64,000 nt of DNA from Botryllus schlosseri. Lineage: Eukaryota. Shown piece by piece: positions 1 to 64,000 of the stretch; positions within the stretch are counted from its first letter, which is position 1, and each line of letters opens with the position of its first letter. The stretch is taken from contig CM119372.1 of the NCBI GenBank assembly GCA_051294905.1, positions 5,086,001-5,150,000 on the forward strand, in the 5' to 3' direction. Made by a program: the position numbers and the translations under genes. The notes beneath the pieces were generated by a model. It was given only the letters and a program-made list of their open reading frames with translations. It made no database searches and had not been told where the DNA came from.

Positions 1-3000
1 CTGATGGGGTTTTCTAAGCTGGCAAACTCCTATGAGATGCTCATGATCGGTAAGAAGCACATATTCGATAATCACACACTTTGTATGGTTTTGCGGATTT
101 GTTACATCATCGTCATACAGGGCGCTTTGTGATCGGCGTAGACTGTGGGATCAACACTGTAATCGCGCCAATGTTTTTGACCGAGATATCCCCCGTTCAG
201 CATCGCGGCATGCTCGGAACGCTTAACCAACTTGGAATAGTATCGTCGATCCTGATATCACAAGTAAGAACTCCCTATACATTGTACGCCAGATAATTCA
301 AATACATTTGGGAGTTTGAGATAAAATATAATTGTATGCCGTGCTAGTGGGCAGTGGGCACTTCCATTCACCATACACAGAAAGTACTTCCTACCTTGCA
401 AGAGTGTACTTGTACGTTTTATGTGAAGTATACCGCCAAATGTGCACCAAATGTGACGGGGTAATGATATAAATCTCAACAAGTTGCTAGTACTACCACG
501 GCTTACGTAACTAAGTAGCTATTCAATGAACATTGTTCATGTTTTACTACGTATGGTCAATAATGGAGTAATTTGATTTGGCACAACTATATACGGAACA
601 TAAAAATAAGGTACTGAAACGCCACGGATATTTCCTTGTTGTTACGTGATTATATGAACTAACGCCGGATGCTTCAACTCATCGACACACGACTTGTTTT
701 AGTGCTATAGTTGACCGAATTCACGAAGACTATTACTATACCGGCTCGCATATAGTCGCACATCCACGACCTAACCATGACCAGACCAGACACTAACACA
801 CAACACAGCGCAGATCCTTTTGCGATTGCTGGGTAATGTGTATGTAGTAGTTTAGATTTCAACCACCGACAGCACCCTATGTATTTAACATTCCCGTGAA
901 CGTGATCAACACAGAATGCGGAGTTAACGGTCACGCGTATCAGATGTGTTCAGAGTGTGACAGGATGCCGTCCCGTGTGCGACGTGTGCGACTGTGCGTG
1001 CATCGAATCAAACGGCTCACAATATTTAAAAGGCACGGCGCGAATCGGGCTGTATTTTTCCGCACTTTGATACGTTACATAACTTTCGGCGTTTCGTAAT
1101 GGTCATCTCTGAACACCTCACTCCAATAGTTATGTAATGAGAATTCCTGGCTGTAAGTCATTGTTGTACAACATCGCAAGGGGTGGTATGTACAAAGCTC
1201 ATCTGCAGCTTAATCTGTGTTTGAGTCGGAGTCCAGAACAACAGATCTTCAGCATCGTCACGGCTATTGCGACGATGTCTAAGTTTAAGTGCAATTTTGG
1301 TAATCGTCATGCGTGCGTAACTGATCCCAGGTGAAATTTATTAGCGCTTGATTTGAAACTCGCCAAGTCACAGTGATGATTGAGAATAATACTTATGCAT
1401 CGCAAAACGTACCACCTGGTGTAATTCTCCAAACCTTATTCGGGACTAGGTTACAGGTATACCGGGAGATGATTAGTGTGGTCACGTGACGGATAGGTTT
1501 TCCATTCGGCCGCTATCGATTAGCTGATGGATTTGTTCAATAAATTTATGTGCATTCCAGTTATTTTGATGCGTCATTTTCCCAGATACCGTGTAGGAGT
1601 TTGGGTCCTCGTTTAGGATATCTGGACAAAGTCTCGGTTTCAACATGCAGGCCAACAACTGTCTTGACAGAATGGCCTAGGCCTTAACTGCGATAGCGTT
1701 AGTGCTATATCTGTAGGATTACCGTATTTTGGAAATCTGAAAAGAGGACACTTTTTCAAAATTTTCAGACTTACAATACTGGACTAAAATCCTGAAAAAA
1801 TGCGAAATTTTTCCGGACTTCGTGGTCGGTTGACTAAAACAAGACAAGGTCATTTTTCTGGCTCAAGTCCCGAAAACCGTTATTTGGCCGCTGATTTCCT
1901 ATATCTCTGCCAATTTCCACGTACATTTGACAAAAATTCTTCAAAAAGAGGACATTTAGCCGTCCTCCGAGGCGGCGGTCTTCCGATAAACTAGATTTCA
2001 TTATGCAAGAATATCGTTCGGTGATAATTGACGATGGCCCACGACCTATATATAGTTCCGTCGCTTGCAAGGATGCGAACAGTAGCTTACATCAAGGCGA
2101 TCGATATACGCGCATTAGTCCGACACGTTTTCACCTCAAATTTAACCATCTGGTTCCCGTGACATCCGCTGAAATCACATCTGACTCATCCTCACTACTA
2201 TTGAGTTTTCTCTTTTACGCGAGGTCGACAATGTGGTCGACAGGATCCGCGTCCTGTCGGATGATTTCATACGGCTCGCGAATAGAGGTCGACCTATGTT
2301 GATTTTTACAGGCCAATACCGATACCGATATATCGGTTCACTCACAAGGCCGATATTAACATGGAAAGAGCAGAGAACAATTTCACCAAAAATATTATAT
2401 ATTAGGCAAGATGGCACTTGTACATGCCACAGAAAGCTGAACAACAAACGAGAAAACTGAAATTATTCCTTAATTGTGCACAGTCGATGAAATTTGGGAT
2501 AACCCAAAAAGCAAAATATGATACAGAATTGCAGATCAGTCCAGAAAAGGTAGATTGTAATGCAGGAAGCATAGTTTCTCTGCATACTCACCCAGCTAAA
2601 CTCGCCCTGCAAGGGTAAATCTGTCATAAATCGCCCTTTCCGTCGTAGATTTATTGAGATTGAGAACACGGAGGATTGAATTTCCGAAATTTTTGAATTT
2701 TTTTCAAATATAAAATATCGGCCACGATAGTGGCCTTCAGGCCTTCATAGGCCGATATCGATAATCGGGAAAGCTCTAAATATCGGCCTCGATAATCGGC
2801 CATGTCGATAATCGGTCGACCTCTACTCGCGAAGCAATGATGGGTCTGGGTGAATCAAAAAATGCTTATCCAGGGCATTTCGATCAAACGTTGAGATTTG
2901 TAGTGAAAGTACTTCTATTTCAGTCCATTGCAATTCTTGCAATATGAGCTTGACTGATAACGAATTTTTAAGCTTACACGGATAAAACCGATAACTAGCA

Positions 3001-6000
3001 CCCTTCACCCATTACCCCGATATGTTCAGCCAACTTCAAAAAAAGGATATAACATCATAGCTTAAGGTAGGGTGACTATTAAGGCTGTGCAAAAAAAAAC
3101 TTTTCCTTCAGATTTCACTGGCTACTTGATAAAATTGTACGGTTGGTTGCAGCTTCTAAACCAGGCTTGTCGTTACGTAACAATGATATGGCTAAATATT
3201 AATTCACTACGGCTTGTGACATCTACGATTAGTGGTTCGTTACACTGCCCTTGAATTTCCTGTTAGGTTTCCATTCGCACTCAATCCGGATTTTCGTTAT
3301 CACCATTCGCACCACCTTCGTCATTCGCACTGCAATACTTTTCATTCGCCCAAGTGCGAACCGTCAAACGGGTTGAAAAGCACTGGTCAATTTGATACTG
3401 AGCCACCGGGTGATGATACAATACCGTGTTACGCGACAATTGTCGTTCGTATGAACCTGCATTGCTGGCGTGTCGCTTAGATTTTCACGCCACGTATGAA
3501 TTTGACTGCTATAAGAATATATCTGCGCATTTTGCAATTCTTATCCGATGTCATTCGCATCATCTTCATCCGGTAATAGGATAGTGTGAAGTAGAACTCA
3601 GTTACTTTCTGTCGCGGCTTGAATTGGTCTTATCCTGTTCAGTGAATTTATGGCGAATGGAAATTTGGTTTTATTCGGAGATACATCTTTAAACTTGAAT
3701 GAGGTCTATCTTGCTTGTTGTTCTATCACGTGCGTGATAGTTATCGGTGGGAAACACTTGATTTTGGTGCTGTACACAACACTTGACCACAGGTGACCAA
3801 GGAAGTTCTGCGTTTCCGACTACTGAAGTAGGCTTAGCCTACTTATACTGCTTATTCAAATGCATGGCTAGGTTTTTATATTACCTCTACTTCTACTTAG
3901 GAGTTTTTACAAGTTGTATTGTGAAAAGTAGGAAGCAGTTTTGCGATAAGTTTGCATCACGCATAACAATTTGGGGAAAGAGCCCCGGTACCACGGCAGC
4001 TGAATATACATTTACGAAAGGGGCCACTTACAATTGACTGATAGAATGATGCGACCGACCGAGCAAATGTACTTTTTGAAACCACATACCTGAGTGTACT
4101 ATCCATAGATTACTTTCCATTTTGCACTTCTATATCCGAGGTAGTTTTGACTTCTGAGATGTCTTGCTGTACCTGTAATTGATCGGCATTGTTTCTACTT
4201 CTACGTGAGTAGCAACGCTGACTACTTTCCCCGCCCCTACACTTGACATAGGCAGTTCAGCGGACAAGCAGGCTATATTAAATCGTATAAATGTAACATT
4301 TCAGGTTCTGGGGTTACCTTCCGTTCTCGGCACCGAATCCGGATGGCCGATCCTGCTCGGACTGACAGCGGTATTCGCAGTGTTTCAGCTCATCTTCCTG
4401 CCGTTCTGCCCGGAGAGTCCTCGGTAGGTTACTGTGCGCGCTTTACAAAATGACGTGAATGTCGCAACGGCTTCCAATTCGACAGGTACCTGCTCTTGTA
4501 CAAGAACGACGACTCGGGAGCCAGGAAAGCGCTCGGAAAACTACGGGGAGCTTGCCACGACGTCGACGAGGAGTGTTCTGTGATGCAGCAGGAATATAAA
4601 GAAGAATCGGAAGACAAATCTGTTGGTTCGTGTCTATTTTATATCCGAGACCATCCGCGGAAAACATAAGACAAAAACTACGGGCATATCGATGTTGTCA
4701 TGCTCAGGATCAATCCTAGCTTTCGTAGTTGCGATGACATCACAATGGCGTTATTCACTGTTACTACATGTGGGTGGTAAGTAGGTGTGTTTACCAGATT
4801 TCCACCATAGCGTTATAGCTCAACCCCAACCTTACGCGGATTAATCGCCCTTTAATAAATAATCAGACTGCGGTGTGCGACACAGATTGTTTTCAATTTA
4901 CTTGTACATTATTTGATTTTGCAATCAACATTACCAGGATAGCATGGATGGAATGTTGCAGGACTTAGAAAGCCTTACAAGGCTATATCTGCACCTTCCT
5001 TGTCCAGCGGCATATGTACATTGTACAATGTACATCATGCGCTCATGGTCATGGTATACATGTGTGCAGATCGTGTGCATGTATATCATCAGTCGATGTA
5101 TATTCCGCAAAAACATCAAGGACAAAAATGCATTACGTCCTTTCCGTTCCAGTAGAATAAGTTGCGCAAAAATATCAAACCTGAATTCAGATTTACAAAG
5201 TTCTCAGTGGATAGGCAAATCACTGTCAACCCTGATTTTGATTCTGTACAGTCGGCCGGTTCCATCTGGGTTTAGTACGAGAGACTTCGGATTTCGGTTG
5301 CTTATGCCTGGCAGTGCTAGGGTTACCATATTTTGGAATCGGCAAAGGACTACACTTTTCCAAAATTTTCAGACTTACAATTGTGGAGTAAAATTCGGAA
5401 AAAGTGGTGAATTTTTCCCAACTTTGTGGTTGGTTGACTAAAAAAAATGAAAAAAGGTCGTCATTTACGTTCCAACCACGAATTTCCTGTATGAGCCCAT
5501 TTTCACTCGAATCTATCCATCAACTTAGCTCAAAAAGCTGTAAAGAAGGACGAATTGCCAAAAAGCAGGACATTTAAGCGTCCTCGGAGGACATTTTCAA
5601 AAATCCGAAAAAGGAGGACAAATCCTCCTAAATGAGGACGTATGGTAACCCTACCCAGTGCCCACTGTACACTGTTTTATTTTGGCTACTGCGATTGCCT
5701 AATTAATGGTGTCATACGGATCGCGTGTCGACAATATGACTTTTAATACCGAGACGCCGATCTCCTGGCAATCCGTTAAGACCTCCAAGCCCAATACAAC
5801 CAGCACTTCCTAACTTATCGCGTTGATAATCATTTCATCATATGTATTGATGTCCCATTGTCTCGTTCGCGTTTGGTTAATCATCACGGAATCTCATGAG
5901 CAGTATCGCGTGCGGATTTTGAAATCATCGATTGCCTCGTCACAGTGACATGCAAAATCAATTTTTCCCGATAGTTCCAATATTTCTATTGCCGCTATCA

Positions 6001-9000
6001 TATCAGCCCCATCGTCCTGAGGGCCTGCCTGCCCGCGTTAGTTATGTTATGATCAAATATTAAATATTTGTCAAATCACCGGCATGTCTTGTTCAATCCA
6101 ATTTCTTGGTAAATGTGTACTCGGCAAATGTTTGTCCCCGTGTTCATTTACGTGCGAAGGCTGGTTTCTCAAACTCTTGAGTGATAATGTCAATGCAAAC
6201 TGTCGATAATTGTGGAATGTAGCCTACTGTCATTTCGCGACTGAATGAACCGTCATTATCTTGACCAGGTTTCTTCGAAATCTTCAAGATAGGACACCTT
6301 CGCAGACCCATGCTCGTGGCGATCGTGATGCAGCTTTCCCAACAACTATCCGGGATCACCGCTGTGTTCTATTACTCTACGTCTCTGTTTATCGACGCCG
6401 GAGTTGACGAGAGCAACAGGTACCCGTGACTTACATGCCATTGTTACGTCGGACCTTTTACACTGTCATTAGACACACATTCAATGTTTGGTTAGGGACT
6501 GGTGCAGTTACTTCTCGTAATCGTGAATAGGATTACCGCCAGTCACGGCGTTGAGGGATGGAAGATTTTGTGATTGCGCACAATGGATAATTGGTGATAT
6601 GCCCCGTAATTCAGGCAATTCCCGAATGAAGTGGTTCTTAACCTTTTAACCTTGTCTGCAGCCCCCCTGGGGGCGATTTGGATTTTGAAGGGGGCGGAAA
6701 CGCTCAGGGGGCGAAATGGGGGCGCTGAAGAAAAATTGCTTCCCGGTAGATGGTGTAGCAAGGACATATGATTAGTTCTATATATCGCTGAGTTCTCATT
6801 GCAAACTAACATTCCACAAAATCTGTCAAATGACGACGTTTTTCGTTTGCGATCATCGCGAACTATCCACCGACGATTTTTCCACGAATGCAGTGGTTTA
6901 TTTTAATTCATGTCAAATTAATTTGGCGTACTGTTGGATTGCCAATTCCCCGTTCAAACACCCTCGTCACGCTAGCTACTCCAATCCGTTTCGACACCGT
7001 CCTATCTTTTCATTGTATCGCAGTTTTGTGGTGTTTTGAAACGATGAAAATATTAAGGAATTGATACTGATACTGATAGCGCCGGTTGTTTTCCACAAAA
7101 TGTTTTGAAATAGGTATGGTATCCTGCAGAGCACTGCGTGTCGAAATCCAAAAGGCACAGTGTTGTACAATTTTTGAGAGTGATGGCCTTCGTACATTGA
7201 AGATGTTTTGAAGATTTTTGGCCGAAATGATTAAGCAAACATTCTTGTATTTGAGAGCTTGTTAAAGTTTAGAGCTTGGCGCAGTACTAAATTTAACGTG
7301 AGTGAAGATCCCTACCACATTTTCAATTGGTTTAGTAGTCACTAGGGCAAGTTTTTGTTGCAGTTAAATCCGTGAAAAGTTGCATGTACTTTTGAAAAAA
7401 GTTGCAGAAGTTGCATTTTGACCACATTCTGCTCGGTTGACTGAAAAAAAAGGTCAATTTCCCGGCTCAGCTCCCGAAATGCCCGTAAAAGCGTTACTTC
7501 GTTGCTGATTTACGATGTTTCAGTCGAATTTGGCCGTGTATTTCACCAAAATCGGAAATACTTTCATGAAAAATCGAAATAGTTGCAAAATGTTGCCAAA
7601 AGTTGCATGAAAAAAATGGACAAAAGTTGCAAAAAGTTGCACTATAAAATTCCTTCAAACAGCTTAAAACAGCATTCTACATATCTTACGAGTATTTAAG
7701 AAGCTGCCGGAAGCTGTAAAAAAAGGTTGCAAAAGTTGCAAAAACTTGCCCTAGTAGTCACACAAAGCAATAAAACAAAACCCACAACCATTAACTTTCC
7801 TGTATTTCCAATCGCAGAGGAGAATTCGGGATGTGTACATCGATCTAGAACCTAACGCTACGAGCCCGTTGGCCTTACCCAATGGTTATTATAACAACCT
7901 AGATTTGATCCCGAAAATAGTACATACAATTGTACAGTTAATTAGTCGAGTGGTCTAATAGTGAAGTCCCAACCCGAAACCGGACTTCTACCAGCACTTA
8001 CCCATGGGCGTTGAAATTAGGACTAGGGCTGGGTTAATGTTAGATTTGGAGGTAAGGGTTGGGTTTCGTGTTAGAGTTTTGGTTGTAAAGCCACGTGATC
8101 AAGTTCCGCATGTTCAGCTGTCATTTTTCATTGTGTCGCTCTAATGTCGGGCAACCATATACATCCCTACGAAAACAAGAATACTGCGAACATGTACTAA
8201 CTACAAGGTGTCCACTGTCCATCGTTCGAGAGAGAAGCCTGTATACTGCATCACGTGGCTCTGTTACGCAAAATTACGAATTGATTTCATTATTATCGCC
8301 TTATGCAGTTATACTGTGTTGACCGCCGGTAACTGGACGGAGACTAAATCTAAATTTCGAAGTAGCAAACTTGCTGTTGCTTCTCAAGATTTGACTAGTT
8401 AGGGCGGAACAACCTGTATTATTACGGCTGCCTGACATGTGAGCAATCTGAGCATGCGTCACAATTGAAAACGACAGTTGAGCATGGGACACTTCTGCAT
8501 GTGACTTTATAATTCCAAATCTAATCTTAACTCGAAACATAACCCTGAAATTAACCCTTATATATATCTTAACCCCAACCCCAAATCCAACCCACCCCCA
8601 ACCCGTAATTTAATCCGTATGCTTATGTGTCACATGCCCAAGTGTCGCATGCTATAATGCAGTGATTCCCAACCGCGGCCCCCAGCTAGCCTTCTTGCGG
8701 CCCCCACAAATTATTAAGAAATCGATTTACGACATAAAATAAAATTTATATTTATAAAATGTGCCCTAACTTTCCAGTTTAACGAACAGTAGCTACGGAC
8801 AGATGCACAACACGTGACTGACGGTCAAATACGCCGCGACGCGCACCGCTCAGCCGGCCAAAAGCTGCACAATCGGCAGCCTCACAGCTCGCTACCCAAG
8901 CGTCCGAATAATTTGTTATGTCGAGTCCCCATCGAAAGCTATTGCAGCAGCGATTCCAAAAACACGAACTGAAACCTCGCCAGGGCAATAAAACTACCCC

Positions 9001-12000
9001 AAAATAGCCGCCGAAGGTCGATCGTTCTGAACAATGGGAGCGCAGCATCACAATGACCATAACAATGGCCAATGGCGTCGAGTGATTGTTCGGAGCTATG
9101 CTAATTTTGATATTGTGATGACTATTTTGGGTCCGTTTCATTGCCCTGGCCATATCCAAATCTGCATTGTCCGAATCAGCACAGCCCCCGCCCCCGACCA
9201 AGACCAGACATAACAAATTTGGACGCTCGTACTACCAGCGACAGGACAACCAATCATGCTGCCCCCACCGGGCACAGCAGTAGGCCTCCCGGCACTCAAA
9301 CCGTGTGTCACGTGCCGTGCATCAATCCGTATATTAGAGATCTATGGTTAAGGCAAAATCTGGCAGCAGCTGTCCAGTTCTCCTCGATTTTACTCTATTT
9401 TGTGAACTTTTTATTGATCTAAAGCGGTCACAAATTTTATAACGCTGCAATAGGTTAATCAGTCATTCGATCAAGTGGGTAGTGATTTGATGCTTTATAA
9501 TAGGGTTACCATATTTTGGAAATCTAAAAAGAGGACACTATTCAAGATTTTCAGACTCAAAAAACTAGTGGAAAATCCTGAAAAAACGGTAAATTTTCCC
9601 CACTTCGTTGTCGGCTGACTACAAAAAAGGTCAACTTTCCGGCTCAGCTCCCGAAATACCCGCCGGAACGTTACTTCAGTGATGATTTACTGTATCGATT
9701 TTGCTCTATATTTAACCAAAATTCTCAAAAAAAGAGGATAAAATCTCAAAAAAAGGACATTTGGGCGTCCTCCGAGGACACTTTCAAAAAAATTAAAAAA
9801 AAAGAGGACTAATCCTCTTAAAAGACAACGTATGGTAACCCTACTTTATAATTTTTGCTATACTTAATGAGTGTATTCGTGCGGCTCCAACCGTACTTTG
9901 AAATTCTATATTTGGCCCGGACACCGAAAAAGGTTGGGAACCACTGCTATAATGTCGCATGCTCAAGCTTCCTGGTCCGAAAGTGCACCGCCTTTTCACA
10001 AACTCGTTGCTGAAGTAGGATCATATTGGTTGTGTTTGTTCCTGCGCATTGTATGCCCATCGAGTCAACGTTAATATGTTAAGGCTCGTGGACATTGACG
10101 CACATCCAGAGTGACATTGCATTCCTTTTCAGCGCCCTGACTACGGTGGGAGTTGGCTGTGTCAACATCGTGATGACAATAGTATCGTTGTTGTTGATTG
10201 AGAGGGCAGGCAGGCGATTGCTTCATTTGGTTGGTCTAGGTGGCATGTGCTGCTGCTCTGTGATATTGGCGGTAAGTCAATAAGTGATTCGAATTCCATT
10301 GGGGTGATTGTCGGTGTTTTTTAGTTCAGCGGCGCACTGGGGATCGTGGGTGCGGAATTGGGTGTCCATATTTGATATTGCACTTTGCGGTTTTGCTTGT
10401 TTGCGAACATAAAGGTGCGGCGCGTTGGGGTCGTTGAATTCAAGTTGCAAGTGTACAATCTATCCAACGCCTATACTCGATCGATCAACGTCCGGCGTCC
10501 GCTAATACCGCAAATACCAATCGCAAATAACCCATAAGCCAAAATGGACATGAGTAAAAGTTACCACAAGAGATTAACGATTCGTGAATAGAGATCTATG
10601 ATTGTTAGTCGGTTTCAGTCCTTAAATTCGATTTTCGCTAATGCATTGGTCATATACCAACCAATCATTGCTGCGAGCGTGTAAGATAACAAATACATTA
10701 GCACTAGCAGTAGAGTCCGACCGATGACATATCATGTAACGATAGCGCTCAATTCGGCCTATATTAAACTGTGACGTGTTTCAATTAAAACTTCTCCTTA
10801 CCGACAGTAATTCAAATAGACATCATATTTTGACAATCAAACTCCAACTGAGTAAGTCCGATAAGCCTATATTAAACCTACACTTAACCTACTGACTAGT
10901 AGTTCCATTGCTCCTTGCCCGCTATTCCAAAGCTTGGTAGTTCACCGTTGTAACGGCAACCAAATGACCATTTTCCGAAATGCCAGACATACTGTTACAA
11001 TTTCCTATCCCCTACTTCTAACCCGAAATAACGATATCCCAACAATAAGCCAAGATAATGCTAACCCCAACCCATGCAACGCTAAGCATACTCGAGAGTA
11101 AAATTAACCCAAATGCATAACAAACTTGACGGAAACGACGAATCGTTGGTCGACCGAGATAATGTCCAACATGTCCGCCCAAAGAGACTTGTCCGAGATG
11201 GTAGATTTGCGAAGTGTCTGCATACCGTTTATCGCGAAGTGACGATAGGCTGTGCCAACCCTTACAGACAAATATGAATTTTTATTTGTGACAATATTTA
11301 ATTGTGAAAAACAGAAATGGGTGAAGTAGTCACCATTGGTATACTCAAGGGGAAGTAGAAGTAGCGATTTGCCATGTCAAAACATGAAGATTTGAAAAGT
11401 GCTCTATAGTACGCAGCTTAAAGTAGATTTAGTTTTTAAGTGAGAATACACACTACTTACTAAATCCAAAGTCAAAAGATGTATTACTTTTCCTTAAGAA
11501 ACTGGCGGAAGTATAATTTGTCATAAAACTTGACCTCTTGAATAAGTAGCGCAAGTTGACAAAAACTACTTGAGTAATGCAATAAAGTAGATTTACTTCG
11601 TTATTACTGACCACCTCTACTTGTAAATGGCACAATGCAAAGAAAACACATTCTATGAGTCGAGACATCGCTAGCAGACTTGGACAACTAGATATTTCTA
11701 GTTAACAGTGGTTCCCAAGGGGGGTGAAATCGTCCCCCAGTGGGCGATTTTGAGAGACAAAGGGACTAAAATACCAAAGGGGGCGATTGGGGCGGGGACG
11801 GCGGGCGGCGAAAATGTTACAAAGTTGAGTGAGATATATTTAATTAATTCGGTAAAATAATGCAAGCGAAGACGGCTTATTCTGCATATGACGCGGAAGT
11901 TGACTGAAAAAATGGTAAACTCAACGGTAACTAGACGCGGAAACCGGCTTTCCGAGCACCTACTAGGAAAATGACCTTTCTTTTTCAGTCGATCCACCAG

Positions 12001-14080
12001 CGATCAGAATTTGGCGAATAAATCATCCGTTTATATGGCCCCTTTTTCGGATCTGTATGTATGGGGATCGAGCATGATAAGGGGGCGATGAATAAAAAAA
12101 AGTGGGTCCCACTGAGTTAGACTAATTAGAATAATTAGGTCGCAATGACGGTAATCTAATTATAATTTAATTTCTGGTTTTCATGAAAATGCTACAGGAG
12201 AAATGTATAGAGCGAAACGAGCCAAGTCTGCTGTATAGATAATTTCCATTCTAATGCTTATAAGATTGAACACCGATTTGATACGAACTGAACTTCGTTT
12301 AATTTCCAAGTTTTCGCAAATTCAGTAATTCTGATCTATTTGAAAAAAACTGTAGTTATAATTCTAATTCTAATCTAATTTAGAAGAGCTGAAAATTTTC
12401 TAGCTGTCGAAGTCTGCTCAGATCACTAGCATCATCATCGCATTGATATAGTTACATATTGTTGTATTGTTGTTCGCAACAGCACGGTGGGCAAACACAG
12501 AAGCTAATGATGATTCGCTCATACGTTATTGTAACTGGCCGAATAAACACCGCGTTGCCTTGTATACAATCGAATAGCTGGTGGCCTTGAATTGCTGGTT
12601 GCTTTATTGCACCGAGATCTATCATCGCACTATTCACTGTGTTTTAGATCACTCTGACCGTCGACGGAGGGTCGTGGCTGACCGGCGCTTCTCTGGCGGG
12701 GGTGTTTTTGTTCGTGGCTTTCTTCCAAGTCGGCCCGGGTTCCATTCCTTGGTTTATCACCGCGGAGCTGTTCACTCAGGGACCGAGACCGACTGCCATC
12801 AGCATCGCGGGATTGGTGAACTGGGCCGGGAATTTCACCATTGCTCTTGCGTAAGCTGACGTACTGGTTAAAGTTAACAAGCCATTTGTGGCACAGAACT
12901 TCAAAATAACGCGAAACAATAACTTCATATTGTTAATTTATTCTCTAAAAGCTTTTCGACTGACTCTCATCAGTAGCGAACGTCAGTGATAAGGTGAATC
13001 CAATTCGAAATGTAAGAACTATTTTGTCTGCGTGACGTAATAATAACAAAAACAAACAACTAGTACACAGGCAAGATACGGTTGTAACGGTACAAAACAA
13101 ACGTTAACGAGTACATATTCGGTTATAAATAACCGAGAACACAACACACAACATTAATGAAATATTCCAAGAGTGTAGAGGCGTTCCTTCTGGCGACAGA
13201 GAATCGGCTTTCGCAGCTTTATGATCGTAGATTCCAGGACCTTTAAATGAAAAAGAGAACGGCCACGAGCAACTATAGAAAATTGACTGTCATTGTAATG
13301 ATCAGCACATTCTGGATGGGATAAGTACTATATAGTACACCAGGCCGATATTCTTCTTATTTTCCGTAACTGCCGACTTATAGCACGACCCACCTCCAGG
13401 CTTTTTGTAAGACGCCGCTTACGCGGATGAGGTGGCGAGGAGGAGCCTAGGTAAACCTCCAACACTTAGGTACCGGAATTCGGAGTCGACCTCGGTCGGA
13501 CTCGAACTCGCACCCATTGGTGTTCAAGCCACCACTGCACTATCTCGTCACCCTAGAAGTGGGTCGTGCTACAAGTTGGTGAATACCGAATCATAATAAA
13601 GAATATCGGCCTGATGCAACATGACCAATGTAATCGAAACACCACGAATATCAAACAAACAATCAGCATATAGAGCAGGCGTACCAAGCTCAATCTGGGG
13701 CGTGGGTCGGATTCAGACCTTTTCATCTCTTGCGGGCCGGACCAGTCGAATGAAAAAAATGTTTCTTCCAACTGGCTTTGCAAATCCAGAGATTTCGAGC
13801 ATGTCTTTTAGTAAATTTTGGCAATGGGAAGTGTTGTATTGAAATCCCCGTTCTAAACGACCTTATTTCCACTTTTAGATATCCGCCACTTCAGCAGGTC
13901 ATCGGGGGTTATACCTTTCTGATATTCGCCGGACTGCTGGCGCTGTTCTTCATCTACACCTACCTGAAGGTACCCGAGACGAAGGGCAGGACCATTCAGG
14001 AGATCACAGCGCGCTTCCAGAAAGTTAACGAGGCGCGCGATGACAACAAGAAGTTTTACAACCATAGCACCAAACTATAA
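1..14080 (+). CDS. SLC2A1: Facilitated sugar transporter, class I GLUT (SLC2A1-4-like); 5'-partial, 8 exons visible, ~381 aa
   Basis: Exons with GT-AG boundaries and consistent phases: 1-49, 121-263, 4305-4423, 4486-4625, 6269-6419, 10133-10271, 12648-12850, 13879-14080 (TAA). Translation has GLUT hallmarks: LMGFSKL..EML.IGRF, EISP...[73 protein letters not shown]. The symbol marks the family; it is probably co-orthologous to SLC2A1-4. Confidence 0.93.
1714..1972. mobile_element. Truncated copy of the TAGGGTTACC hAT-type MITE family
   Basis: Matches the left part of the 5318-5653 and 9501-9843 copies (ttttggaaatctgaaaagaggacact...); the right TIR is missing. Confidence 0.65.
2283..2825. mobile_element. 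hAT-type MITE (TIR TAGAGGTCGACC)
   Basis: Terminal inverted repeats, perfect 8-bp TSD ctcgcgaa, and subterminal ccgata/tatcgg repeats. Confidence 0.9.
5318..5653. mobile_element. hAT-type MITE (TIR TAGGGTTACCATA)
   Basis: TIRs tagggttaccata/tatggtaacccta; imperfect TSD ggcagtgc/cccagtgc; homologous to 9501-9843. Confidence 0.85.
7343..7753. mobile_element. hAT-type MITE (TIR TAGGGCAAGTTTTTG)
   Basis: 15-bp TIRs, perfect TSD gtagtcac, internal aaagttgca repeats. A related fragment lies at ~24480-24650. Confidence 0.9.
8660..9946. mobile_element. Non-autonomous hAT (Buster-type ends) carrying a nested MITE
   Basis: TIRs cagtgattcccaacc/ggttgggaaccactg and perfect TSD ctataatg. Confidence 0.88.
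9501..9843. mobile_element. hAT-type MITE (TIR TAGGGTTACCATA) nested in 8660-9946
   Basis: TIRs plus perfect TSD ctttataa. Confidence 0.9.
11312..11620. mobile_element. Diverged short member of the CAGAGGTGG/gtagaagta MITE family
   Basis: agtagaagtagcg and ctacttgagta motifs and the end ttactgaccacctct are shared with 56615-57861. Confidence 0.55.
11706..12114. mobile_element. hAT-type MITE (CAGTGG..CCACTG ends, gggggcga subterminal motifs)
   Basis: TIR-like ends cagtggttccca/tgggtcccactg; TSD not clean. Confidence 0.6.
13338..13550 (-). mobile_element. tRNA-derived SINE
   Basis: Near-collinear with 54805-55028; the minus strand starts with A-box (tagtgcagtgg) and B-box (gttcgagtcc) motifs. 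Confidence 0.75.
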
Positions 14081-15226
14081 GAGACCCCCTGGGCACGATG
14101 ATTCGGATTCAGATGATCTAATTATCCTCCACAAAGAGCGCCCAGTGGCCCGTGTATCGAAAGCAGATTTGTAGATGTGATCTGTCGGAAAAAGTGTCGG
14201 TAGTCGGCGTCCAAATAAATTCGACAGACAAATAGCAGTACGTCATGCGTGCGTTTGTAGGTTGGGTGACTGCAGATTCACACATAGCCAAAATCTCCCC
14301 CAACTCTCCGAAAATCACCAGTGAAGTCCTAATTGTGCAATGTATAGCTGAGCTGAGGAAGAGTTAGGGCATACAACATTTACGAGGCTCTGGTTAGGAT
14401 CAGCTTATTTATATTTGCTTCACCTGTCGCCAGGATCAGTAAAATAAATTGTGAACAACTTCAAGAATTGATCGGTAGTTTCGATCGATGTTCATGAATG
14501 GCTAATTCTGAACATTTTACACCCAAAATCACGCAATTTGAAACAACACGGTATCGAATTCGCAAAACAACGATGCAGTATGAATCGTGTACTTGCGACG
14601 GCCAACATGTAGGGCAGAGCAAATACATTTGCTTACAGATGAATAGCAGTTATGTCTTTTCCATCCATACCTAACATATAGGGCTACCGTCAATTGTACA
14701 TATGTATAGGATAAGTATCTTCTATTATAGGGGTCGGGAACCGTTTTCGACCGAAGAGCCATATTTACCCAATATTCTCAATTACTACTCCCAAAGAGCC
14801 ATACATGTCAGTCAACTGTTACGTCACAATTGACAATCCGTGACGTATTCGTAGCACTGACATATGGGATTCGTATTGTGCGCAATATTTCCTGCCCATG
14901 CGTAGGCGGAGCCGATCATGGTCACTACAGCAGTATACCCACTGCAGGGTGTAATACATCAGTGACGTGGGGTTAGGGGGAAGTATTAAGTCAGTGCCTT
15001 AGGCGTCGTCTGGTATGAGTGAAGGAAAATTGTGAACCCTTCAATTAATATTGTTGGCGTTTTCTATCGATGTTTATGAATGACTAGATTTTGAACATTA
15101 TTATTCCCAAAATCACGGAATTATCATATTTATTGTTCGAAGACAAAGCGCGAAAGACGAGGTAACGCACAAATGAGGCAAGCCTCACCTGTGATAGGGC
15201 AACACATCGTCAATAGCTCAGAAAAC

Positions 15227-15390
15227 ACCGAGCGAGATAGTGTAATAGTGATGCGTTCGCTTTCTCGATCGGTAGGTCGTGGGTTCGATCCCCGGCCAGG
15301 TTGGACCAACTACTCGAAAACTGGTATCCGCGGCTGTCCTACTAGGCGCTCGGAATCCGCCGCAAGAAGGAGAAAAAAACGTGGGTGCAG
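15227..15390 (+). mobile_element. tRNA-derived SINE-like element (different body)
   Basis: gcgagatagtgtaatag A-box-like start shared with the other SINE head, and B-box ggttcgatccc; no full cloverleaf. Confidence 0.5.
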
Positions 15391-16658
15391 ATTAGATGAC
15401 CTTGTGTTCGCATCGCATCGCCGTCGTCAAGGCGTCTTTCACTGGTGTCAAATGTGATTGTCGCACTGTTTCCGAAAATATAAGTATTGACCGACTTCTA
15501 GAGTATTCAACGTTGCGCTACACACCAAGAGTTTTACAGCGGTGCTCTACAACTGATTTTTCCCTTTCGATTTGTAATCAGAACTATCCTAACCCCTGCG
15601 TGCGGTGCGCTTTTACCTTTAACCTCTCCCGCCGGCCATCGTATTGCGGAATAGCGTGATGCCATCGCAGTTACAGTGTAGATTTTGTTTGGCTTATACA
15701 GCTAGGACCGTGAATGTGAAATTTTGGTTGCTGTACAAACGATTTCAAATGGGCATTCGGTGTAGTTTCAGCTATGCAGTGTGCATGTGCAATTGTGCAT
15801 ATTAGTTGCATGGTCATGGTCATACCTACCGCTGGCTGGAGATGGCAGATGCGGGCCCTTCTACGGTTCTGAAATACCATATAGCCAGGAAGCATCGTCT
15901 TAAGTCGTAGTTTCGTGTTGATATCCGCGATGTCGGAAAGCGAAGTAATTTAGTAAGTCAGGTGCTTTCGCAAATATCTCGACAGGTAGAGTATTTAATA
16001 CGGAGGATGTATCATTTAGGATAATTCGTTAATTTCCCTAGAAATTCGAAACCGCGCAATAAGTCATCGTCGGCAAGTTTCAATTCCCCCTTTGCACACA
16101 ATAAACAAATTAAACTATTATAAATAAATAATATGCGCATCGATCCTTGGTTACATTTCAACAATTTAGATCGCGCTTCGCATATCACGACCCAAGCCTT
16201 GCACTTCGAAATGAAAGCAGTTTCAATGGTACTATGCTACGTTTGTATGTCCATGCATGGCATAAAGAGAATGCGCAGACAACCCGCTGTACCCAACGAA
16301 GCTTCATGTAGCATGTGTGACACGCGATTTCAAATTGCAACATACCAACCCCGGCGCCTGAATTCGGGTGATATGTGAAAAGAAATGAAAAATATCTCTG
16401 GTTCCCTTTGTATTGGCTCGAGAATCTTGGACACGGTATCTCCTCCCCCCTACGTTGGTGCATCGTACTCCCAAGGGGCCCGTGGACTCCTGTTTAAGAA
16501 CCACTGCCTTGAGATATTCGGAGAATATAGAATATAGATCATAAAAATCGCCGTACAGAAGTCTCTTCAGAATATCATCACATATAAAGTGGTACGTATG
16601 ATAGGAAATAAGATATCCCTTTATGCTACACAAAGTGTACATTACGTTGGCAACAAGG

Positions 16659-17296
16659 CAGTGCTGGGATGACTCGAGTCAACTTTTTGGTATGACTTGA
16701 CTTGACTCGAGTCACTTTGGTAAAATGACTTGACTTGACTTGACTCGGCGTATCAAAAATGTGGATTGACTCGTGACTCGGAGCAAAATTCACGAGTCAA
16801 TTTCAAGTCATCAAGTAATCGGTGACGATAAAAATCACTGTATCTTGCATGTTCGGATTGTGCGTCAAACGCTGGCGTAACTCGTGAGAGCAACCAATCA
16901 TTCAATGATCGTGTGTTTTATTGAGCCTACATTATTCTTTCACAAATATATTGACCACAAACGAAGCGATCGAAGCTTATAGCTTACGATGTCGTAAACT
17001 AGTAGTGAAGTAGTTCAATACCAAAATATCTCTTTCTGTTCTCTGTTCTTACCTTAACCGAATCTTTTGTTTTATTTTGAAATGGAAATCGAATATACTT
17101 ATATACTCCTCAACCATTGGCGCAGACACGAATTGTATCATATCAATATGTATAAATGGGTAATGTATTGCATCGAGTGACTTGACTTGACTCGAGTCAC
17201 CTTCGAAAATCGATTGACTTGACTTGACTCGAGTCAAAATGTGCAATGACTCGAAATGACTCGTGACTCGAAGGTAGTGACTTGATCTCAACACTG
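16659..17296. mobile_element. hAT-type MITE with gacttgact(cgagtc) subterminal repeats
   Basis: Ends cagtgctgggat/atctcaacactg and perfect TSD caacaagg. Confidence 0.88.
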
Positions 17297-17671
17297 CAAC
17301 AAGGTGGTCAAGTTTTGTTTATATTTGTAGTATGACAGCACATGCTGGTTAGGAAGGATATTTAGTTGAAAGAACAATCAAACCGATGTCCATGAATTCA
17401 TGGTATTGAGACAACATTTATACTTTTACACTTCCGTTCTAGACTTTTGTAAGACACCGCTTGTTGGGTTAGGCCCAGTGGTTCTTATACTTTTTAGACC
17501 GCGACCCAAATCTGACTTTTAGTGGTATCTCGCGACCCAAGCAACACACACCAAAATGAATGCATTTTGGTGCCGACCAATTATATCAATAACGAAGGGT
17601 TTGGCCACCCAGCGACGGTCAATTATCGCCACCGAACTTTTTGGCAACGCACTTTGCCCAGCCGTATGTTG

Positions 17672-18099
17672 CAGAGATGAGCGGATTTGAAATTTCTATG
17701 TCCTAATCCAATCCAAATCCGAACCTTCAAATCCAAATCTAAATCCTAACCCATAACTTTTTCATATTCAAGTCCATGTCCAATCCTAATCCGATTCCAA
17801 CTGGAAATTTAGAAAAAAATACCAATTTATGCAATGGAGGGATTCGAAAATTTTCTTTCACAATCAACGATTCACTTGATTCAAGATAACTTAGTAACCA
17901 TACGTACATTAATACCTGATCTGAATAAAGTTTGTCGCCATTCGCCACACGACATTTCAATCTCCCAGAAAATAGGTAAATCCAATCCAAATCCTAATCC
18001 GTTCTGAAAAAAATGTCTTATCCAAATCCAATCCAAATCCGACGAAATTTCGCAAATCCTGTTTTTTCAAAACCTAATCCTAATCCATGCTCATCTCTG
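17672..18099. mobile_element. Nested MITE (TIR CAGAGATGAGC) with aatcc repeats
   Basis: TIRs and perfect TSD gtatgttg. Confidence 0.88.
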
Positions 18100-18530
18100 G
18101 TATGTTGGCCCAACGTCATATATTCATGTATCCAAGCGTGGGCGGGTTTTGGCCTCATAAACCGGCAACCGCTCGTTGTACAACTCTACACTAGAGCGTC
18201 CCAGGTCTCCGACGGTGTTTTCCAGAGAAACCAATGTTGAAAAAATCTTATCATGAATTCAAACCAATTTGTATAATACAAAGGTCGGCACATTTTCATG
18301 ATCAAGTCATGTCGTGGTGGCGACTTAGCCGCGTGTCTCGCTTATTGGCCGCGGTACCAAACTCAGTGACCTCTGATATGCTCAAACCAACTACAGTAAA
18401 TCGCGCGAAAAGCGAAGATATTTTTGTTGTTGCAATGACCTCAAATAATATTACATACATATTAAAAGACCGCTCTGGCACCTTCGCGACCCAAAATTAT
18501 ACCCTTCGCGACCTATGTTTGGGTCGCGAC

Positions 18531-19044
18531 TAGGGCTGGGCAAAATCGAGTACCTGAGTGATTCGATTCTGAATCACGTATTACGCTTCGAGTCGAGTCG
18601 AGTTTCGAGTATCACTCATTATGACGTCACAACAGAATATACTGTTTCGAAGTTCAAATATGTACCTTTTATGCCACCACAAAGAATATAATGCCTGTTA
18701 TCTGTCCCATTTAAGATACTTTGGTATTTTTTCAACCATATTGATTTCATTGCACTTCTTGACAATGTTGTCGGATGATCATGACTTCGGAAATGTGATA
18801 TTTCCTGTAACGTTCGTAGCTTTGTACTATGTCTCGCATGCTGCGACACGGCCAATCTATTTTTCAAGGCTTCCTCAGTGGAAAATAGCATCAAAACCAT
18901 AGTTCTCGTTAGTAAATTAACTTTCTGTTGCGAGGAGCGTATAATTTCATTACTCGAAAAAATCGTCTTCTACTACTCGACTCGAATCATTAAAATTAAT
19001 ACTCGATTCAGATTCGAGTACTCGAATCATTGTGCCCAGCCCTA
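18531..19044. mobile_element. Nested MITE (TIR TAGGGCTGGGCA)
   Basis: TIRs and perfect TSD gtcgcgac; a second copy lies in opposite orientation at 47927-48441. Confidence 0.92.
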
Positions 19045-19198
19045 GTCGCGACCCATACTTTAAGAACCACTGGGTTAGGGTTAGGTATAGGGTCAAGGTC
19101 GATCACGGTTGGATGTAAACTCACGGCCCATTGGTGATGCAGCTGTGGAACGTAGCACTATTACGCTATCGCATCTCGAAATTTTGTCTCGAGTCAGT

Positions 19199-19790
19199 AA
19201 GCCCATTTACATGGTCTAGTCCTCTTGAAGCTAAGTCGTCTTGAAGTGACGTCATGAGACGGCTTGCCAAAGTGATCGAGTTTACATGGTCATGGTCATG
19301 TTTATCGCAGCTCGAGTGATACACAGCACTTTGGGATTCAGCTCGGGAATATGCTACGGCAGTTGAGAATACTTCAACACAATTCTTGAATGACCAAATA
19401 CACCGTGCATATATTCTTTCTGATAGTTAGGATGGATAGGCAAGTTATATTGTTGGCTGTACTCGCTTCATAAGTTGTGACGCTGAACAAATAAGACCAC
19501 GTGCATATTATAAAAGCAGTATCATGTACTGATAGAGCTTTCATATTCACCCAGTTGAAATACGTGCCGGTTTCGTGAAACATGAACATGAAATGTTGGT
19601 ATGTTGCTGTAGTCTAGATTCGTTTTCAAGTACCGGTGCTGTTCAAGTCGTCTCCAAGCGACTTTGCTGCGGAACGGATTGAGCTCAAGACGGATTGAAG
19701 CCGTCTGCGTTTTTCTCTTTTTCAAAAGCGAAAGACTAGGATTGACGAGTCAGCTTCGAAGCTAACTCAAACGACCATGTAAATGGGCTT
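19199..19790. mobile_element. MITE with TIR AGCCCATTTACATGGTC (Harbinger-like ends; TA/TWA flanks)
   Basis: Perfect ~19-bp terminal inverted repeat taagcccatttacatggtc/gaccatgtaaatgggctta; superfamily uncertain. Confidence 0.7.
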
Positions 19791-20399
19791 AGTGTCTGGC
19801 TAGCGACCAATTATTATTATTTACCTTATTTGGCAAAAGTAGCTATTGATGTAGGCTACACTAGAGACCCTGTATACCAGGGGTTCTCAACCTGGGGGGC
19901 GCGGGAGGCTCTCAGGGGGGGGGGGGCGCGAGAAATTGACGAAGTCAGTATAGGGGGGGCGCGATAAATTGACAAAGTCAGTATAAATTGTACGTGTCTC
20001 AACATGTGTTTCACATCCATTATGAGAAGACGATTAATGAAGATGAAATTTATTCCATATTCAAGAAAGCTTTCAAAATACCAACTCTAGCAACCGCGCT
20101 CAACGAAGTATAGTCTGATTTCAACTTCATTTGAGCAAATTTTTGAAATTCTTTGGTGATATAGAGAGCAATTCCCACGTGTAAGTCATTCATTGCTTCA
20201 TAGCTTTGACAGTAGCCTAAAGCTTGTCGCGCTGGGCAGCTCTTGTTAGTAGCTTGCGAACTGCACTGCCTAAGACAGCCTTAGATGCAACATAGGTTGC
20301 CCGGTTTCGCCGTCAATTAGGCTATAAATCAACACAATTTAATTAATTTCCAAAACTGATCAAATTTAGCCTGGCAGGACAGAACGAAGCCTTGCTCTC

Positions 20400-20566
20400 T
20401 GTACTCACTACCAGCATCAGGATTAGTCTCTGGGTGACCTACCTGGAAATTAATTAATGGATGTCTTGTTTGAAAATAACAAAAAAAAAACATTGAACAA
20501 GACATCCATTAATTAATTTCCAGGTAGGTCACCCAGAGACTAATCCTGATGCTGGTAGTGAGTACA
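20400..20566. repeat. Perfect 71-bp inverted repeat with 25-nt spacer
   Basis: 20400-20470 is the exact reverse complement of 20496-20566. Confidence 0.95.
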
Positions 20567-20684
20567 AGCAACAAAAAACATTGAACAAGTTTGGAGAAAT
20601 TTGTCAGCAATGTAATAAAAGACTCAACAACTGGAATGCAGATTCAAAATTGGCGTAAGATATACCTTATGTATACTATTAGAT

Positions 20685-21209
20685 CAGGGATGGGCAGCCT
20701 GCGGCCGTAGAAGGGAATTTGAGCGGTAGTCGACGCCTAATTCAATTAGTATGTGTTGGCGGCCGTAGACATGCAAATTGCAATTACGAATTCACTCCCG
20801 CATTTTCGAGAGATTTTAATTAATCTTGAAATTTTCTTCGCCCTCCGCGCAATTCAACAAGACTTCATATTTCGATTTTAATGCAACAGCGCCCTTCTTA
20901 ATCTGAGCCGGAATGGGAATTGGCAAGAAATAACAATTCGTTCGCGGCCCTGATAAATTTTCGCGCTCCGCGCGACAATATGCACCTCCCGGCAACTATT
21001 CATAACATGGTCACTCGCGATTTCGGTGCGTACAATAGGCCATTGTGAAAAGTAGAATAGTCCGGAGTTCACCGGTAATGGATATGGACAGTTTACCATG
21101 GGAATTTTGCGTCCAGATCGTTCATTGCGGCTATGCCCTGGAATGCGGCCTTACGCTAAATAAGCAATCGAAATGCGGCCGTGATTATCAAAAACGCTGC
21201 CCACCTCTG
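20685..21209. mobile_element. Nested hAT MITE (cagggatgggcagc..gctgcccacctctg)
   Basis: TIRs, gcggcc subterminal motifs and perfect TSD tattagat. Confidence 0.87.
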
Positions 21210-21633
21210 TATTAGATGATGTGCTCTTTTTGACATGACGATAAATGCAAGGGGGGTCAGGGGGGGGGGCGCGATTTTTTTGACCATCTCCAAGGGGGGC
21301 GCGTGTCAAAAAAGGTTGAGAACCACTGCTGTATACGGATACGTTTTTTTCGGGATCCGGATCCGATGCTGCTCGATAGAATGGAATCCCGATCCATCCG
21401 GATCCTGTTCCGTTTCAAATGTTAATGTCCGGACCCAGAAATACCCTACAAAAGGTTGAGCATCTATTTGACCCTGTCGTCGATGTTTTTTTCAATTACA
21501 CCTCGGCAATGCATTGAAGTTTGCTATTAGGGATTTTTCGAAATAGAGGTGTGATACGAGTCGCTATATAAATATAATCGTTGGGTTATAATATTCATCT
21601 GAACAAGTTACACACAATGTACAATGCGATAAG

Positions 21634-22200
21634 CAGAGGTGGTCAAAGTAGTCAAGAAAGCTACTCAAGTAGAAGTAGAAGTAGCGAAGAAAAAAATCTA
21701 CTCAAGTACGAGTAGAAGTACTTTTTCCATAAGCAACCTAAAACTACTTGAAGTAGAAGTAGAATTGACTGACTTTAAATCTACTCAAGTAAGTAAGTAG
21801 TTGTGAAAACGAACGTAATTCGTTCACACGGATTGTCAAAAGGTGCAAATAGAGCAATGCGAAAGGTGCCCAGCTTGATTCATATTGATGCATACCAGGA
21901 GGTATTCAATTTTTGACAGCATAAGCATTCGCTCGCATCATGGGATAAAAATGATAGTATTGATATGGAAATGCAATACTAATCCTCTGTTTAATCGAAC
22001 AGCCCGTTTTAGAAAATATCATGGTATGGCGCCCTCCCACATATTACAAGGCTCCTGCTGTAGTCGAAGAGCAATAAGGAGAAGTTGTATAGGATACGGT
22101 GTAAACACTTTGCGCGATTATTAAACGTGAATAAAAATATGGTGGATCGTGAAAATGCCATATTGTGTTGCTTTGAGGTTGTCGAACGACACGCATCAGT
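21634..22200. mobile_element. Truncated copy of the CAGAGGTGG/gtagaagta element
   Basis: Collinear with the first ~500 bp of 56615-57861. Confidence 0.75.
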
Positions 22201-22725
22201 AGCGACCCTTTACTTGAACATCCACCTCGGCCTAGTGTGCCCGATGTCGCAGTTCTTTTCGACGTTGATTATTTCGAAGCCGCGGCCCTTTCTACTAGTT
22301 CTTTCCATTCCGTGTGAGTGCTTTCGTTTTTCGGGTTTTTTACGGGGCTTTTTTGTCGCAGTTCTTACGGTGACAACGGGGGTAGAGGAGCCCAGATGAA
22401 CCTCCGACGGGTCCTCCAGCTCAGTACGCGCTCATCGTTACCACTTCGCTATCCCCCTCACAATCGGAAAGCTGGATATTTCGAGCAAACTTTTGTAACA
22501 AAGCGAGCAAAATTTTCGAGATTGTCAAGGTGCATGCTCGTTTAGTGTTAATTTGTTTATGCTGCCAGCACCTTGCATAGAGTGGCCCGCAGTTGAAACG
22601 CAGTAAATTTTAACCAAAGTTGTTACCTTGAAGTGAAAATTGTAATATATGAGAAAGGTTCACAGTGCTGAACCTACCAAGGTTCGTTTGTGAACGTGAA
22701 CCTCTAAATTTTTGAGATTCACACT

Positions 22726-23901
22726 CAGAACGCGAACGTGAACCTCACGTTCACACCATCCCTAGTTTTCTTTACTTGCTACCGATGTTACCTTTACCCC
22801 ATTAAAAAGTTATACAGCAGTAGCCAACACCGCAACCACACGGATTTGGTTTCATGATACAATAAACATGCGAAATCAAGATCAACCCCGTACGCTTGCT
22901 AGATTTTTACATCACATACAACGATATCAATTTCATTGATTGGTTGAATATAAACATCATTCGCTGACTACCTATACATGTAGTGTATTTCGCTCTTGAT
23001 ATTGTGTGATTGCGGGCCAAACTCACAGCACAGAGTCAATAAATATTCCAGCAAACGTTATCATAACAAAGCAAGTAAAATCCTTGAGATTGCCGAGGGG
23101 CATGCTCGTTCAGTGGTATTTTTTTTATGCCGCCAGAGCCGTGCATATAGCACTATAGTGGCCCGCAGTTCAAATCCAATAAATTTCAACCAAAGATGTT
23201 ATAATGAAGTGAAAATTGTAATCTATGAAAAAGGTTCACCGTGCAGAACCTACCAAGGTTGTGAACGTAAACCTCTAAATTTCTGAGGTTCACAGACAGA
23301 ACGCGAACGTGAACCTCACGTTCACACCATCCCTAGTTTTCTTTACTTGCTACCGATGTTACCTTTACCCCATTAAAAAGTTATACAGCAGTAGCCAACA
23401 CCGCAACCACACGGATTTGGTTTCATGATACAATAAACATGCGAAATCAAGATCAACCCCGTACGCTTGCTAGATTTTTACATCACATACAACGATATCA
23501 ATTTCATTGATTGGTTGAATATAAACATCATTCGCTGACTACCTATACATGTAGTGTATTTCGCTCTTGATATTGTGTGATTGCGGGCCAAACTCACAGC
23601 ACAGAGTCAATAAATATTCCAGCAAACGTTATCATAACAAAGCAAGTAAAATCCTTGAGATTGCCGAGGGGCATGCTCGTTCAGTGGTATTTTTTTTATG
23701 CCGCCAGAGCCGTGCATATAGCACTATAGTGGCCCGCAGTTCAAATCCAATAAATTTCAACCAAAGATGTTATAATGAAGTGAAAATTGTAATCTATGAA
23801 AAAGGTTCACCGTGCAGAACCTACCAAGGTTGTGAACGTAAACCTCTAAATTTCTGAGGTTCACAGACAGAACGCGAACGTGAACCTCACGTTCACACCA
23901 T
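22726..23901. repeat. 571-bp direct tandem duplication made of the terminal part of the TAGGGATGGTGTGAAC MITE
   Basis: 22726-23330 is repeated at 23297-23901; ORFs 22996 and 23567 have identical translations and a 571-bp offset. It is homologous, inverted, to 28587-29110. Confidence 0.9.
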
Positions 23902-26145
23902 TCCTACTTGGAAAGCTCCGTTGTATAACCTATAGTTCCTGCAGATCTGTCACATTTGTTTCATTGCTATTTCACGGACGATCTGACGAGACCGCCAAAA
24001 ATACATTTTTCTCGGTACACAGCAAGAAAATGACGCAATGCGGGAATGATTTTCCCACAAAAAAGCCAATCAGCATAGCGATAACCCCCCCCCCCCCCCC
24101 GAAAAGAAGTCGCATACCACATCCCAAACCATTGCATTGCAGAAAAACATTGCAGAAAAACTCACTCTTTGTGACTTTAACAAAATCAATAGCCTGATAA
24201 AGGGGACTCAGTGAAAATGTAATGTTCGACAGTCTCGCCTGGGCGTCCATGAAATGGGCAACTAACCCAAATTTAGATGTCAGTCTTGATAAAGCGATCT
24301 ATTTACATTCGGGCACGGTCGTGCTTGGTAGGGGTAGTTGAACTTCTTGCTTGCAAGCCATTGTGTCATAGATAACAGTGATATGCAGTTAACCCATCAC
24401 ATAGATCTTTGTTATGCAAGCTATAAATAGTTCATAGCATGTTTTTTAATCACTTATTTACGTTTCTACGCAATATTTGAGAAAAGTTACAGCAAAAATT
24501 GGCATGAAAAATGGAGAAAACTTGCAAAAAGTTGCAATATAAAATCCCTATAAACAGATTAAAACATCATAGTGCATAGATTCGAAGTATCTAGAAAGCT
24601 GCCGGAAGCTGTAACAAAAGTTGCAAAAGTTATAAAAACGTGCTCTGCTGATGACTAAGAAAATGGTCAGCAAATTTGTGACATACATAAAAGGGCAAAA
24701 GATCCCCGTTTTTTTAAGTCCATGCACAATATTTCATCAACAACTGATGATAATAATTACTTGACAAACGTTACTGAATACCAAGATATAGCGACTAGTC
24801 ACCTCGCGGCAAACTTGTTCAATATTCACACGTAAATCGACTTGTCGTTGCTGAGTGATACGGTACGCTTAATCAGCTGCCGACTATACCGCAAGTGAGA
24901 ACTAAAGTGCACCTCCCCTTTTCAAGGTACCTCATTGTTGCGAGCGCGAAACGATATTAGTAAGCAATTTATTACTTCGGCTTAAATGAACTATACCTTG
25001 ACTACGACACTCACAATGCCAAGAGACAACAGCAACATAGATGAAGAACGGTTCTCAGTACGCGAAACAGGCAGACAGTCATTATAGTCCACCCCAGTAG
25101 GCCTACATTACGACGAATGATCATGATCATCGACACAGAAAGGTAATCACAAGAAAACTGAAGTCAGTACCGATTTAACAACAAACATACAAAACTCATA
25201 CCCCTGCTATATCGGTCGTTAGAAAACTTTGGTAAATCCTTGGACTCTTGAAATTTCGTAATTGCGGTAAATGATCGTGATTTGTCTCATTCATGACAAT
25301 GCACCTGGGCGATGAAGGGGGTCGAGTTGGCACTGCTCCAGCCAGAAAGGTAAATTTTAAAGTGAGTATGTACTGTTTCATCATGTTTAAGCAAAACGAG
25401 TGACGCTTCATATTTTCTCCACTTTATACCTAAAATCGAGACCAAAAGATGAGGTCACGTGGAGAAACTGCAATGGCTAGGGAATAAACGTTTTGGAAAG
25501 GGTGAGGAAGCGATGACTAGCTACGACGAGTAGCCTCAACACCACAGAGATCGCACGTGGGCTATATTGTATTTAAAAGCATGTAGCTAAGCTCGAATAA
25601 GGAAACCTCCGAAGAAAATGGCCGCTGCCCAAACTGTTTTCCCAATTTAATCTTTAATTTGAGCCATATCATATTTGGAGCGGAGTTCCGCACTATCAGA
25701 CAGGCGGTAGTACCAGTAGGAATATAGGTCGCATCAACGGGTACATTACGGGTATTCAGTGCAACACATTTTGACGATATGCAAAAGTCCATAAGGAACA
25801 TACGCTATGAGCTTTATATGGAAAGCAGTGATGATCATATTTTTTCAAAAATAGCATCCTGCAGGACTAACTTCCTCATTATCTCGAACCGTAAACATCG
25901 ATTACTAGACAATATGCAAAGTTCGCGATTCATGAAGGCATTGAGTTTCATATAGGTGGTTGGGCGCTTGGGCAGCATGAAGAAAGAAATAATTTATCGT
26001 CGTAGCCTGTAAAGCGCACCGAGCGAGTGGTGACGAGCTCTGCACTCCGAATCCAATTTAGCGCATTAGATAGCCGACGCGTAACACTTCCTCAAGGCCA
26101 GACATAATCACCAACAATACAGGTCCAGTCGCAGACTCGACGTAT

Positions 26146-29100
26146 ATGATGTATATCGCCCTGCTACTCATTCTTTCCAATGATATCGTAAATGGCGAAG
26201 GCTTTGATGATTGCCGTACCGGTAAATATTGGCATAATGCCTACGCAGAGGTTTGGGTGTTAATCGTTAGCGTGTTGCGTACATTCAGGTGAAAATGGTT
26301 CCGTGGAAATAGTGAATGTTACTACAGCGGTAGTTATATCGATCGTAAATCAGACCAACGCGAGTGCGTATTTGACATACGAGTATGAGTGGGATATCGT
26401 AAATAAGGAAGGTGAGTGTCACATTTCAATCAGCTTGCCGTGTATCTATACATTTATTAAGGCCCTATATACAGCCATTGCAAAACGCAAACTGGCATGA
26501 ACTTACATCAAATATTTTCTACCGCTGATCTCCCGATGATAGATATGAAGACACGGTAAGGGTTCGTACGAGTGAATAATTGCCTTAATAATAATTGCCT
26601 ATAATACAGAGTGGTTGGAAAATGCCTCACTACTGTAACAACAATGGGTCACGTTTTGGAGTTCAACTCCAGAATCCCTTTTTAAGTTCGTGGAGGAGGG
26701 TTTTTTAAAAGGCTCCTCATCGCTATCCAATACTCAACTCTTACGCGGTGCCGTACAAAAGCCTAGAAAGAAAGAATGTGAGCATCTGGTCGCATGGAAG
26801 ATTATTATCAATCTTGTGTAAAATGACCATAAAGATGTCGATACACCATGCAGCCTACTATACAGCAACAACAACAACAACAATAACAACAACAACAACA
26901 ACAATAACGATAATAAGATCACCATGAACACAGCCAAAGTTCTGATTCTTTAATGATTTCCAGGCATGCAGTCACGTCGTCACGTCATTGCAAGTATGAA
27001 GTTGACCTTGTACTAATCCAGAGGCTCGTGTAGTATTTTAATTGATGAAGATTGCAAGTTTGCTACTAAATATGGTGATCAACTAGTTCTACTTGTCATT
27101 CGGCCTTCACCGTGGAGGGCAGGGGTGGGGCAAACTACGGCCCGCAACGCCGTTCTGTACGGCCCGGGAGATATATTGATGAAATGCGTACTAAAAATCG
27201 AATTCATGCAGCGACTTGATTACACTTTTATTGGTATATTTCACCATGATACTTCTAAAGGCAGTGGTTCTCAAACTGGGGGTGCGCCCCCCGTGGGGGC
27301 GTGAAACCTTCTGAAGGGGGACTAGAAGCTGAGCTCGATTGAAAAGTTTTTTCGCGCTCTGCGCGATTTCCTTACCATTCATAATTTTTGCTCTGCATTT
27401 CTATCATCCGCAGTCATAACCTTACATGCCATTAAACTATCCGTAAGGTTTGCCAGCATCCTGGTTACGTTTTGTGATATAACGATAAGGGGCGCGCGAA
27501 ATCTTTCACCACAATAAGGGGACGTGTATTGAAAAGTTTGAGAACCCCTGTTCTATGGTAAATACTTCTTGTATTTTTTTATGTTTAATTGCTGACGTGA
27601 CAGCCCGATCTCAAGGCCCATAAAGGTTTCAATTGCTAAACATCACAGAAATCGAAAACGAGATTGACATAATTCGGATGACGAGTGTGATTTCAGATTG
27701 GCCACTCCAATTTTAATTATTTCAGTGATGTGCTAATAAAAAACAAAACGATTCGCCCGTGTCTTAGGTAGATTTGTTCTCTGTATGCGTAGAATTAGGG
27801 TATTTATATTTTATCTACACATAGTAGAGGCGTGTTTGAAGCTAACATGGTTATGATGCTGTCAGCATTGTGTGTCCTGGAACAGAACCAAATGTGGAAT
27901 TGGTAAATCTATGAACAGATCGCTGCTCACAGATTTAAATTTCAACCCTGTTCTAAGAATCGGGACAACCGACTTTCATCTCTAGTTTTGAAAAATTAGT
28001 TATTGAGGTCCACCATCCTATGAAATCTTGCCACTGTTTCTGACGCTATATATATATAGTCAAATACCAATATTGCATTATGGTTTATAATCCCAATATA
28101 TATATAATCAAATAGCAATATTGAATTTTGGTTTATAATCCCAATTTTATATAGTGCGGCCCGCAAATGGATTCAGATGTTGAATGCGGCCCGCGAACTC
28201 AAAAGTTTGCCCATCCCTGGTGTAGGGGTTGACACAGCGGGCCAGTATTATGCACTATGGTTTGGCCAGAGTTTTCACGCAAGATGTCCTTCCTACCTCA
28301 ACCCGAACTATTTGTCCGCGCTTGGTGCAGGCGCTGAATAGAATTTTACTCGTTAGTAGCTTTGTTGTTGCAGTCGCCGATGGAACTTGAGCCACATCTG
28401 CATGCTTATAGAATGATGACACTAACGGAGAACTCTATATAGCTGTCATCATTCATATGTCATGATTCATCATTTAATAACAGGGATACAATTCGATGGA
28501 TTTTTGTACAAGTTGGAAGCCACAACATCTTTATACTCGGATTTGGAAGATTATGATTATGCAACGTAAGCTTGAAGATGTTGTCGTAGGGATGGTGTGA
28601 ACGTGAGGTTCACGTTCGTGTTCTGTGTGTGAACCTCGGAAAATTTGAGGTTCGCGTTCACAACAGAACCTTGGTAGGTTCTGCACTGTGAACCTTTTTC
28701 ATATATTGCTATTTTCACTTCAAATTTATGGACTTTCAACTGCGGGCCACTCTATGCATGGGGCTGGCAGCATAAACATTCAACACTAAATGAGCATTGA
28801 GCATGCCCTTGACAATCTCAAAAATTTACTTGTATTGATACAAAAGTTTGCTCGAAATATCCAGCCATCCGTTTGTGCATGTTTAGTGTCTGTGATGTGA
28901 GCTTGACCCGCAATCACATGACATCAAGAGCGAAATACACTGTATTTTGTCAGCAAATGATCCTTATTCAACCAATCAATGAGATTGATATCGTCTTCTG
29001 TTGTAAAAATCTAGCAGGCGTACGGGGTCAATCTTGACTACATTGTATACTGTATCATAAAAACCAAATTCGTGCGACTGGGGTGTTGGCTATACTGCTG

Positions 29101-32100
29101 TATAACTTGTTAATCGGTAGAAAGTATAGAAACCCATTTTGCACTCTGCTCAATATTCGTGGCAATACTCAGACGCCGAATACATTGTCCGATCAGGTCG
29201 AAATTGTTGGCAAAGCGACGCAAGATAGCCTACTGACTTTATGGGATTATTTTATCATTTGATTGCCCAGTTGATACATTTGGCGACCTTTCAAACGTCA
29301 ATATGTACCTAAGTACTGAGCTATTATGTGGCTCCGAGTCGTCGCTCGGTATCAGTATACAGTAGATTAATATCGGCAATCACCTAATTGAAATATGGGG
29401 TTTAAATTAGCAATATGACGTCACGTGACGTCATGAGGTTCACGTTCGTGTTCACACAGAACCTTTCAAAAAGGTTCACGTTCACACGAACCTGAACCTT
29501 TCAGAGGTTCACACCATCCCTATGTTGTCGTCTGTCATTCGTTTATATCTTGGCAGAAATATGAATTTTTCTACGCAGTGACGTAAGAACTTGCAATGTC
29601 ACAAGCACAAACGAACTTTGGGCGACTTCAGAAAATGGCACCTCCGTACGCTGCCAAATGCCATGTACACGATACTTTCCGGAATTCCCGTCAAAATGCC
29701 ACGAGTCAGACTCCGTGTGTACTTTGAGAAACGAGAGAGGGTTCCGTCCTTTACATAAGGTGAGATTTCTGGTTTCTGACAATTAGAAGCACCGGTGGTG
29801 ATGTGGAACGATCAGGCACCCTGCCCGAAGAAATATCTTATTTTATCATATCGGTCTGGCCTAGGATAGCGAGAATCTAGACCAGTGGTCCGTAAACAGG
29901 GCTTACACGAAGTCCAGGGGTACGCTGATTCAGTCTAAGCGGTTCAGCGGTGGTCAAGACACACCCCCAACACATATACTAGTAGTGATGACACGCCCGT
30001 TTGGCCATCATTGACTGCAGGTCGCAATCAGTATGGTCGAATCGTTGCAATTCGCATCACGCTATTGCGGGGCACTCTTTCAAGGTGAAGCCTTGCATTT
30101 CCGAACTGGTAGCAGGAAGATTTGTACCGCGCTGCATTGATTTGCAATTACTTTTCTTTGTGATAATCATGTTTTAATGATTTTATTCTTTTAACATGGT
30201 TATTGATTCACAATTCATTTTGTTAGATGATGCAAGACTACTGCACGTCGTTTCGATGCAGTCCTATTTTTTCATTCAATTTTGTGGTGTTTTGAATTGA
30301 TAACAATGTCAGCAGTATTATCTAGCAAAGCATTAGATATGTAATGTGGTGGATATATATTTTTGTTATTCAACGTAACGGTTCGCCACCTCAGTAAAGG
30401 TTGAGAAGTATTTCATACCTGACTCTTTGACAAAATGCAAATGACTTGACGGGAGATCATTGCAACAATCTCTCGATTGAGAATCTATAGAGCACGCCGG
30501 AAGTATTAGGTATCGAGCTGCCGCACAGGCTTACTTTTTCCCGAAGGAACATCTATTATCCAGTAACGTCACTTATACTGAACGCTCTACACTACGACAA
30601 GCAATCCAGTAGAGGTGAGAGCGTGGTCGCATAGAATGTGAGCGATAAAATCGAACAGTTATTGGTCTCATGGGTCCAGGCAAATAATAACCAAGGTATT
30701 GTTTAAGGGCCAAAGAACAGTTCTGGTGGCTGCAGATTTTGGTGAAAAGTATGTTTTTAAATTGTATGCATATCAACACTGGGCGATTATAAGCGAATAT
30801 AAACACGATGAAATCACGATTTTCTGCAAGGATGAGTTGATTACTAAAAGAGGATTCGCGGAAACTGAAGCAAGCAAGCACTGCCGCAATGTGTCAACAG
30901 CGAGCAGTAAGTCGATGAGTGCCGCTACGAGTTTACGAGAAACTACAAGATATTGTTTTCAGATCCTTCTTTGATTTCTGGTCCTGTGGCTAATTTTTAC
31001 AGCGACAGTGTCCGTTACGATATGTCTTCAAATACAGCTGAAGCTATATTTCGCTGGAATGAGCCATATGACATGTCCCTAAGTTCCCCACCTATAAAGG
31101 AATATGCGGTTTCTGTCTCGCAGGGCCATTGCGAGATGTCATTCATCGTGAGTCTTTCAATATCATCACCTTCTTATTGCTACTTATAAATTGTAGCATA
31201 TTCGGTTTTTGTCCATGCCGTTACTTCTATGTCATAAGGAAGTTCGTATATTCAGTGACTACTTGGCCTGCCTATTGCCCAAACCTGTTGCATTCTACTC
31301 TTACCCAGGGTTGTGTTTAAAACAAAAAATCAATTTAAAACAAACATGTTTAAAACAAGGCCATCATTTAAATCATGTTTTACTGTTTTTCTTCAAGCCA
31401 CGACGTCACGAATATTCAATTGCGACATAATAGTGGATTGATATTCACAATTTAAAATATAAGGTCAATATAGCTCCTTTGACGAAATAGGCTTCCAACC
31501 CCTGTAATATACGGACCAAAAATATCTTTAACCAGGACTACATCGTCTTGCAGCATTTCACTGTCGGTGGTCATCATCATTGGAACATTCAGTCTGTACC
31601 ATTGATCTATATCTACCTACTATAGCTGTTGAACCGACTATTTCGAGGGTTCCAACTATCGCATATCGTATACGCGGCTATATCGGGTGGTAATCGCCGT
31701 CCGTAGGCTCACACAACATGTGTTTGGAAAGAAATTACACAATTATGACATAATTATAAAACATAAAAAATGTTTTTTATTTTTAAAAAGGCCTTTGTTT
31801 AAAACACTGTTTAAAATATGTTTTAAACAAAGTGTTTTAAACAACCATTTGTTTTAAATGCAACCCTACCTATACCCAACACCATAAGCGTACTTAAAAT
31901 TATTGTTGCGCAATCAAATACTGATTTGGAAAAACCGCACATAAAATTATGCTTAGTTATCAAAATCTGCAATTGAGTTTTCAAAATCACGCACCTGAAT
32001 CATTAGCTCATACACATAGAGAAGAAGCCGATCTGACCAGTGACAAGAACTTGGTGTTCTTCACTCTATGTCACCAGTCTTCTTTATGTGAACTTCGTCA

Positions 32101-35100
32101 GTGAGAACTAGCAGTAATAAATATTCCGTAATATAGTCTTGAAACCGTAATTATCGTTGATTCAAGTATTACTCTTATTGGAACGAGGCACATAATTTCA
32201 GTCGTTGAAAAAACCCTCTCTCAATACTCGACCTGACTCATTAGGCCCTGCAATTAATACTCTATAGGGATTCGAGTATACGCGAATCATTTTGCCACAT
32301 ACTTGTAATTATAGCAACTGTGTCATTCAGATTAGATTGTGCATTCCAAGCATTATTTTCCGAATATTTATGGGTGCCGTCTAGGATGCCGCTGGCGGAG
32401 CGAACGACTCATACTTTAACGTAACGATCTCGGAAATACAAATTGGGCGTCCAAATACCATATTCGTAACGCCGACCAACCCTGAGGGTCAAAGGGGCGT
32501 GAAGTATGCTCATGAATTCACTATACCAGGTTTCAGTTATTCTTTTATTATTGATTTACTCACTTCATTCTGTGAAAGCCTCACATGATTTCGAACTAAC
32601 GCGGTAAGAAGTCCATCCCCACACCTGGAAATATAATGCAATACCGGTAAACTCAAACCCCTGCGAACGATAATGTTGTCGTTCCGTATCTACAGAGATA
32701 AACGCATGTCGAGATCCATATCGGTATTGCCATTGGTTCGCCGATTGCGTGGATCACGCGGGTGATGACAAAACAGTGGCAGCATGTAGGTGCAAACCGG
32801 GGTATGATGGCAATGGCGTCAATTCCTCATTCAGTACGGGCGACGGATGTACAGATTTCGACGCCTGCATAGCCCTTGAGGTAGCCGTATGCGATGATAA
32901 TGCCAAATGTGTGGACAATCCTCCCCCGTCAAAGACAGCAATGTGTGTTTGCGGGTATGATGGTGCGTCTGCCACATGTAGATAAGAACATAAGTGATCA
33001 TATACGTTCATTATAGGTCAGGATTTTTTGGTGATGGCAAAAGAAAAGGATCTGGTTGTAGGAAAATTTCGTCGATTGTCCTTCCGGCGTTGGGTGTACC
33101 TATGGGTCTACTTTCACTGTTTACTATTTACTGCTGTGTGAAAAGACTGCGACACATAAAGACCGGGTATGGTATAAGTGTGAACTTTTAAGCAGCTGGA
33201 AAGTACAGTAATCCCTGTAACCAAGACTTACATATATTGTGACAAGTTAAGAATTACTAATGCTGAAATATTTGAAGACGAAAAAAGTTTTCAAAATTCT
33301 TTGCATCGACGGGTACGAGGTACACTTGCCCCCTGGAATATGACGTACAAAATCAGAGCAATACTGCTGGAGTCTTTGGAGCTACGTACGAGCTTCGTCG
33401 AGATGCGATTGAACGAAAAGGTATTCATGAATAGCTTGTGTGATATGCGTGATATAAAGACTCTTCGTTTATTGCAGGAGTTTTAGGTCGCGGAAATTTC
33501 GGAGTCGTGTACAACGGTGCACTAAAGACAGAACGCGGGACCGTACCAGTTGCAATCAAAACTATGGCAGGTCGGCCGCACTTTCTTCATTTGCAGTATA
33601 CGTACACTACGTAAAGCATCGCTAACAACCAATTTATAAGTCCTTACATCAAATTATATTACGAACACAATGAGAAAACCCATAATCTGATTGGCAGAAT
33701 AATTAGGCTCGTGTGGACACCCACACTCGCATTCACTGAAAAGGTGCAAACCTTGATTTTAGTCGCCGAGATCTCGTATATATGTATTATTAGGTATGAA
33801 ATCGCGCCATACGAAATATGAGAACAGTTTCCTAATATGATAGGTCAGTAGATGTCATGCAAGAGCCATTTTATTGTCTCGTTTATAGGTCTGCAGCTGC
33901 ACTCTGCACTCTGCATGCTTGATTGTAGCTGCAACTATGGAGTATGACATTATAGATAGGCTAACCTCCGTAGGTTAGCTATATATAATGACATACTCTG
34001 TACTGCAACTGTCTCAATCTCGCCGAAGAAATTGTAGACCACATTCGAATCGTGGACTCAATACTGCTGAACTAATCAATTTAGCAACCTAATGACTGTC
34101 ACTGAGTTTCGGGGCTGCAAATTACATGACTATACCCTCTTCATTAGGCAGCTAATAGTTTTGCCAGGTTATACATAATTACAATACTCATAAATTGGTG
34201 ATTTACCGCCTCGGGATGTAAAAGTATATGGTCTAAAATAGAAATTCAGTGTTGAAAGCAGTGATTGCGTCATTGATGACTGGCAAGATGCCGTTTTAAT
34301 TAGTAGCGGAACGACTGAAACTTGCTACGCCAAAAAGTTTCACTGCCGCGTTACAGAATAAATCAACGTCAAACAGGATTCGGATCGAATGCGAAAATGC
34401 GACAGAGCAGCTTAATCCTATCTCATTTGCGTATGCTTACATTGTGGTGAGAAACGTGACGTATAGGTGTTATTTTAAGGAGACACAAACTTGATCTATC
34501 GATACCACCCGAAGATGACACTGGAACTATAGCCTCTTTTAACCTGCCATACGTTTGCAATCATTGAACATGAGATTGGTATGTGAGTTGCTGATATAAA
34601 AATTCATTGTGTGTTATGAAAATGCAATCAGAAGGACCGTGTCATCGTTCCCTAATTATGTGACCTCGAGTTTCTTGTCGCTGCAGACCAAAATTGTTTT
34701 CGGAATGTGGAATGATGAATATTGTATGTCAATTTGATAAAGTTGTCGGACGGTGTGGATGCGTTTATTAACATGCTGCCGACGTGATTTTCCCATAATG
34801 TTGATGATTTCCAAAGAAGTTCTCGGTTCCTAGCAAGTTTCCTTTTTTCTGACTCAAGATTAAGGAGGTTCGCATGCCAAACACTGACGCAAACTTATAC
34901 TTATAGGTCTCGGCATCCATGTAGCCAAACGTACCCTTCATCCGAGCGTACTCATCAATAACAACAACAGTAGTAACACATCTGGTTCACGTATGTATAT
35001 ACACGAGCAGATAATAGCGCGCACGGCTACGTAAAGGGAATCAGGGATTAATATCAAATAGTATATAGTTCGTCGATACGTTGACGGACTCGTTAATCGT

Positions 35101-37295
35101 ACGTCAGCCCGAATAAGACATCCGTTAGTTTACGTCATAGTAACGCTGCATAGAGCCGCTACGACGCAATGATAGTCGCGGCCAGACCATAAGAACAGAT
35201 TGAAGGAAACGAATGTGGAAACGCAGGGATCGATATTGTGCACAGCCGTAAAGCGGTTAGATAATATTTGCATTCATGTGTGCTTACTTTAGAACCGCGT
35301 AACCGCGAGACCGAAATGGAATTTTTGGCAGAGATCGCCCTGATCATAAGTATAGGACAACACGAAAGTGTACTGGGTCTCATCGGATGCTGTACTTCTG
35401 GTCCTAATCCTCCATTTCTCGTCACGCAGTATATGAAGTACGGTGATTTACTTCACTTCCTGTGGGACTGTCGAGAGGTTGGTACTGCAGACATTGTTTT
35501 CGCGCGCAAAAAATCAAATTTTTCAACAATTGCCCATTGAAATTAAGGAAAGCAACAGAGCTCGCCAACAAATTTACATATTCACGGAAGGGAATATTTA
35601 CTATATCGCGATGCAAGTTGCGAGCGGTCTTGAGTACGTTACTGGATTGAGGATCATTCACGGCGACATCGCAGCTAGAAACATCCTCGTAGATCAGGTG
35701 ACTTGATTCACGCGATCTCCCAACTATATGCCTACACTATACAGCGGGGTTTCTCAAACTTTTTTAAACTACTCAACCTTACTTCCTGAAAATAATGTTG
35801 CCTTCATAATAAGTAGATCATACTGGCTCTGTTAGCACTAATCAGAGATCTACAGTAGGCTAGGTTGTAACTTTCATTACTGCGGCAATTGAGTAGTGCG
35901 GAGCATGGACCGGAGCCGGATTGGATATCCGGCCGGAATTTTTCAGTTTTGGCCGGTGCCGGATCGGAGCTGAATCAGTCATTTTTCTGATACGGCCGGA
36001 TCCGGATCAGTACATTTTCTTGACACGGCTAGAATCTTTATTGATGAGCATGACTTTTGTAACTGAATAACTATCAACCAACCAATCACACGCAAGTGAC
36101 CGCCAAGCCAGTGCGGAAATAAACGTGCCATATTGATAAATTCACGGTACCACCGTACCGTGTAGGGCGGAGCATGGGCCAGAGCCGGATTGGATATCCG
36201 GCCGGGCTTGTTCAGTTTCAGCCAGAGCCGCATCAGTACTTTTCCTGATACGGCCGGAGCCTGATCGGAGTCGGACCAGAGAATTTGTCGATCCGCTCCG
36301 CACTACAATAGAGACACATATATTCACTACAGTTAATGTGTATGAGGCGAAGAACGTTACACGGCAATGTAAAAGTATGGTGGTTTAAGCCTTAATTAAC
36401 ACTGCAATTGGTAAGCTTAAACATTATGTGAAAGCATGGTGGTTAAAGACTCAATAAACTCTGCATTTATTCGGAAAGCTTAAATGTTTTTCTCGAATTT
36501 CAGCCAACCGGCAAAGTCGCTGCTGCTGAAAATTTTCACAGCACCAGTAAAATTAACGTACTAGCGCACCCCCGAAAGCTCTCCCACATACCCAGCTTTA
36601 GAAACACTGCTATACAGGAATAAGAAGACTATTACAAATCTCTCATGGTGCAGGGACTGAAGTGCAAGATATCTGACTTTGGATTGGCGAATGACGTATA
36701 CAGGTACGGGATGGTAAAAAACGCCAGAGAGAAGAAAGTGCCAATGAGATGGACTAGCCCTGAACGGATGCAAGCCGGCATGGTACCCATCACATGGCGC
36801 AGCGACGTGTATGACACAAACATAACTGATGATGCAATGAATCCATAACGCAGAATTCTTGGTTATTTTAGATGGTCTTTTGGTATATTATTATACGAGA
36901 TGACCACGCTTGGAGCGAATCCGTTTTCTGAAATACCGATTCATAACTTGTTTGAAAAGCTTTCGTCTGGATACAGAATGGAGAGACCATCGTCCTGCAG
37001 TCCGTTCTTGTGAGTAAAATGCATATATTACTCCAATGAACAGTGTCAGACAAATACAATGCTATGAGGCATGGTCCTATTGAAGCATCTGATGACCTCA
37101 AGTCCCTTTAATAGGTCTTGGACACTAGGTCGTTAATCGACGGTTTGCTTCCACAGGTACGACATAATGACAAAATGCTGGGATTGGGTCCCCTCGAAAA
37201 GACCAACATTCAAAGAACTCAGGCAAATTATGCAAAATGCTAAAACGTACACAGGAGAGAATTACGAAGACATCATTTCGCCAGTTGTTACTTGA
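26146..37295 (+). CDS. STYK1: Receptor tyrosine kinase of STYK1/NOK type with signal peptide, FN3-like region(s), 2 EGF-like domains, TM helix and kinase; 16 exons, ~804 aa
   Basis: Exons: 26146-26221 (MMYIALLLILSNDIVNG signal peptide), 26289-26411, 28484-28565, 29579-29759, 30696-30906, 30963-31147, 32385-32529, 32696-32954 (EGF x2), 33017-33166 (TM IVLPALGVPMGLLSLFTIYCCV-KRLR), 33278-33420, 33478-33570 (LGRGNFG..VAIK), 35293-35477, 35548-35697 (HGDIAARN), 36654-36808 (DFG..WTSPER), 36872-37009 (DVWSFGILLYEM), 37157-37295 (CW...RPTF, TGA). Lengths sum to 2415 nt in one open frame. Kinase, EGF and TM exons are high confidence; N-terminal exons are moderate. Confidence 0.85.
26863..26915. repeat. 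(AAC)n microsatellite
   Basis: caacaacaacaacaacaataacaacaacaac; a shorter one lies at ~50559-50579. Confidence 0.85.
27120..28219. mobile_element. Non-autonomous hAT with a nested element at ~27262-27550
   Basis: Ends caggggtggggcaaact/agtttgcccatccctg; TSD gtggaggg/gtgtaggg (7/8). Inner element cagtggttctcaaact..agtttgagaacccctg. Confidence 0.8.
28587..29522. mobile_element. hAT-type MITE (TIR TAGGGATGGTGTGAAC), full length
   Basis: 16-bp TIRs, perfect TSD tgttgtcg, and gttcac/gtgaac subterminal repeats. Confidence 0.92.
31306..31868. mobile_element. MITE with tttaaaaca repeats (cagggttg..caacccta)
   Basis: Inverted ends agggttgtgtttaaaac/gttttaaatgcaaccct; TSD degenerate. Confidence 0.65.
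35745..36609. mobile_element. Non-autonomous hAT with nested MITE 35894-36305 (TIR TAGTGCGGAGC)
   Basis: Outer TSD ctatacag is perfect; inner TSD caattgag/caatagag; internal ccgga repeats. Confidence 0.82.
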
Positions 37296-37959
37296 GCACC
37301 TGACGAGCAGAATGGGTGCATTTTGATATGTACGCGAATATGCGATATGTTCGGGCAAATTTTAACTTGGCACATTTTAGTGCACGATAGGACATGTCAC
37401 ACTACGTTGAAAATTGAAACTTAACAAAATGGAACCTTCAATACCATGTTTTTAAACCGAAGGTAGTTTCACGCATGACTGAGTTTGTATCATTCGAGTT
37501 TCAAATGGACAGAACTTTATCATGCGATATCGCAAGGAACTCATGGCATCGCCGTTTTTGGTGACGAAGACTTATCTACATGCTATATGTTTGAAACCTT
37601 CATTGCTTGTAAACGCGCTACGTGGTTTAGTGGCGGAAAGTGCATGTATAAGGGCCGGATTATAGCACTTATGTCAGCGAACCATGAATAAATCTCGAAA
37701 ATTGAAGCCAATCGAAAGACACGAATGTAATTTTCCGATGCTAATTACCGATGAAATGTATTATACACTGTGGGGGTTGGTCCGCCGTTCCATTAAACAC
37801 CAGGGGTTACCGCAGTGGTTCCCAACCTTTTTCCACCCACGTACCATTTCAAGGTTTTATGCAGTGCTCGAGTACCACCTACAAAAATTACGCGCGCCGA
37901 AGACAGTCCAAAAATGTTTTCACCATGTTGAGCTACCGAAAGTGTTATTTTCTTGATCT

Positions 37960-39075
37960 TGTTTGAACAATAACTCATACGACGAGGTTGCAATATGAAA
38001 TCAGTATCTTATCAGTAGAATAACTTAAAGGGAGCGACACGATCCAGAGTACAGATAAACGAAAGACCAGCAGACAACAGAACACAGGGTATAAATACGA
38101 AGCACGACACACGAGGAAATAATGATTGACGTTAATTACTAATCCTCGACAAATAAGAGACAACGATACCAACGTAAAATGCACGAACATAACAGTCCTC
38201 CCCAGTAAGTTAGGAGTACAAGGCAATTTACGTTGGCCGATAGGAATCAGTTTGTTTTCTAATTCTAAGCGGATAACGTTTGCCCGACGTTCGAGCAGGA
38301 CTAGCTGCAGGACGTTGTGCCCTATGCCTGCTGACCAATGGTTGCTCATGCTCAGCTTGTGATTGCTGAGGCTGAGCAAATTCCTGTGTGACTATATCCC
38401 TAGCAATGGAAATCAAGCGTGGCTGGAGTTGGTTTTTATGCCTTATCCAATACCCATGATCTGTTTTGACAATGTACAACACGCGTCCCAGTATTTCCGT
38501 CACAACGCCAGCAACCTGTTTTGGTCCGCGTCGGTAACTGCGAGCGTAAACCGACAAACCAATCTCGAAATGAGTGATTGATTGTCTAGGAGTAACGGGT
38601 TTCGAATTTTCGATATATCGTAAGGCGAGCTCAAACGTAACAAATTGCGCGGCTGCCGACCATGCAAAATCTCAGCAGGCGTTTTCCAGTCTATGCCCGG
38701 GTGCGGTGCACATCGGTACGTAGCGAGAAGTGTTTGGAGCGCGAAGTTGAAATCTTTTCCCTCGTCGCAATTTTTTATCATTCTAGCTTTTAAAGTCTGG
38801 ACGAAACGCTCCGCTTTCCCGTTCGAGGCAGGGTGAAAACTGAAAAGACGGTGATACGATATGGCTGATTGCCAAATTCGAAAAAGACGTATCGAATTCA
38901 TTCGATGTGAATTGCGGTCCATCATCCGTGACAATTGTTACGGGCAAGCCTTCGATAGAAAAGACTTCCCTCAAAGCGTTGACTACACACAAGGTTGTGG
39001 TAGATCCGACATTCATCACTTTAACGAAAGGATATTTCGAATGCGCATCGACGATGACAAGAAACATTCTGAGCT
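37960..39075 (-). pseudogene. Ty3/Gypsy retrotransposon 3' fragment: frameshifted integrase, PPT and 3' LTR
   Basis: Three frameshifted segments: FLVIVDAHSKYP..VTDDGPQFTS, HPASNGKAERFVQTLK..TPAEILHGR, and VYAR..G.V...LG...Y.V....RHKNQL. The purine tract ggggaggac (38203-38195) is followed by a TG..CA LTR-like segment 38194-37960. Confidence 0.85.
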
Positions 39076-39145
39076 GAGCTACCGAAAGCAGCGAAACATA
39101 AAATAAACTGCCCATTTTAAGGCGCAGTATATGATTTCTGTAGTG

Positions 39146-40869
39146 CAGGGGTGGGCAATTATTTTTCCCCGCGGGCCAAATGAGAAGCAGAAAATATGTT
39201 GGCGGGCCGAGTCAGAAATTTTAGCTGTATTCTAAAGCGTATGGATTTATTTCTAAATTGAAAGCAATGATTTACACATACACTAAATGGTGCTCAGTGG
39301 ATGTGTTGATATTGGGGAATGAGAAAGAGACGGTTTATTACCAAAAAAAATATTTGTTTTCCGTCATATTTTGAAACAATGTTACGCATGATACTTCTTG
39401 ACTGTCTTTAAACCCATATCCGCGTTTTTCTATTAATACATTAAAATGTATTTGGGATGGCCGAAACAGCCCGTCGTCAGCCCCCCCCCCCAAACGTTGG
39501 TCTCCCCCCATAGAGTTATAATCCAAACTCCTGGGGCTTTGCCCCCAGACCAGACCCCATCGGCCGGGATGCACACTTCTCAGCGAGATTTCTAGTATAC
39601 ACTATACAGGTGGCAACGTTTTATGCCCTAATAGCGCGAAGCGCTAAATTTTTCCATGATTCATGATTCAATCGGTCAATAATATTGGTAATTGCATGTA
39701 TATTGCTATATTTTTTCTAACCTGTCTCAGCCCACGTACTCAGTTTTACTGCTAGAGCTGAGTGAGGAGCTGTCTTGGAAATATTCGGGAGGGCCCGTTG
39801 GTATAATTACTTCGTTACATGTTATTATTTCGTGACCTCCCATCTGCTACGTGAAAGTTATTGAAATCACCAAAGCATACTAAAGTAAAGGACGCACACG
39901 GTTCCCAATTGGTATTTCTTCACTGGAAAATATTGCCTATGGTTTTCGGTCAACATAAGGGCAGTCCTTTTGGCCGAGGTTTTCTCTCTGTCGAGCTTTT
40001 TTCCCTTTACTTAGTTAATTTGATTAGCAGTTAAAATTGCAGTGCCTTATCGGAATCCGTGTTGGCCTAAACTTCATATATCTTGGCGTGTCGTGGCTCG
40101 GTAATGGCTGACACAGAAATGCCCAATTTTATAATCCATTGATCTCTAAATCGCGGCTATAGCGCGAGAAAAATTTGAAAGAAGTTGCATAAATTAAAAA
40201 ATAAGATACTCTATAATTTATGTTCATTCACGAAATAATTTTGGACTCCCTTCGGGCTCGCCCCCCAATTGGGGGTTTGGGGTGCGGCAGATACGTTTCA
40301 GGGGATACTATAAAGCTTATTGTCTTGGTAGCTGGTTTCCGAGAAGTGTGCAGCTTGCCGAAATGGCCTTGTTGTTGAGCCAAGCTTGCAGTTATTCTGA
40401 AATTCGCCGCCCCTTGAGCGAGTGTATGTCTTCCTGTTTTTGTCATAGAACCGACTTAAATTATACTCCTATAACTATGATATACTCATTACTCATAGAA
40501 ATCACGGGCACTGATTAACTTGTTTTACGAATTATGGATTTGGAGACGCATCACGAAACAATTTGAAACACAGACCGTGTAAGTAATGCGTAATGTGACA
40601 ATGGTAAAAATGGCAAGAAGGTTTGGCCATTCCGTGTGACTTTAATTGTAGCGGCATAATTTGCTACATTGACTTTACTTTGAATCTAAATTACGCATGT
40701 GAGGTATTGCGTAATCGCGGCATGTTAATGAACAGGCTTGATAGTAAACGAATTTCCGGCTCCGTTTATTCTTCCTATGGTTTATACATCCACGCAACAA
40801 CATTAAAATGTAGGTTTTATATTTTCAATTTCAAGCAACCTTTCGCGGGCCGCACTTTGCCCAGGCCTG
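39146..40869. mobile_element. Nested non-autonomous hAT (caggggtgggcaa..ttgcccaggcctg)
   Basis: TIRs, gcgggcc subterminal motifs and perfect TSD ctgtagtg. Confidence 0.87.
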
Positions 40870-41889
40870 CTGTAGTGGATCCATTTGGAATTCTTGTGGT
40901 CAAATATATTAAAACGAACTTTGGTTAGGTAAGAATCCCAATGCTTTACGACTAGATCTCTTCCCGTAGGCCGTCATGGCGTCATTGGTGGGATTGCCCC
41001 TACACACGACGACGACCTTACCACGTTACGGCCACGGCTTCGAAAAACTCAAAATGAACCCCACCTGAACTAATAATTCCCTTCGGTCGAAAAAAAAACA
41101 GAATCTATACTCGCGTACCACCTGGAAGACCTTCGCGTACCACTAGTGGTACGCGTGCCACAGGTTGGGGACCACTGGTTTACCGGAACCAGTACATGCT
41201 CGTCTTATCCATCATCGGTCGCAGACAATTAGGCCGCATCAGTAACTGTTGTGCAAGGTGGTACACTCGAAAGCAGAACCCAACTCAGAATTCTATCGCG
41301 GTTATAAATCCTATACGCTCCAATGGACAAGAATCATTTGGGTTAAAATGTTGTGTTTGTTTTATATCGTGTTATAAGTCCGTGGTATGCTCTGGTTTTC
41401 TGTACCACGGGTGTATATTGGCAACCGTACATCAAGGGTGTGAATATGCACTATGTTTTCGGTAAGAGTGTACGTCGTTTTGCAGTGCCGTACACAGGTG
41501 AGGTTGGTGTTCCAAGACGAAACCTTGTTCTTCCGAAACGCTAATTCTACCTCCAATATTTACAGGCTCATTCGTAATTAATCACTTGGTATCACGCTGT
41601 AGCTTTTCGACCGAACAATACGACGTCACTTTCCAAGGTCACGTCTCGCATTTATGAACTGGCATATGAAAGGGTCGCCAGATTTGCGATAGATATTCAT
41701 TATGTTTTCGTTTTGTGTGAAAATTAATTCAAAGATGTTGTTCTGACGCTCTGTTAACGCACAGTTCATTTTTGCGCCTGTCGTCGGTGGTAATGTATTA
41801 AATGTGTATTGTGACTCTGCGAAGATTTGGGGTTCTGAAAGGCTTACAGATTAGCGTCAGTGTTCCGCGGGTCAGTAAATGTGAGGCAG

Positions 41890-42340
41890 CACTGTTCTAA
41901 TTGCCTTTTACCCCAGTTACATGTTGGCCTTACCCGCACCCGCACTCGACTACTCGGGACCTATCATCTGGAATGCATTACCATCACATATCCGTGAATT
42001 GCCTTATAATAGATTCAAAAAAGCCCTACTTGATCACATCTTGTCGTTACACTAACACTGTTGCCCTACCTCGCCCAGACATTGCGTCATTGATCATTTG
42101 CTACCATTGTTTAATTTTTTTTCTATTTTCCTTTCTTAACTAAACATTTTTTTACAGCCAGACTGTTCTGAGTCAAGTGTACCTGTTTGATGCTGGTGTG
42201 ATCAGACTAGATGACCTTCACGGTCTTATCGATCATTCCTATCTAATACCGAATACTGTGCACGCATATTTTCTGTACCACCATCACTGCCGTTTGTTAT
42301 GTATTTTGGTTCGATGAAAATAAAGACTCTCTCTCTCTCA
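41890..42340 (+). mobile_element. 3' end of a CR1/L2-group LINE
   Basis: Frame 41951-42055 reads YSGPIIWNALPSHIRELPYNRFKKALLDHILSLH*, the typical ORF2 C-terminus (GP..WN.LP..IR.....FK..L). It is followed by a 3' UTR, AATAAA and a (CT)n tail. Confidence 0.7.
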
Positions 42341-45300
42341 TACGCGAGACGAGCTAGCGGAACGAATGTGGATCATATAACCATCACCATCGCGCTGTTT
42401 GAGTCAGAAGGCGCAAGGCAATTGCTCCAATTTATGTTTACGACTCAAAATCATCCGTTTGAGGAAGTGCGGCGTTTCATACGTCACCTCTCCGTTTGTC
42501 AGAAGTCCCACCTGGTCATTAGGAGCAATCTATTTTCGCGGTGGAATTGATAGCTGTCGAACTACCCATCAAGTTGATATCTGGATTTCCAGAAATTCCA
42601 GTTCATCGGAAAAGTTACTGATTATGACCGACTGCTCGAGTTCTTGAATTTGCATTCGCAATTCGATTTCACAACCCACTGGCGGATTAGTTGATAGAAT
42701 TGTACCGAGAATTCTCCAGGTATAAAGTTGCTAATCTATAATCGCTAAACATACTTGTTGAATGAAGGCGAATATGAATACACTGAGATAACGCATCTGT
42801 GCTATTGTTACTTCAATTTTCTTTTGTATAATCGTGCAAGGAGAATTTAGGCAATGTTTGCTCGACTATGTAACGAAATTCCGGTCTTCCGATTACGTAA
42901 CACTCGATCCCATCCATGTGATGTCACATGACACGCTGTTTGGATTTACTGATGACTTGAGCGTAAAGCGTCGCTCCAATTCGACAGGAAGGAGCAAGTC
43001 AAAGAGAAAGGGGTAGTCGCGCGTTACGTGAGTGCATCGTGCCGTAGTACACATTTCCTGTTCTCGAGTCTGACAAATGCAAACACCTTCACCTTCACAC
43101 TCGTCTGTTGATAAGACCAGGAGAAACTCCTTGTTTGCCGCAATCCAAATGGACCTTAGGCCTGCCGAAAACGGTACGAAGAGGGAGAAATGCAGCATGT
43201 ATACCGCCCCACTATAGTGAAATCAATGGAAAGCGTATGTCGGCCGATGGATACATCACACTACCAAGTGTTTGTAAACGAGGATTGAATCAATTAAAAC
43301 TAACCCCAGTTGCCGAAGTAGGAATTGTAGGGAATTATCATAATCCGATAAAATTTAGGTAACACTTAAATATATGTCGCGATAAAGTCACCTTCAAGTC
43401 GTATGTCATATCTAGTCACTGTAAATTTTGATGTTCGTCAATTCAAGTCATTTCAAAATTGTTCAACTAAATTGACTCTGGTCATCGCAACACCGCTTGG
43501 TAGTGTGTTCGAATGCTAGAGGTACCAAACTTGTAAAATTGAAAATGCCGCCGAAGAACTGATGGAGCGACTTAATGTAAAAGTCAACATGTCTGAAATT
43601 GTGCACCTCAGAATATATAATATAATCACGGGACTGGCGTTTCACGCAATTGTGTGGATAAATTAATTCCAATTTTCATTTGTGATTTATAGCGATTCCT
43701 TAACTGTAATAAATTTTACGCCGCTCCTCACCACGCAGTCCACGGGAAACATTTTCATCGATTTTCATCCATTTTCATCAATCTATCTATGGTATTCATG
43801 TGGCCAATGACTTTGACAAGTCCAGAGGACAAGGATGTGTGGGTTTTAGGCAGGTTGGCATGTAGGTGGAATCCTTCATAGGGATAAGAACAAAGGAACA
43901 GTTACAAAATAATAACTACATCCGAATTTTTTCCCCGCTAGATGTTTAACATTACTGGCCATAACTATACACGAACTAAAGTTACGAGAGAATTCGCGGG
44001 TGCGTGATTCTCAAAGGAATGTATAATATCGTTACATCGCATTCGATGCTAGCATATCTGTGAACAATTAAATTACGCTTCTCATACATGGGCAGCCCTA
44101 TTGGGTCTCAAATTTACATCAGTAAACGCAAATTTTAAAGTTACATTGCATTCTATTCATGAACGAATTTCCTTGCACCGTAGCACCGAGAATTTCTGAG
44201 AATTGGTGAGAACCGCAGGTAACCTTGATGCCTTGTTGAAGTTCATATGGTCACTGCATGTCGACTTGAGAATGTAAATTGTGCAAATTGGTGACAATTG
44301 GGATTGACCGCAATAACAATTTACCTCATCAATTTGAATCGATTCATGTTCATTGATACCGCCTCGCAACATAAATATCTCGTTAATACAACAGCGTCCT
44401 TCCCAGCAGTATGTTTTATGCCAGCATGATACCTCTCCGGAAACTAGAAGCAATGATATTTGTGTGATTATATTTAGTTTTATTACACGGAAATCGAGTG
44501 CACTTTGAATGGAGCAACTATATCTAGTTAACACATAGCACGGTACATGAAGCACCTATCTACTCATAATTAATACCACTGGAAATTGTTATGAATCTCC
44601 ATGTGTCAGAGCACATTGCACATTGATATTGGTCATTCCGATATAGTAACGCATAAAGATTTATTCGGATATCGTTAATATGCCCCAGGTTATCACCCTA
44701 TTTAATACCCCTGTAAATTGAACGTCCATTGATAATAATTTATTAACCTTCATGCATTCAAAAAGGACCCTTACGGAGACACACCCGTATAAATTTATCA
44801 GGGTAACGAATACGGTTAGTCAATAGTGATAATGCCAACATCATGAGCACGTGAGGTCGTTAACCTCGTTAACAGAATGATGTCGGACGAGTCACGTATA
44901 TGGATTTGATACAGAACAATGTAAATTCCACATATTTCCTTATCTCATTGATGATAATAATCCTCGTAAATTTCATTCATTTTCACGCCAGAAAATATTT
45001 ACACCAACATGGATTAATTCTACTACATTTTACATGTGACTACCAGGAGCCAATTAAGTTCAAGAAAAGAGTCATACACGAGCCTAGCATTATAGTGTTT
45101 GCAACACAATACGTGACATCAAATCCGTAGGAAACAAAAAAGGATTTTTGACAGATTTGCTAACGGTATCATCAGAAAACAGGTCAATGTCCTGATTGTC
45201 GAGACTCTTAGCTTGTCAGTTGGACGCATTCCCATTAGCATAATTTGTTTGCGTTGTCTATTTTTACGCGGCAATGATTTATCTCGAGTATAATCTATCA

Positions 45301-45353
45301 CTATTTAGCGATAAAAGCGTTTGCTTTTGACCCGCCTCCACATAGCGGTTTCC

Positions 45354-45361
45354 TATATAAG
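45354..45361 (+). promoter_or_regulatory. TATA box of the peptide precursor gene
   Basis: TATATAAG at 45354-45361, an Inr-like TTCATATT ~30 nt downstream (45383-45390), and the ATG ~45 nt after that. Confidence 0.6.
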
Positions 45362-45427
45362 CTCCCAACACACCCTTCGGCATTCATATTGTGAAACCGA
45401 CGACGCCAAGAGACGGATTTGAAAAGA

Positions 45428-45808
45428 ATGAAGATCAAAATGCAGATACCGATTATATGTTTATTAGTCCTATCATTGTGTGCAGTCACGCCATGCTCAA
45501 GTGCTCCACTCAGGGGATATGATAGTGACTTAGACGAGAAAATTGCTTCCGACAGCGCATACGACAACTCCAACGACGAATCTTTAAAGTTAGATGCACA
45601 AGCTATGTTTCATGACGAAGGAGGCACTAGGACAATCAAATCAAATCGACCGATCCACGATGATACGAACGGCTCAGTGCTACGAAGTAGACGTGACATT
45701 TCAGACATAGCATTCCACGGAGCCCGTAAACGACGACATCACAAGCGTTCCGCCAAGTACCTTCTCGCTCAAATTTTGAAGAGCATTACTGGAAAAAAGC
45801 TCGGATAG
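45428..45808 (+). CDS. Secreted peptide-hormone precursor (126 aa) with a C-terminal PTH/PACAP-like (class B1 GPCR ligand-like) amidated peptide
   Basis: ATG at 45428; hydrophobic signal peptide (IPIICLLVLSLCAVTPCSS); acidic pro-region; furin site RSRR; then DISDIAFHGARKRRHHKRSAKYLLAQILKSIT followed by the G-KK amidation/cleavage signal. TATATAAG lies upstream and ATTAAA at 46063. Confidence 0.85.
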   Translation: MKIKMQIPIICLLVLSLCAVTPCSSAPLRGYDSDLDEKIASDSAYDNSNDESLKLDAQAMFHDEGGTRTIKSNRPIHDDTNGSVLRSRRDISDIAFHGARKRRHHKRSAKYLLAQILKSITGKKLG

Positions 45809-47926
45809 TTCCAACATGTCAAAATAACAAGTAGCAGGGTATCAGACTTAGTCTATGCAATCGTATATGCACAATCTTGTATAACGAACCCCTTCGTGGG
45901 TTTGAGATTCTTTGTCATTTTCAACGCGCGTTGATTCAATTGCGAGAATTTTCCATGAATGCACCGACGACTCTTGCCGACATTTGTTGACAGCTGAATA
46001 TTATCTATTTATCATTATCATCTTTGTATTTATCTTCACTGTCTAAATTTTCTGTTGGTTATATTAAAAAAGCATCTTATTATTATATATCTATTTGTGT
46101 AGCTGTGTTTAAAATCGACCCTATATTGCGATGTCCATATTCACCGCAAAGGCTTTATACCTGCAAGGGGACTGTTTTCGAATAAACTCGAAACGTGAAA
46201 TCAAAAAGTTGTGGCGTTACTGCGAGGTAAAGCAGTGGTTGTCGAACTGTGAGAGCTTTTTAGATGGTATGCAAAGAGTGCTGTGGGTAATGTCATACCT
46301 CAGATCGGCGAGCTTTTGCGTAAGAAACAGTTGGAATAATCTCATTAAATGGTGTTTTCTTAATATCCACTGGTGTTGCGATCTAGTACTAACAGAAATA
46401 ACCAATAAACACCGGTACGTTCAAAATACCATAAGTAATTCAGGCGGCACACCATGTAGTGAGAACAAGCTATACAGCTACGCCGTGTGGTGAAAAATGA
46501 ATTAATGGTACGCGATGGGAAAAAATTTGAGAAACTATGAGGTAAACTAAAGGGTTTACTTGAACCTTAAAATTTACACGCAACCCTTTATTGTTTGGGA
46601 CTGACACGCAGTGGTGGCTTTTGGGGTGGGCGAGGTGGGCGTTCACCCGCCCCCTCTTTGGTTCAATCGCTTTTTTCAAGGATTATAGCGAATAAACGTG
46701 GAAATCCGTGTACCAACAAAGAAGATGATTCCTTACATATGGGTCAATCATCATGAAATCTCTGGATTCGTTAGAAAATTCTCATATCTCGATAATCACA
46801 GCGTCTCTGCATGCGGCAGAGTTACTTAGTTTTGATGTAGTCTATTCCTGCAAACATGCAATAATAGATCTGGCCTAATCCAGCGCCTGGCTCAAACCTT
46901 GACGTGGTGTGCTGGCTTATTACAAATGTCAGCCGATATCTTTCCAGATTAGATATTCAGTCTATATATCCTGCAGAAGTTGTATCGCTATTATATTATT
47001 TCACGCTACATGTCATACATCTTCTACACGAAGACATGTACTATAGACAATGTATGGTAAAAGACGGCTCTGGAGCTAGAGCAATTCCCCATTTAATCCT
47101 GCTTCAAAGATGTGCTATAGTTTCACACACACACTACGTAATTCCGTTCCATATGGCGCACTAGTATTAAGTTGGTAATAATGGAAGCGAAAGGGGGGTC
47201 TGGGGCCGGAGGCGCCAGAAGTCGCGATTACATACTTATAGGCTCCCCCGGTAAGTCTCGCCAAGCCCCCCCCAACCGGAGCGCCACCACTACTGGCACG
47301 CATGCCAACTGCATCGCTTAATGTGGGCCTAGGATTGTTAGCGTAGGGATTTGTGTGTGGTGTAAGGATCATGTACGTCAGGGGTATCAAAGATACGGCC
47401 AGCGAAGCAATGTTGAGTAATAAAAAAAGTCCTTGTAAGTCGAGGCATTTAATAAGGAATAGGCAGCTTACACTTGAATAATCTCTCAAGATAGCAAACG
47501 TCGAACATGTTCATTGGTAACAAGCCAAGTTATAACCGTCCGACCATTATGCCCATAGTAACAAGTCATAGTGACATCGAAACGAAATTTTGAGAAGGTG
47601 AAACAGTTTACACTCAGTAAATAGTTTTCGAGAAAAATGGACATGTATGGAAATGTATATATTTACAGAGCCGAAAACTCCAAGGCTAAAACAGCTAAAA
47701 TATGTGGTGACACTGCTATATAGCCTATGACTCAAAGGCCCAGGCCTTACAGAGTCATTTGGACTACTCTATCCACCAAATATTAGGGTTTTTCAAAATT
47801 TTCAAACCCAGAATTCCGGAGAAAAATCTCGAGAAAATGGTAAATTTTTATCACTACGTGGACCATATTGGAGGTATGGTGATCAATATTTCATGCTGTT
47901 ACGGCGATGAGCAAAGGCGTCATAAG

Positions 47927-48441
47927 TAGGGCTGGGCAAAATGATTCGAGTACTCGAATCTGAATCGAGTAGTAATTTTAATGATTCGAGTCGAGTAGTA
48001 AAAGACGATTTTTTTCGAGTACTGAAATTATACGGTCCTCGCAACTGAAAGTTAATTTACTGACGAGAATTATAGTTTTGATACTATTTTCCACTGAGGA
48101 AGCCTTGAAACCTTGATTGACCGTGTTTCAGCATACCAAGCACAGTTTAAAGCTACAAACGTTACTGGAAATAACACATTTCCGAAGTCATTATCATCCA
48201 CCAACATTGTTAAGAAGTGCAATAAAATCGGTATGGTCTAAAAAATACCAAAGTGTCTTTAATGTGATGGATAACAGGCGTTACGTTTTTTGTGGTGACA
48301 TAAAAGGTTCATATTTGGACTTCGACAAGTACATCCTGCTGTGACGTCATAATGAGTGATACTCGATTACTCGACTCGACTCGAAGCATATTACGTGATT
48401 CAGAATCGAATCACTCAGGTACTCGATTTTGCCCAGCCCTA
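47927..48441. mobile_element. MITE (TIR TAGGGCTGGGCA), inverted relative of 18531-19044
   Basis: TIRs and perfect TSD gtcataag. Confidence 0.92.
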
Positions 48442-51400
48442 GTCATAAGTGGGCGCAAGGTGGCGATGTCAATACGACAAGCGAGGTTGTTTGTATGTAT
48501 GGATGCACTGTAGGTAGGCCTACTATGTATAATGTATATGGGGGATTGTGGTGCTTAGCAACAGATGCCGTGTGCACCAAACCTAAGTTGTGTACGTATA
48601 TATACGCACGATTAACCTACTCCGTTACAGTTGTCTCGTGGTTAGGGAAATACGTAACTGGCAAAAGCGAGGTTATTACGTGACAGGTTTAAGAACACTT
48701 CATATCCACACATCCCCCTATGCTTCGTAATCCTTTTTTCCAGATGGAGTGCGACCGAATTAGCGCTCCAATACGTAGACAATTCATATCCATCAGTAAG
48801 TCCGAATTCGAATCAATAGGTGTCGCCGATACGTAGCCTATACAAAAGACTCAATTAGCAGCGTATAGTGCCATGGCGTTCGTTTGAGGCGAGAAGTGAA
48901 TCGGGCTGTCGATACTTCGTCCATAAAAATAGATGTCAGATTTAACGACGAAATTACGCAGTTGCCCCCTATTTATCGCCATGCGTTTGTCAATCTAGCA
49001 TATTTTTGCAATTAGGATGGCATGCAGTATCAAAATTCCTGTTTAGAACTGTCAACTAAGGTACTTTTCAATTACCTCATCAGTTACTCTTTTCTGATAT
49101 GCGTCATTATTTCATACGACCTCCTCGAATCGTTTACATTATGTTTTTGACCGTGGTACAAAAGGCCGTTAGGCGATAAGCGCCACATCTTTTTGTTTCA
49201 TAAATATAAACAACAACAACAAGTACCTCATCTCTCCTATATATTTCTATTAAATTAGTGTTTTGTCAGAAATCAGGTTTTCTTTCAGTATCTGTTTAGA
49301 TTCGTACTACTAGGTTAAAGATACGAAATTGATTGATGAGCAAAACTACAACCAATGAAAGTTTCTGGCGCTGAACAGAATTTACATTCTAAGAGAGACT
49401 CCACAAGCCTTGTGGTAATTCCACATCATTTTGTAATATCTATATAGCCTATAGCTCGGGATTTAATAGTGGGAATTTTCGTTATAGTTTGGCAGTACTT
49501 CATCCTACAAATTGGGATGGAGAAAGTCTAAGCATAACTCGGTACCGACAAGTAAATTTTAAGCGCGAAAGTATTCATTTACGTACCGTTGCTGTGACTA
49601 CGTAACAAAATTTGATTTGAAACTGTGCGGCAAAAAATTAGAAATCGTCTATGGGATTTTAGACGGAAAATGTTTATTACTTTGAGCTGAAACCTGATTC
49701 GTATATCAAAATGAAGATGCATGATTCAAACCCAATTTTAATTCGCGTGGTTACTGAGACTTTTATTTCTGGTTTGGATTTCACGCTTTCTTTTCCGCAT
49801 GTTGCCATAAACTAACACAAGCTTGCCACTATCAGCCTATCACACCACTGCCCATACTTGCCAAAAATTGGCTGGTTCTATTTAGTATGCCGCTTGGCTC
49901 GAAACGCAACTTTTCAAGTGCTGGGTTAATAAACGCCTTGCTGACCAGCGAATACGTGACAGGCGGTCGGGAAAATCAATGAGTGACTTGAATTACCTTA
50001 TTCTCTGTCACGAACAATCCGTTATTAGGACTTAAAAGGCTGGAAATATTGACTTGCTTTTCGTGGAGTCTGCGACATATATGCAAACGTTAACAACAGT
50101 GCCCACGCTTATCAATTAAACAATTCTTATCGGGATATCACGTATAGTATCTCAAGCTGAAAATTTCCCCCTATTTGACCGCAAAGCAATGATTACGCTA
50201 TATCTGCATAGAAAAACGATCGCGAATTATATGTTCTGTGAAAAAAGCCTCTGCAGACTTAAAATAGTACAGCTATCAGAATAAATAGATAACTCTATCA
50301 CGGCTCATGATCATGAGCAAAATTCATCACTCTTACAGAGTATATAATTACATATATGTATAGAGATATATAAACTCACTAATCTAAAGTGGTGTAGAGT
50401 GAAGATAAATCCTTAATTTTTAGCTCACAGATATTGTAGTGTCATAGTGATTCCAATTTACACATTCGACTATCCTATATTAGTTAGGATTTAATGTCCA
50501 CACGTTGGATAGTGGATCGTGTGATATTAAACGCAGTTAAGAGTATGTCACGTAATTTACAACAACAACAACAACAACACGCAGCCTTTTGCGAATATTC
50601 GTGTCTGCATAACCGAATTTGAAAACGAAAGCGAAAACCTGTCTTGATAAAAAATGTGAGGCAGCAAGAGAGACTTCACACCAAAAGAGAACATTAATAT
50701 TATTATTTTTATTATCAGAATATAAATAGTTATAATACTGCTACTGGTACACATGAGTACGCCACTTTACTCATTTATGAGATCTTCTGTGAACCGAACT
50801 TTCGACCGAATGAAAGGACTTTGATAAGGCCGCGAAGCAAACGGTGAGCCCGACTATAACTAAATTAAATTGTTCACATAGTGGGCTAAGTAAAACGTAG
50901 GGCCAAGTAAGCGAATCATAATAATTTTGGTAAATGGTACTGAGTAGTTTACATTCATCTCCACCCCAAATATGGTGGACTCGAAACGAAAACGAAGTAA
51001 TATGTTGATGGACATTCTGACATTTTCGAAAGTAAAAAGTCAAACATCGCTAAGGAGAATAACATCTTGTTTATCCTTTTTGCATTGTTCGTTCCATCGC
51101 CCCGGGCGCTCTTTCTATCTGAATTGAAAGCGAATAAATATATATACTTGTTGTCCTTATGTCACCGATACCATATGAAAACCATATTAGCAAAGCCAAC
51201 TCGACTGGTTAATTTGGTTACGACGATCAGGATTGTAACTTTAAATGCTATAAGATACTTTGTTTTGTCTGAATAATGCAAATAGTGAACCCTTTTAACT
51301 CTGCCAAAGATAATAATGGTCAAGCTCTCGGATAAAAAAGATCTGCTACTAATTAGGGGTGTAATATTATTGCTAATTAGACAGGGGTGAAAAGCAAAAT

Positions 51401-52143
51401 TATCTACGATTTTGGGTAATAAGATCGATTTTCGGAACGATCGACTGATAGCCCAATAGTCAGGAAACTATTATTACTGTGGATCCATGGTGTCGCGAAC
51501 ACGAATTTACTATGCGAATTTATTGTACTTCCGTTACATTAATCTCCTTTCTGCATGGTTAGCTGAACGCCGCAGTCAGTTGTTTTGTGCTTGATACGGG
51601 TATAGAACAGACGATCGACTGTCGCCAAGTCGTGATGCGTGCATTCTAAGTGCTCGGTTAGCGTTCATTAATTATAATGTGAAGTCTTAATCCTAGATGA
51701 TGATATCCACTTTGCGCTGATTCATAAGGAATTGCCGGAGGGGTGTAAGACTCTTCGCAGATTTTCTGTCTGCCAGCTACCGCCAGAGTCACGAATACAG
51801 TAGCCGCCTGGGGCGAGCGTGAAATCAAGACGTATCGGTATACGGACCTTGTTTTCTATATGTAATTTTAGATATGAAACTACATAGATTCATTGCGTGA
51901 TGTCATCACGAAAGTCAATTTTTCGGTGGTCATAAAAGTCGTCAATCTCCACTTCGCCATTCGCCGAGTTATCATATCAGACAAGGACATTGGTTTCATA
52001 GAGCATAACATCAGATCTTTTTGTTTAGATTTGTTCTCCAGCAAAATAGAGTTAATTAACAAAAATTAGGGCAGCGCAGGCATAACATATTGCACTTGTT
52101 ACTTCCAACATACTATCGTCAAAAAGCTCCGCCAACCAAGGAG

Positions 52144-55100
52144 ATGAAGTGGAGGTTAGTAAATAATTTGTGTTTTTGAAAATGTGAAATATATATCTAA
52201 ACTTGTCTCTTTTGTCCAGGGCGTTTATGATTTTACTTCAATCACTTATGTGGCATTTTGGAGATTCTCAGAACGGTAGAGTTGCAGTACAACAACGCGC
52301 GTAAACAGGATGATAACGATCCATGTATCCATATTCCAGATTGCACTGATATAAGTCCGAGAGTTTGCCAATCAATCAAGACATTTTGTGACCATCCACA
52401 ATACAAGGGGTACGCAAGGCGGAATTGCCCCGTCACATGCAAACAGTGTCCAGAAGGTAGTCTTCGTTGTTCTATGAAAGTAGCCTAATATATTCATAAC
52501 TATATAACGTGCTATGTTGCCAGACTTGGACCCGAACGGACTCTGTAAAGGCGACACCGTTTGTGACCAAGAGTGTAATGTCAAAGATAAAACGACTAAG
52601 TATTGCTCTTGCTATCGAGGGTACGAATTAGTTGGGACCGGAGAATGTCGCGGTAAGTTCATTAAAAGATCGCGTATCAGCTGGATACGTTATGTCATAT
52701 CAATGTTAACATTTCATCTATCATTACATACATCATAGTAGGCGATAATAGTATGGTGATTACATATTGATAGCTGAGGCATGTGTATATAGCTTCTTCG
52801 AAATATGGAAATGATAGACGGATAGCTCTCAATAACGCGTATAGGCACGCGGTTTGTTTCCATGGCTGCGTTTTCTGTATATTTCTGAATTTGTGATTGG
52901 GAGATTTTCACCGTGTTTGCAAATCTCTTGTTTTCGTGGGTAGCTGAATAATATGTGATGCGAACACTAAATATCGACTTTGGAACAAGTTTTGATTTGT
53001 GATAATTAAAGTTCCAAATCTTTGTTTTGAGTTGGATACTTTGTCCTATTCACACTGTGGGTTAATTTTGATATTTTAAAAGTATCTGAAACAGAACGGC
53101 TTTATACCTCAGCACCCTATAAATATTCGCAACAAAATCGTGATTGAGTCAGTCCGATCTTGTATAGTTAACCACTGCTGGCCCATGGACCGAGTGATTC
53201 CAGAGTCCGAAAGGGTCAGGCCAACGGCAGAGCGTAACTGTCCGACTCGAGAGTGAGAGGCATTATCTCAAACACATTCTTATTTTTTCTAAATCAATAG
53301 ACCAGGGGTGGGCAACTTCTCCGGTCGGCGGGCCTGATATGGGAAAATTAAGTACTTAGCGGGCCGGATTAATGGATACATATCCCTTATTTATCCACCC
53401 ATACAAGGAATAAATCGTATTTAATGTAAACTCTAAGTTGAAAGCATCGAGACCAAAAACGATATTTAATAAATTTATTAACCTAATGTACTTGAATAGC
53501 TGTTGAAGTCAATCTGACATCTATGGTCGATCAAAGTTGTCAACAAGTTATTTGAACTCTGGCTGCATGTTGGATGTACAAACTCTTAGTAAAGACTGCA
53601 TGTGAACATCCTTTATATTGGAACGCAGCCTTGTTGTGTTAATGTTCGTGGTCAAAAACATTTGCCCACAAATGTATGTAGACCAGAACAGAACAAATAG
53701 TTTCAAGACCATCTTTCTCAGGTTGGCAAACTTGGATTCATTCTGTGACCCATAGAATTTGTCATTACTTTCAGATTAGAATTTTAATTTCAGGGTAGAA
53801 ACTCTCTGCGGGCAGCTTAAAATCCCGTCATGGTCCGGAACCGGCCCGCGGGCCGTATGTTGCCCGCCCCTGCAATAGACGGTAGGCTACTAACACAAAC
53901 ACATCCATCTGCGAGACCAGTCAAACTTCCGACTGCTACGACATATCGATAGCTGGACAATGACTAGGCGTGTATTTTGCAATTTTGACATTGTGGATGC
54001 CGCATTGATTTTTCGCATTGGCGTTTTTAGGGAAATTTGCAGCCAGCAATACTGCGAAGTACAATTACGAAAATGCACCGCATATTTGTATCGGCAATCG
54101 GGTGAAAATCCACTTTCCGCGTCATTATATTCTGAGCAATCTATACCATTGATGAGCAAACGTCTAAAATGAAGCTTTTGAAGGCTTTAACCAAGAAATT
54201 TACATGAAAAACAATGAATGACTTTGCGACTTGCAACTTGCACGCTGTGCTAAGAACGAATGGTTTTTGATCGATGCTACTATAACAGCGATACAATTTG
54301 ATAAACAAATTATCTCCCATGTTGTACGCCAGAGGTATTCGGGGAATTTCACTGAGGTAGACTGCACCTTCCACTTGTAAGTTATAACGCAAATTTAACG
54401 ATCACGTACAGCTGGGAATATGCGATGGATATAATTAATCACGCATGAGAAGCAGCTGCGGCCCGCAGACCGATTCCACCCTAAAAGAGAAATTCTAACC
54501 TGAAACATGGCCAAATTGTTTGTGCGACTGAATGAATCCAAATTTGCCAACCTGAGAAGGATGAACTTGAAACTACTTGTTCTGATCGGGTCTACATACA
54601 TTCTCGAGCAAATATTGTCGATCATGAACATTGACAACACAAAGCTGCGTCCCAATCTAACTGATATCTACGTGCAGTATTTACTAAGGGTTTCTACGTC
54701 CGGCACGGAGTCGGCGTTAAAAGAATTTGCAGGCAAACAGTTGTCTCATTGACTTCAACAGTTGTTGCGGTATTCATAGTGTTTGTCGACTACTATAGTC
54801 ATTTACACCGGGCCGATGTTCTTCATTTTTTCCGTAACTGCCGACTCAGAGCATGGCCCACTTCTAGGCTTTTTGTAGGACACCGCTTACGCGGATGAGG
54901 TGAAGGAGGAGCCTAGATAAACCTCCAATACTTAGGTATAGGAATTCTGAAGTCGACCTCGGTCGAACTCGAACCAGCACCCATTGGTGTTGCAGCCGCG
55001 GATTATACCACTGCGCTATCTCGCGACACAAGTACGTTGCGTTAAATATTCATTAAATACTATTTTTGGTCTCGATGCTTTAAACTTTAAGTTCACAATG

Positions 55101-58100
55101 AATGCGATTTGTTCCTTGTATAGGTGGATAAATAGGCTACGCGATTTATATATCGATTCAGGGATCCGGCCCGCCAACTACTTCATTTTCCCATATCCGG
55201 CCCGCCGACTGGAAAATTTGCCCGCCCCTATTTTAGAATATATCGGCTGCTGCAAGTAGCCTACATCCGTATATTACAAAACAAACAGAAAATTAGCGTT
55301 TAATTTCCGAAAACCCACAATAATACATTTAGTATGCTTTGAACTTGCAATGGTTATTTTAGATGTCGACGAATGCAAACTGCCTATACCGGCATGTAGT
55401 ACAGAGAAATTTTGCGTCAACGCGCCGGGAGGCTTCGTATGTGAAAGCGTGCAGTGTAAAGAAGACCCCACCGCAATACCATACATGGGCCGACCAGAAT
55501 GCTGCAGGAAAGAGCCCGGTAAGTAGATTTTCCGGTTAAATCGATTCACCGATTCGATGTATGTAAATTTCGAACGCCGTCTTTCGATTTGGAGTCATAA
55601 TTTCACATCGCTGCTTATCTCGCCAGCTAATGCCCCTTGCGGAATAATTCGAGCAAAACCGGAGCGACGAATTGTTGGAGGAAATGACTCTTACGCCGGA
55701 CAGTGGCCGTGGCAGGTGGGTAAATTTGGTCGTGAAATGTTATGAATTGCACAAATATTTTTTCTTAATTTTCCGTAAAGATATTGATGTACACCAACCG
55801 AGCTGTAATTTGCGGAGGAACATTGCTCAGCAACAATTGGGTTCTAACGGCAGCCCATTGTTTCAGGTTGGTCCATATTTCATTTCGACAGGCCTATGCG
55901 TATAATTGTCTTATTGTCTTGATGCTGCAGTGATCATTTGTCGAATACGGTGGTGGAATTGCACACCGGGGTCCTCGAATTGGATCAGTTGCATTTGGCA
56001 CGAGTTCAGACCAGAAAACCGAAGAGGGTAAGTTAATCCCTTCTATTTTGGTTTGTTTGGCATTGTAATGTCAACACGAAATTCCAGCCAAAAATATCGG
56101 TTCCACAGTATTTCATAAATGATAGAGTGATGTCATCCGATGATACAACGTCCAGGTTATTCAATTGGCATCTTGGTTGCATGAGGGGATGATTGGTGCA
56201 ACGAATACGAAGTCATTTCGTACCATGATTCAAAGGCCCATTATATAGTTCAGATTGTCGAACAACTTCACGCGGACTTTACATCACAAATGTAGTAAAA
56301 TCTGTGACATGATATTGCGAATGGCAGTAAGGTACGAATGAGATCTTAAAATATACCATAACAAAGTGTAGGTCAGCGGTTCTTAACCTTATTTCCTACA
56401 GCGCCCCTTTTCGAGAATTATCTAGGTCTGGCGCCCGCCCCCCATATTTTAAGGACGGTAGTAAAAAACAAGGGTTTGAAGTAATGTCGATCTATTCGGC
56501 TAGGGACTTCACTATTGGGAATAGCTTGAAACGCGATCGAGGACCGCCTAATATAGGCCTAATAATTGTATAATGTACATGCTATATTCGGGATCACATC
56601 AAGGTTAGTATAACCAGAGGTGGCCAAAGTATTCGACAAAGCTACTCAAGTAGAAGCAGAAGTAGCGACGAAAAAATCTACTCAAGTACGAGTAGAAGTA
56701 CTTCTTAAATAAGTCACCTAAAACTACTTGAAGTAGTAGAATTGACTGACTTTAAATCTACTCAAGTAAGTAAGTAGTTTTGAAAACAGTCTTAATTCGT
56801 TCTCATGGACTGTCAAAAGCTGCAAATTTAGCCATGCGGAAGGTGCAGAGAGTTTGATTTGTATTGATGCATTCCAGGACGTATCAATTTTCGACAGAAT
56901 AAGCATTCTTTTGCATCATGGGATGCAAATTATAGTCTTGATATGGAAATGCGATACTAACCCTTTGTTTACTAGAAGACCCCGTTTTAGAGAATATCAT
57001 GGCATGGCGCCCTACCGCATATTATAAAGCCCCAAGTTTCGGCGGATACGGATTCAACAATTTGCGCGATTAGTATACGTTAATAACAAATATTGTAGAT
57101 CGTTAAAGTTATATTTAGTGTAGTTTTATTTTCGGAAAATAGAGGCATTGCTACGCTTGTTTTTATGCTTCAACATGTATGTTCTGCAGACAAAAGAACT
57201 GAAAGTAAATAGAACTCAAAGTATGATACTCGGAATATAAGTGAAATACAAATACCACTTGTTAAAAGCGGAAAATGTATTTCATGTCTTTTGTCCATAA
57301 AGCTTCAGAGGTGATCTGCTAAAATAGGTGTAACGCTAAAAAACGCCGGATTTTCTAGATTAGCAGGACCCGTCATGGGCTGCTAGATTACGAAATGGTA
57401 AGTAATTGCTAGATTGCGAAAGGGTAATTTCAAACGTTATGGTAGGCCATATTTACTGTGATGAAATATTTGACATGGGCGACAATGCGGTGTGAGCGGA
57501 ACCAAGCAATCCGGTACCTAAATTATATTCACTAATACTTTCGTGAAAATATATTTGTCGCTCCATAACTACTGTGCGCGAAGCGCAACAATATTTCTGG
57601 GCTTTAATCGACTTTTATGAATATTAAATGTTGGTATTCCGTGAAAACAGCCCCGAAATTCCTCAGGCTATCTTTCGTATTGGAGAATTAAACTACTTCA
57701 ACTTGACAAACTGAAAATAGCGAAAATTAAGTAAGTAGATCACAAAATACTACGAAGTAGAAGTAGAGAAAATCAGATCTACTTGAGTAAGTACCAGAAG
57801 TAGAGGAAAACTACTTGAGTACTTCCAAAAAGTAGAAGTACTTCGTTACTGACCACCTCTGAGTATAACAACCATCGGGTACGAACTCATAACATCTGGC
57901 TCGAGTCCGGTTTACACATCCCGAATTCACCTCTGCGATTGGCAATACGGGGACGTTAATTGTATTGGGGTTTGTTTCATTGCTTTCTGTGACCAGTAAA
58001 TCAACTTGGATAGTGGTAGAGATCTTGGCTCACATTGAATTTAGTACTGCTGCACCCAGTTATTAACTTTAACATGAATGTATTCCAAACAAAGCAACCC

Positions 58101-61100
58101 ATTTCATACAACATTCATGTCAGGTGGCGGGTCATATGACGAGACAGTATCATCCTTTGTGATACCATGAATAAATATTCTGAAGATATAAATCACTTTC
58201 AAAAGTGGTACAATGCCGCTTTCTTTAATTTCGAGATGCTGTGAGCTGCAGGTTAAAATACCTAGGCCTATAGTTCGAAACATATTGAGGAAAATAACCC
58301 GAGCTAGCGTCGCGGAACTGTTCAACGGAGAATTAGCGATCTAAAGGTACGCGCAATTCATTTTACATGAATTTTAATAAACCACTACATTCATGGAAAC
58401 AAGTTGCAATCATTGTCGGATGTCGGTGTATATTTCGCGCCCAGCGCGATGAAAAATCTCGAGTTTTGACAGATTATGTCGAATGTTAATTTTCAATGAG
58501 AACTCAGGGACATATAGAACTGTTGTTCTTATATAATCATATTTCCTTACTTCACCCTCTACTGCGCAGCCGTTTTTCGTCATCGACCCCATGCCGCCCC
58601 ACTGAGCCCAGCGCTCCCCATATCGCCCCTGAGCGTTTCCGCCCCTTCAAAATCTAAATCGCCCGTCGGGGGCGACGAGGTGAAGAAGCACTGGTGTAGG
58701 ACATGTAAGGACCAGTCCATTTATTTTCAGTTCATCACATATCCCGGATGGGACAAGAACAAGTTTCAAATCAATGATATCGCTCTGGTAGAGTTAGATA
58801 CACCGGTAACTTTCAATGACTATACAAGGCCTGTGTGTTTACCAAATGGAGAAAAAGTCAAAACTGGAACAACGTGTTTCGCTGCTGGTTGGGGGTTAAC
58901 CGGTACGACAACATTGTTTCAAATGCGATCAAATTATCGTACTACATTACTATATCATTTTTAGATCAAGACGGAGTGCAGCCCTCTACGATTCTGCAGC
59001 ATGTGGCTTTGCCAATTGTCGATCGGGATAAGTGCGAAGAGAGTTACAAAAACAATAGGTTGAAAGTGAATAAGACCATCATGACGTGCGCGGGATACGA
59101 CGAAGGTGGCAGAGACGCTTGCAGAGGTATGCTGTCAACACAAGCGCATCACACTGGAACTCTCCGACAAAAACCATTCACTGATTTGCAGGAGATTCTG
59201 GCGGCCCCTTAGTATGCCAACGTTGTGACAGCTGCAGCTGGTTCATCGCAGGCGTCGTCTCGTTTGGAAGCGGGTGCGCGCAGGCCGGGAAATACGGAGT
59301 GTACACTGATGTAATTTACTATGAAGATTGGATTGCGACCGAAACCGGAATTCACTTATCGAAGGACAACACATGTTCAGGACCACGTAAGTTTAATGGT
59401 TGTTAACTATATGTAGCAGCCTGTGTGAAGCTAAAGCTTGCATTCGCAGAATTTACAAATTGGGGTGAGTGGTCCCAATGCCCAATGACCTGCGGAACCA
59501 AGGGTATTAAGAGGAGAATTAGGCATTGTCTCGACAAGGGTCGAGATAGCACTGCGTGCGTTGGATTATTGAAGGATCAAAAGCAATGTCCCGAAAATCC
59601 ATGTCCAAGTATGGTATTATATGTAACGGCGAGACGGCATCATCATTATTGTCACAACGTGATATTCAGGATTCAGCTCTTGGACCGATTGGACGCCCTG
59701 CTCAAAGAAGTGTGGCTCGGGATTTCAAAGTAGAGTAAGAGAATGTGTTCACGGAGAGCTTGGAGTCAAGGAGTGCCCAGTATCAGGATCTTCGCAGCGT
59801 AGAGTAAGTTGATAGCAGCACTCGACTTGATGCAATGCTTTGCCGCAACGCTCACAGAACAATTATCGCCGGGATTTTGTTCAGAGATGCAATACAATAC
59901 CATGTGCAAAATGGGGAAATTGGAACATCTGGGACCAGTGCTCGCAAACTTGTGATGGCGGAAAGAGGAAGCGATCGCGTAGCTGCATGAATACGTCACC
60001 AGATCAGCAATGCGTTGGCAAGTCCGAAGAGGAGGAATCCTGCAATACTGCAGATTGTCCACGTAAGGCTTCCGTATATTTTCCTAACATAAGGATATAT
60101 AAATACGGTTTTATTGGGTAACAGATTGGTCGAAGTGGTCAAATGAGGGTCCATGCTCAAAAACATGCGGTGGGGGCATGCAACGTCAGGGTAGGAGTTG
60201 CATTGGTGGTGACTCGTGCACAGGAGCTGGTCAACGCAATCAGGTAGTGATTTTGTTATGTCATATGGTAAAGTATAGCTGGATGTTATTGTAAACGTTC
60301 CACAGCAATGCAACCAGCAGCCATGCCCGGTGTTTGGTAAATGGGGTGGTTGGGGGCCATGCGATGTCACATGCGCCGGCGGAACCCAGCAACGAACCAG
60401 AGACTGTGAAAATGGCAAGCTTGGCGAAGTTGGATGCGCAAAAGGCGACGAATCGGAAGCTAGGGTAAGTTGTTTAATTGAAGGAAAATTCACCCGAAGT
60501 TTGCAGCTAACTTCTTATCTTATGCTAGGCATGCAACACGGAAAAATGTCCTAGATTTACAAATTGGGGCCCATGGGGAAAATGTTCAAAAACGTGCGGC
60601 TCGGGTAGCCAAGAATCAACAAGAACATGCCAGCACGGTAAAGTTGGTCAAGCTGGGTGCATAGGAACTGTGTCCAGAACAAGAACTTGCTCCACTAACG
60701 AATGCATTGGTATGTATGTTTTAAAAATACTGTCCTAAGAACATTAATTCAATGCTCATTTCAACCATAGGTAAATACAGCCCTTGGACCCAGTGGTCAC
60801 CGTGCTCCAACACTTGCGGTAGTGGTAAGAGGACAAGAAGTCGTACATGTGAAGGCGGTACCCGGTGCGTTGGAAAAAGCAGCCAGCAGGGAGACTGTAA
60901 TGACAGAAAATGCCCAGGTATAATAATACTTACGTTTTACTTCCACGTCCAATAATATACACGACGCGCCGACGTCGATATGGTCGTTTTTGCACTCATC
61001 CAACTCCTTGTTCACCTAAGTATTCAGCGATTGGACTCCATGGGAGCCGTGTACGAAAACATGCGGAGGCGGTTCAAAAACTCGTTCCAGAACGTGTCTG

Positions 61101-63112
61101 CACGCCCAAAACCCACGAGAATGCGTAGGAGTTGCCTCTCAAACAAGGTTGTGCAATGAGCAAATATGCCCCGGCAAATGGAGCACTTGGACAGTCTGGT
61201 CACCGTGCAGTGTGACATGTGGAAAGGGTACAAAAAAGAGAACTCGTAATTGCCAGGTATTTTTCGCAATCGAAGTTTTGTATATCGTTTTTATTTCATA
61301 ATGTTTGACAGGGTGGTGCGGTAGGCCAACCGGGCTGTGATGATGGACCAGACGAAGTTACGGAAACCTGCACGGAAAATCCGTGTCCTTCCCAGTGGGC
61401 GGACTGGCAGCAGTGGCAGGGATGCTCGCAAAGTAATGTATTTGTAATTAAACCGCGTTTTGAATCTTTTCATATGAGATTTCCAATTCCAGCATGCGGG
61501 AAGGGCGTGCGACTTCGTGAAAGGTCATGCAGCGGTACCGAAATTGGCCAAGGGGGATGTGTCCCGTTTTCCGCTCACGTGGAAGATGAATCGTGCAATG
61601 AGCAAGACTGCGAAGGTCTGATACATAAATAAACAATTGCATATACCACAACTTGGTTTTTTGTACGAAGTATTTACTCAACAGATTGCCTCGACTTCGT
61701 CCCAGAGTATTGTGCAACTCAATTCAGCGATCCAGCAACATGCGATCAATATCCAGATTTCGTTGCTCGCTATTGCAGAAAAACTTGCAAAGTATGTACA
61801 GGTGAGCGTTCCTTGACTAATTTATTTGTAGTATGTTAGTCCATTCTTTTTTTATTCTCTATATAAAGGTACTTTCGAGGATTGGGGCGAGTGGAGTGCA
61901 TGTACGCCGGAATGCGGTCGCGGTACTAAAAGTCGAACTCGCAGTTGTGCGTTTAAATCATGTCATGGTCAAGATACAGACGAGCGGGTTTGCCAGACGT
62001 CATGTCGCGGTATGCAAAATTATACTAACCTATAAAAGACAATAATATCCAAACAATTTTTCTGTCGTTAGGATTCACTACTTGGTCTGAGTGGGGTCTT
62101 TGTTCCGATACATGCGATGGCGGGTCGCAAACTCGAAATAGGAATTGCCCTTTCGATTCTTGCGATCCAGACGCTGACGGAGACGACGTTGAACAGGCAC
62201 GCTCTTGTAATACTCAGTTATGCCCGGGAGAGTGGGGTCCTTGGGGAAAATGGAGTTCGTGCACTGGGACGTGCGGAGACAGCAGCACTTCAGAAAGAAA
62301 CCGAGTTTGCCGGGGAGAATCCGAGGGAAGAACATGCGCCGGCCGTAAGAGACAAGAAAAAGCATGTCCCGCATTACCGCCATGCCCTGGAATATGGGGC
62401 GATTGGACCCAATGGTCTAAGTGTACGTTGACATGCGGGGGCGGAACGAGGAGCAGATCCAGAACTTGCGAAAACGGAGTGGTCGGACAAGTCGGATGTA
62501 TCGGAGATACAAGTCAGAGTCAGCCTTGTAACGTTAAAATATGCCCTACTTCTTGGGGGCAATGGCAGGAGTGGGGAGAGTGTGACGGTGACTGCCAGCA
62601 ATCACGTTCTAGGTAAAACTCGCAAAATGGATAGCATGGATATGAGAAACCTAAGTCGGGCTTAATTTTCGTTTCAGGGTATGCACTGGCGGGAACGCGC
62701 GGAATCGAGTATGCCCCGGTTCTTCATCAGAGACCAGAGACTGCGAGAATTGCAATGGTATAAGTTTAACGAGCCTCTTCAGATTATCTAGTAACCCTCA
62801 TCTATCTCGTTTCTTTAGTTGGCGATAAGTGCGAAGGAATCTTTGACGAAGTCAATTGGTGTAGGGCTATTGATCCAGTACTGTGCTTCACACCGCCTAA
62901 TGGGCAGTACTGCCAGCGCTATTGCTGTGAAAGTGAGTCAGTAATTGATCCGTAAAACAACAATATATCTAAATTGCAATATATTCCTAGACTGCCAGAA
63001 CAACCCCGCTTATCAGTATTGCCTCGAACAATACCGAGAGTTTTGCGCCAGTGATACCCCCACTGGGGAAGCGTTCCGAAACAATTGCCGGGAATTCTGT
63101 GGACTGTGTTAG
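52144..63112 (+). CDS. Secreted mosaic trypsin-like (S1A) serine protease: SP-ShKT-EGF-EGF(Ca)-trypsin-TSP1x10-ShKT-TSP1x5-ShK-like-ShKT; 27 exons, ~1313 aa
   Basis: Exons: 52144-52154, 52220-52275, 52340-52456, 52524-52652, 55363-55518, 55627-55715, 55781-55866, 55931-56027, 58731-58902, 58965-59126, 59192-59386, 59450-59608, 59670-59803, 59885-60062, 60125-60243, 60306-60464, 60529-60709, 60771-60917, 61021-61256, 61312-61432, 61493-61615, 61685-61801, 61869-62009, 62072-62612, 62678-62757, 62819-62932, 62991-63112 (TAG); 3942 nt in frame. Motifs: RR-IVGG, WPWQ, TAAHC, NDIAL, DACRGDSGGP (S1 Asp), repeated WxxWxxCSxTCG.G...R.R.C, and C..TC..C ShK ends. Confidence 0.92.
53303..53872 (-). mobile_element. 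hAT (Buster/SPIN-like) deletion derivative with a transposase C-terminal remnant
   Basis: TIRs caggggtgggcaac/gttgcccgcccctg and TSD caatagac. The minus strand reads [43 protein letters not shown] with stops (hAT dimerization domain). Confidence 0.85.
54460..55230 (+). mobile_element. Second, oppositely oriented copy of the same hAT derivative, interrupted by a SINE
   Basis: ORF 54507-54752 reads [38 protein letters not shown]; right end ttgcccgccccta; left boundary uncertain. Confidence 0.75.
54805..55028 (-). mobile_element. tRNA-derived SINE
   Basis: The minus strand reads gcgagatagcgcagtggt (A box) ... ggttcgagttc (B box), then a non-tRNA body shared with 13338-13550. Confidence 0.8.
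56374..58693. mobile_element. Non-autonomous hAT hosting a nested 1.25-kb element
   Basis: Ends cagcggttctt/aagaagcactg; TSD gtgtaggt/gtgtagga. The right subterminus matches, inverted, the fragment at ~6630-6730. Confidence 0.72.
56615..57861. mobile_element. Full-length CAGAGGTGG/gtagaagta hAT-type element
   Basis: TIRs cagaggtgg/ccacctctg, perfect TSD agtataac, and ctactcaagta repeats. Confidence 0.88.
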
Positions 63113-64000
63113 TAGTTGAATTTTATAGTGATATAATGATTTTAATCGTTAATCATGTCTGAATCTTATCGTTCCTCTTCATCATTATGAATGTTATCTT
63201 ATTTGTTTTATGATGACGACTCGTTTGTTCATAATACTGTTATTGAGTGGTTCCGCTGTAGAGCTGATGCTGTCTTGTGATCTCGAAGTGAGCTGCTGCT
63301 GTGTTATCACATGAAAGAGCCCCTTTAAATAGCGCTACATGCATTGGACGAGTGGCTCTCAAACGCATGTGGACTGGTGCAGGTCCATATAAATTTTCCT
63401 GTCGGTTTGTCATATCTATTATAATTTAATATATCAATTCCAAAGTGCAAGAAGTTGGTCGCTTGTCCGTTAAATTAGAGAAATGAAAGTTAAAATTTTT
63501 CATTGATATAGAAATTTGGAATATATTTTTCTGCACGATGTCGAATTATGATCAATGTTTCATGGTTCATGGTCTAATTTGAATTAAGCGCTCATCATAA
63601 TGCTGCAAGTGCTGAACCAAACTGTCTCAAACTAGCCTACAACCCAATTAGGACCAGTGATGTGGGAATGCTAAGAATACTTTTTTAACGAAATAATTAA
63701 GTTTAAGGGCATTTCGCATTGCAGAAACTGCATCAATCTAATATCAAAATGCCGCATTAAGCGATACTAGGAATATTCTGCTTCTTCACAATTGCGAATA
63801 AAGTTGATGCATTTCTGTAAATAATGCGTATAGAAAAATATCGGGTGTGGCAATTACGGTCGCACTCTTTTCCTCCCTCTTCCCTGCCTGAGTATTACCC
63901 GCGCAAGTCAGACCTTTCCAGAGAAACCAATTTCAGACAAATCTTATCATGGCGTCAAACCAATTAATACAAATATATTAATAATGTAATACAAAGGCCG

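Follow-up and report, generated by a model that had tools for sequence, protein, structure and literature searches.

STYK1/NOK is a cancer-linked protein in human, and an expansion of NOK genes in amphioxus was reportedly described by D'Aniello et al. in 2008. PMC13259870 counts human STYK1 among eight receptor pseudokinases and gives it an ectodomain of 22 amino acids, with neither a reported ligand nor a solved structure. Invertebrate STYK1 relatives have already been proposed in print, as has a secondary loss of the STYK1 ectodomain, argued from intron data (PMC4898815); the part of that article covered here does not give the content of the lost ectodomain. In the literature searched, we found no work on STYK1 ectodomains in invertebrates. 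A second point of comparison is Torso, the Trunk/PTTH receptor (PMC11087794, PMC6660194), a receptor tyrosine kinase (RTK) whose ectodomain also contains tandem FN3 domains.

We analyzed a window of 64,000 nucleotides from Botryllus schlosseri, in which a gene on the + strand at 26146-37295 comprises 16 exons, all on that strand, with 2403 coding nucleotides and a product of 800 amino acids (model and positions in window coordinates). All 15 introns have GT-AG boundaries and the single stop codon is terminal; the exon 7/8 boundary has four open alternatives, giving products of 794-802 amino acids. Exon 1 (26146..26221), starting at the first in-frame ATG downstream of a stop, encodes the signal peptide (aa 1-26), with a hydrophobic signal-peptide-like start at aa 1-11. 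FN3 domain A begins with its first strands on exon 2 (26289..26411; FN3 fold via the model of the Styela orthologue), continues with a strand and the start of an insert on exon 3 (28484..28565; translation and ectodomain alignment), is interrupted by a Cys-rich insert with five Cys on exon 4 (29579..29759; low model confidence), and ends on exon 5 (30708..30906; RNA contig and Styela model), which also carries a helical linker with a Cys pair. The two halves of FN3 domain B lie on exon 6 (30963..31147; RNA contig, with a joint to exon 7) and exon 7 (32385..32529, donor at 32529 or 32535; RNA joint). Two EGF-like repeats follow on exon 8 (32696..32954; RNA contig from 32819), and exon 9 (33017..33166; RNA joints on both sides) contains the end of the second repeat, the TM helix, called by hydropathy, and basic stop-transfer residues.

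The cytoplasmic part starts with the juxtamembrane region on exon 10 (33278..33420; RNA contig). The kinase then runs from the Gly-rich loop and beta3 Lys542 on exon 11 (33478..33570; RNA joints) through alphaC Glu559 and the hinge on exon 12 (35293..35477; RNA joint), both also placed by Pfam and the catalytic-residue alignment, to a short insert and the catalytic loop (His-Gly-Asp647, Asn652) on exon 13 (35548..35697; Pfam, alignment and few raw RNA reads). Exon 14 (36654..36808; Pfam and alignment) holds an intact DFG (665-667) and the activation loop with Tyr673 and Tyr675, and exon 15 (36872..37009; Pfam) the C-lobe, whose database matches are mammalian STYK1-type proteins. The coding part of exon 16 (37157..37295; RNA contig and translation) completes the kinase and adds a tail with Tyr786 and Tyr791; the 3' untranslated region (37296..37841) extends at least to 37841 on the same spliced contig as exons 8-10.

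This is the architecture of an RTK: a signal peptide, an ectodomain, a single TM helix and a tyrosine-kinase domain. The ectodomain spans about 415 amino acids and contains 21 Cys as well as 10 N-glycosylation sequons; the TM helix lies at about aa 436-455, with a modest hydropathy of 1.9, and the kinase starts at about aa 510. The signal peptide and TM helix were called by hydropathy and alignment only. In an exon-by-exon Pfam scan, the tyrosine-kinase model matched all six kinase exons, the EGF models (EGF_3/EGF) hit exon 8 with a score that misses the curated cut-off (E 1e-4), and exons 2-7 gave no match. The fold of the FN3 region was recovered from the Styela orthologue, whose AlphaFold ectodomain model consists of a helical linker joining two beta-sandwiches (mean pLDDT 72); the leading matches of fold searches with it were all FN3 domains, namely adhesion-type tandems that are generic and tied at Z 8-10. 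The full-length model (pLDDT 62, pTM 0.36) was kept out of fold searches. An earlier sequence-only reading had described a complete receptor with roughly 400 extracellular residues, FN3-like stretches, a Cys-rich insert and two EGF-like repeats; these features, and every motif it quoted, are present in our model.

Transcript data cover part of this structure. An 1838-nt contig (run X2, presumed to be RNA) contains the end of exon 8, exons 9 and 10, and the last exon with the 3' untranslated region to 37841; its GT-AG joints are listed at 8-9, 9-10, 10-11 and 11-12, and its unlisted 723 nt equal the length of exons 11-15. A second contig, of 723 nt, covers exons 5 and 6 and crosses the splice joint into exon 7, and the two contigs would be connected through exon 8. 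The earlier reading had set its exon joins between 26146 and 33166, and its whole receptor, against the chance that the upstream exons are not spliced to those of the TM helix and kinase. In the contigs, the EGF exon is spliced to the exons of the TM helix and kinase; no RNA joint was among those listed for exons 1-4 (33 joints fall outside the listing), where depth is 0.5-4, and these four exons are placed by homology and depth only. In three raw RNA runs the exons were almost uncovered (5 reads at 35631, run X19), and expression was near zero in three of the four runs examined. It is thus conceivable that exons 1-4, or 1-7, form a separate secreted gene and that the kinase has a shorter ectodomain, since kinase-less ectodomain genes do occur in this family, no joints were listed for exons 1-4, and none of the spliced contigs ran from the signal peptide through the kinase. 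We consider this very improbable: a single open frame crosses all 16 exons, three paralogues keep the same exon order, and over its entire length the spliced ectodomain can be aligned with full-length proteins annotated in Styela and Phallusia (blastp E 3e-61 to 2e-25, 5 of 154 proteins), a homology that supports the 5' exons independently.

The closest relatives are predicted ascidian proteins that share the whole architecture, with kinases 43-64% identical: Styela clava XP_039268090 (the nearest), XP_039255907, XP_039267599, XP_039266233 and XP_077967343, Phallusia CAB3246203, and Ciona XP_026696171/XP_078485918 ('STYK1-like'). These database entries are mostly uncharacterized or misnamed (VEGFR3, wall-associated kinase-like), and the literature searched yielded no study of them. 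Eight ascidian relatives contained no Ig or cadherin Pfam match (E 1e-5). A first search for homologues with exon 12 came back empty and a profile search of ascidian proteins recovered one family member in 18 matches, both with an insensitive word index and so uninformative about rarity; a protein-cluster search with exon 12 returned generic kinase clusters only. The Botryllus genome itself holds at least four full copies, and its four paralogues pair one-to-one with four Styela genes (96/82, 96/84, 94/93, 100/97), indicating that the paralogue set is old and stable. The gene is a co-orthologue in an ascidian family of several paralogues rather than a lone gene.

Phylogenetic analysis of the kinase places this family with STYK1, as the sequence-only reading had suspected. 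The kinases of ascidians, amphioxus and ambulacrarians form one clade with vertebrate STYK1 (FastTree 0.987; IQ-TREE 99/98, 99/95, 100/99), and grouping with FGFR/RET/Cad96Ca-like/Torso kinases was rejected (p-AU 0.0027); the trees held no identified TIE, VEGFR or PDGFR, and their rows were retrieved with a profile made from STYK1 and the window gene's own exons. Within the clade, ascidian and vertebrate STYK1 kinases were sisters in three careful trees (93/96, 98/96, 93/87), a node that FastTree left unresolved; vertebrate STYK1 outside all invertebrate members was the best topology of a quick 32-row run (support 33) and was not rejected (p-AU 0.39). Raw identity of the kinase is 34-38% to vertebrate STYK1 and 47% to an amphioxus member. 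One could argue that we are looking at an invertebrate family of HGD-type RTKs, beside which vertebrate STYK1 falls by artefact or as an ancient paralogue: the vertebrate stem is long (0.63-1.3 changes per column), the alternative placement stands, TIE/VEGFR/PDGFR lie outside the sampling, and the Cys-pair stub of 14 of 15 vertebrate proteins, tried as an ectodomain relic, matched none of these ectodomains. We judge this improbable, as a site-mixture model also recovers the clade (99/95), the order of branching within it matches the species tree in the three careful runs, a Ciona member carries the NCBI name STYK1-like, and PMC4898815 uses non-vertebrate deuterostome genes to root the Styk1 subfamily.

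Vertebrate STYK1/NOK and Styk1-like proteins share with the window kinase one TM helix, an HGD-type catalytic loop, and motifs in the hinge and P+1 region, and differ from it in two respects: their ectodomains measure 22-61 amino acids (15 of 19 proteins, those with a TM call) against about 415, and they lack DFG and the alphaC Glu. With neither a very short ectodomain nor the missing residues of a pseudokinase, the window gene falls outside the vertebrate definition of STYK1. The earlier reading was right about the STYK1-like kinase but missed these catalytic residues, kept here and lost in vertebrates. Lys542, Glu559, Asp647 and DFG are all present, and the full set is found in 10/10 ascidian, 16/17 amphioxus-group and 23/23 ambulacrarian-group kinases, against 0/16 in vertebrates. 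The catalytic loop reads HGD, without the Arg of HRD, as it does in sequences of insect PVR, which are working receptors. A Grb2-type tail motif (Tyr-Val-Asn), present in three Styela relatives, is absent from the window protein.

A co-receptor or adhesion-type receptor without a soluble ligand of its own, paired with another RTK or a matrix protein, would also fit the missing Arg and the adhesion-type FN3 tandems that lead the structural matches, and PMC13259870 describes an association of STYK1 with EGFR, a pairing proposed for the vertebrate protein, and its possible activation via a co-receptor. We find this quite unlikely, because 49 of the 50 invertebrate members keep the full catalytic set, two activation-loop tyrosines are unchanged in all 10 ascidian members, and the FN3 matches are generic.

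Outside ascidians, the clade includes amphioxus and ambulacrarian receptors, mostly labeled FGFR-like (e.g., CAH1252685, XP_038071438, XP_071795171, XP_077869997). A homologous FN3-linker-FN3 unit occurs in 14 of 32 non-ascidian invertebrate ectodomains, and the ascidian and amphioxus/ambulacrarian ectodomain profiles align over 193 columns spanning both domains and the linker (probability 96.9, E 1.7e-10). Since ascidian, amphioxus and ambulacrarian members have the tandem FN3 in common, it is probably the ancestral ectodomain of NOK-clade receptors. The EGF pair and the Cys-rich insert, missing from amphioxus and ambulacrarian members, were found in ascidians only; the proposal of an ancestral-type, putatively ligand-binding NOK receptor stands for the FN3 pair and not for these two additions.

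The remaining non-ascidian ectodomains, many of them from amphioxus, carry Ig, CUB, Sushi, LRR or F5/8 domains. Such shuffling would suit, in place of a receptor for growth factors or hormones, an immune-type receptor that recognizes microbial patterns or self/non-self, binding a surface ligand and signaling defense through its non-RD kinase, a kinase type linked to pattern recognition. Several Styela copies lie on one contig, kinase-less ectodomain look-alikes are present on another contig of the Botryllus genome, and mouse STYK1 is expressed mainly in NK cells according to PMC11481722. This role nevertheless seems unlikely to us: the one-to-one pairing of the four paralogues is unlike fast birth-and-death immune families, full copies are few here (though the count of four is a lower bound), and the FN3 pair contains no lectin, LRR or V-type Ig domain.

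Torso also has a Cys-pair linker of the same spacing between its FN3 domains, and profile similarity is weak: the amphioxus/ambulacrarian profile matched three Torso ectodomains with probability 33 and score 35.5 (maximum of 40 column shuffles 22.0; unrelated FN3 control 26.3), and the ascidian profile gave no match to three Torso ectodomains. Homology is neither shown nor excluded by the Pfam Torso FN3 model, which matched 0 of 10 amphioxus/ambulacrarian FN3-type members and all three Torso-like proteins only weakly, or by the absence of Torso and IL-17 receptors among the listed matches of three fold searches and the 60 of 99 PDB sequence matches listed. A cluster search with an amphioxus ectodomain returned generic FN3 clusters, including one at rank 11 in which 24% of the members are labeled as Torso FN3. 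The Torso kinase has HRD and forms a clade separate from NOK; amphioxus and echinoderms themselves possess a Torso of the HRD type, the published deuterostome Torso sequences examined also have HRD, and the window gene is therefore not Torso. Its orthology to Torso was rejected (ascidian + Torso, p-AU 9e-6); the whole NOK clade as sister of Torso was not rejected (p-AU 0.15). Our literature search found nothing linking STYK1 with Torso. TIE and VEGFR/PDGFR/PVR differ in architecture from the window receptor, which has no Ig domain and places FN3 before EGF. The IL-17 receptor SEFIR domain is absent, the cytoplasmic tail being a kinase; Pfam Ig_ILCR1 scored faintly in two of 10 amphioxus/ambulacrarian FN3-type proteins (E 0.006, 0.06), and the Botryllus genome has 24 IL-17 and 9 SEFIR matches. 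It is a doubtful idea that STYK1 derives from a cystine-knot cytokine receptor resembling Torso/IL-17R, its FN3 pair and Cys-pair linker being homologous to the Torso ligand-binding unit, so that ascidian members would be kinase receptors for IL-17-/Trunk-like proteins and kinase-less copies decoys; a ligand of this type for the window receptor is weakly hinted at.

Overall, we consider it probable that the window gene is the ascidian representative of a STYK1/NOK clade spanning the deuterostomes and still encodes a complete RTK, one that probably has catalytic activity, and its product most likely acts as an active, ligand-activated receptor. By general RTK knowledge, a secreted protein ligand would bind the FN3 pair, which the EGF stalk would keep at a distance from the membrane; the receptor would dimerize, trans-phosphorylate Tyr673 and Tyr675 of the activation loop together with a tail tyrosine, and recruit SH2 adaptors toward Ras-MAPK or PI3K, while kinase-less genes with the same ectodomain may act as decoys. 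The ancestral NOK receptor may have been FN3-FN3-TM-kinase; ascidians would then have gained the EGF repeats and the insert, some amphioxus copies exchanged ectodomains, and in the jawed-vertebrate line ectodomain and catalysis both disappeared, so that STYK1 remained as a stub pseudokinase. The window gene and its relatives point to the tandem-FN3 unit as what STYK1 lost, and suggest that the vertebrate line lost catalysis as well as the ectodomain. An STYK1-type kinase that appears to be active would lend itself to studies of structure and substrates, and the presence of such a receptor in tractable animals may offer a route to an STYK1-type ligand.

The receptor gene at 26146-37295 (+) lies on contig C2 of the 495.5-Mb Botryllus schlosseri genome. 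Modelled from the window coordinates, its 16 exons, with GT-AG at all 15 introns, encode an 800-aa protein most closely related, among database entries, to proteins of Styela clava. Every motif quoted in the sequence-only reading was found in the translation, and the proposed domain order was borne out: a signal peptide, an ectodomain of ~415 aa, then a single TM helix at about aa 436-455, followed by a tyrosine kinase. Four alternative splice choices keep the frame at the exon 7/8 boundary. For transcript evidence, four runs were compared with 24500-38500. One of these, X2, consists of spliced contigs whose RNA status is the tool's guess. Its 1838-nt record runs from exon 8 through the TM and kinase exons into the 3' UTR; four GT-AG joints are listed for it, and its unlisted stretch is as long as exons 11-15 together. 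Exons 5 and 6, with their joint to exon 7, are on a second record of 723 nt. These records join EGF exon 8 to the TM and kinase exons, and exons 5-7 to one another; from record length, bin depth and homology, we infer that the two records are linked through exon 8 and that exons 1-4 are joined. Independent support for the 5' exons comes from two sources: with the EGF repeats removed, the spliced ectodomain has matches in 5 of the 154 retrieved proteins (E 3e-36 to 6e-11), each a full-length ascidian receptor, and three paralogues in the same genome repeat the exon order. Coverage by the three raw RNA runs fell mostly on intronic repeats. Repeated elements occupy introns 2, 3, 6 and 13 (27260-28230, 28587-29522, 31325-31868 and 35890-36290), where RNA reads from other copies align with loose ends.

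Exon 15 had four database matches, to mammalian STYK1-type proteins. A profile of two STYK1 proteins and five window exons retrieved 150 representatives, which are hence STYK1-seeded. Kinase trees of 102, 58, 41 and 49 rows, hand-chosen from 246 domains with most multi-kinase and distant rows omitted and no identified TIE, VEGFR, PDGFR or agnathan row, all united vertebrate STYK1/Styk1-like kinases with those of ascidians, amphioxus and ambulacrarians in a single clade (support 0.987; 99/98; 99/95 under a site-mixture model; 100/99). Species was established by name for 30 proteins, and the remaining group labels reflect tree position. When FGFR, RET-like, Cad96Ca-like and Torso-like rows were constrained to group with the ascidian genes, the tree was rejected (p-AU 0.0027). 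The observation is real and the first reading holds; the window gene is a member of the STYK1/NOK clade. Three careful trees placed ascidians beside vertebrate STYK1 as its sister group (93/96, 98/96 and 93/87); FastTree and one further tree run did not recover a resolved node there, and the alternative placement was not rejected (p-AU 0.39). Many clade members are mislabelled in databases as FGFR-like, VEGFR3 or egl-15 (retrieved proteins P0029, P0049, P0026, P0128 and others); NCBI labels one Ciona member STYK1-like.

The vertebrate definition of STYK1 does not fit the window gene, which lacks two of its defining features; vertebrate STYK1 has been described as a pseudokinase whose ectodomain measures 22 aa and which has no ligand (PMC13259870). 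In the window kinase, the Gly-rich loop, Lys542, Glu559, His-Gly-Asp647, Asn652, DFG and two activation-loop tyrosines are all present. The Lys, Glu, Asp and DFG set is complete in 10/10 ascidian, 16/17 amphioxus-group and 23/23 ambulacrarian-group kinases, compared with 0/16 from vertebrates. HGD is also carried by insect PVR sequences and is therefore not unique to the clade. Unlike the window protein, vertebrate members extend no more than 22-61 residues beyond the membrane in 15 of 19 cases, the other four being fragments or without a TM call. This stub did not match the invertebrate ectodomains. In 14 of 15 vertebrate STYK1 proteins (P0001 and others), however, it contains a Cys pair spaced 6-8 residues apart, and the stub is therefore under constraint.

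The ectodomain of the Styela orthologue was modelled (13-row alignment, mean pLDDT 72, insert <50) as two beta-sandwiches linked by a helical hairpin; PDB sequence and structure searches returned FN3 domains, none outstanding (Z 8-10). Among 32 non-ascidian invertebrate ectodomains compared (8 of 40 were excluded for length or no TM call), 14 formed one FN3 family, with members from amphioxus, starfish, sea cucumber and acorn worm; a mainly Ig-type group took in 9 and a Sushi/LRR-type group 6, and 3 were singletons. The ascidian FN3 profile aligned with the amphioxus/ambulacrarian one along the linker as well as both domains (probability 96.9, E 1.7e-10). By parsimony, the FN3 pair most simply goes back to the deuterostome ancestor, and the EGF pair and Cys-rich insert would be ascidian additions. 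Basic-residue runs in the low-complexity FN3-A insert of retrieved proteins P0018, P0023 and P0026 suggest a furin-type cleavage site; the window protein has no such site.

Double-FN3 ectodomains are described for five RTK families, among which Trunk-Torso is the only cystine-knot pair (PMC11087794); the main text of that paper mentions neither STYK nor NOK. The amphioxus/ambulacrarian profile aligned with three Torso-like ectodomains at the Cys-pair linker, with equal spacing (score 35.5, probability 33), against a maximum of 22.0 in 40 shuffles and 26.3 for an unrelated FN3 control. The ascidian profile gave no such alignment with them. The deuterostome Torso sequences given in the supplement of PMC6660194 are HRD kinases, and Torso is therefore a gene separate from the window gene; a sister position of the whole STYK1 clade to Torso was not rejected (p-AU 0.15). 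A cystine-knot ligand seems to us rather improbable. Genome-wide, the IL-17 domain gave 24 matches (15 on C2) and SEFIR gave 9. The genome also holds several intronless tyrosine-kinase ORFs, one adjoining IL-17 genes on contig C8.

A genome search found at least three further full receptors (C15:12.13 Mb, C6:7.84 Mb and C2:8.69 Mb), and in the tree these three and the window gene each pair one-to-one with a Styela gene of their own. Two predicted genes on the minus strand of C8 (L011 and L014, about 741-748 kb and 768-771 kb) are built of FN3-FN3-EGF exons, and the 13-40 kb downstream of them gave no kinase match; one goes on to a TM exon and then at least one other exon, and the other meets a stop codon past the EGF. 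In a third prediction, L017 (C15, about 12.23 Mb, minus), ectodomain exons are again present, and no kinase match lay within 15 kb. All three are candidate decoys. Stable paralogues and decoy-like copies suit an endogenous ligand of the window protein better than pattern recognition, which is the less probable role. We consider it probably a ligand-activated RTK. Judged from sequence, it has the prerequisites of RTK activation, and we infer each dynamic step from general RTK knowledge: a ligand would bind the FN3 pair, the receptor dimer would trans-phosphorylate Tyr673/675 and tail tyrosines, and SH2 adaptors would pass the signal on. Three Styela relatives carry a C-terminal Grb2-type Tyr-Val-Asn motif; in the window protein another tyrosine motif takes its place.

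Elsewhere in the window, a single-exon ORF at 45428-45808 (+), near a TATA-like box (about 45356), encodes ~126 aa with a signal peptide and paired basic cleavage sites. It looks like a peptide-hormone precursor, perhaps PTH-like, and had no convincing Pfam match. Directly downstream of the receptor gene, integrase-core (rve) matches in two frames mark a decayed retroelement (38228-39211, -). Exons at 58518-62616 (+) match a trypsin-like protease and a thrombospondin type 1 repeat, and 13754-14080 (+) is the final exon of a sugar-transporter gene.

Expanded amphioxus NOK genes were reportedly described by D'Aniello et al. 2008, where ectodomains may already be reported. Our literature search, with that work outside its scope, found no account of an FN3 ectodomain in the STYK1 clade, of the ascidian family or of the retained catalytic set. 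The Styk1 subfamily has been rooted with non-vertebrate deuterostome genes and a secondary loss of the ectodomain proposed (PMC4898815); other sources address STYK1 placement (PMC8662651) and expression in NK cells (PMC11481722) or cite the D'Aniello work (PMC3342872). A complete ascidian receptor is unsurprising in principle, but through it the origin of an orphan human pseudokinase, and its ligand, become open to test.

Follow-up and report, generated by a model that had tools for sequence, protein, structure and literature searches.

The ascidian Botryllus schlosseri carries a transcribed, intronless gene that codes for a 126-residue prepropeptide (P0001), from which a 32-residue amidated peptide is predicted to be excised. 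This peptide is a candidate ligand of the ascidian receptors of the parathyroid hormone (PTH) receptor type (PTHR-like), an assignment to which we give a probability of about 0.5. The wider proposal, that it is a ligand of a class B1 G protein-coupled receptor (GPCR) of whatever type, is probably correct.

The gene lies in a window of 64,000 nucleotides (assembly GCA_051294905.1, contig CM119372.1, forward-strand positions 5,086,001 to 5,150,000). Its anatomy and coordinates are those given in a preliminary description of this DNA and were confirmed on the sequence (Table 1). The top 11-residue Kyte-Doolittle window of the leader (3.13) is found at residue 9, and beyond residue 14 no window exceeds 1.5. 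After the Gly-Lys-Lys signal the precursor terminates with Leu-Gly-stop. The internal Arg-Lys-Arg-Arg at peptide residues 11-14 is absent from the preliminary description. Searches of the genome (495.5 Mb, 219 contigs) with the whole protein and with its C-terminal 43 residues each match this locus alone, so that by these searches the gene is present in a single copy. Its layout is found in one of the 81 Met-started ORFs of 60-250 aa across the window, according to a filter designed after inspection of the 45428-45808 ORF. The precursor was not found in the protein collections searched.

Table 1. Features of the precursor gene, in window positions
Feature	Position	Strand	Evidence
TATA box (TATATAA)	45354..45360	+	read depth starts at the bin that follows, 45376-45509
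Transcribed stretch without splice joints	45376..46179	+	RNA reads; limits are those of 134-base bins
Coding sequence, 126 aa plus stop (P0001)	45428..45808	+	ORF; first ATG within the covered stretch
Signal-peptide-like leader, residues 1 to ~25, cleavage point inferred	45428..45502	+	hydropathy; predicted helix 7-19
Acidic spacer, residues 26-85, predicted unstructured	45503..45682	+	13 Asp/Glu versus 6 Lys/Arg; pLDDT mostly <50
RSRR convertase site (Arg-Tyr-Lys-Arg in P0003)	45683..45694	+	sequence, orthologue alignment
Predicted mature 32-residue peptide, net charge +6, ~3.73 kDa if amidated	45695..45790	+	same length in P0003
Internal Arg-Lys-Arg-Arg, peptide residues 11-14, possible second cut	45725..45736	+	sequence
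Lys-Arg at peptide residues 17-18	45743-45748	+	sequence
Gly-Lys-Lys amidation and cleavage signal	45791..45799 (Gly 45791-45793; Lys-Lys 45794-45799)	+	sequence
ATTAAA, poly(A) use inferred	46063-46068	+	sequence
AATAAA near the end of read depth, poly(A) use inferred	46181..46186	+	sequence, reads

Neighbouring genes are recognisable by their exons on the + strand of the window, at approximate positions: a sugar transporter (12500-14100), an EGF-bearing receptor-type tyrosine kinase (30900-35700) and a series of ShK-like, calcium-binding EGF, trypsin and many TSP1 modules (52200-62600) that possibly belong to one mosaic protease. Retroelement integrase pieces are spread over several frames of the - strand at 37975-39211 (Pfam rve, E 1.9e-7, narrowly below the cut-off). 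Two ORFs with identical translations, 22984-23286 and 23555-23857, lie 571 bases apart; either a tandem duplication took place recently or the repeat comes from the assembly.

Transcription was followed in four of the 24 listed sequencing runs of the same species label, mapped to positions 43500-47500; three are on record as RNA and the fourth (X1) is presumed to be RNA. The bulk RNA runs X18 and X22 cover 45376-46179 with a mean depth of ~14 and 6, respectively, and without joints, while none of the 14 bins between 43500 and 45375 has depth in any of the three runs on record as RNA. Coverage by the single-cell run X16 is confined here to 45778-46179, with second mates on the + strand. Provided that the library is of the usual 3'-end type, this agrees with a transcript on the + strand that ends near 46180. 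Run X1 provided an 807-base contig over 45355-46161 that has no difference from the genome. Expression is low, ~2-7 reads per kb per million records, a rough figure from three runs. The gene is real, unannotated, transcribed and intronless, and the RNA reads that cover the ORF bear out the view of a transcribed prepropeptide of an invertebrate chordate. Short interspersed repeat pieces located downstream (46582-47117) gather reads and contigs from many other loci.

The RNA reads feature four coding differences, all of them non-synonymous. Two are inside the peptide (Lys21Gln and Tyr22His), one is in the spacer (Met60Val), and the fourth is a Lys to Arg exchange in the basic pair that keeps the site. 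The variants at 45755-45760 alter the neighbouring residues 21 and 22 together, and His22 is also the residue of the orthologue. The variant at 45798 turns Lys-Lys into Lys-Arg, so that the signal reads Gly-Lys-Arg in the other allele, while it is Gly-Arg-Lys in the orthologue. The 3' UTR has an allele with a 7-base insertion at 45867.

A phmmer search against 1.84 billion representative proteins gave two matches, P0003 (E 4.8e-4) and P0002. The latter is a bacterial repeat protein whose chance match to the spacer led to its rejection as a homologue. P0003 (132 aa, from one Logan contig) is built of a leader, an acidic spacer, Arg-Tyr-Lys-Arg, a 32-residue peptide with an Asp start and an Ile-Thr end, and Gly-Arg-Lys-His-Gly-stop. 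When P0003 is used as query against the genome, the locus studied here comes out first (E 3.5e-6), the other of two matches having an E value of 4.5. Judged by these sequence searches, P0003 is the reciprocal-best orthologue, and the single one found. A word-index homologue search yielded none among 2 candidates with P0001 as query, and P0003 only among 91 with the P0001/P0003 alignment; metagenome scans led to confirmation of 0 of 583 and 0 of 97 stretches as homologues.

The last 43 residues of P0001 and P0003, comprising the cleavage site, the peptide and the tail, align without a gap and are identical at 15 of 43 positions, with a score of 75 that none of 5000 shuffles reaches (mean -0.3, SD 7.7). 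Besides length and processing signals, the two proteins share Asp1, Asp4, Arg13, His15, Leu24, Ala25, Leu28, Ile31 and Thr32 of the peptide. The expectation that the segment after RSRR would be preferentially conserved fails for identity, which amounts to 9/32 in the peptide, 16/52 in the spacer (with 19 gap columns) and 7/24 in the leader, although these last 43 columns align gap-free. RNA reads, a reciprocal orthologue, and the layout combined with the shuffle test rule out that the ORF is an artefact or a chance occurrence.

Modelling predicts a helical peptide. In the AlphaFold2 model, the isolated peptide is one continuous helix spanning residues 3-32 (mean pLDDT 76, reaching 89 at residues 21-30), and in the whole precursor the sole long helix is at residues 91-121, the spacer being devoid of structure. 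Foldseek searches with the precursor and peptide models gave no matches.

A cationic amidated helix of this kind might instead be a host-defence peptide, antimicrobial or membrane-active, which the acidic pro-piece would neutralise. The composition (net charge +6 in P0001 and +5 in P0003, 3 and 2 His, ~40% hydrophobic residues) and the fast divergence, with 4/4 coding differences non-synonymous, agree with this, and ascidians are known to have cationic defence peptides that are amidated. Conservation of Asp1, Asp4 and exact length, the single gene copy and the low read counts speak against it, and we consider it unlikely.

A ligand of PTHR-like receptors should display features of the PTH family, and these were scored at the seven positions printed in a PTH2R structure paper, PMC8364112 (3, 4, 5, 7, 8, 19 and 23), by a test that is lenient relative to this source, as Val was accepted at position 5 and Leu or Met at 23. 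The cleavage site sets the register of the peptide, which is therefore fixed. Each orthologue has 5/7 features (shuffle p 0.0056 and 0.0051) and both jointly have 4/7 (p 0.0057), p-values that are overstated because the i, i+1, i+4/5, i+8 hydrophobic spacing is common to amphipathic helices, and that come from tests in which several families were tried. Of the seven registers compared, the unshifted one (0) scores highest in both orthologues. If the further hydrophobic positions 24, 28 and 31 of PTH are added, as named in the preliminary description, 8/10 features are present (p ~1e-4, overstated likewise); a literature search for residues of PTH that contact the ectodomain yielded no paper.

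At single positions, the acid required at PTH position 4 is Asp4 in both P0001 and P0003, and the hydrophobic residues are Phe/Met at 7 and Leu/Met at 23, the latter not aromatic, unlike in the vertebrate peptides. Position 3 fails in one orthologue (Ser3 in P0001, Pro3 in P0003), position 19 also in one, and position 8 in both (His/Gln), while it is hydrophobic in PTH, PTHrP and TIP39 (PMC8364112). The PTH-like register that had been put forward stands only in part. Its acid at 4 and its hydrophobic residues at 5, 7, 23, 24, 28 and 31 are kept in both orthologues. The matches claimed at 2, 3, 21 and 22 are lost in P0003, which has Ser2, Pro3, Asn21 and His22, and those at 21 and 22 are moreover polymorphic within the species. 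The PACAP-like "SD..F" start that had also been noticed did not hold either, since it is Pro-Asp..Met in P0003.

Comparison with family profiles was negative. Pfam Parathyroid (PF01279) and Hormone_2 (PF00123), suggested in the preliminary description as a check, match neither the peptide nor the locus, and CRF (PF00473) has no match at the locus; the PF01279 test is insensitive for peptides this divergent, and the Hormone_2 genome search also missed two local secretin-like peptides. Elsewhere in the genome, a weak PF01279 match on contig C16 (stops, repeat-like frame) and a weak PF00473 match on C14 (without precursor layout) were discarded, as was a match of the precursor to Pfam XRCC4_C (E 0.018, 16 bits versus a cut-off of 27). 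PDB peptides gave no sequence match to the precursor peptide; two secretin-like peptides of the same genome, used as control, are also without a PDB peptide match, and such blanks therefore carry little weight. In the ESM Atlas, the whole protein retrieved rows at 0.82-0.87 that include several prohormones (DH31-type, urotensin 2B, osteocrin, NPFF, PDH); all are below 0.9 and of low recognition, a lead only, and the C-terminal part was uninformative.

Gene structure is also distinct. In vertebrate pth genes an intron precedes the cleavage site (PMC4354418); here it is absent, the ORF being continuous and the reads free of joints. As the Pfam match, the hydrophobic residue at position 8 and this intron were looked for and not found, the gene should not yet be filed as a member of the PTH family. 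Synteny lends no support: of three markers that neighbour PTH-family genes in vertebrates, TEAD (C6:0.79 Mb) and a MRPS35-type gene (C6:8.15 Mb) are on another contig, and only one of two FAR-type loci is on C2, the contig of the window, 7 Mb off. A second PTH-like gene may exist on C6, where TEAD and the MRPS35-type gene lie.

Ascidians have clear PTH-type receptors (PMC2396169), and PTHR homologues were described for Ciona (PMC2396169, PMC3483286). The B. schlosseri genome holds such receptors as well: three PTHR-like exon sets are arranged in tandem at C3:9.56-9.72 Mb. Among solved structures, the C3 exon coding for transmembrane segment 3 (TM3) matches PTH2R best (E 3.4e-20), followed by PTH1R (5e-18) and the secretin receptor (3.3e-14), and the ectodomain exon of the same gene has PTH1R as its best match (E 1.3e-13). 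Compared with PTH2R-like proteins, this TM3 exon shows 81% identity in Styela clava and Clavelina lepadiformis and 79% in Ciona, which marks the genome as that of an ascidian. Two of the C3 receptors have divergent TM3 exons, with 63-65% identity to Styela versus 83% for the third. Three PTHR-like receptor genes face one candidate ligand gene found. The main C3 receptor keeps a Tyr in TM1 and an Arg and a Lys in TM2, read by eye as 1.47b, 2.60b and 2.67b; all three residues are common across class B1 and do not point to a particular ligand. Folding of the peptide with a stand-in receptor, the Styela clava PTH2R-like protein P0004 (residues 1-430), gave 0.20 and 0.18 against a mark of 0.34, values that speak neither for nor against binding. 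The genome contains also three B1 receptor genes at C6:5.33-5.66 Mb and a further one on C15. The C6 TM3 exon is nearest to the secretin receptor (E 1e-12) and VPAC1 (1.5e-11) with PTH1R close behind (4.1e-11), and the best matches of this one exon suggest receptors of the secretin/VPAC/glucagon type.

The C6 receptors would be the targets if the peptide belonged to the secretin/PACAP/glucagon side of class B1, as a divergent relative of two precursors that are encoded on the same contig 1.5 Mb downstream. These two (L035:1103-1249 and L039:3876-4256, on C2 ~1.5 Mb beyond the window) have a basic site followed by a secretin/glucagon-like start, and the L035 peptide (27 residues followed by Gly, where an exon stops) ends in Ser-Leu-Thr-Gly, to be compared with Ser-Ile-Thr-Gly in the peptide studied here. 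An acid one residue on from the counterpart of PTH position 4 is moreover common to both families, Asp6 of TIP39 being conserved in glucagon-like peptides (PMC8364112). Against these points, an hhalign comparison with the two local peptides detects nothing (probability 0.2 and 0.7), their genes are spliced while this one is intronless, Hormone_2 does not match, and the C6 receptors already have better-fitting candidate ligands. Members of the secretin/PACAP/glucagon family have His or Tyr at position 1 and Gly after the acid; neither orthologue has either, in register 0 or shifted by one. A place on this side of the class is accordingly judged improbable.

Further cleavage of the 32-mer at the basic sites inside it, with a C-terminal amide of 12-14 residues as the active form at another receptor, is also of low probability. 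Arg-x-Lys/Arg-Arg sites end at residue 14 in P0001 and 20 in P0003, dibasic pairs are at 17-18 and 16-17 (in P0003 the basic sites end at 17 and 20), and identities are densest at residues 24-33, points that favour such a product. The internal sites are, however, at different positions in the two species, while both peptides share the upstream site, Asp1, Asp4 and a length free of gaps. Basic clusters are common inside B1 ligands. PTHrP itself carries Arg at 19 (PMC8364112).

The most doubtful alternative, not raised in the preliminary description, is a CRH/urocortin-type gene whose product would act on a CRHR-type receptor. A single exon codes for CRH-family precursors, also in Ciona, as it does here (PMC7406891), and the peptide stands at the very end of the precursor, followed by Gly-basic. 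Residues 4-11 of P0001 resemble the N-terminal motifs in that paper (shuffle p 0.011), and the genome gave no other CRF-like precursor (one of 3 candidates matched weakly and proved to be no precursor). Against this, the motif p is 0.67 in P0003, the Ser-Leu-Asp motif is lacking, Ala-x-x-Asn near the C-terminus is missing in both orthologues, the peptide has 32 residues versus 38-41 in the mammalian members named in PMC7406891 and PF00473 gives no match. The CRH synteny described in the same source stops short of tunicates.

The reading preferred here, a ligand of the PTHR-like receptors, starts from the observed gene, transcript, processing signals, peptide length and receptors and from the predicted helix, and implies the following course. 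The precursor would enter the secretory pathway and be cleaved at two places, behind RSRR and at the basic pair near the C-terminus. Amidation from the Gly would then yield the 32-residue peptide, whose target would be a GPCR of class B1, the likeliest being one of the three PTHR-like receptors encoded on C3. The hydrophobic face formed by residues 23-31 may dock on the receptor extracellular domain, and Asp4 may pair with Arg2.60b and Tyr1.47b, leading to Gs/cAMP signalling. A contact of the acid with the transmembrane Arg/Tyr pair is described for PTH and TIP39 (PMC8364112). A more tentative extension, which we hold to be less likely than not, is that this ligand of the PTHR-like receptors keeps a form near that of the chordate PTH ancestor, an intronless amidated 32-mer, and, being on one contig with the secretin/glucagon-like precursors 1.5 Mb away, is a possible relic of the local duplication by which PTH-type and secretin-type ligands separated.

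Among invertebrates, ascidians are the nearest relatives of the vertebrates. If the preferred reading is true, the role of PTH signalling becomes testable in an animal that has neither bone nor a parathyroid gland: with an expressed, synthesizable 32-mer, its orthologue and three candidate receptors at hand, the pre-skeletal function of PTH can be addressed directly. No functional test of a tunicate PTH-receptor pair was found in the literature searched, which was mostly non-subscription. The Ciona peptide papers searched do not mention parathyroid hormone, and the supplements of PMC7406891 and PMC8936170 hold no Ciona CRH or PTH sequence.

Among known systems, the peptide compares with several groups of class B1 ligands. 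PTH, PTHrP, TIP39 and PTH4 of vertebrates (PF01279) share with it the acid at 4, hydrophobic residues at 5, 7 and 23, a helical active core of ~32-34 residues and a basic-rich middle. They differ from it by their match to PF01279 and by the pre-cleavage intron, both absent here, by the residue at position 8, polar here, and by a long C-terminal extension, in place of which the ascidian peptide ends at residue 32 with an amidation signal. The amphioxus PACAP/GCG peptides a, b and c (32-33 aa; PMC7251081) are alike in length and in their very low identity to vertebrate peptides, but there are three per precursor as described in that source, while here there is one, without a His/Tyr-type start. 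CRH and urocortin (PF00473; PMC7406891) are alike in the single coding exon, the C-terminal peptide and the Gly-basic end; the peptide studied here is 6-9 residues shorter and is without the Ser-Leu-Asp or Ala-x-x-Asn described in that paper. The insect iPTH/PXXXamide, by its description in PMC7224569, is likewise amidated; it acts on a PTHR-related receptor although it has little identity to vertebrate PTH, and shows that ligands of the PTHR type can be unrecognisable by sequence; the ascidian peptide has no Pro at -4 from the C-terminus, in which it differs from the insect one. A likeness, by description, also exists to the PTH-like peptides of tunicates and amphioxus predicted by Mirabeau and Joly in 2013 (PMC4354418, PMC5640766), which also belong to invertebrate chordates, come from short divergent precursors, have low similarity to vertebrate PTH and come from genomes with PTHR-like receptors, and the gene is possibly orthologous to entries of the published supplement. 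Since tunicate PTH-like peptides were predicted in 2013, the gene is a new member of a kind already predicted, and its value resides in the deorphanisation of the ascidian PTH-type receptors rather than in a new kind of system.
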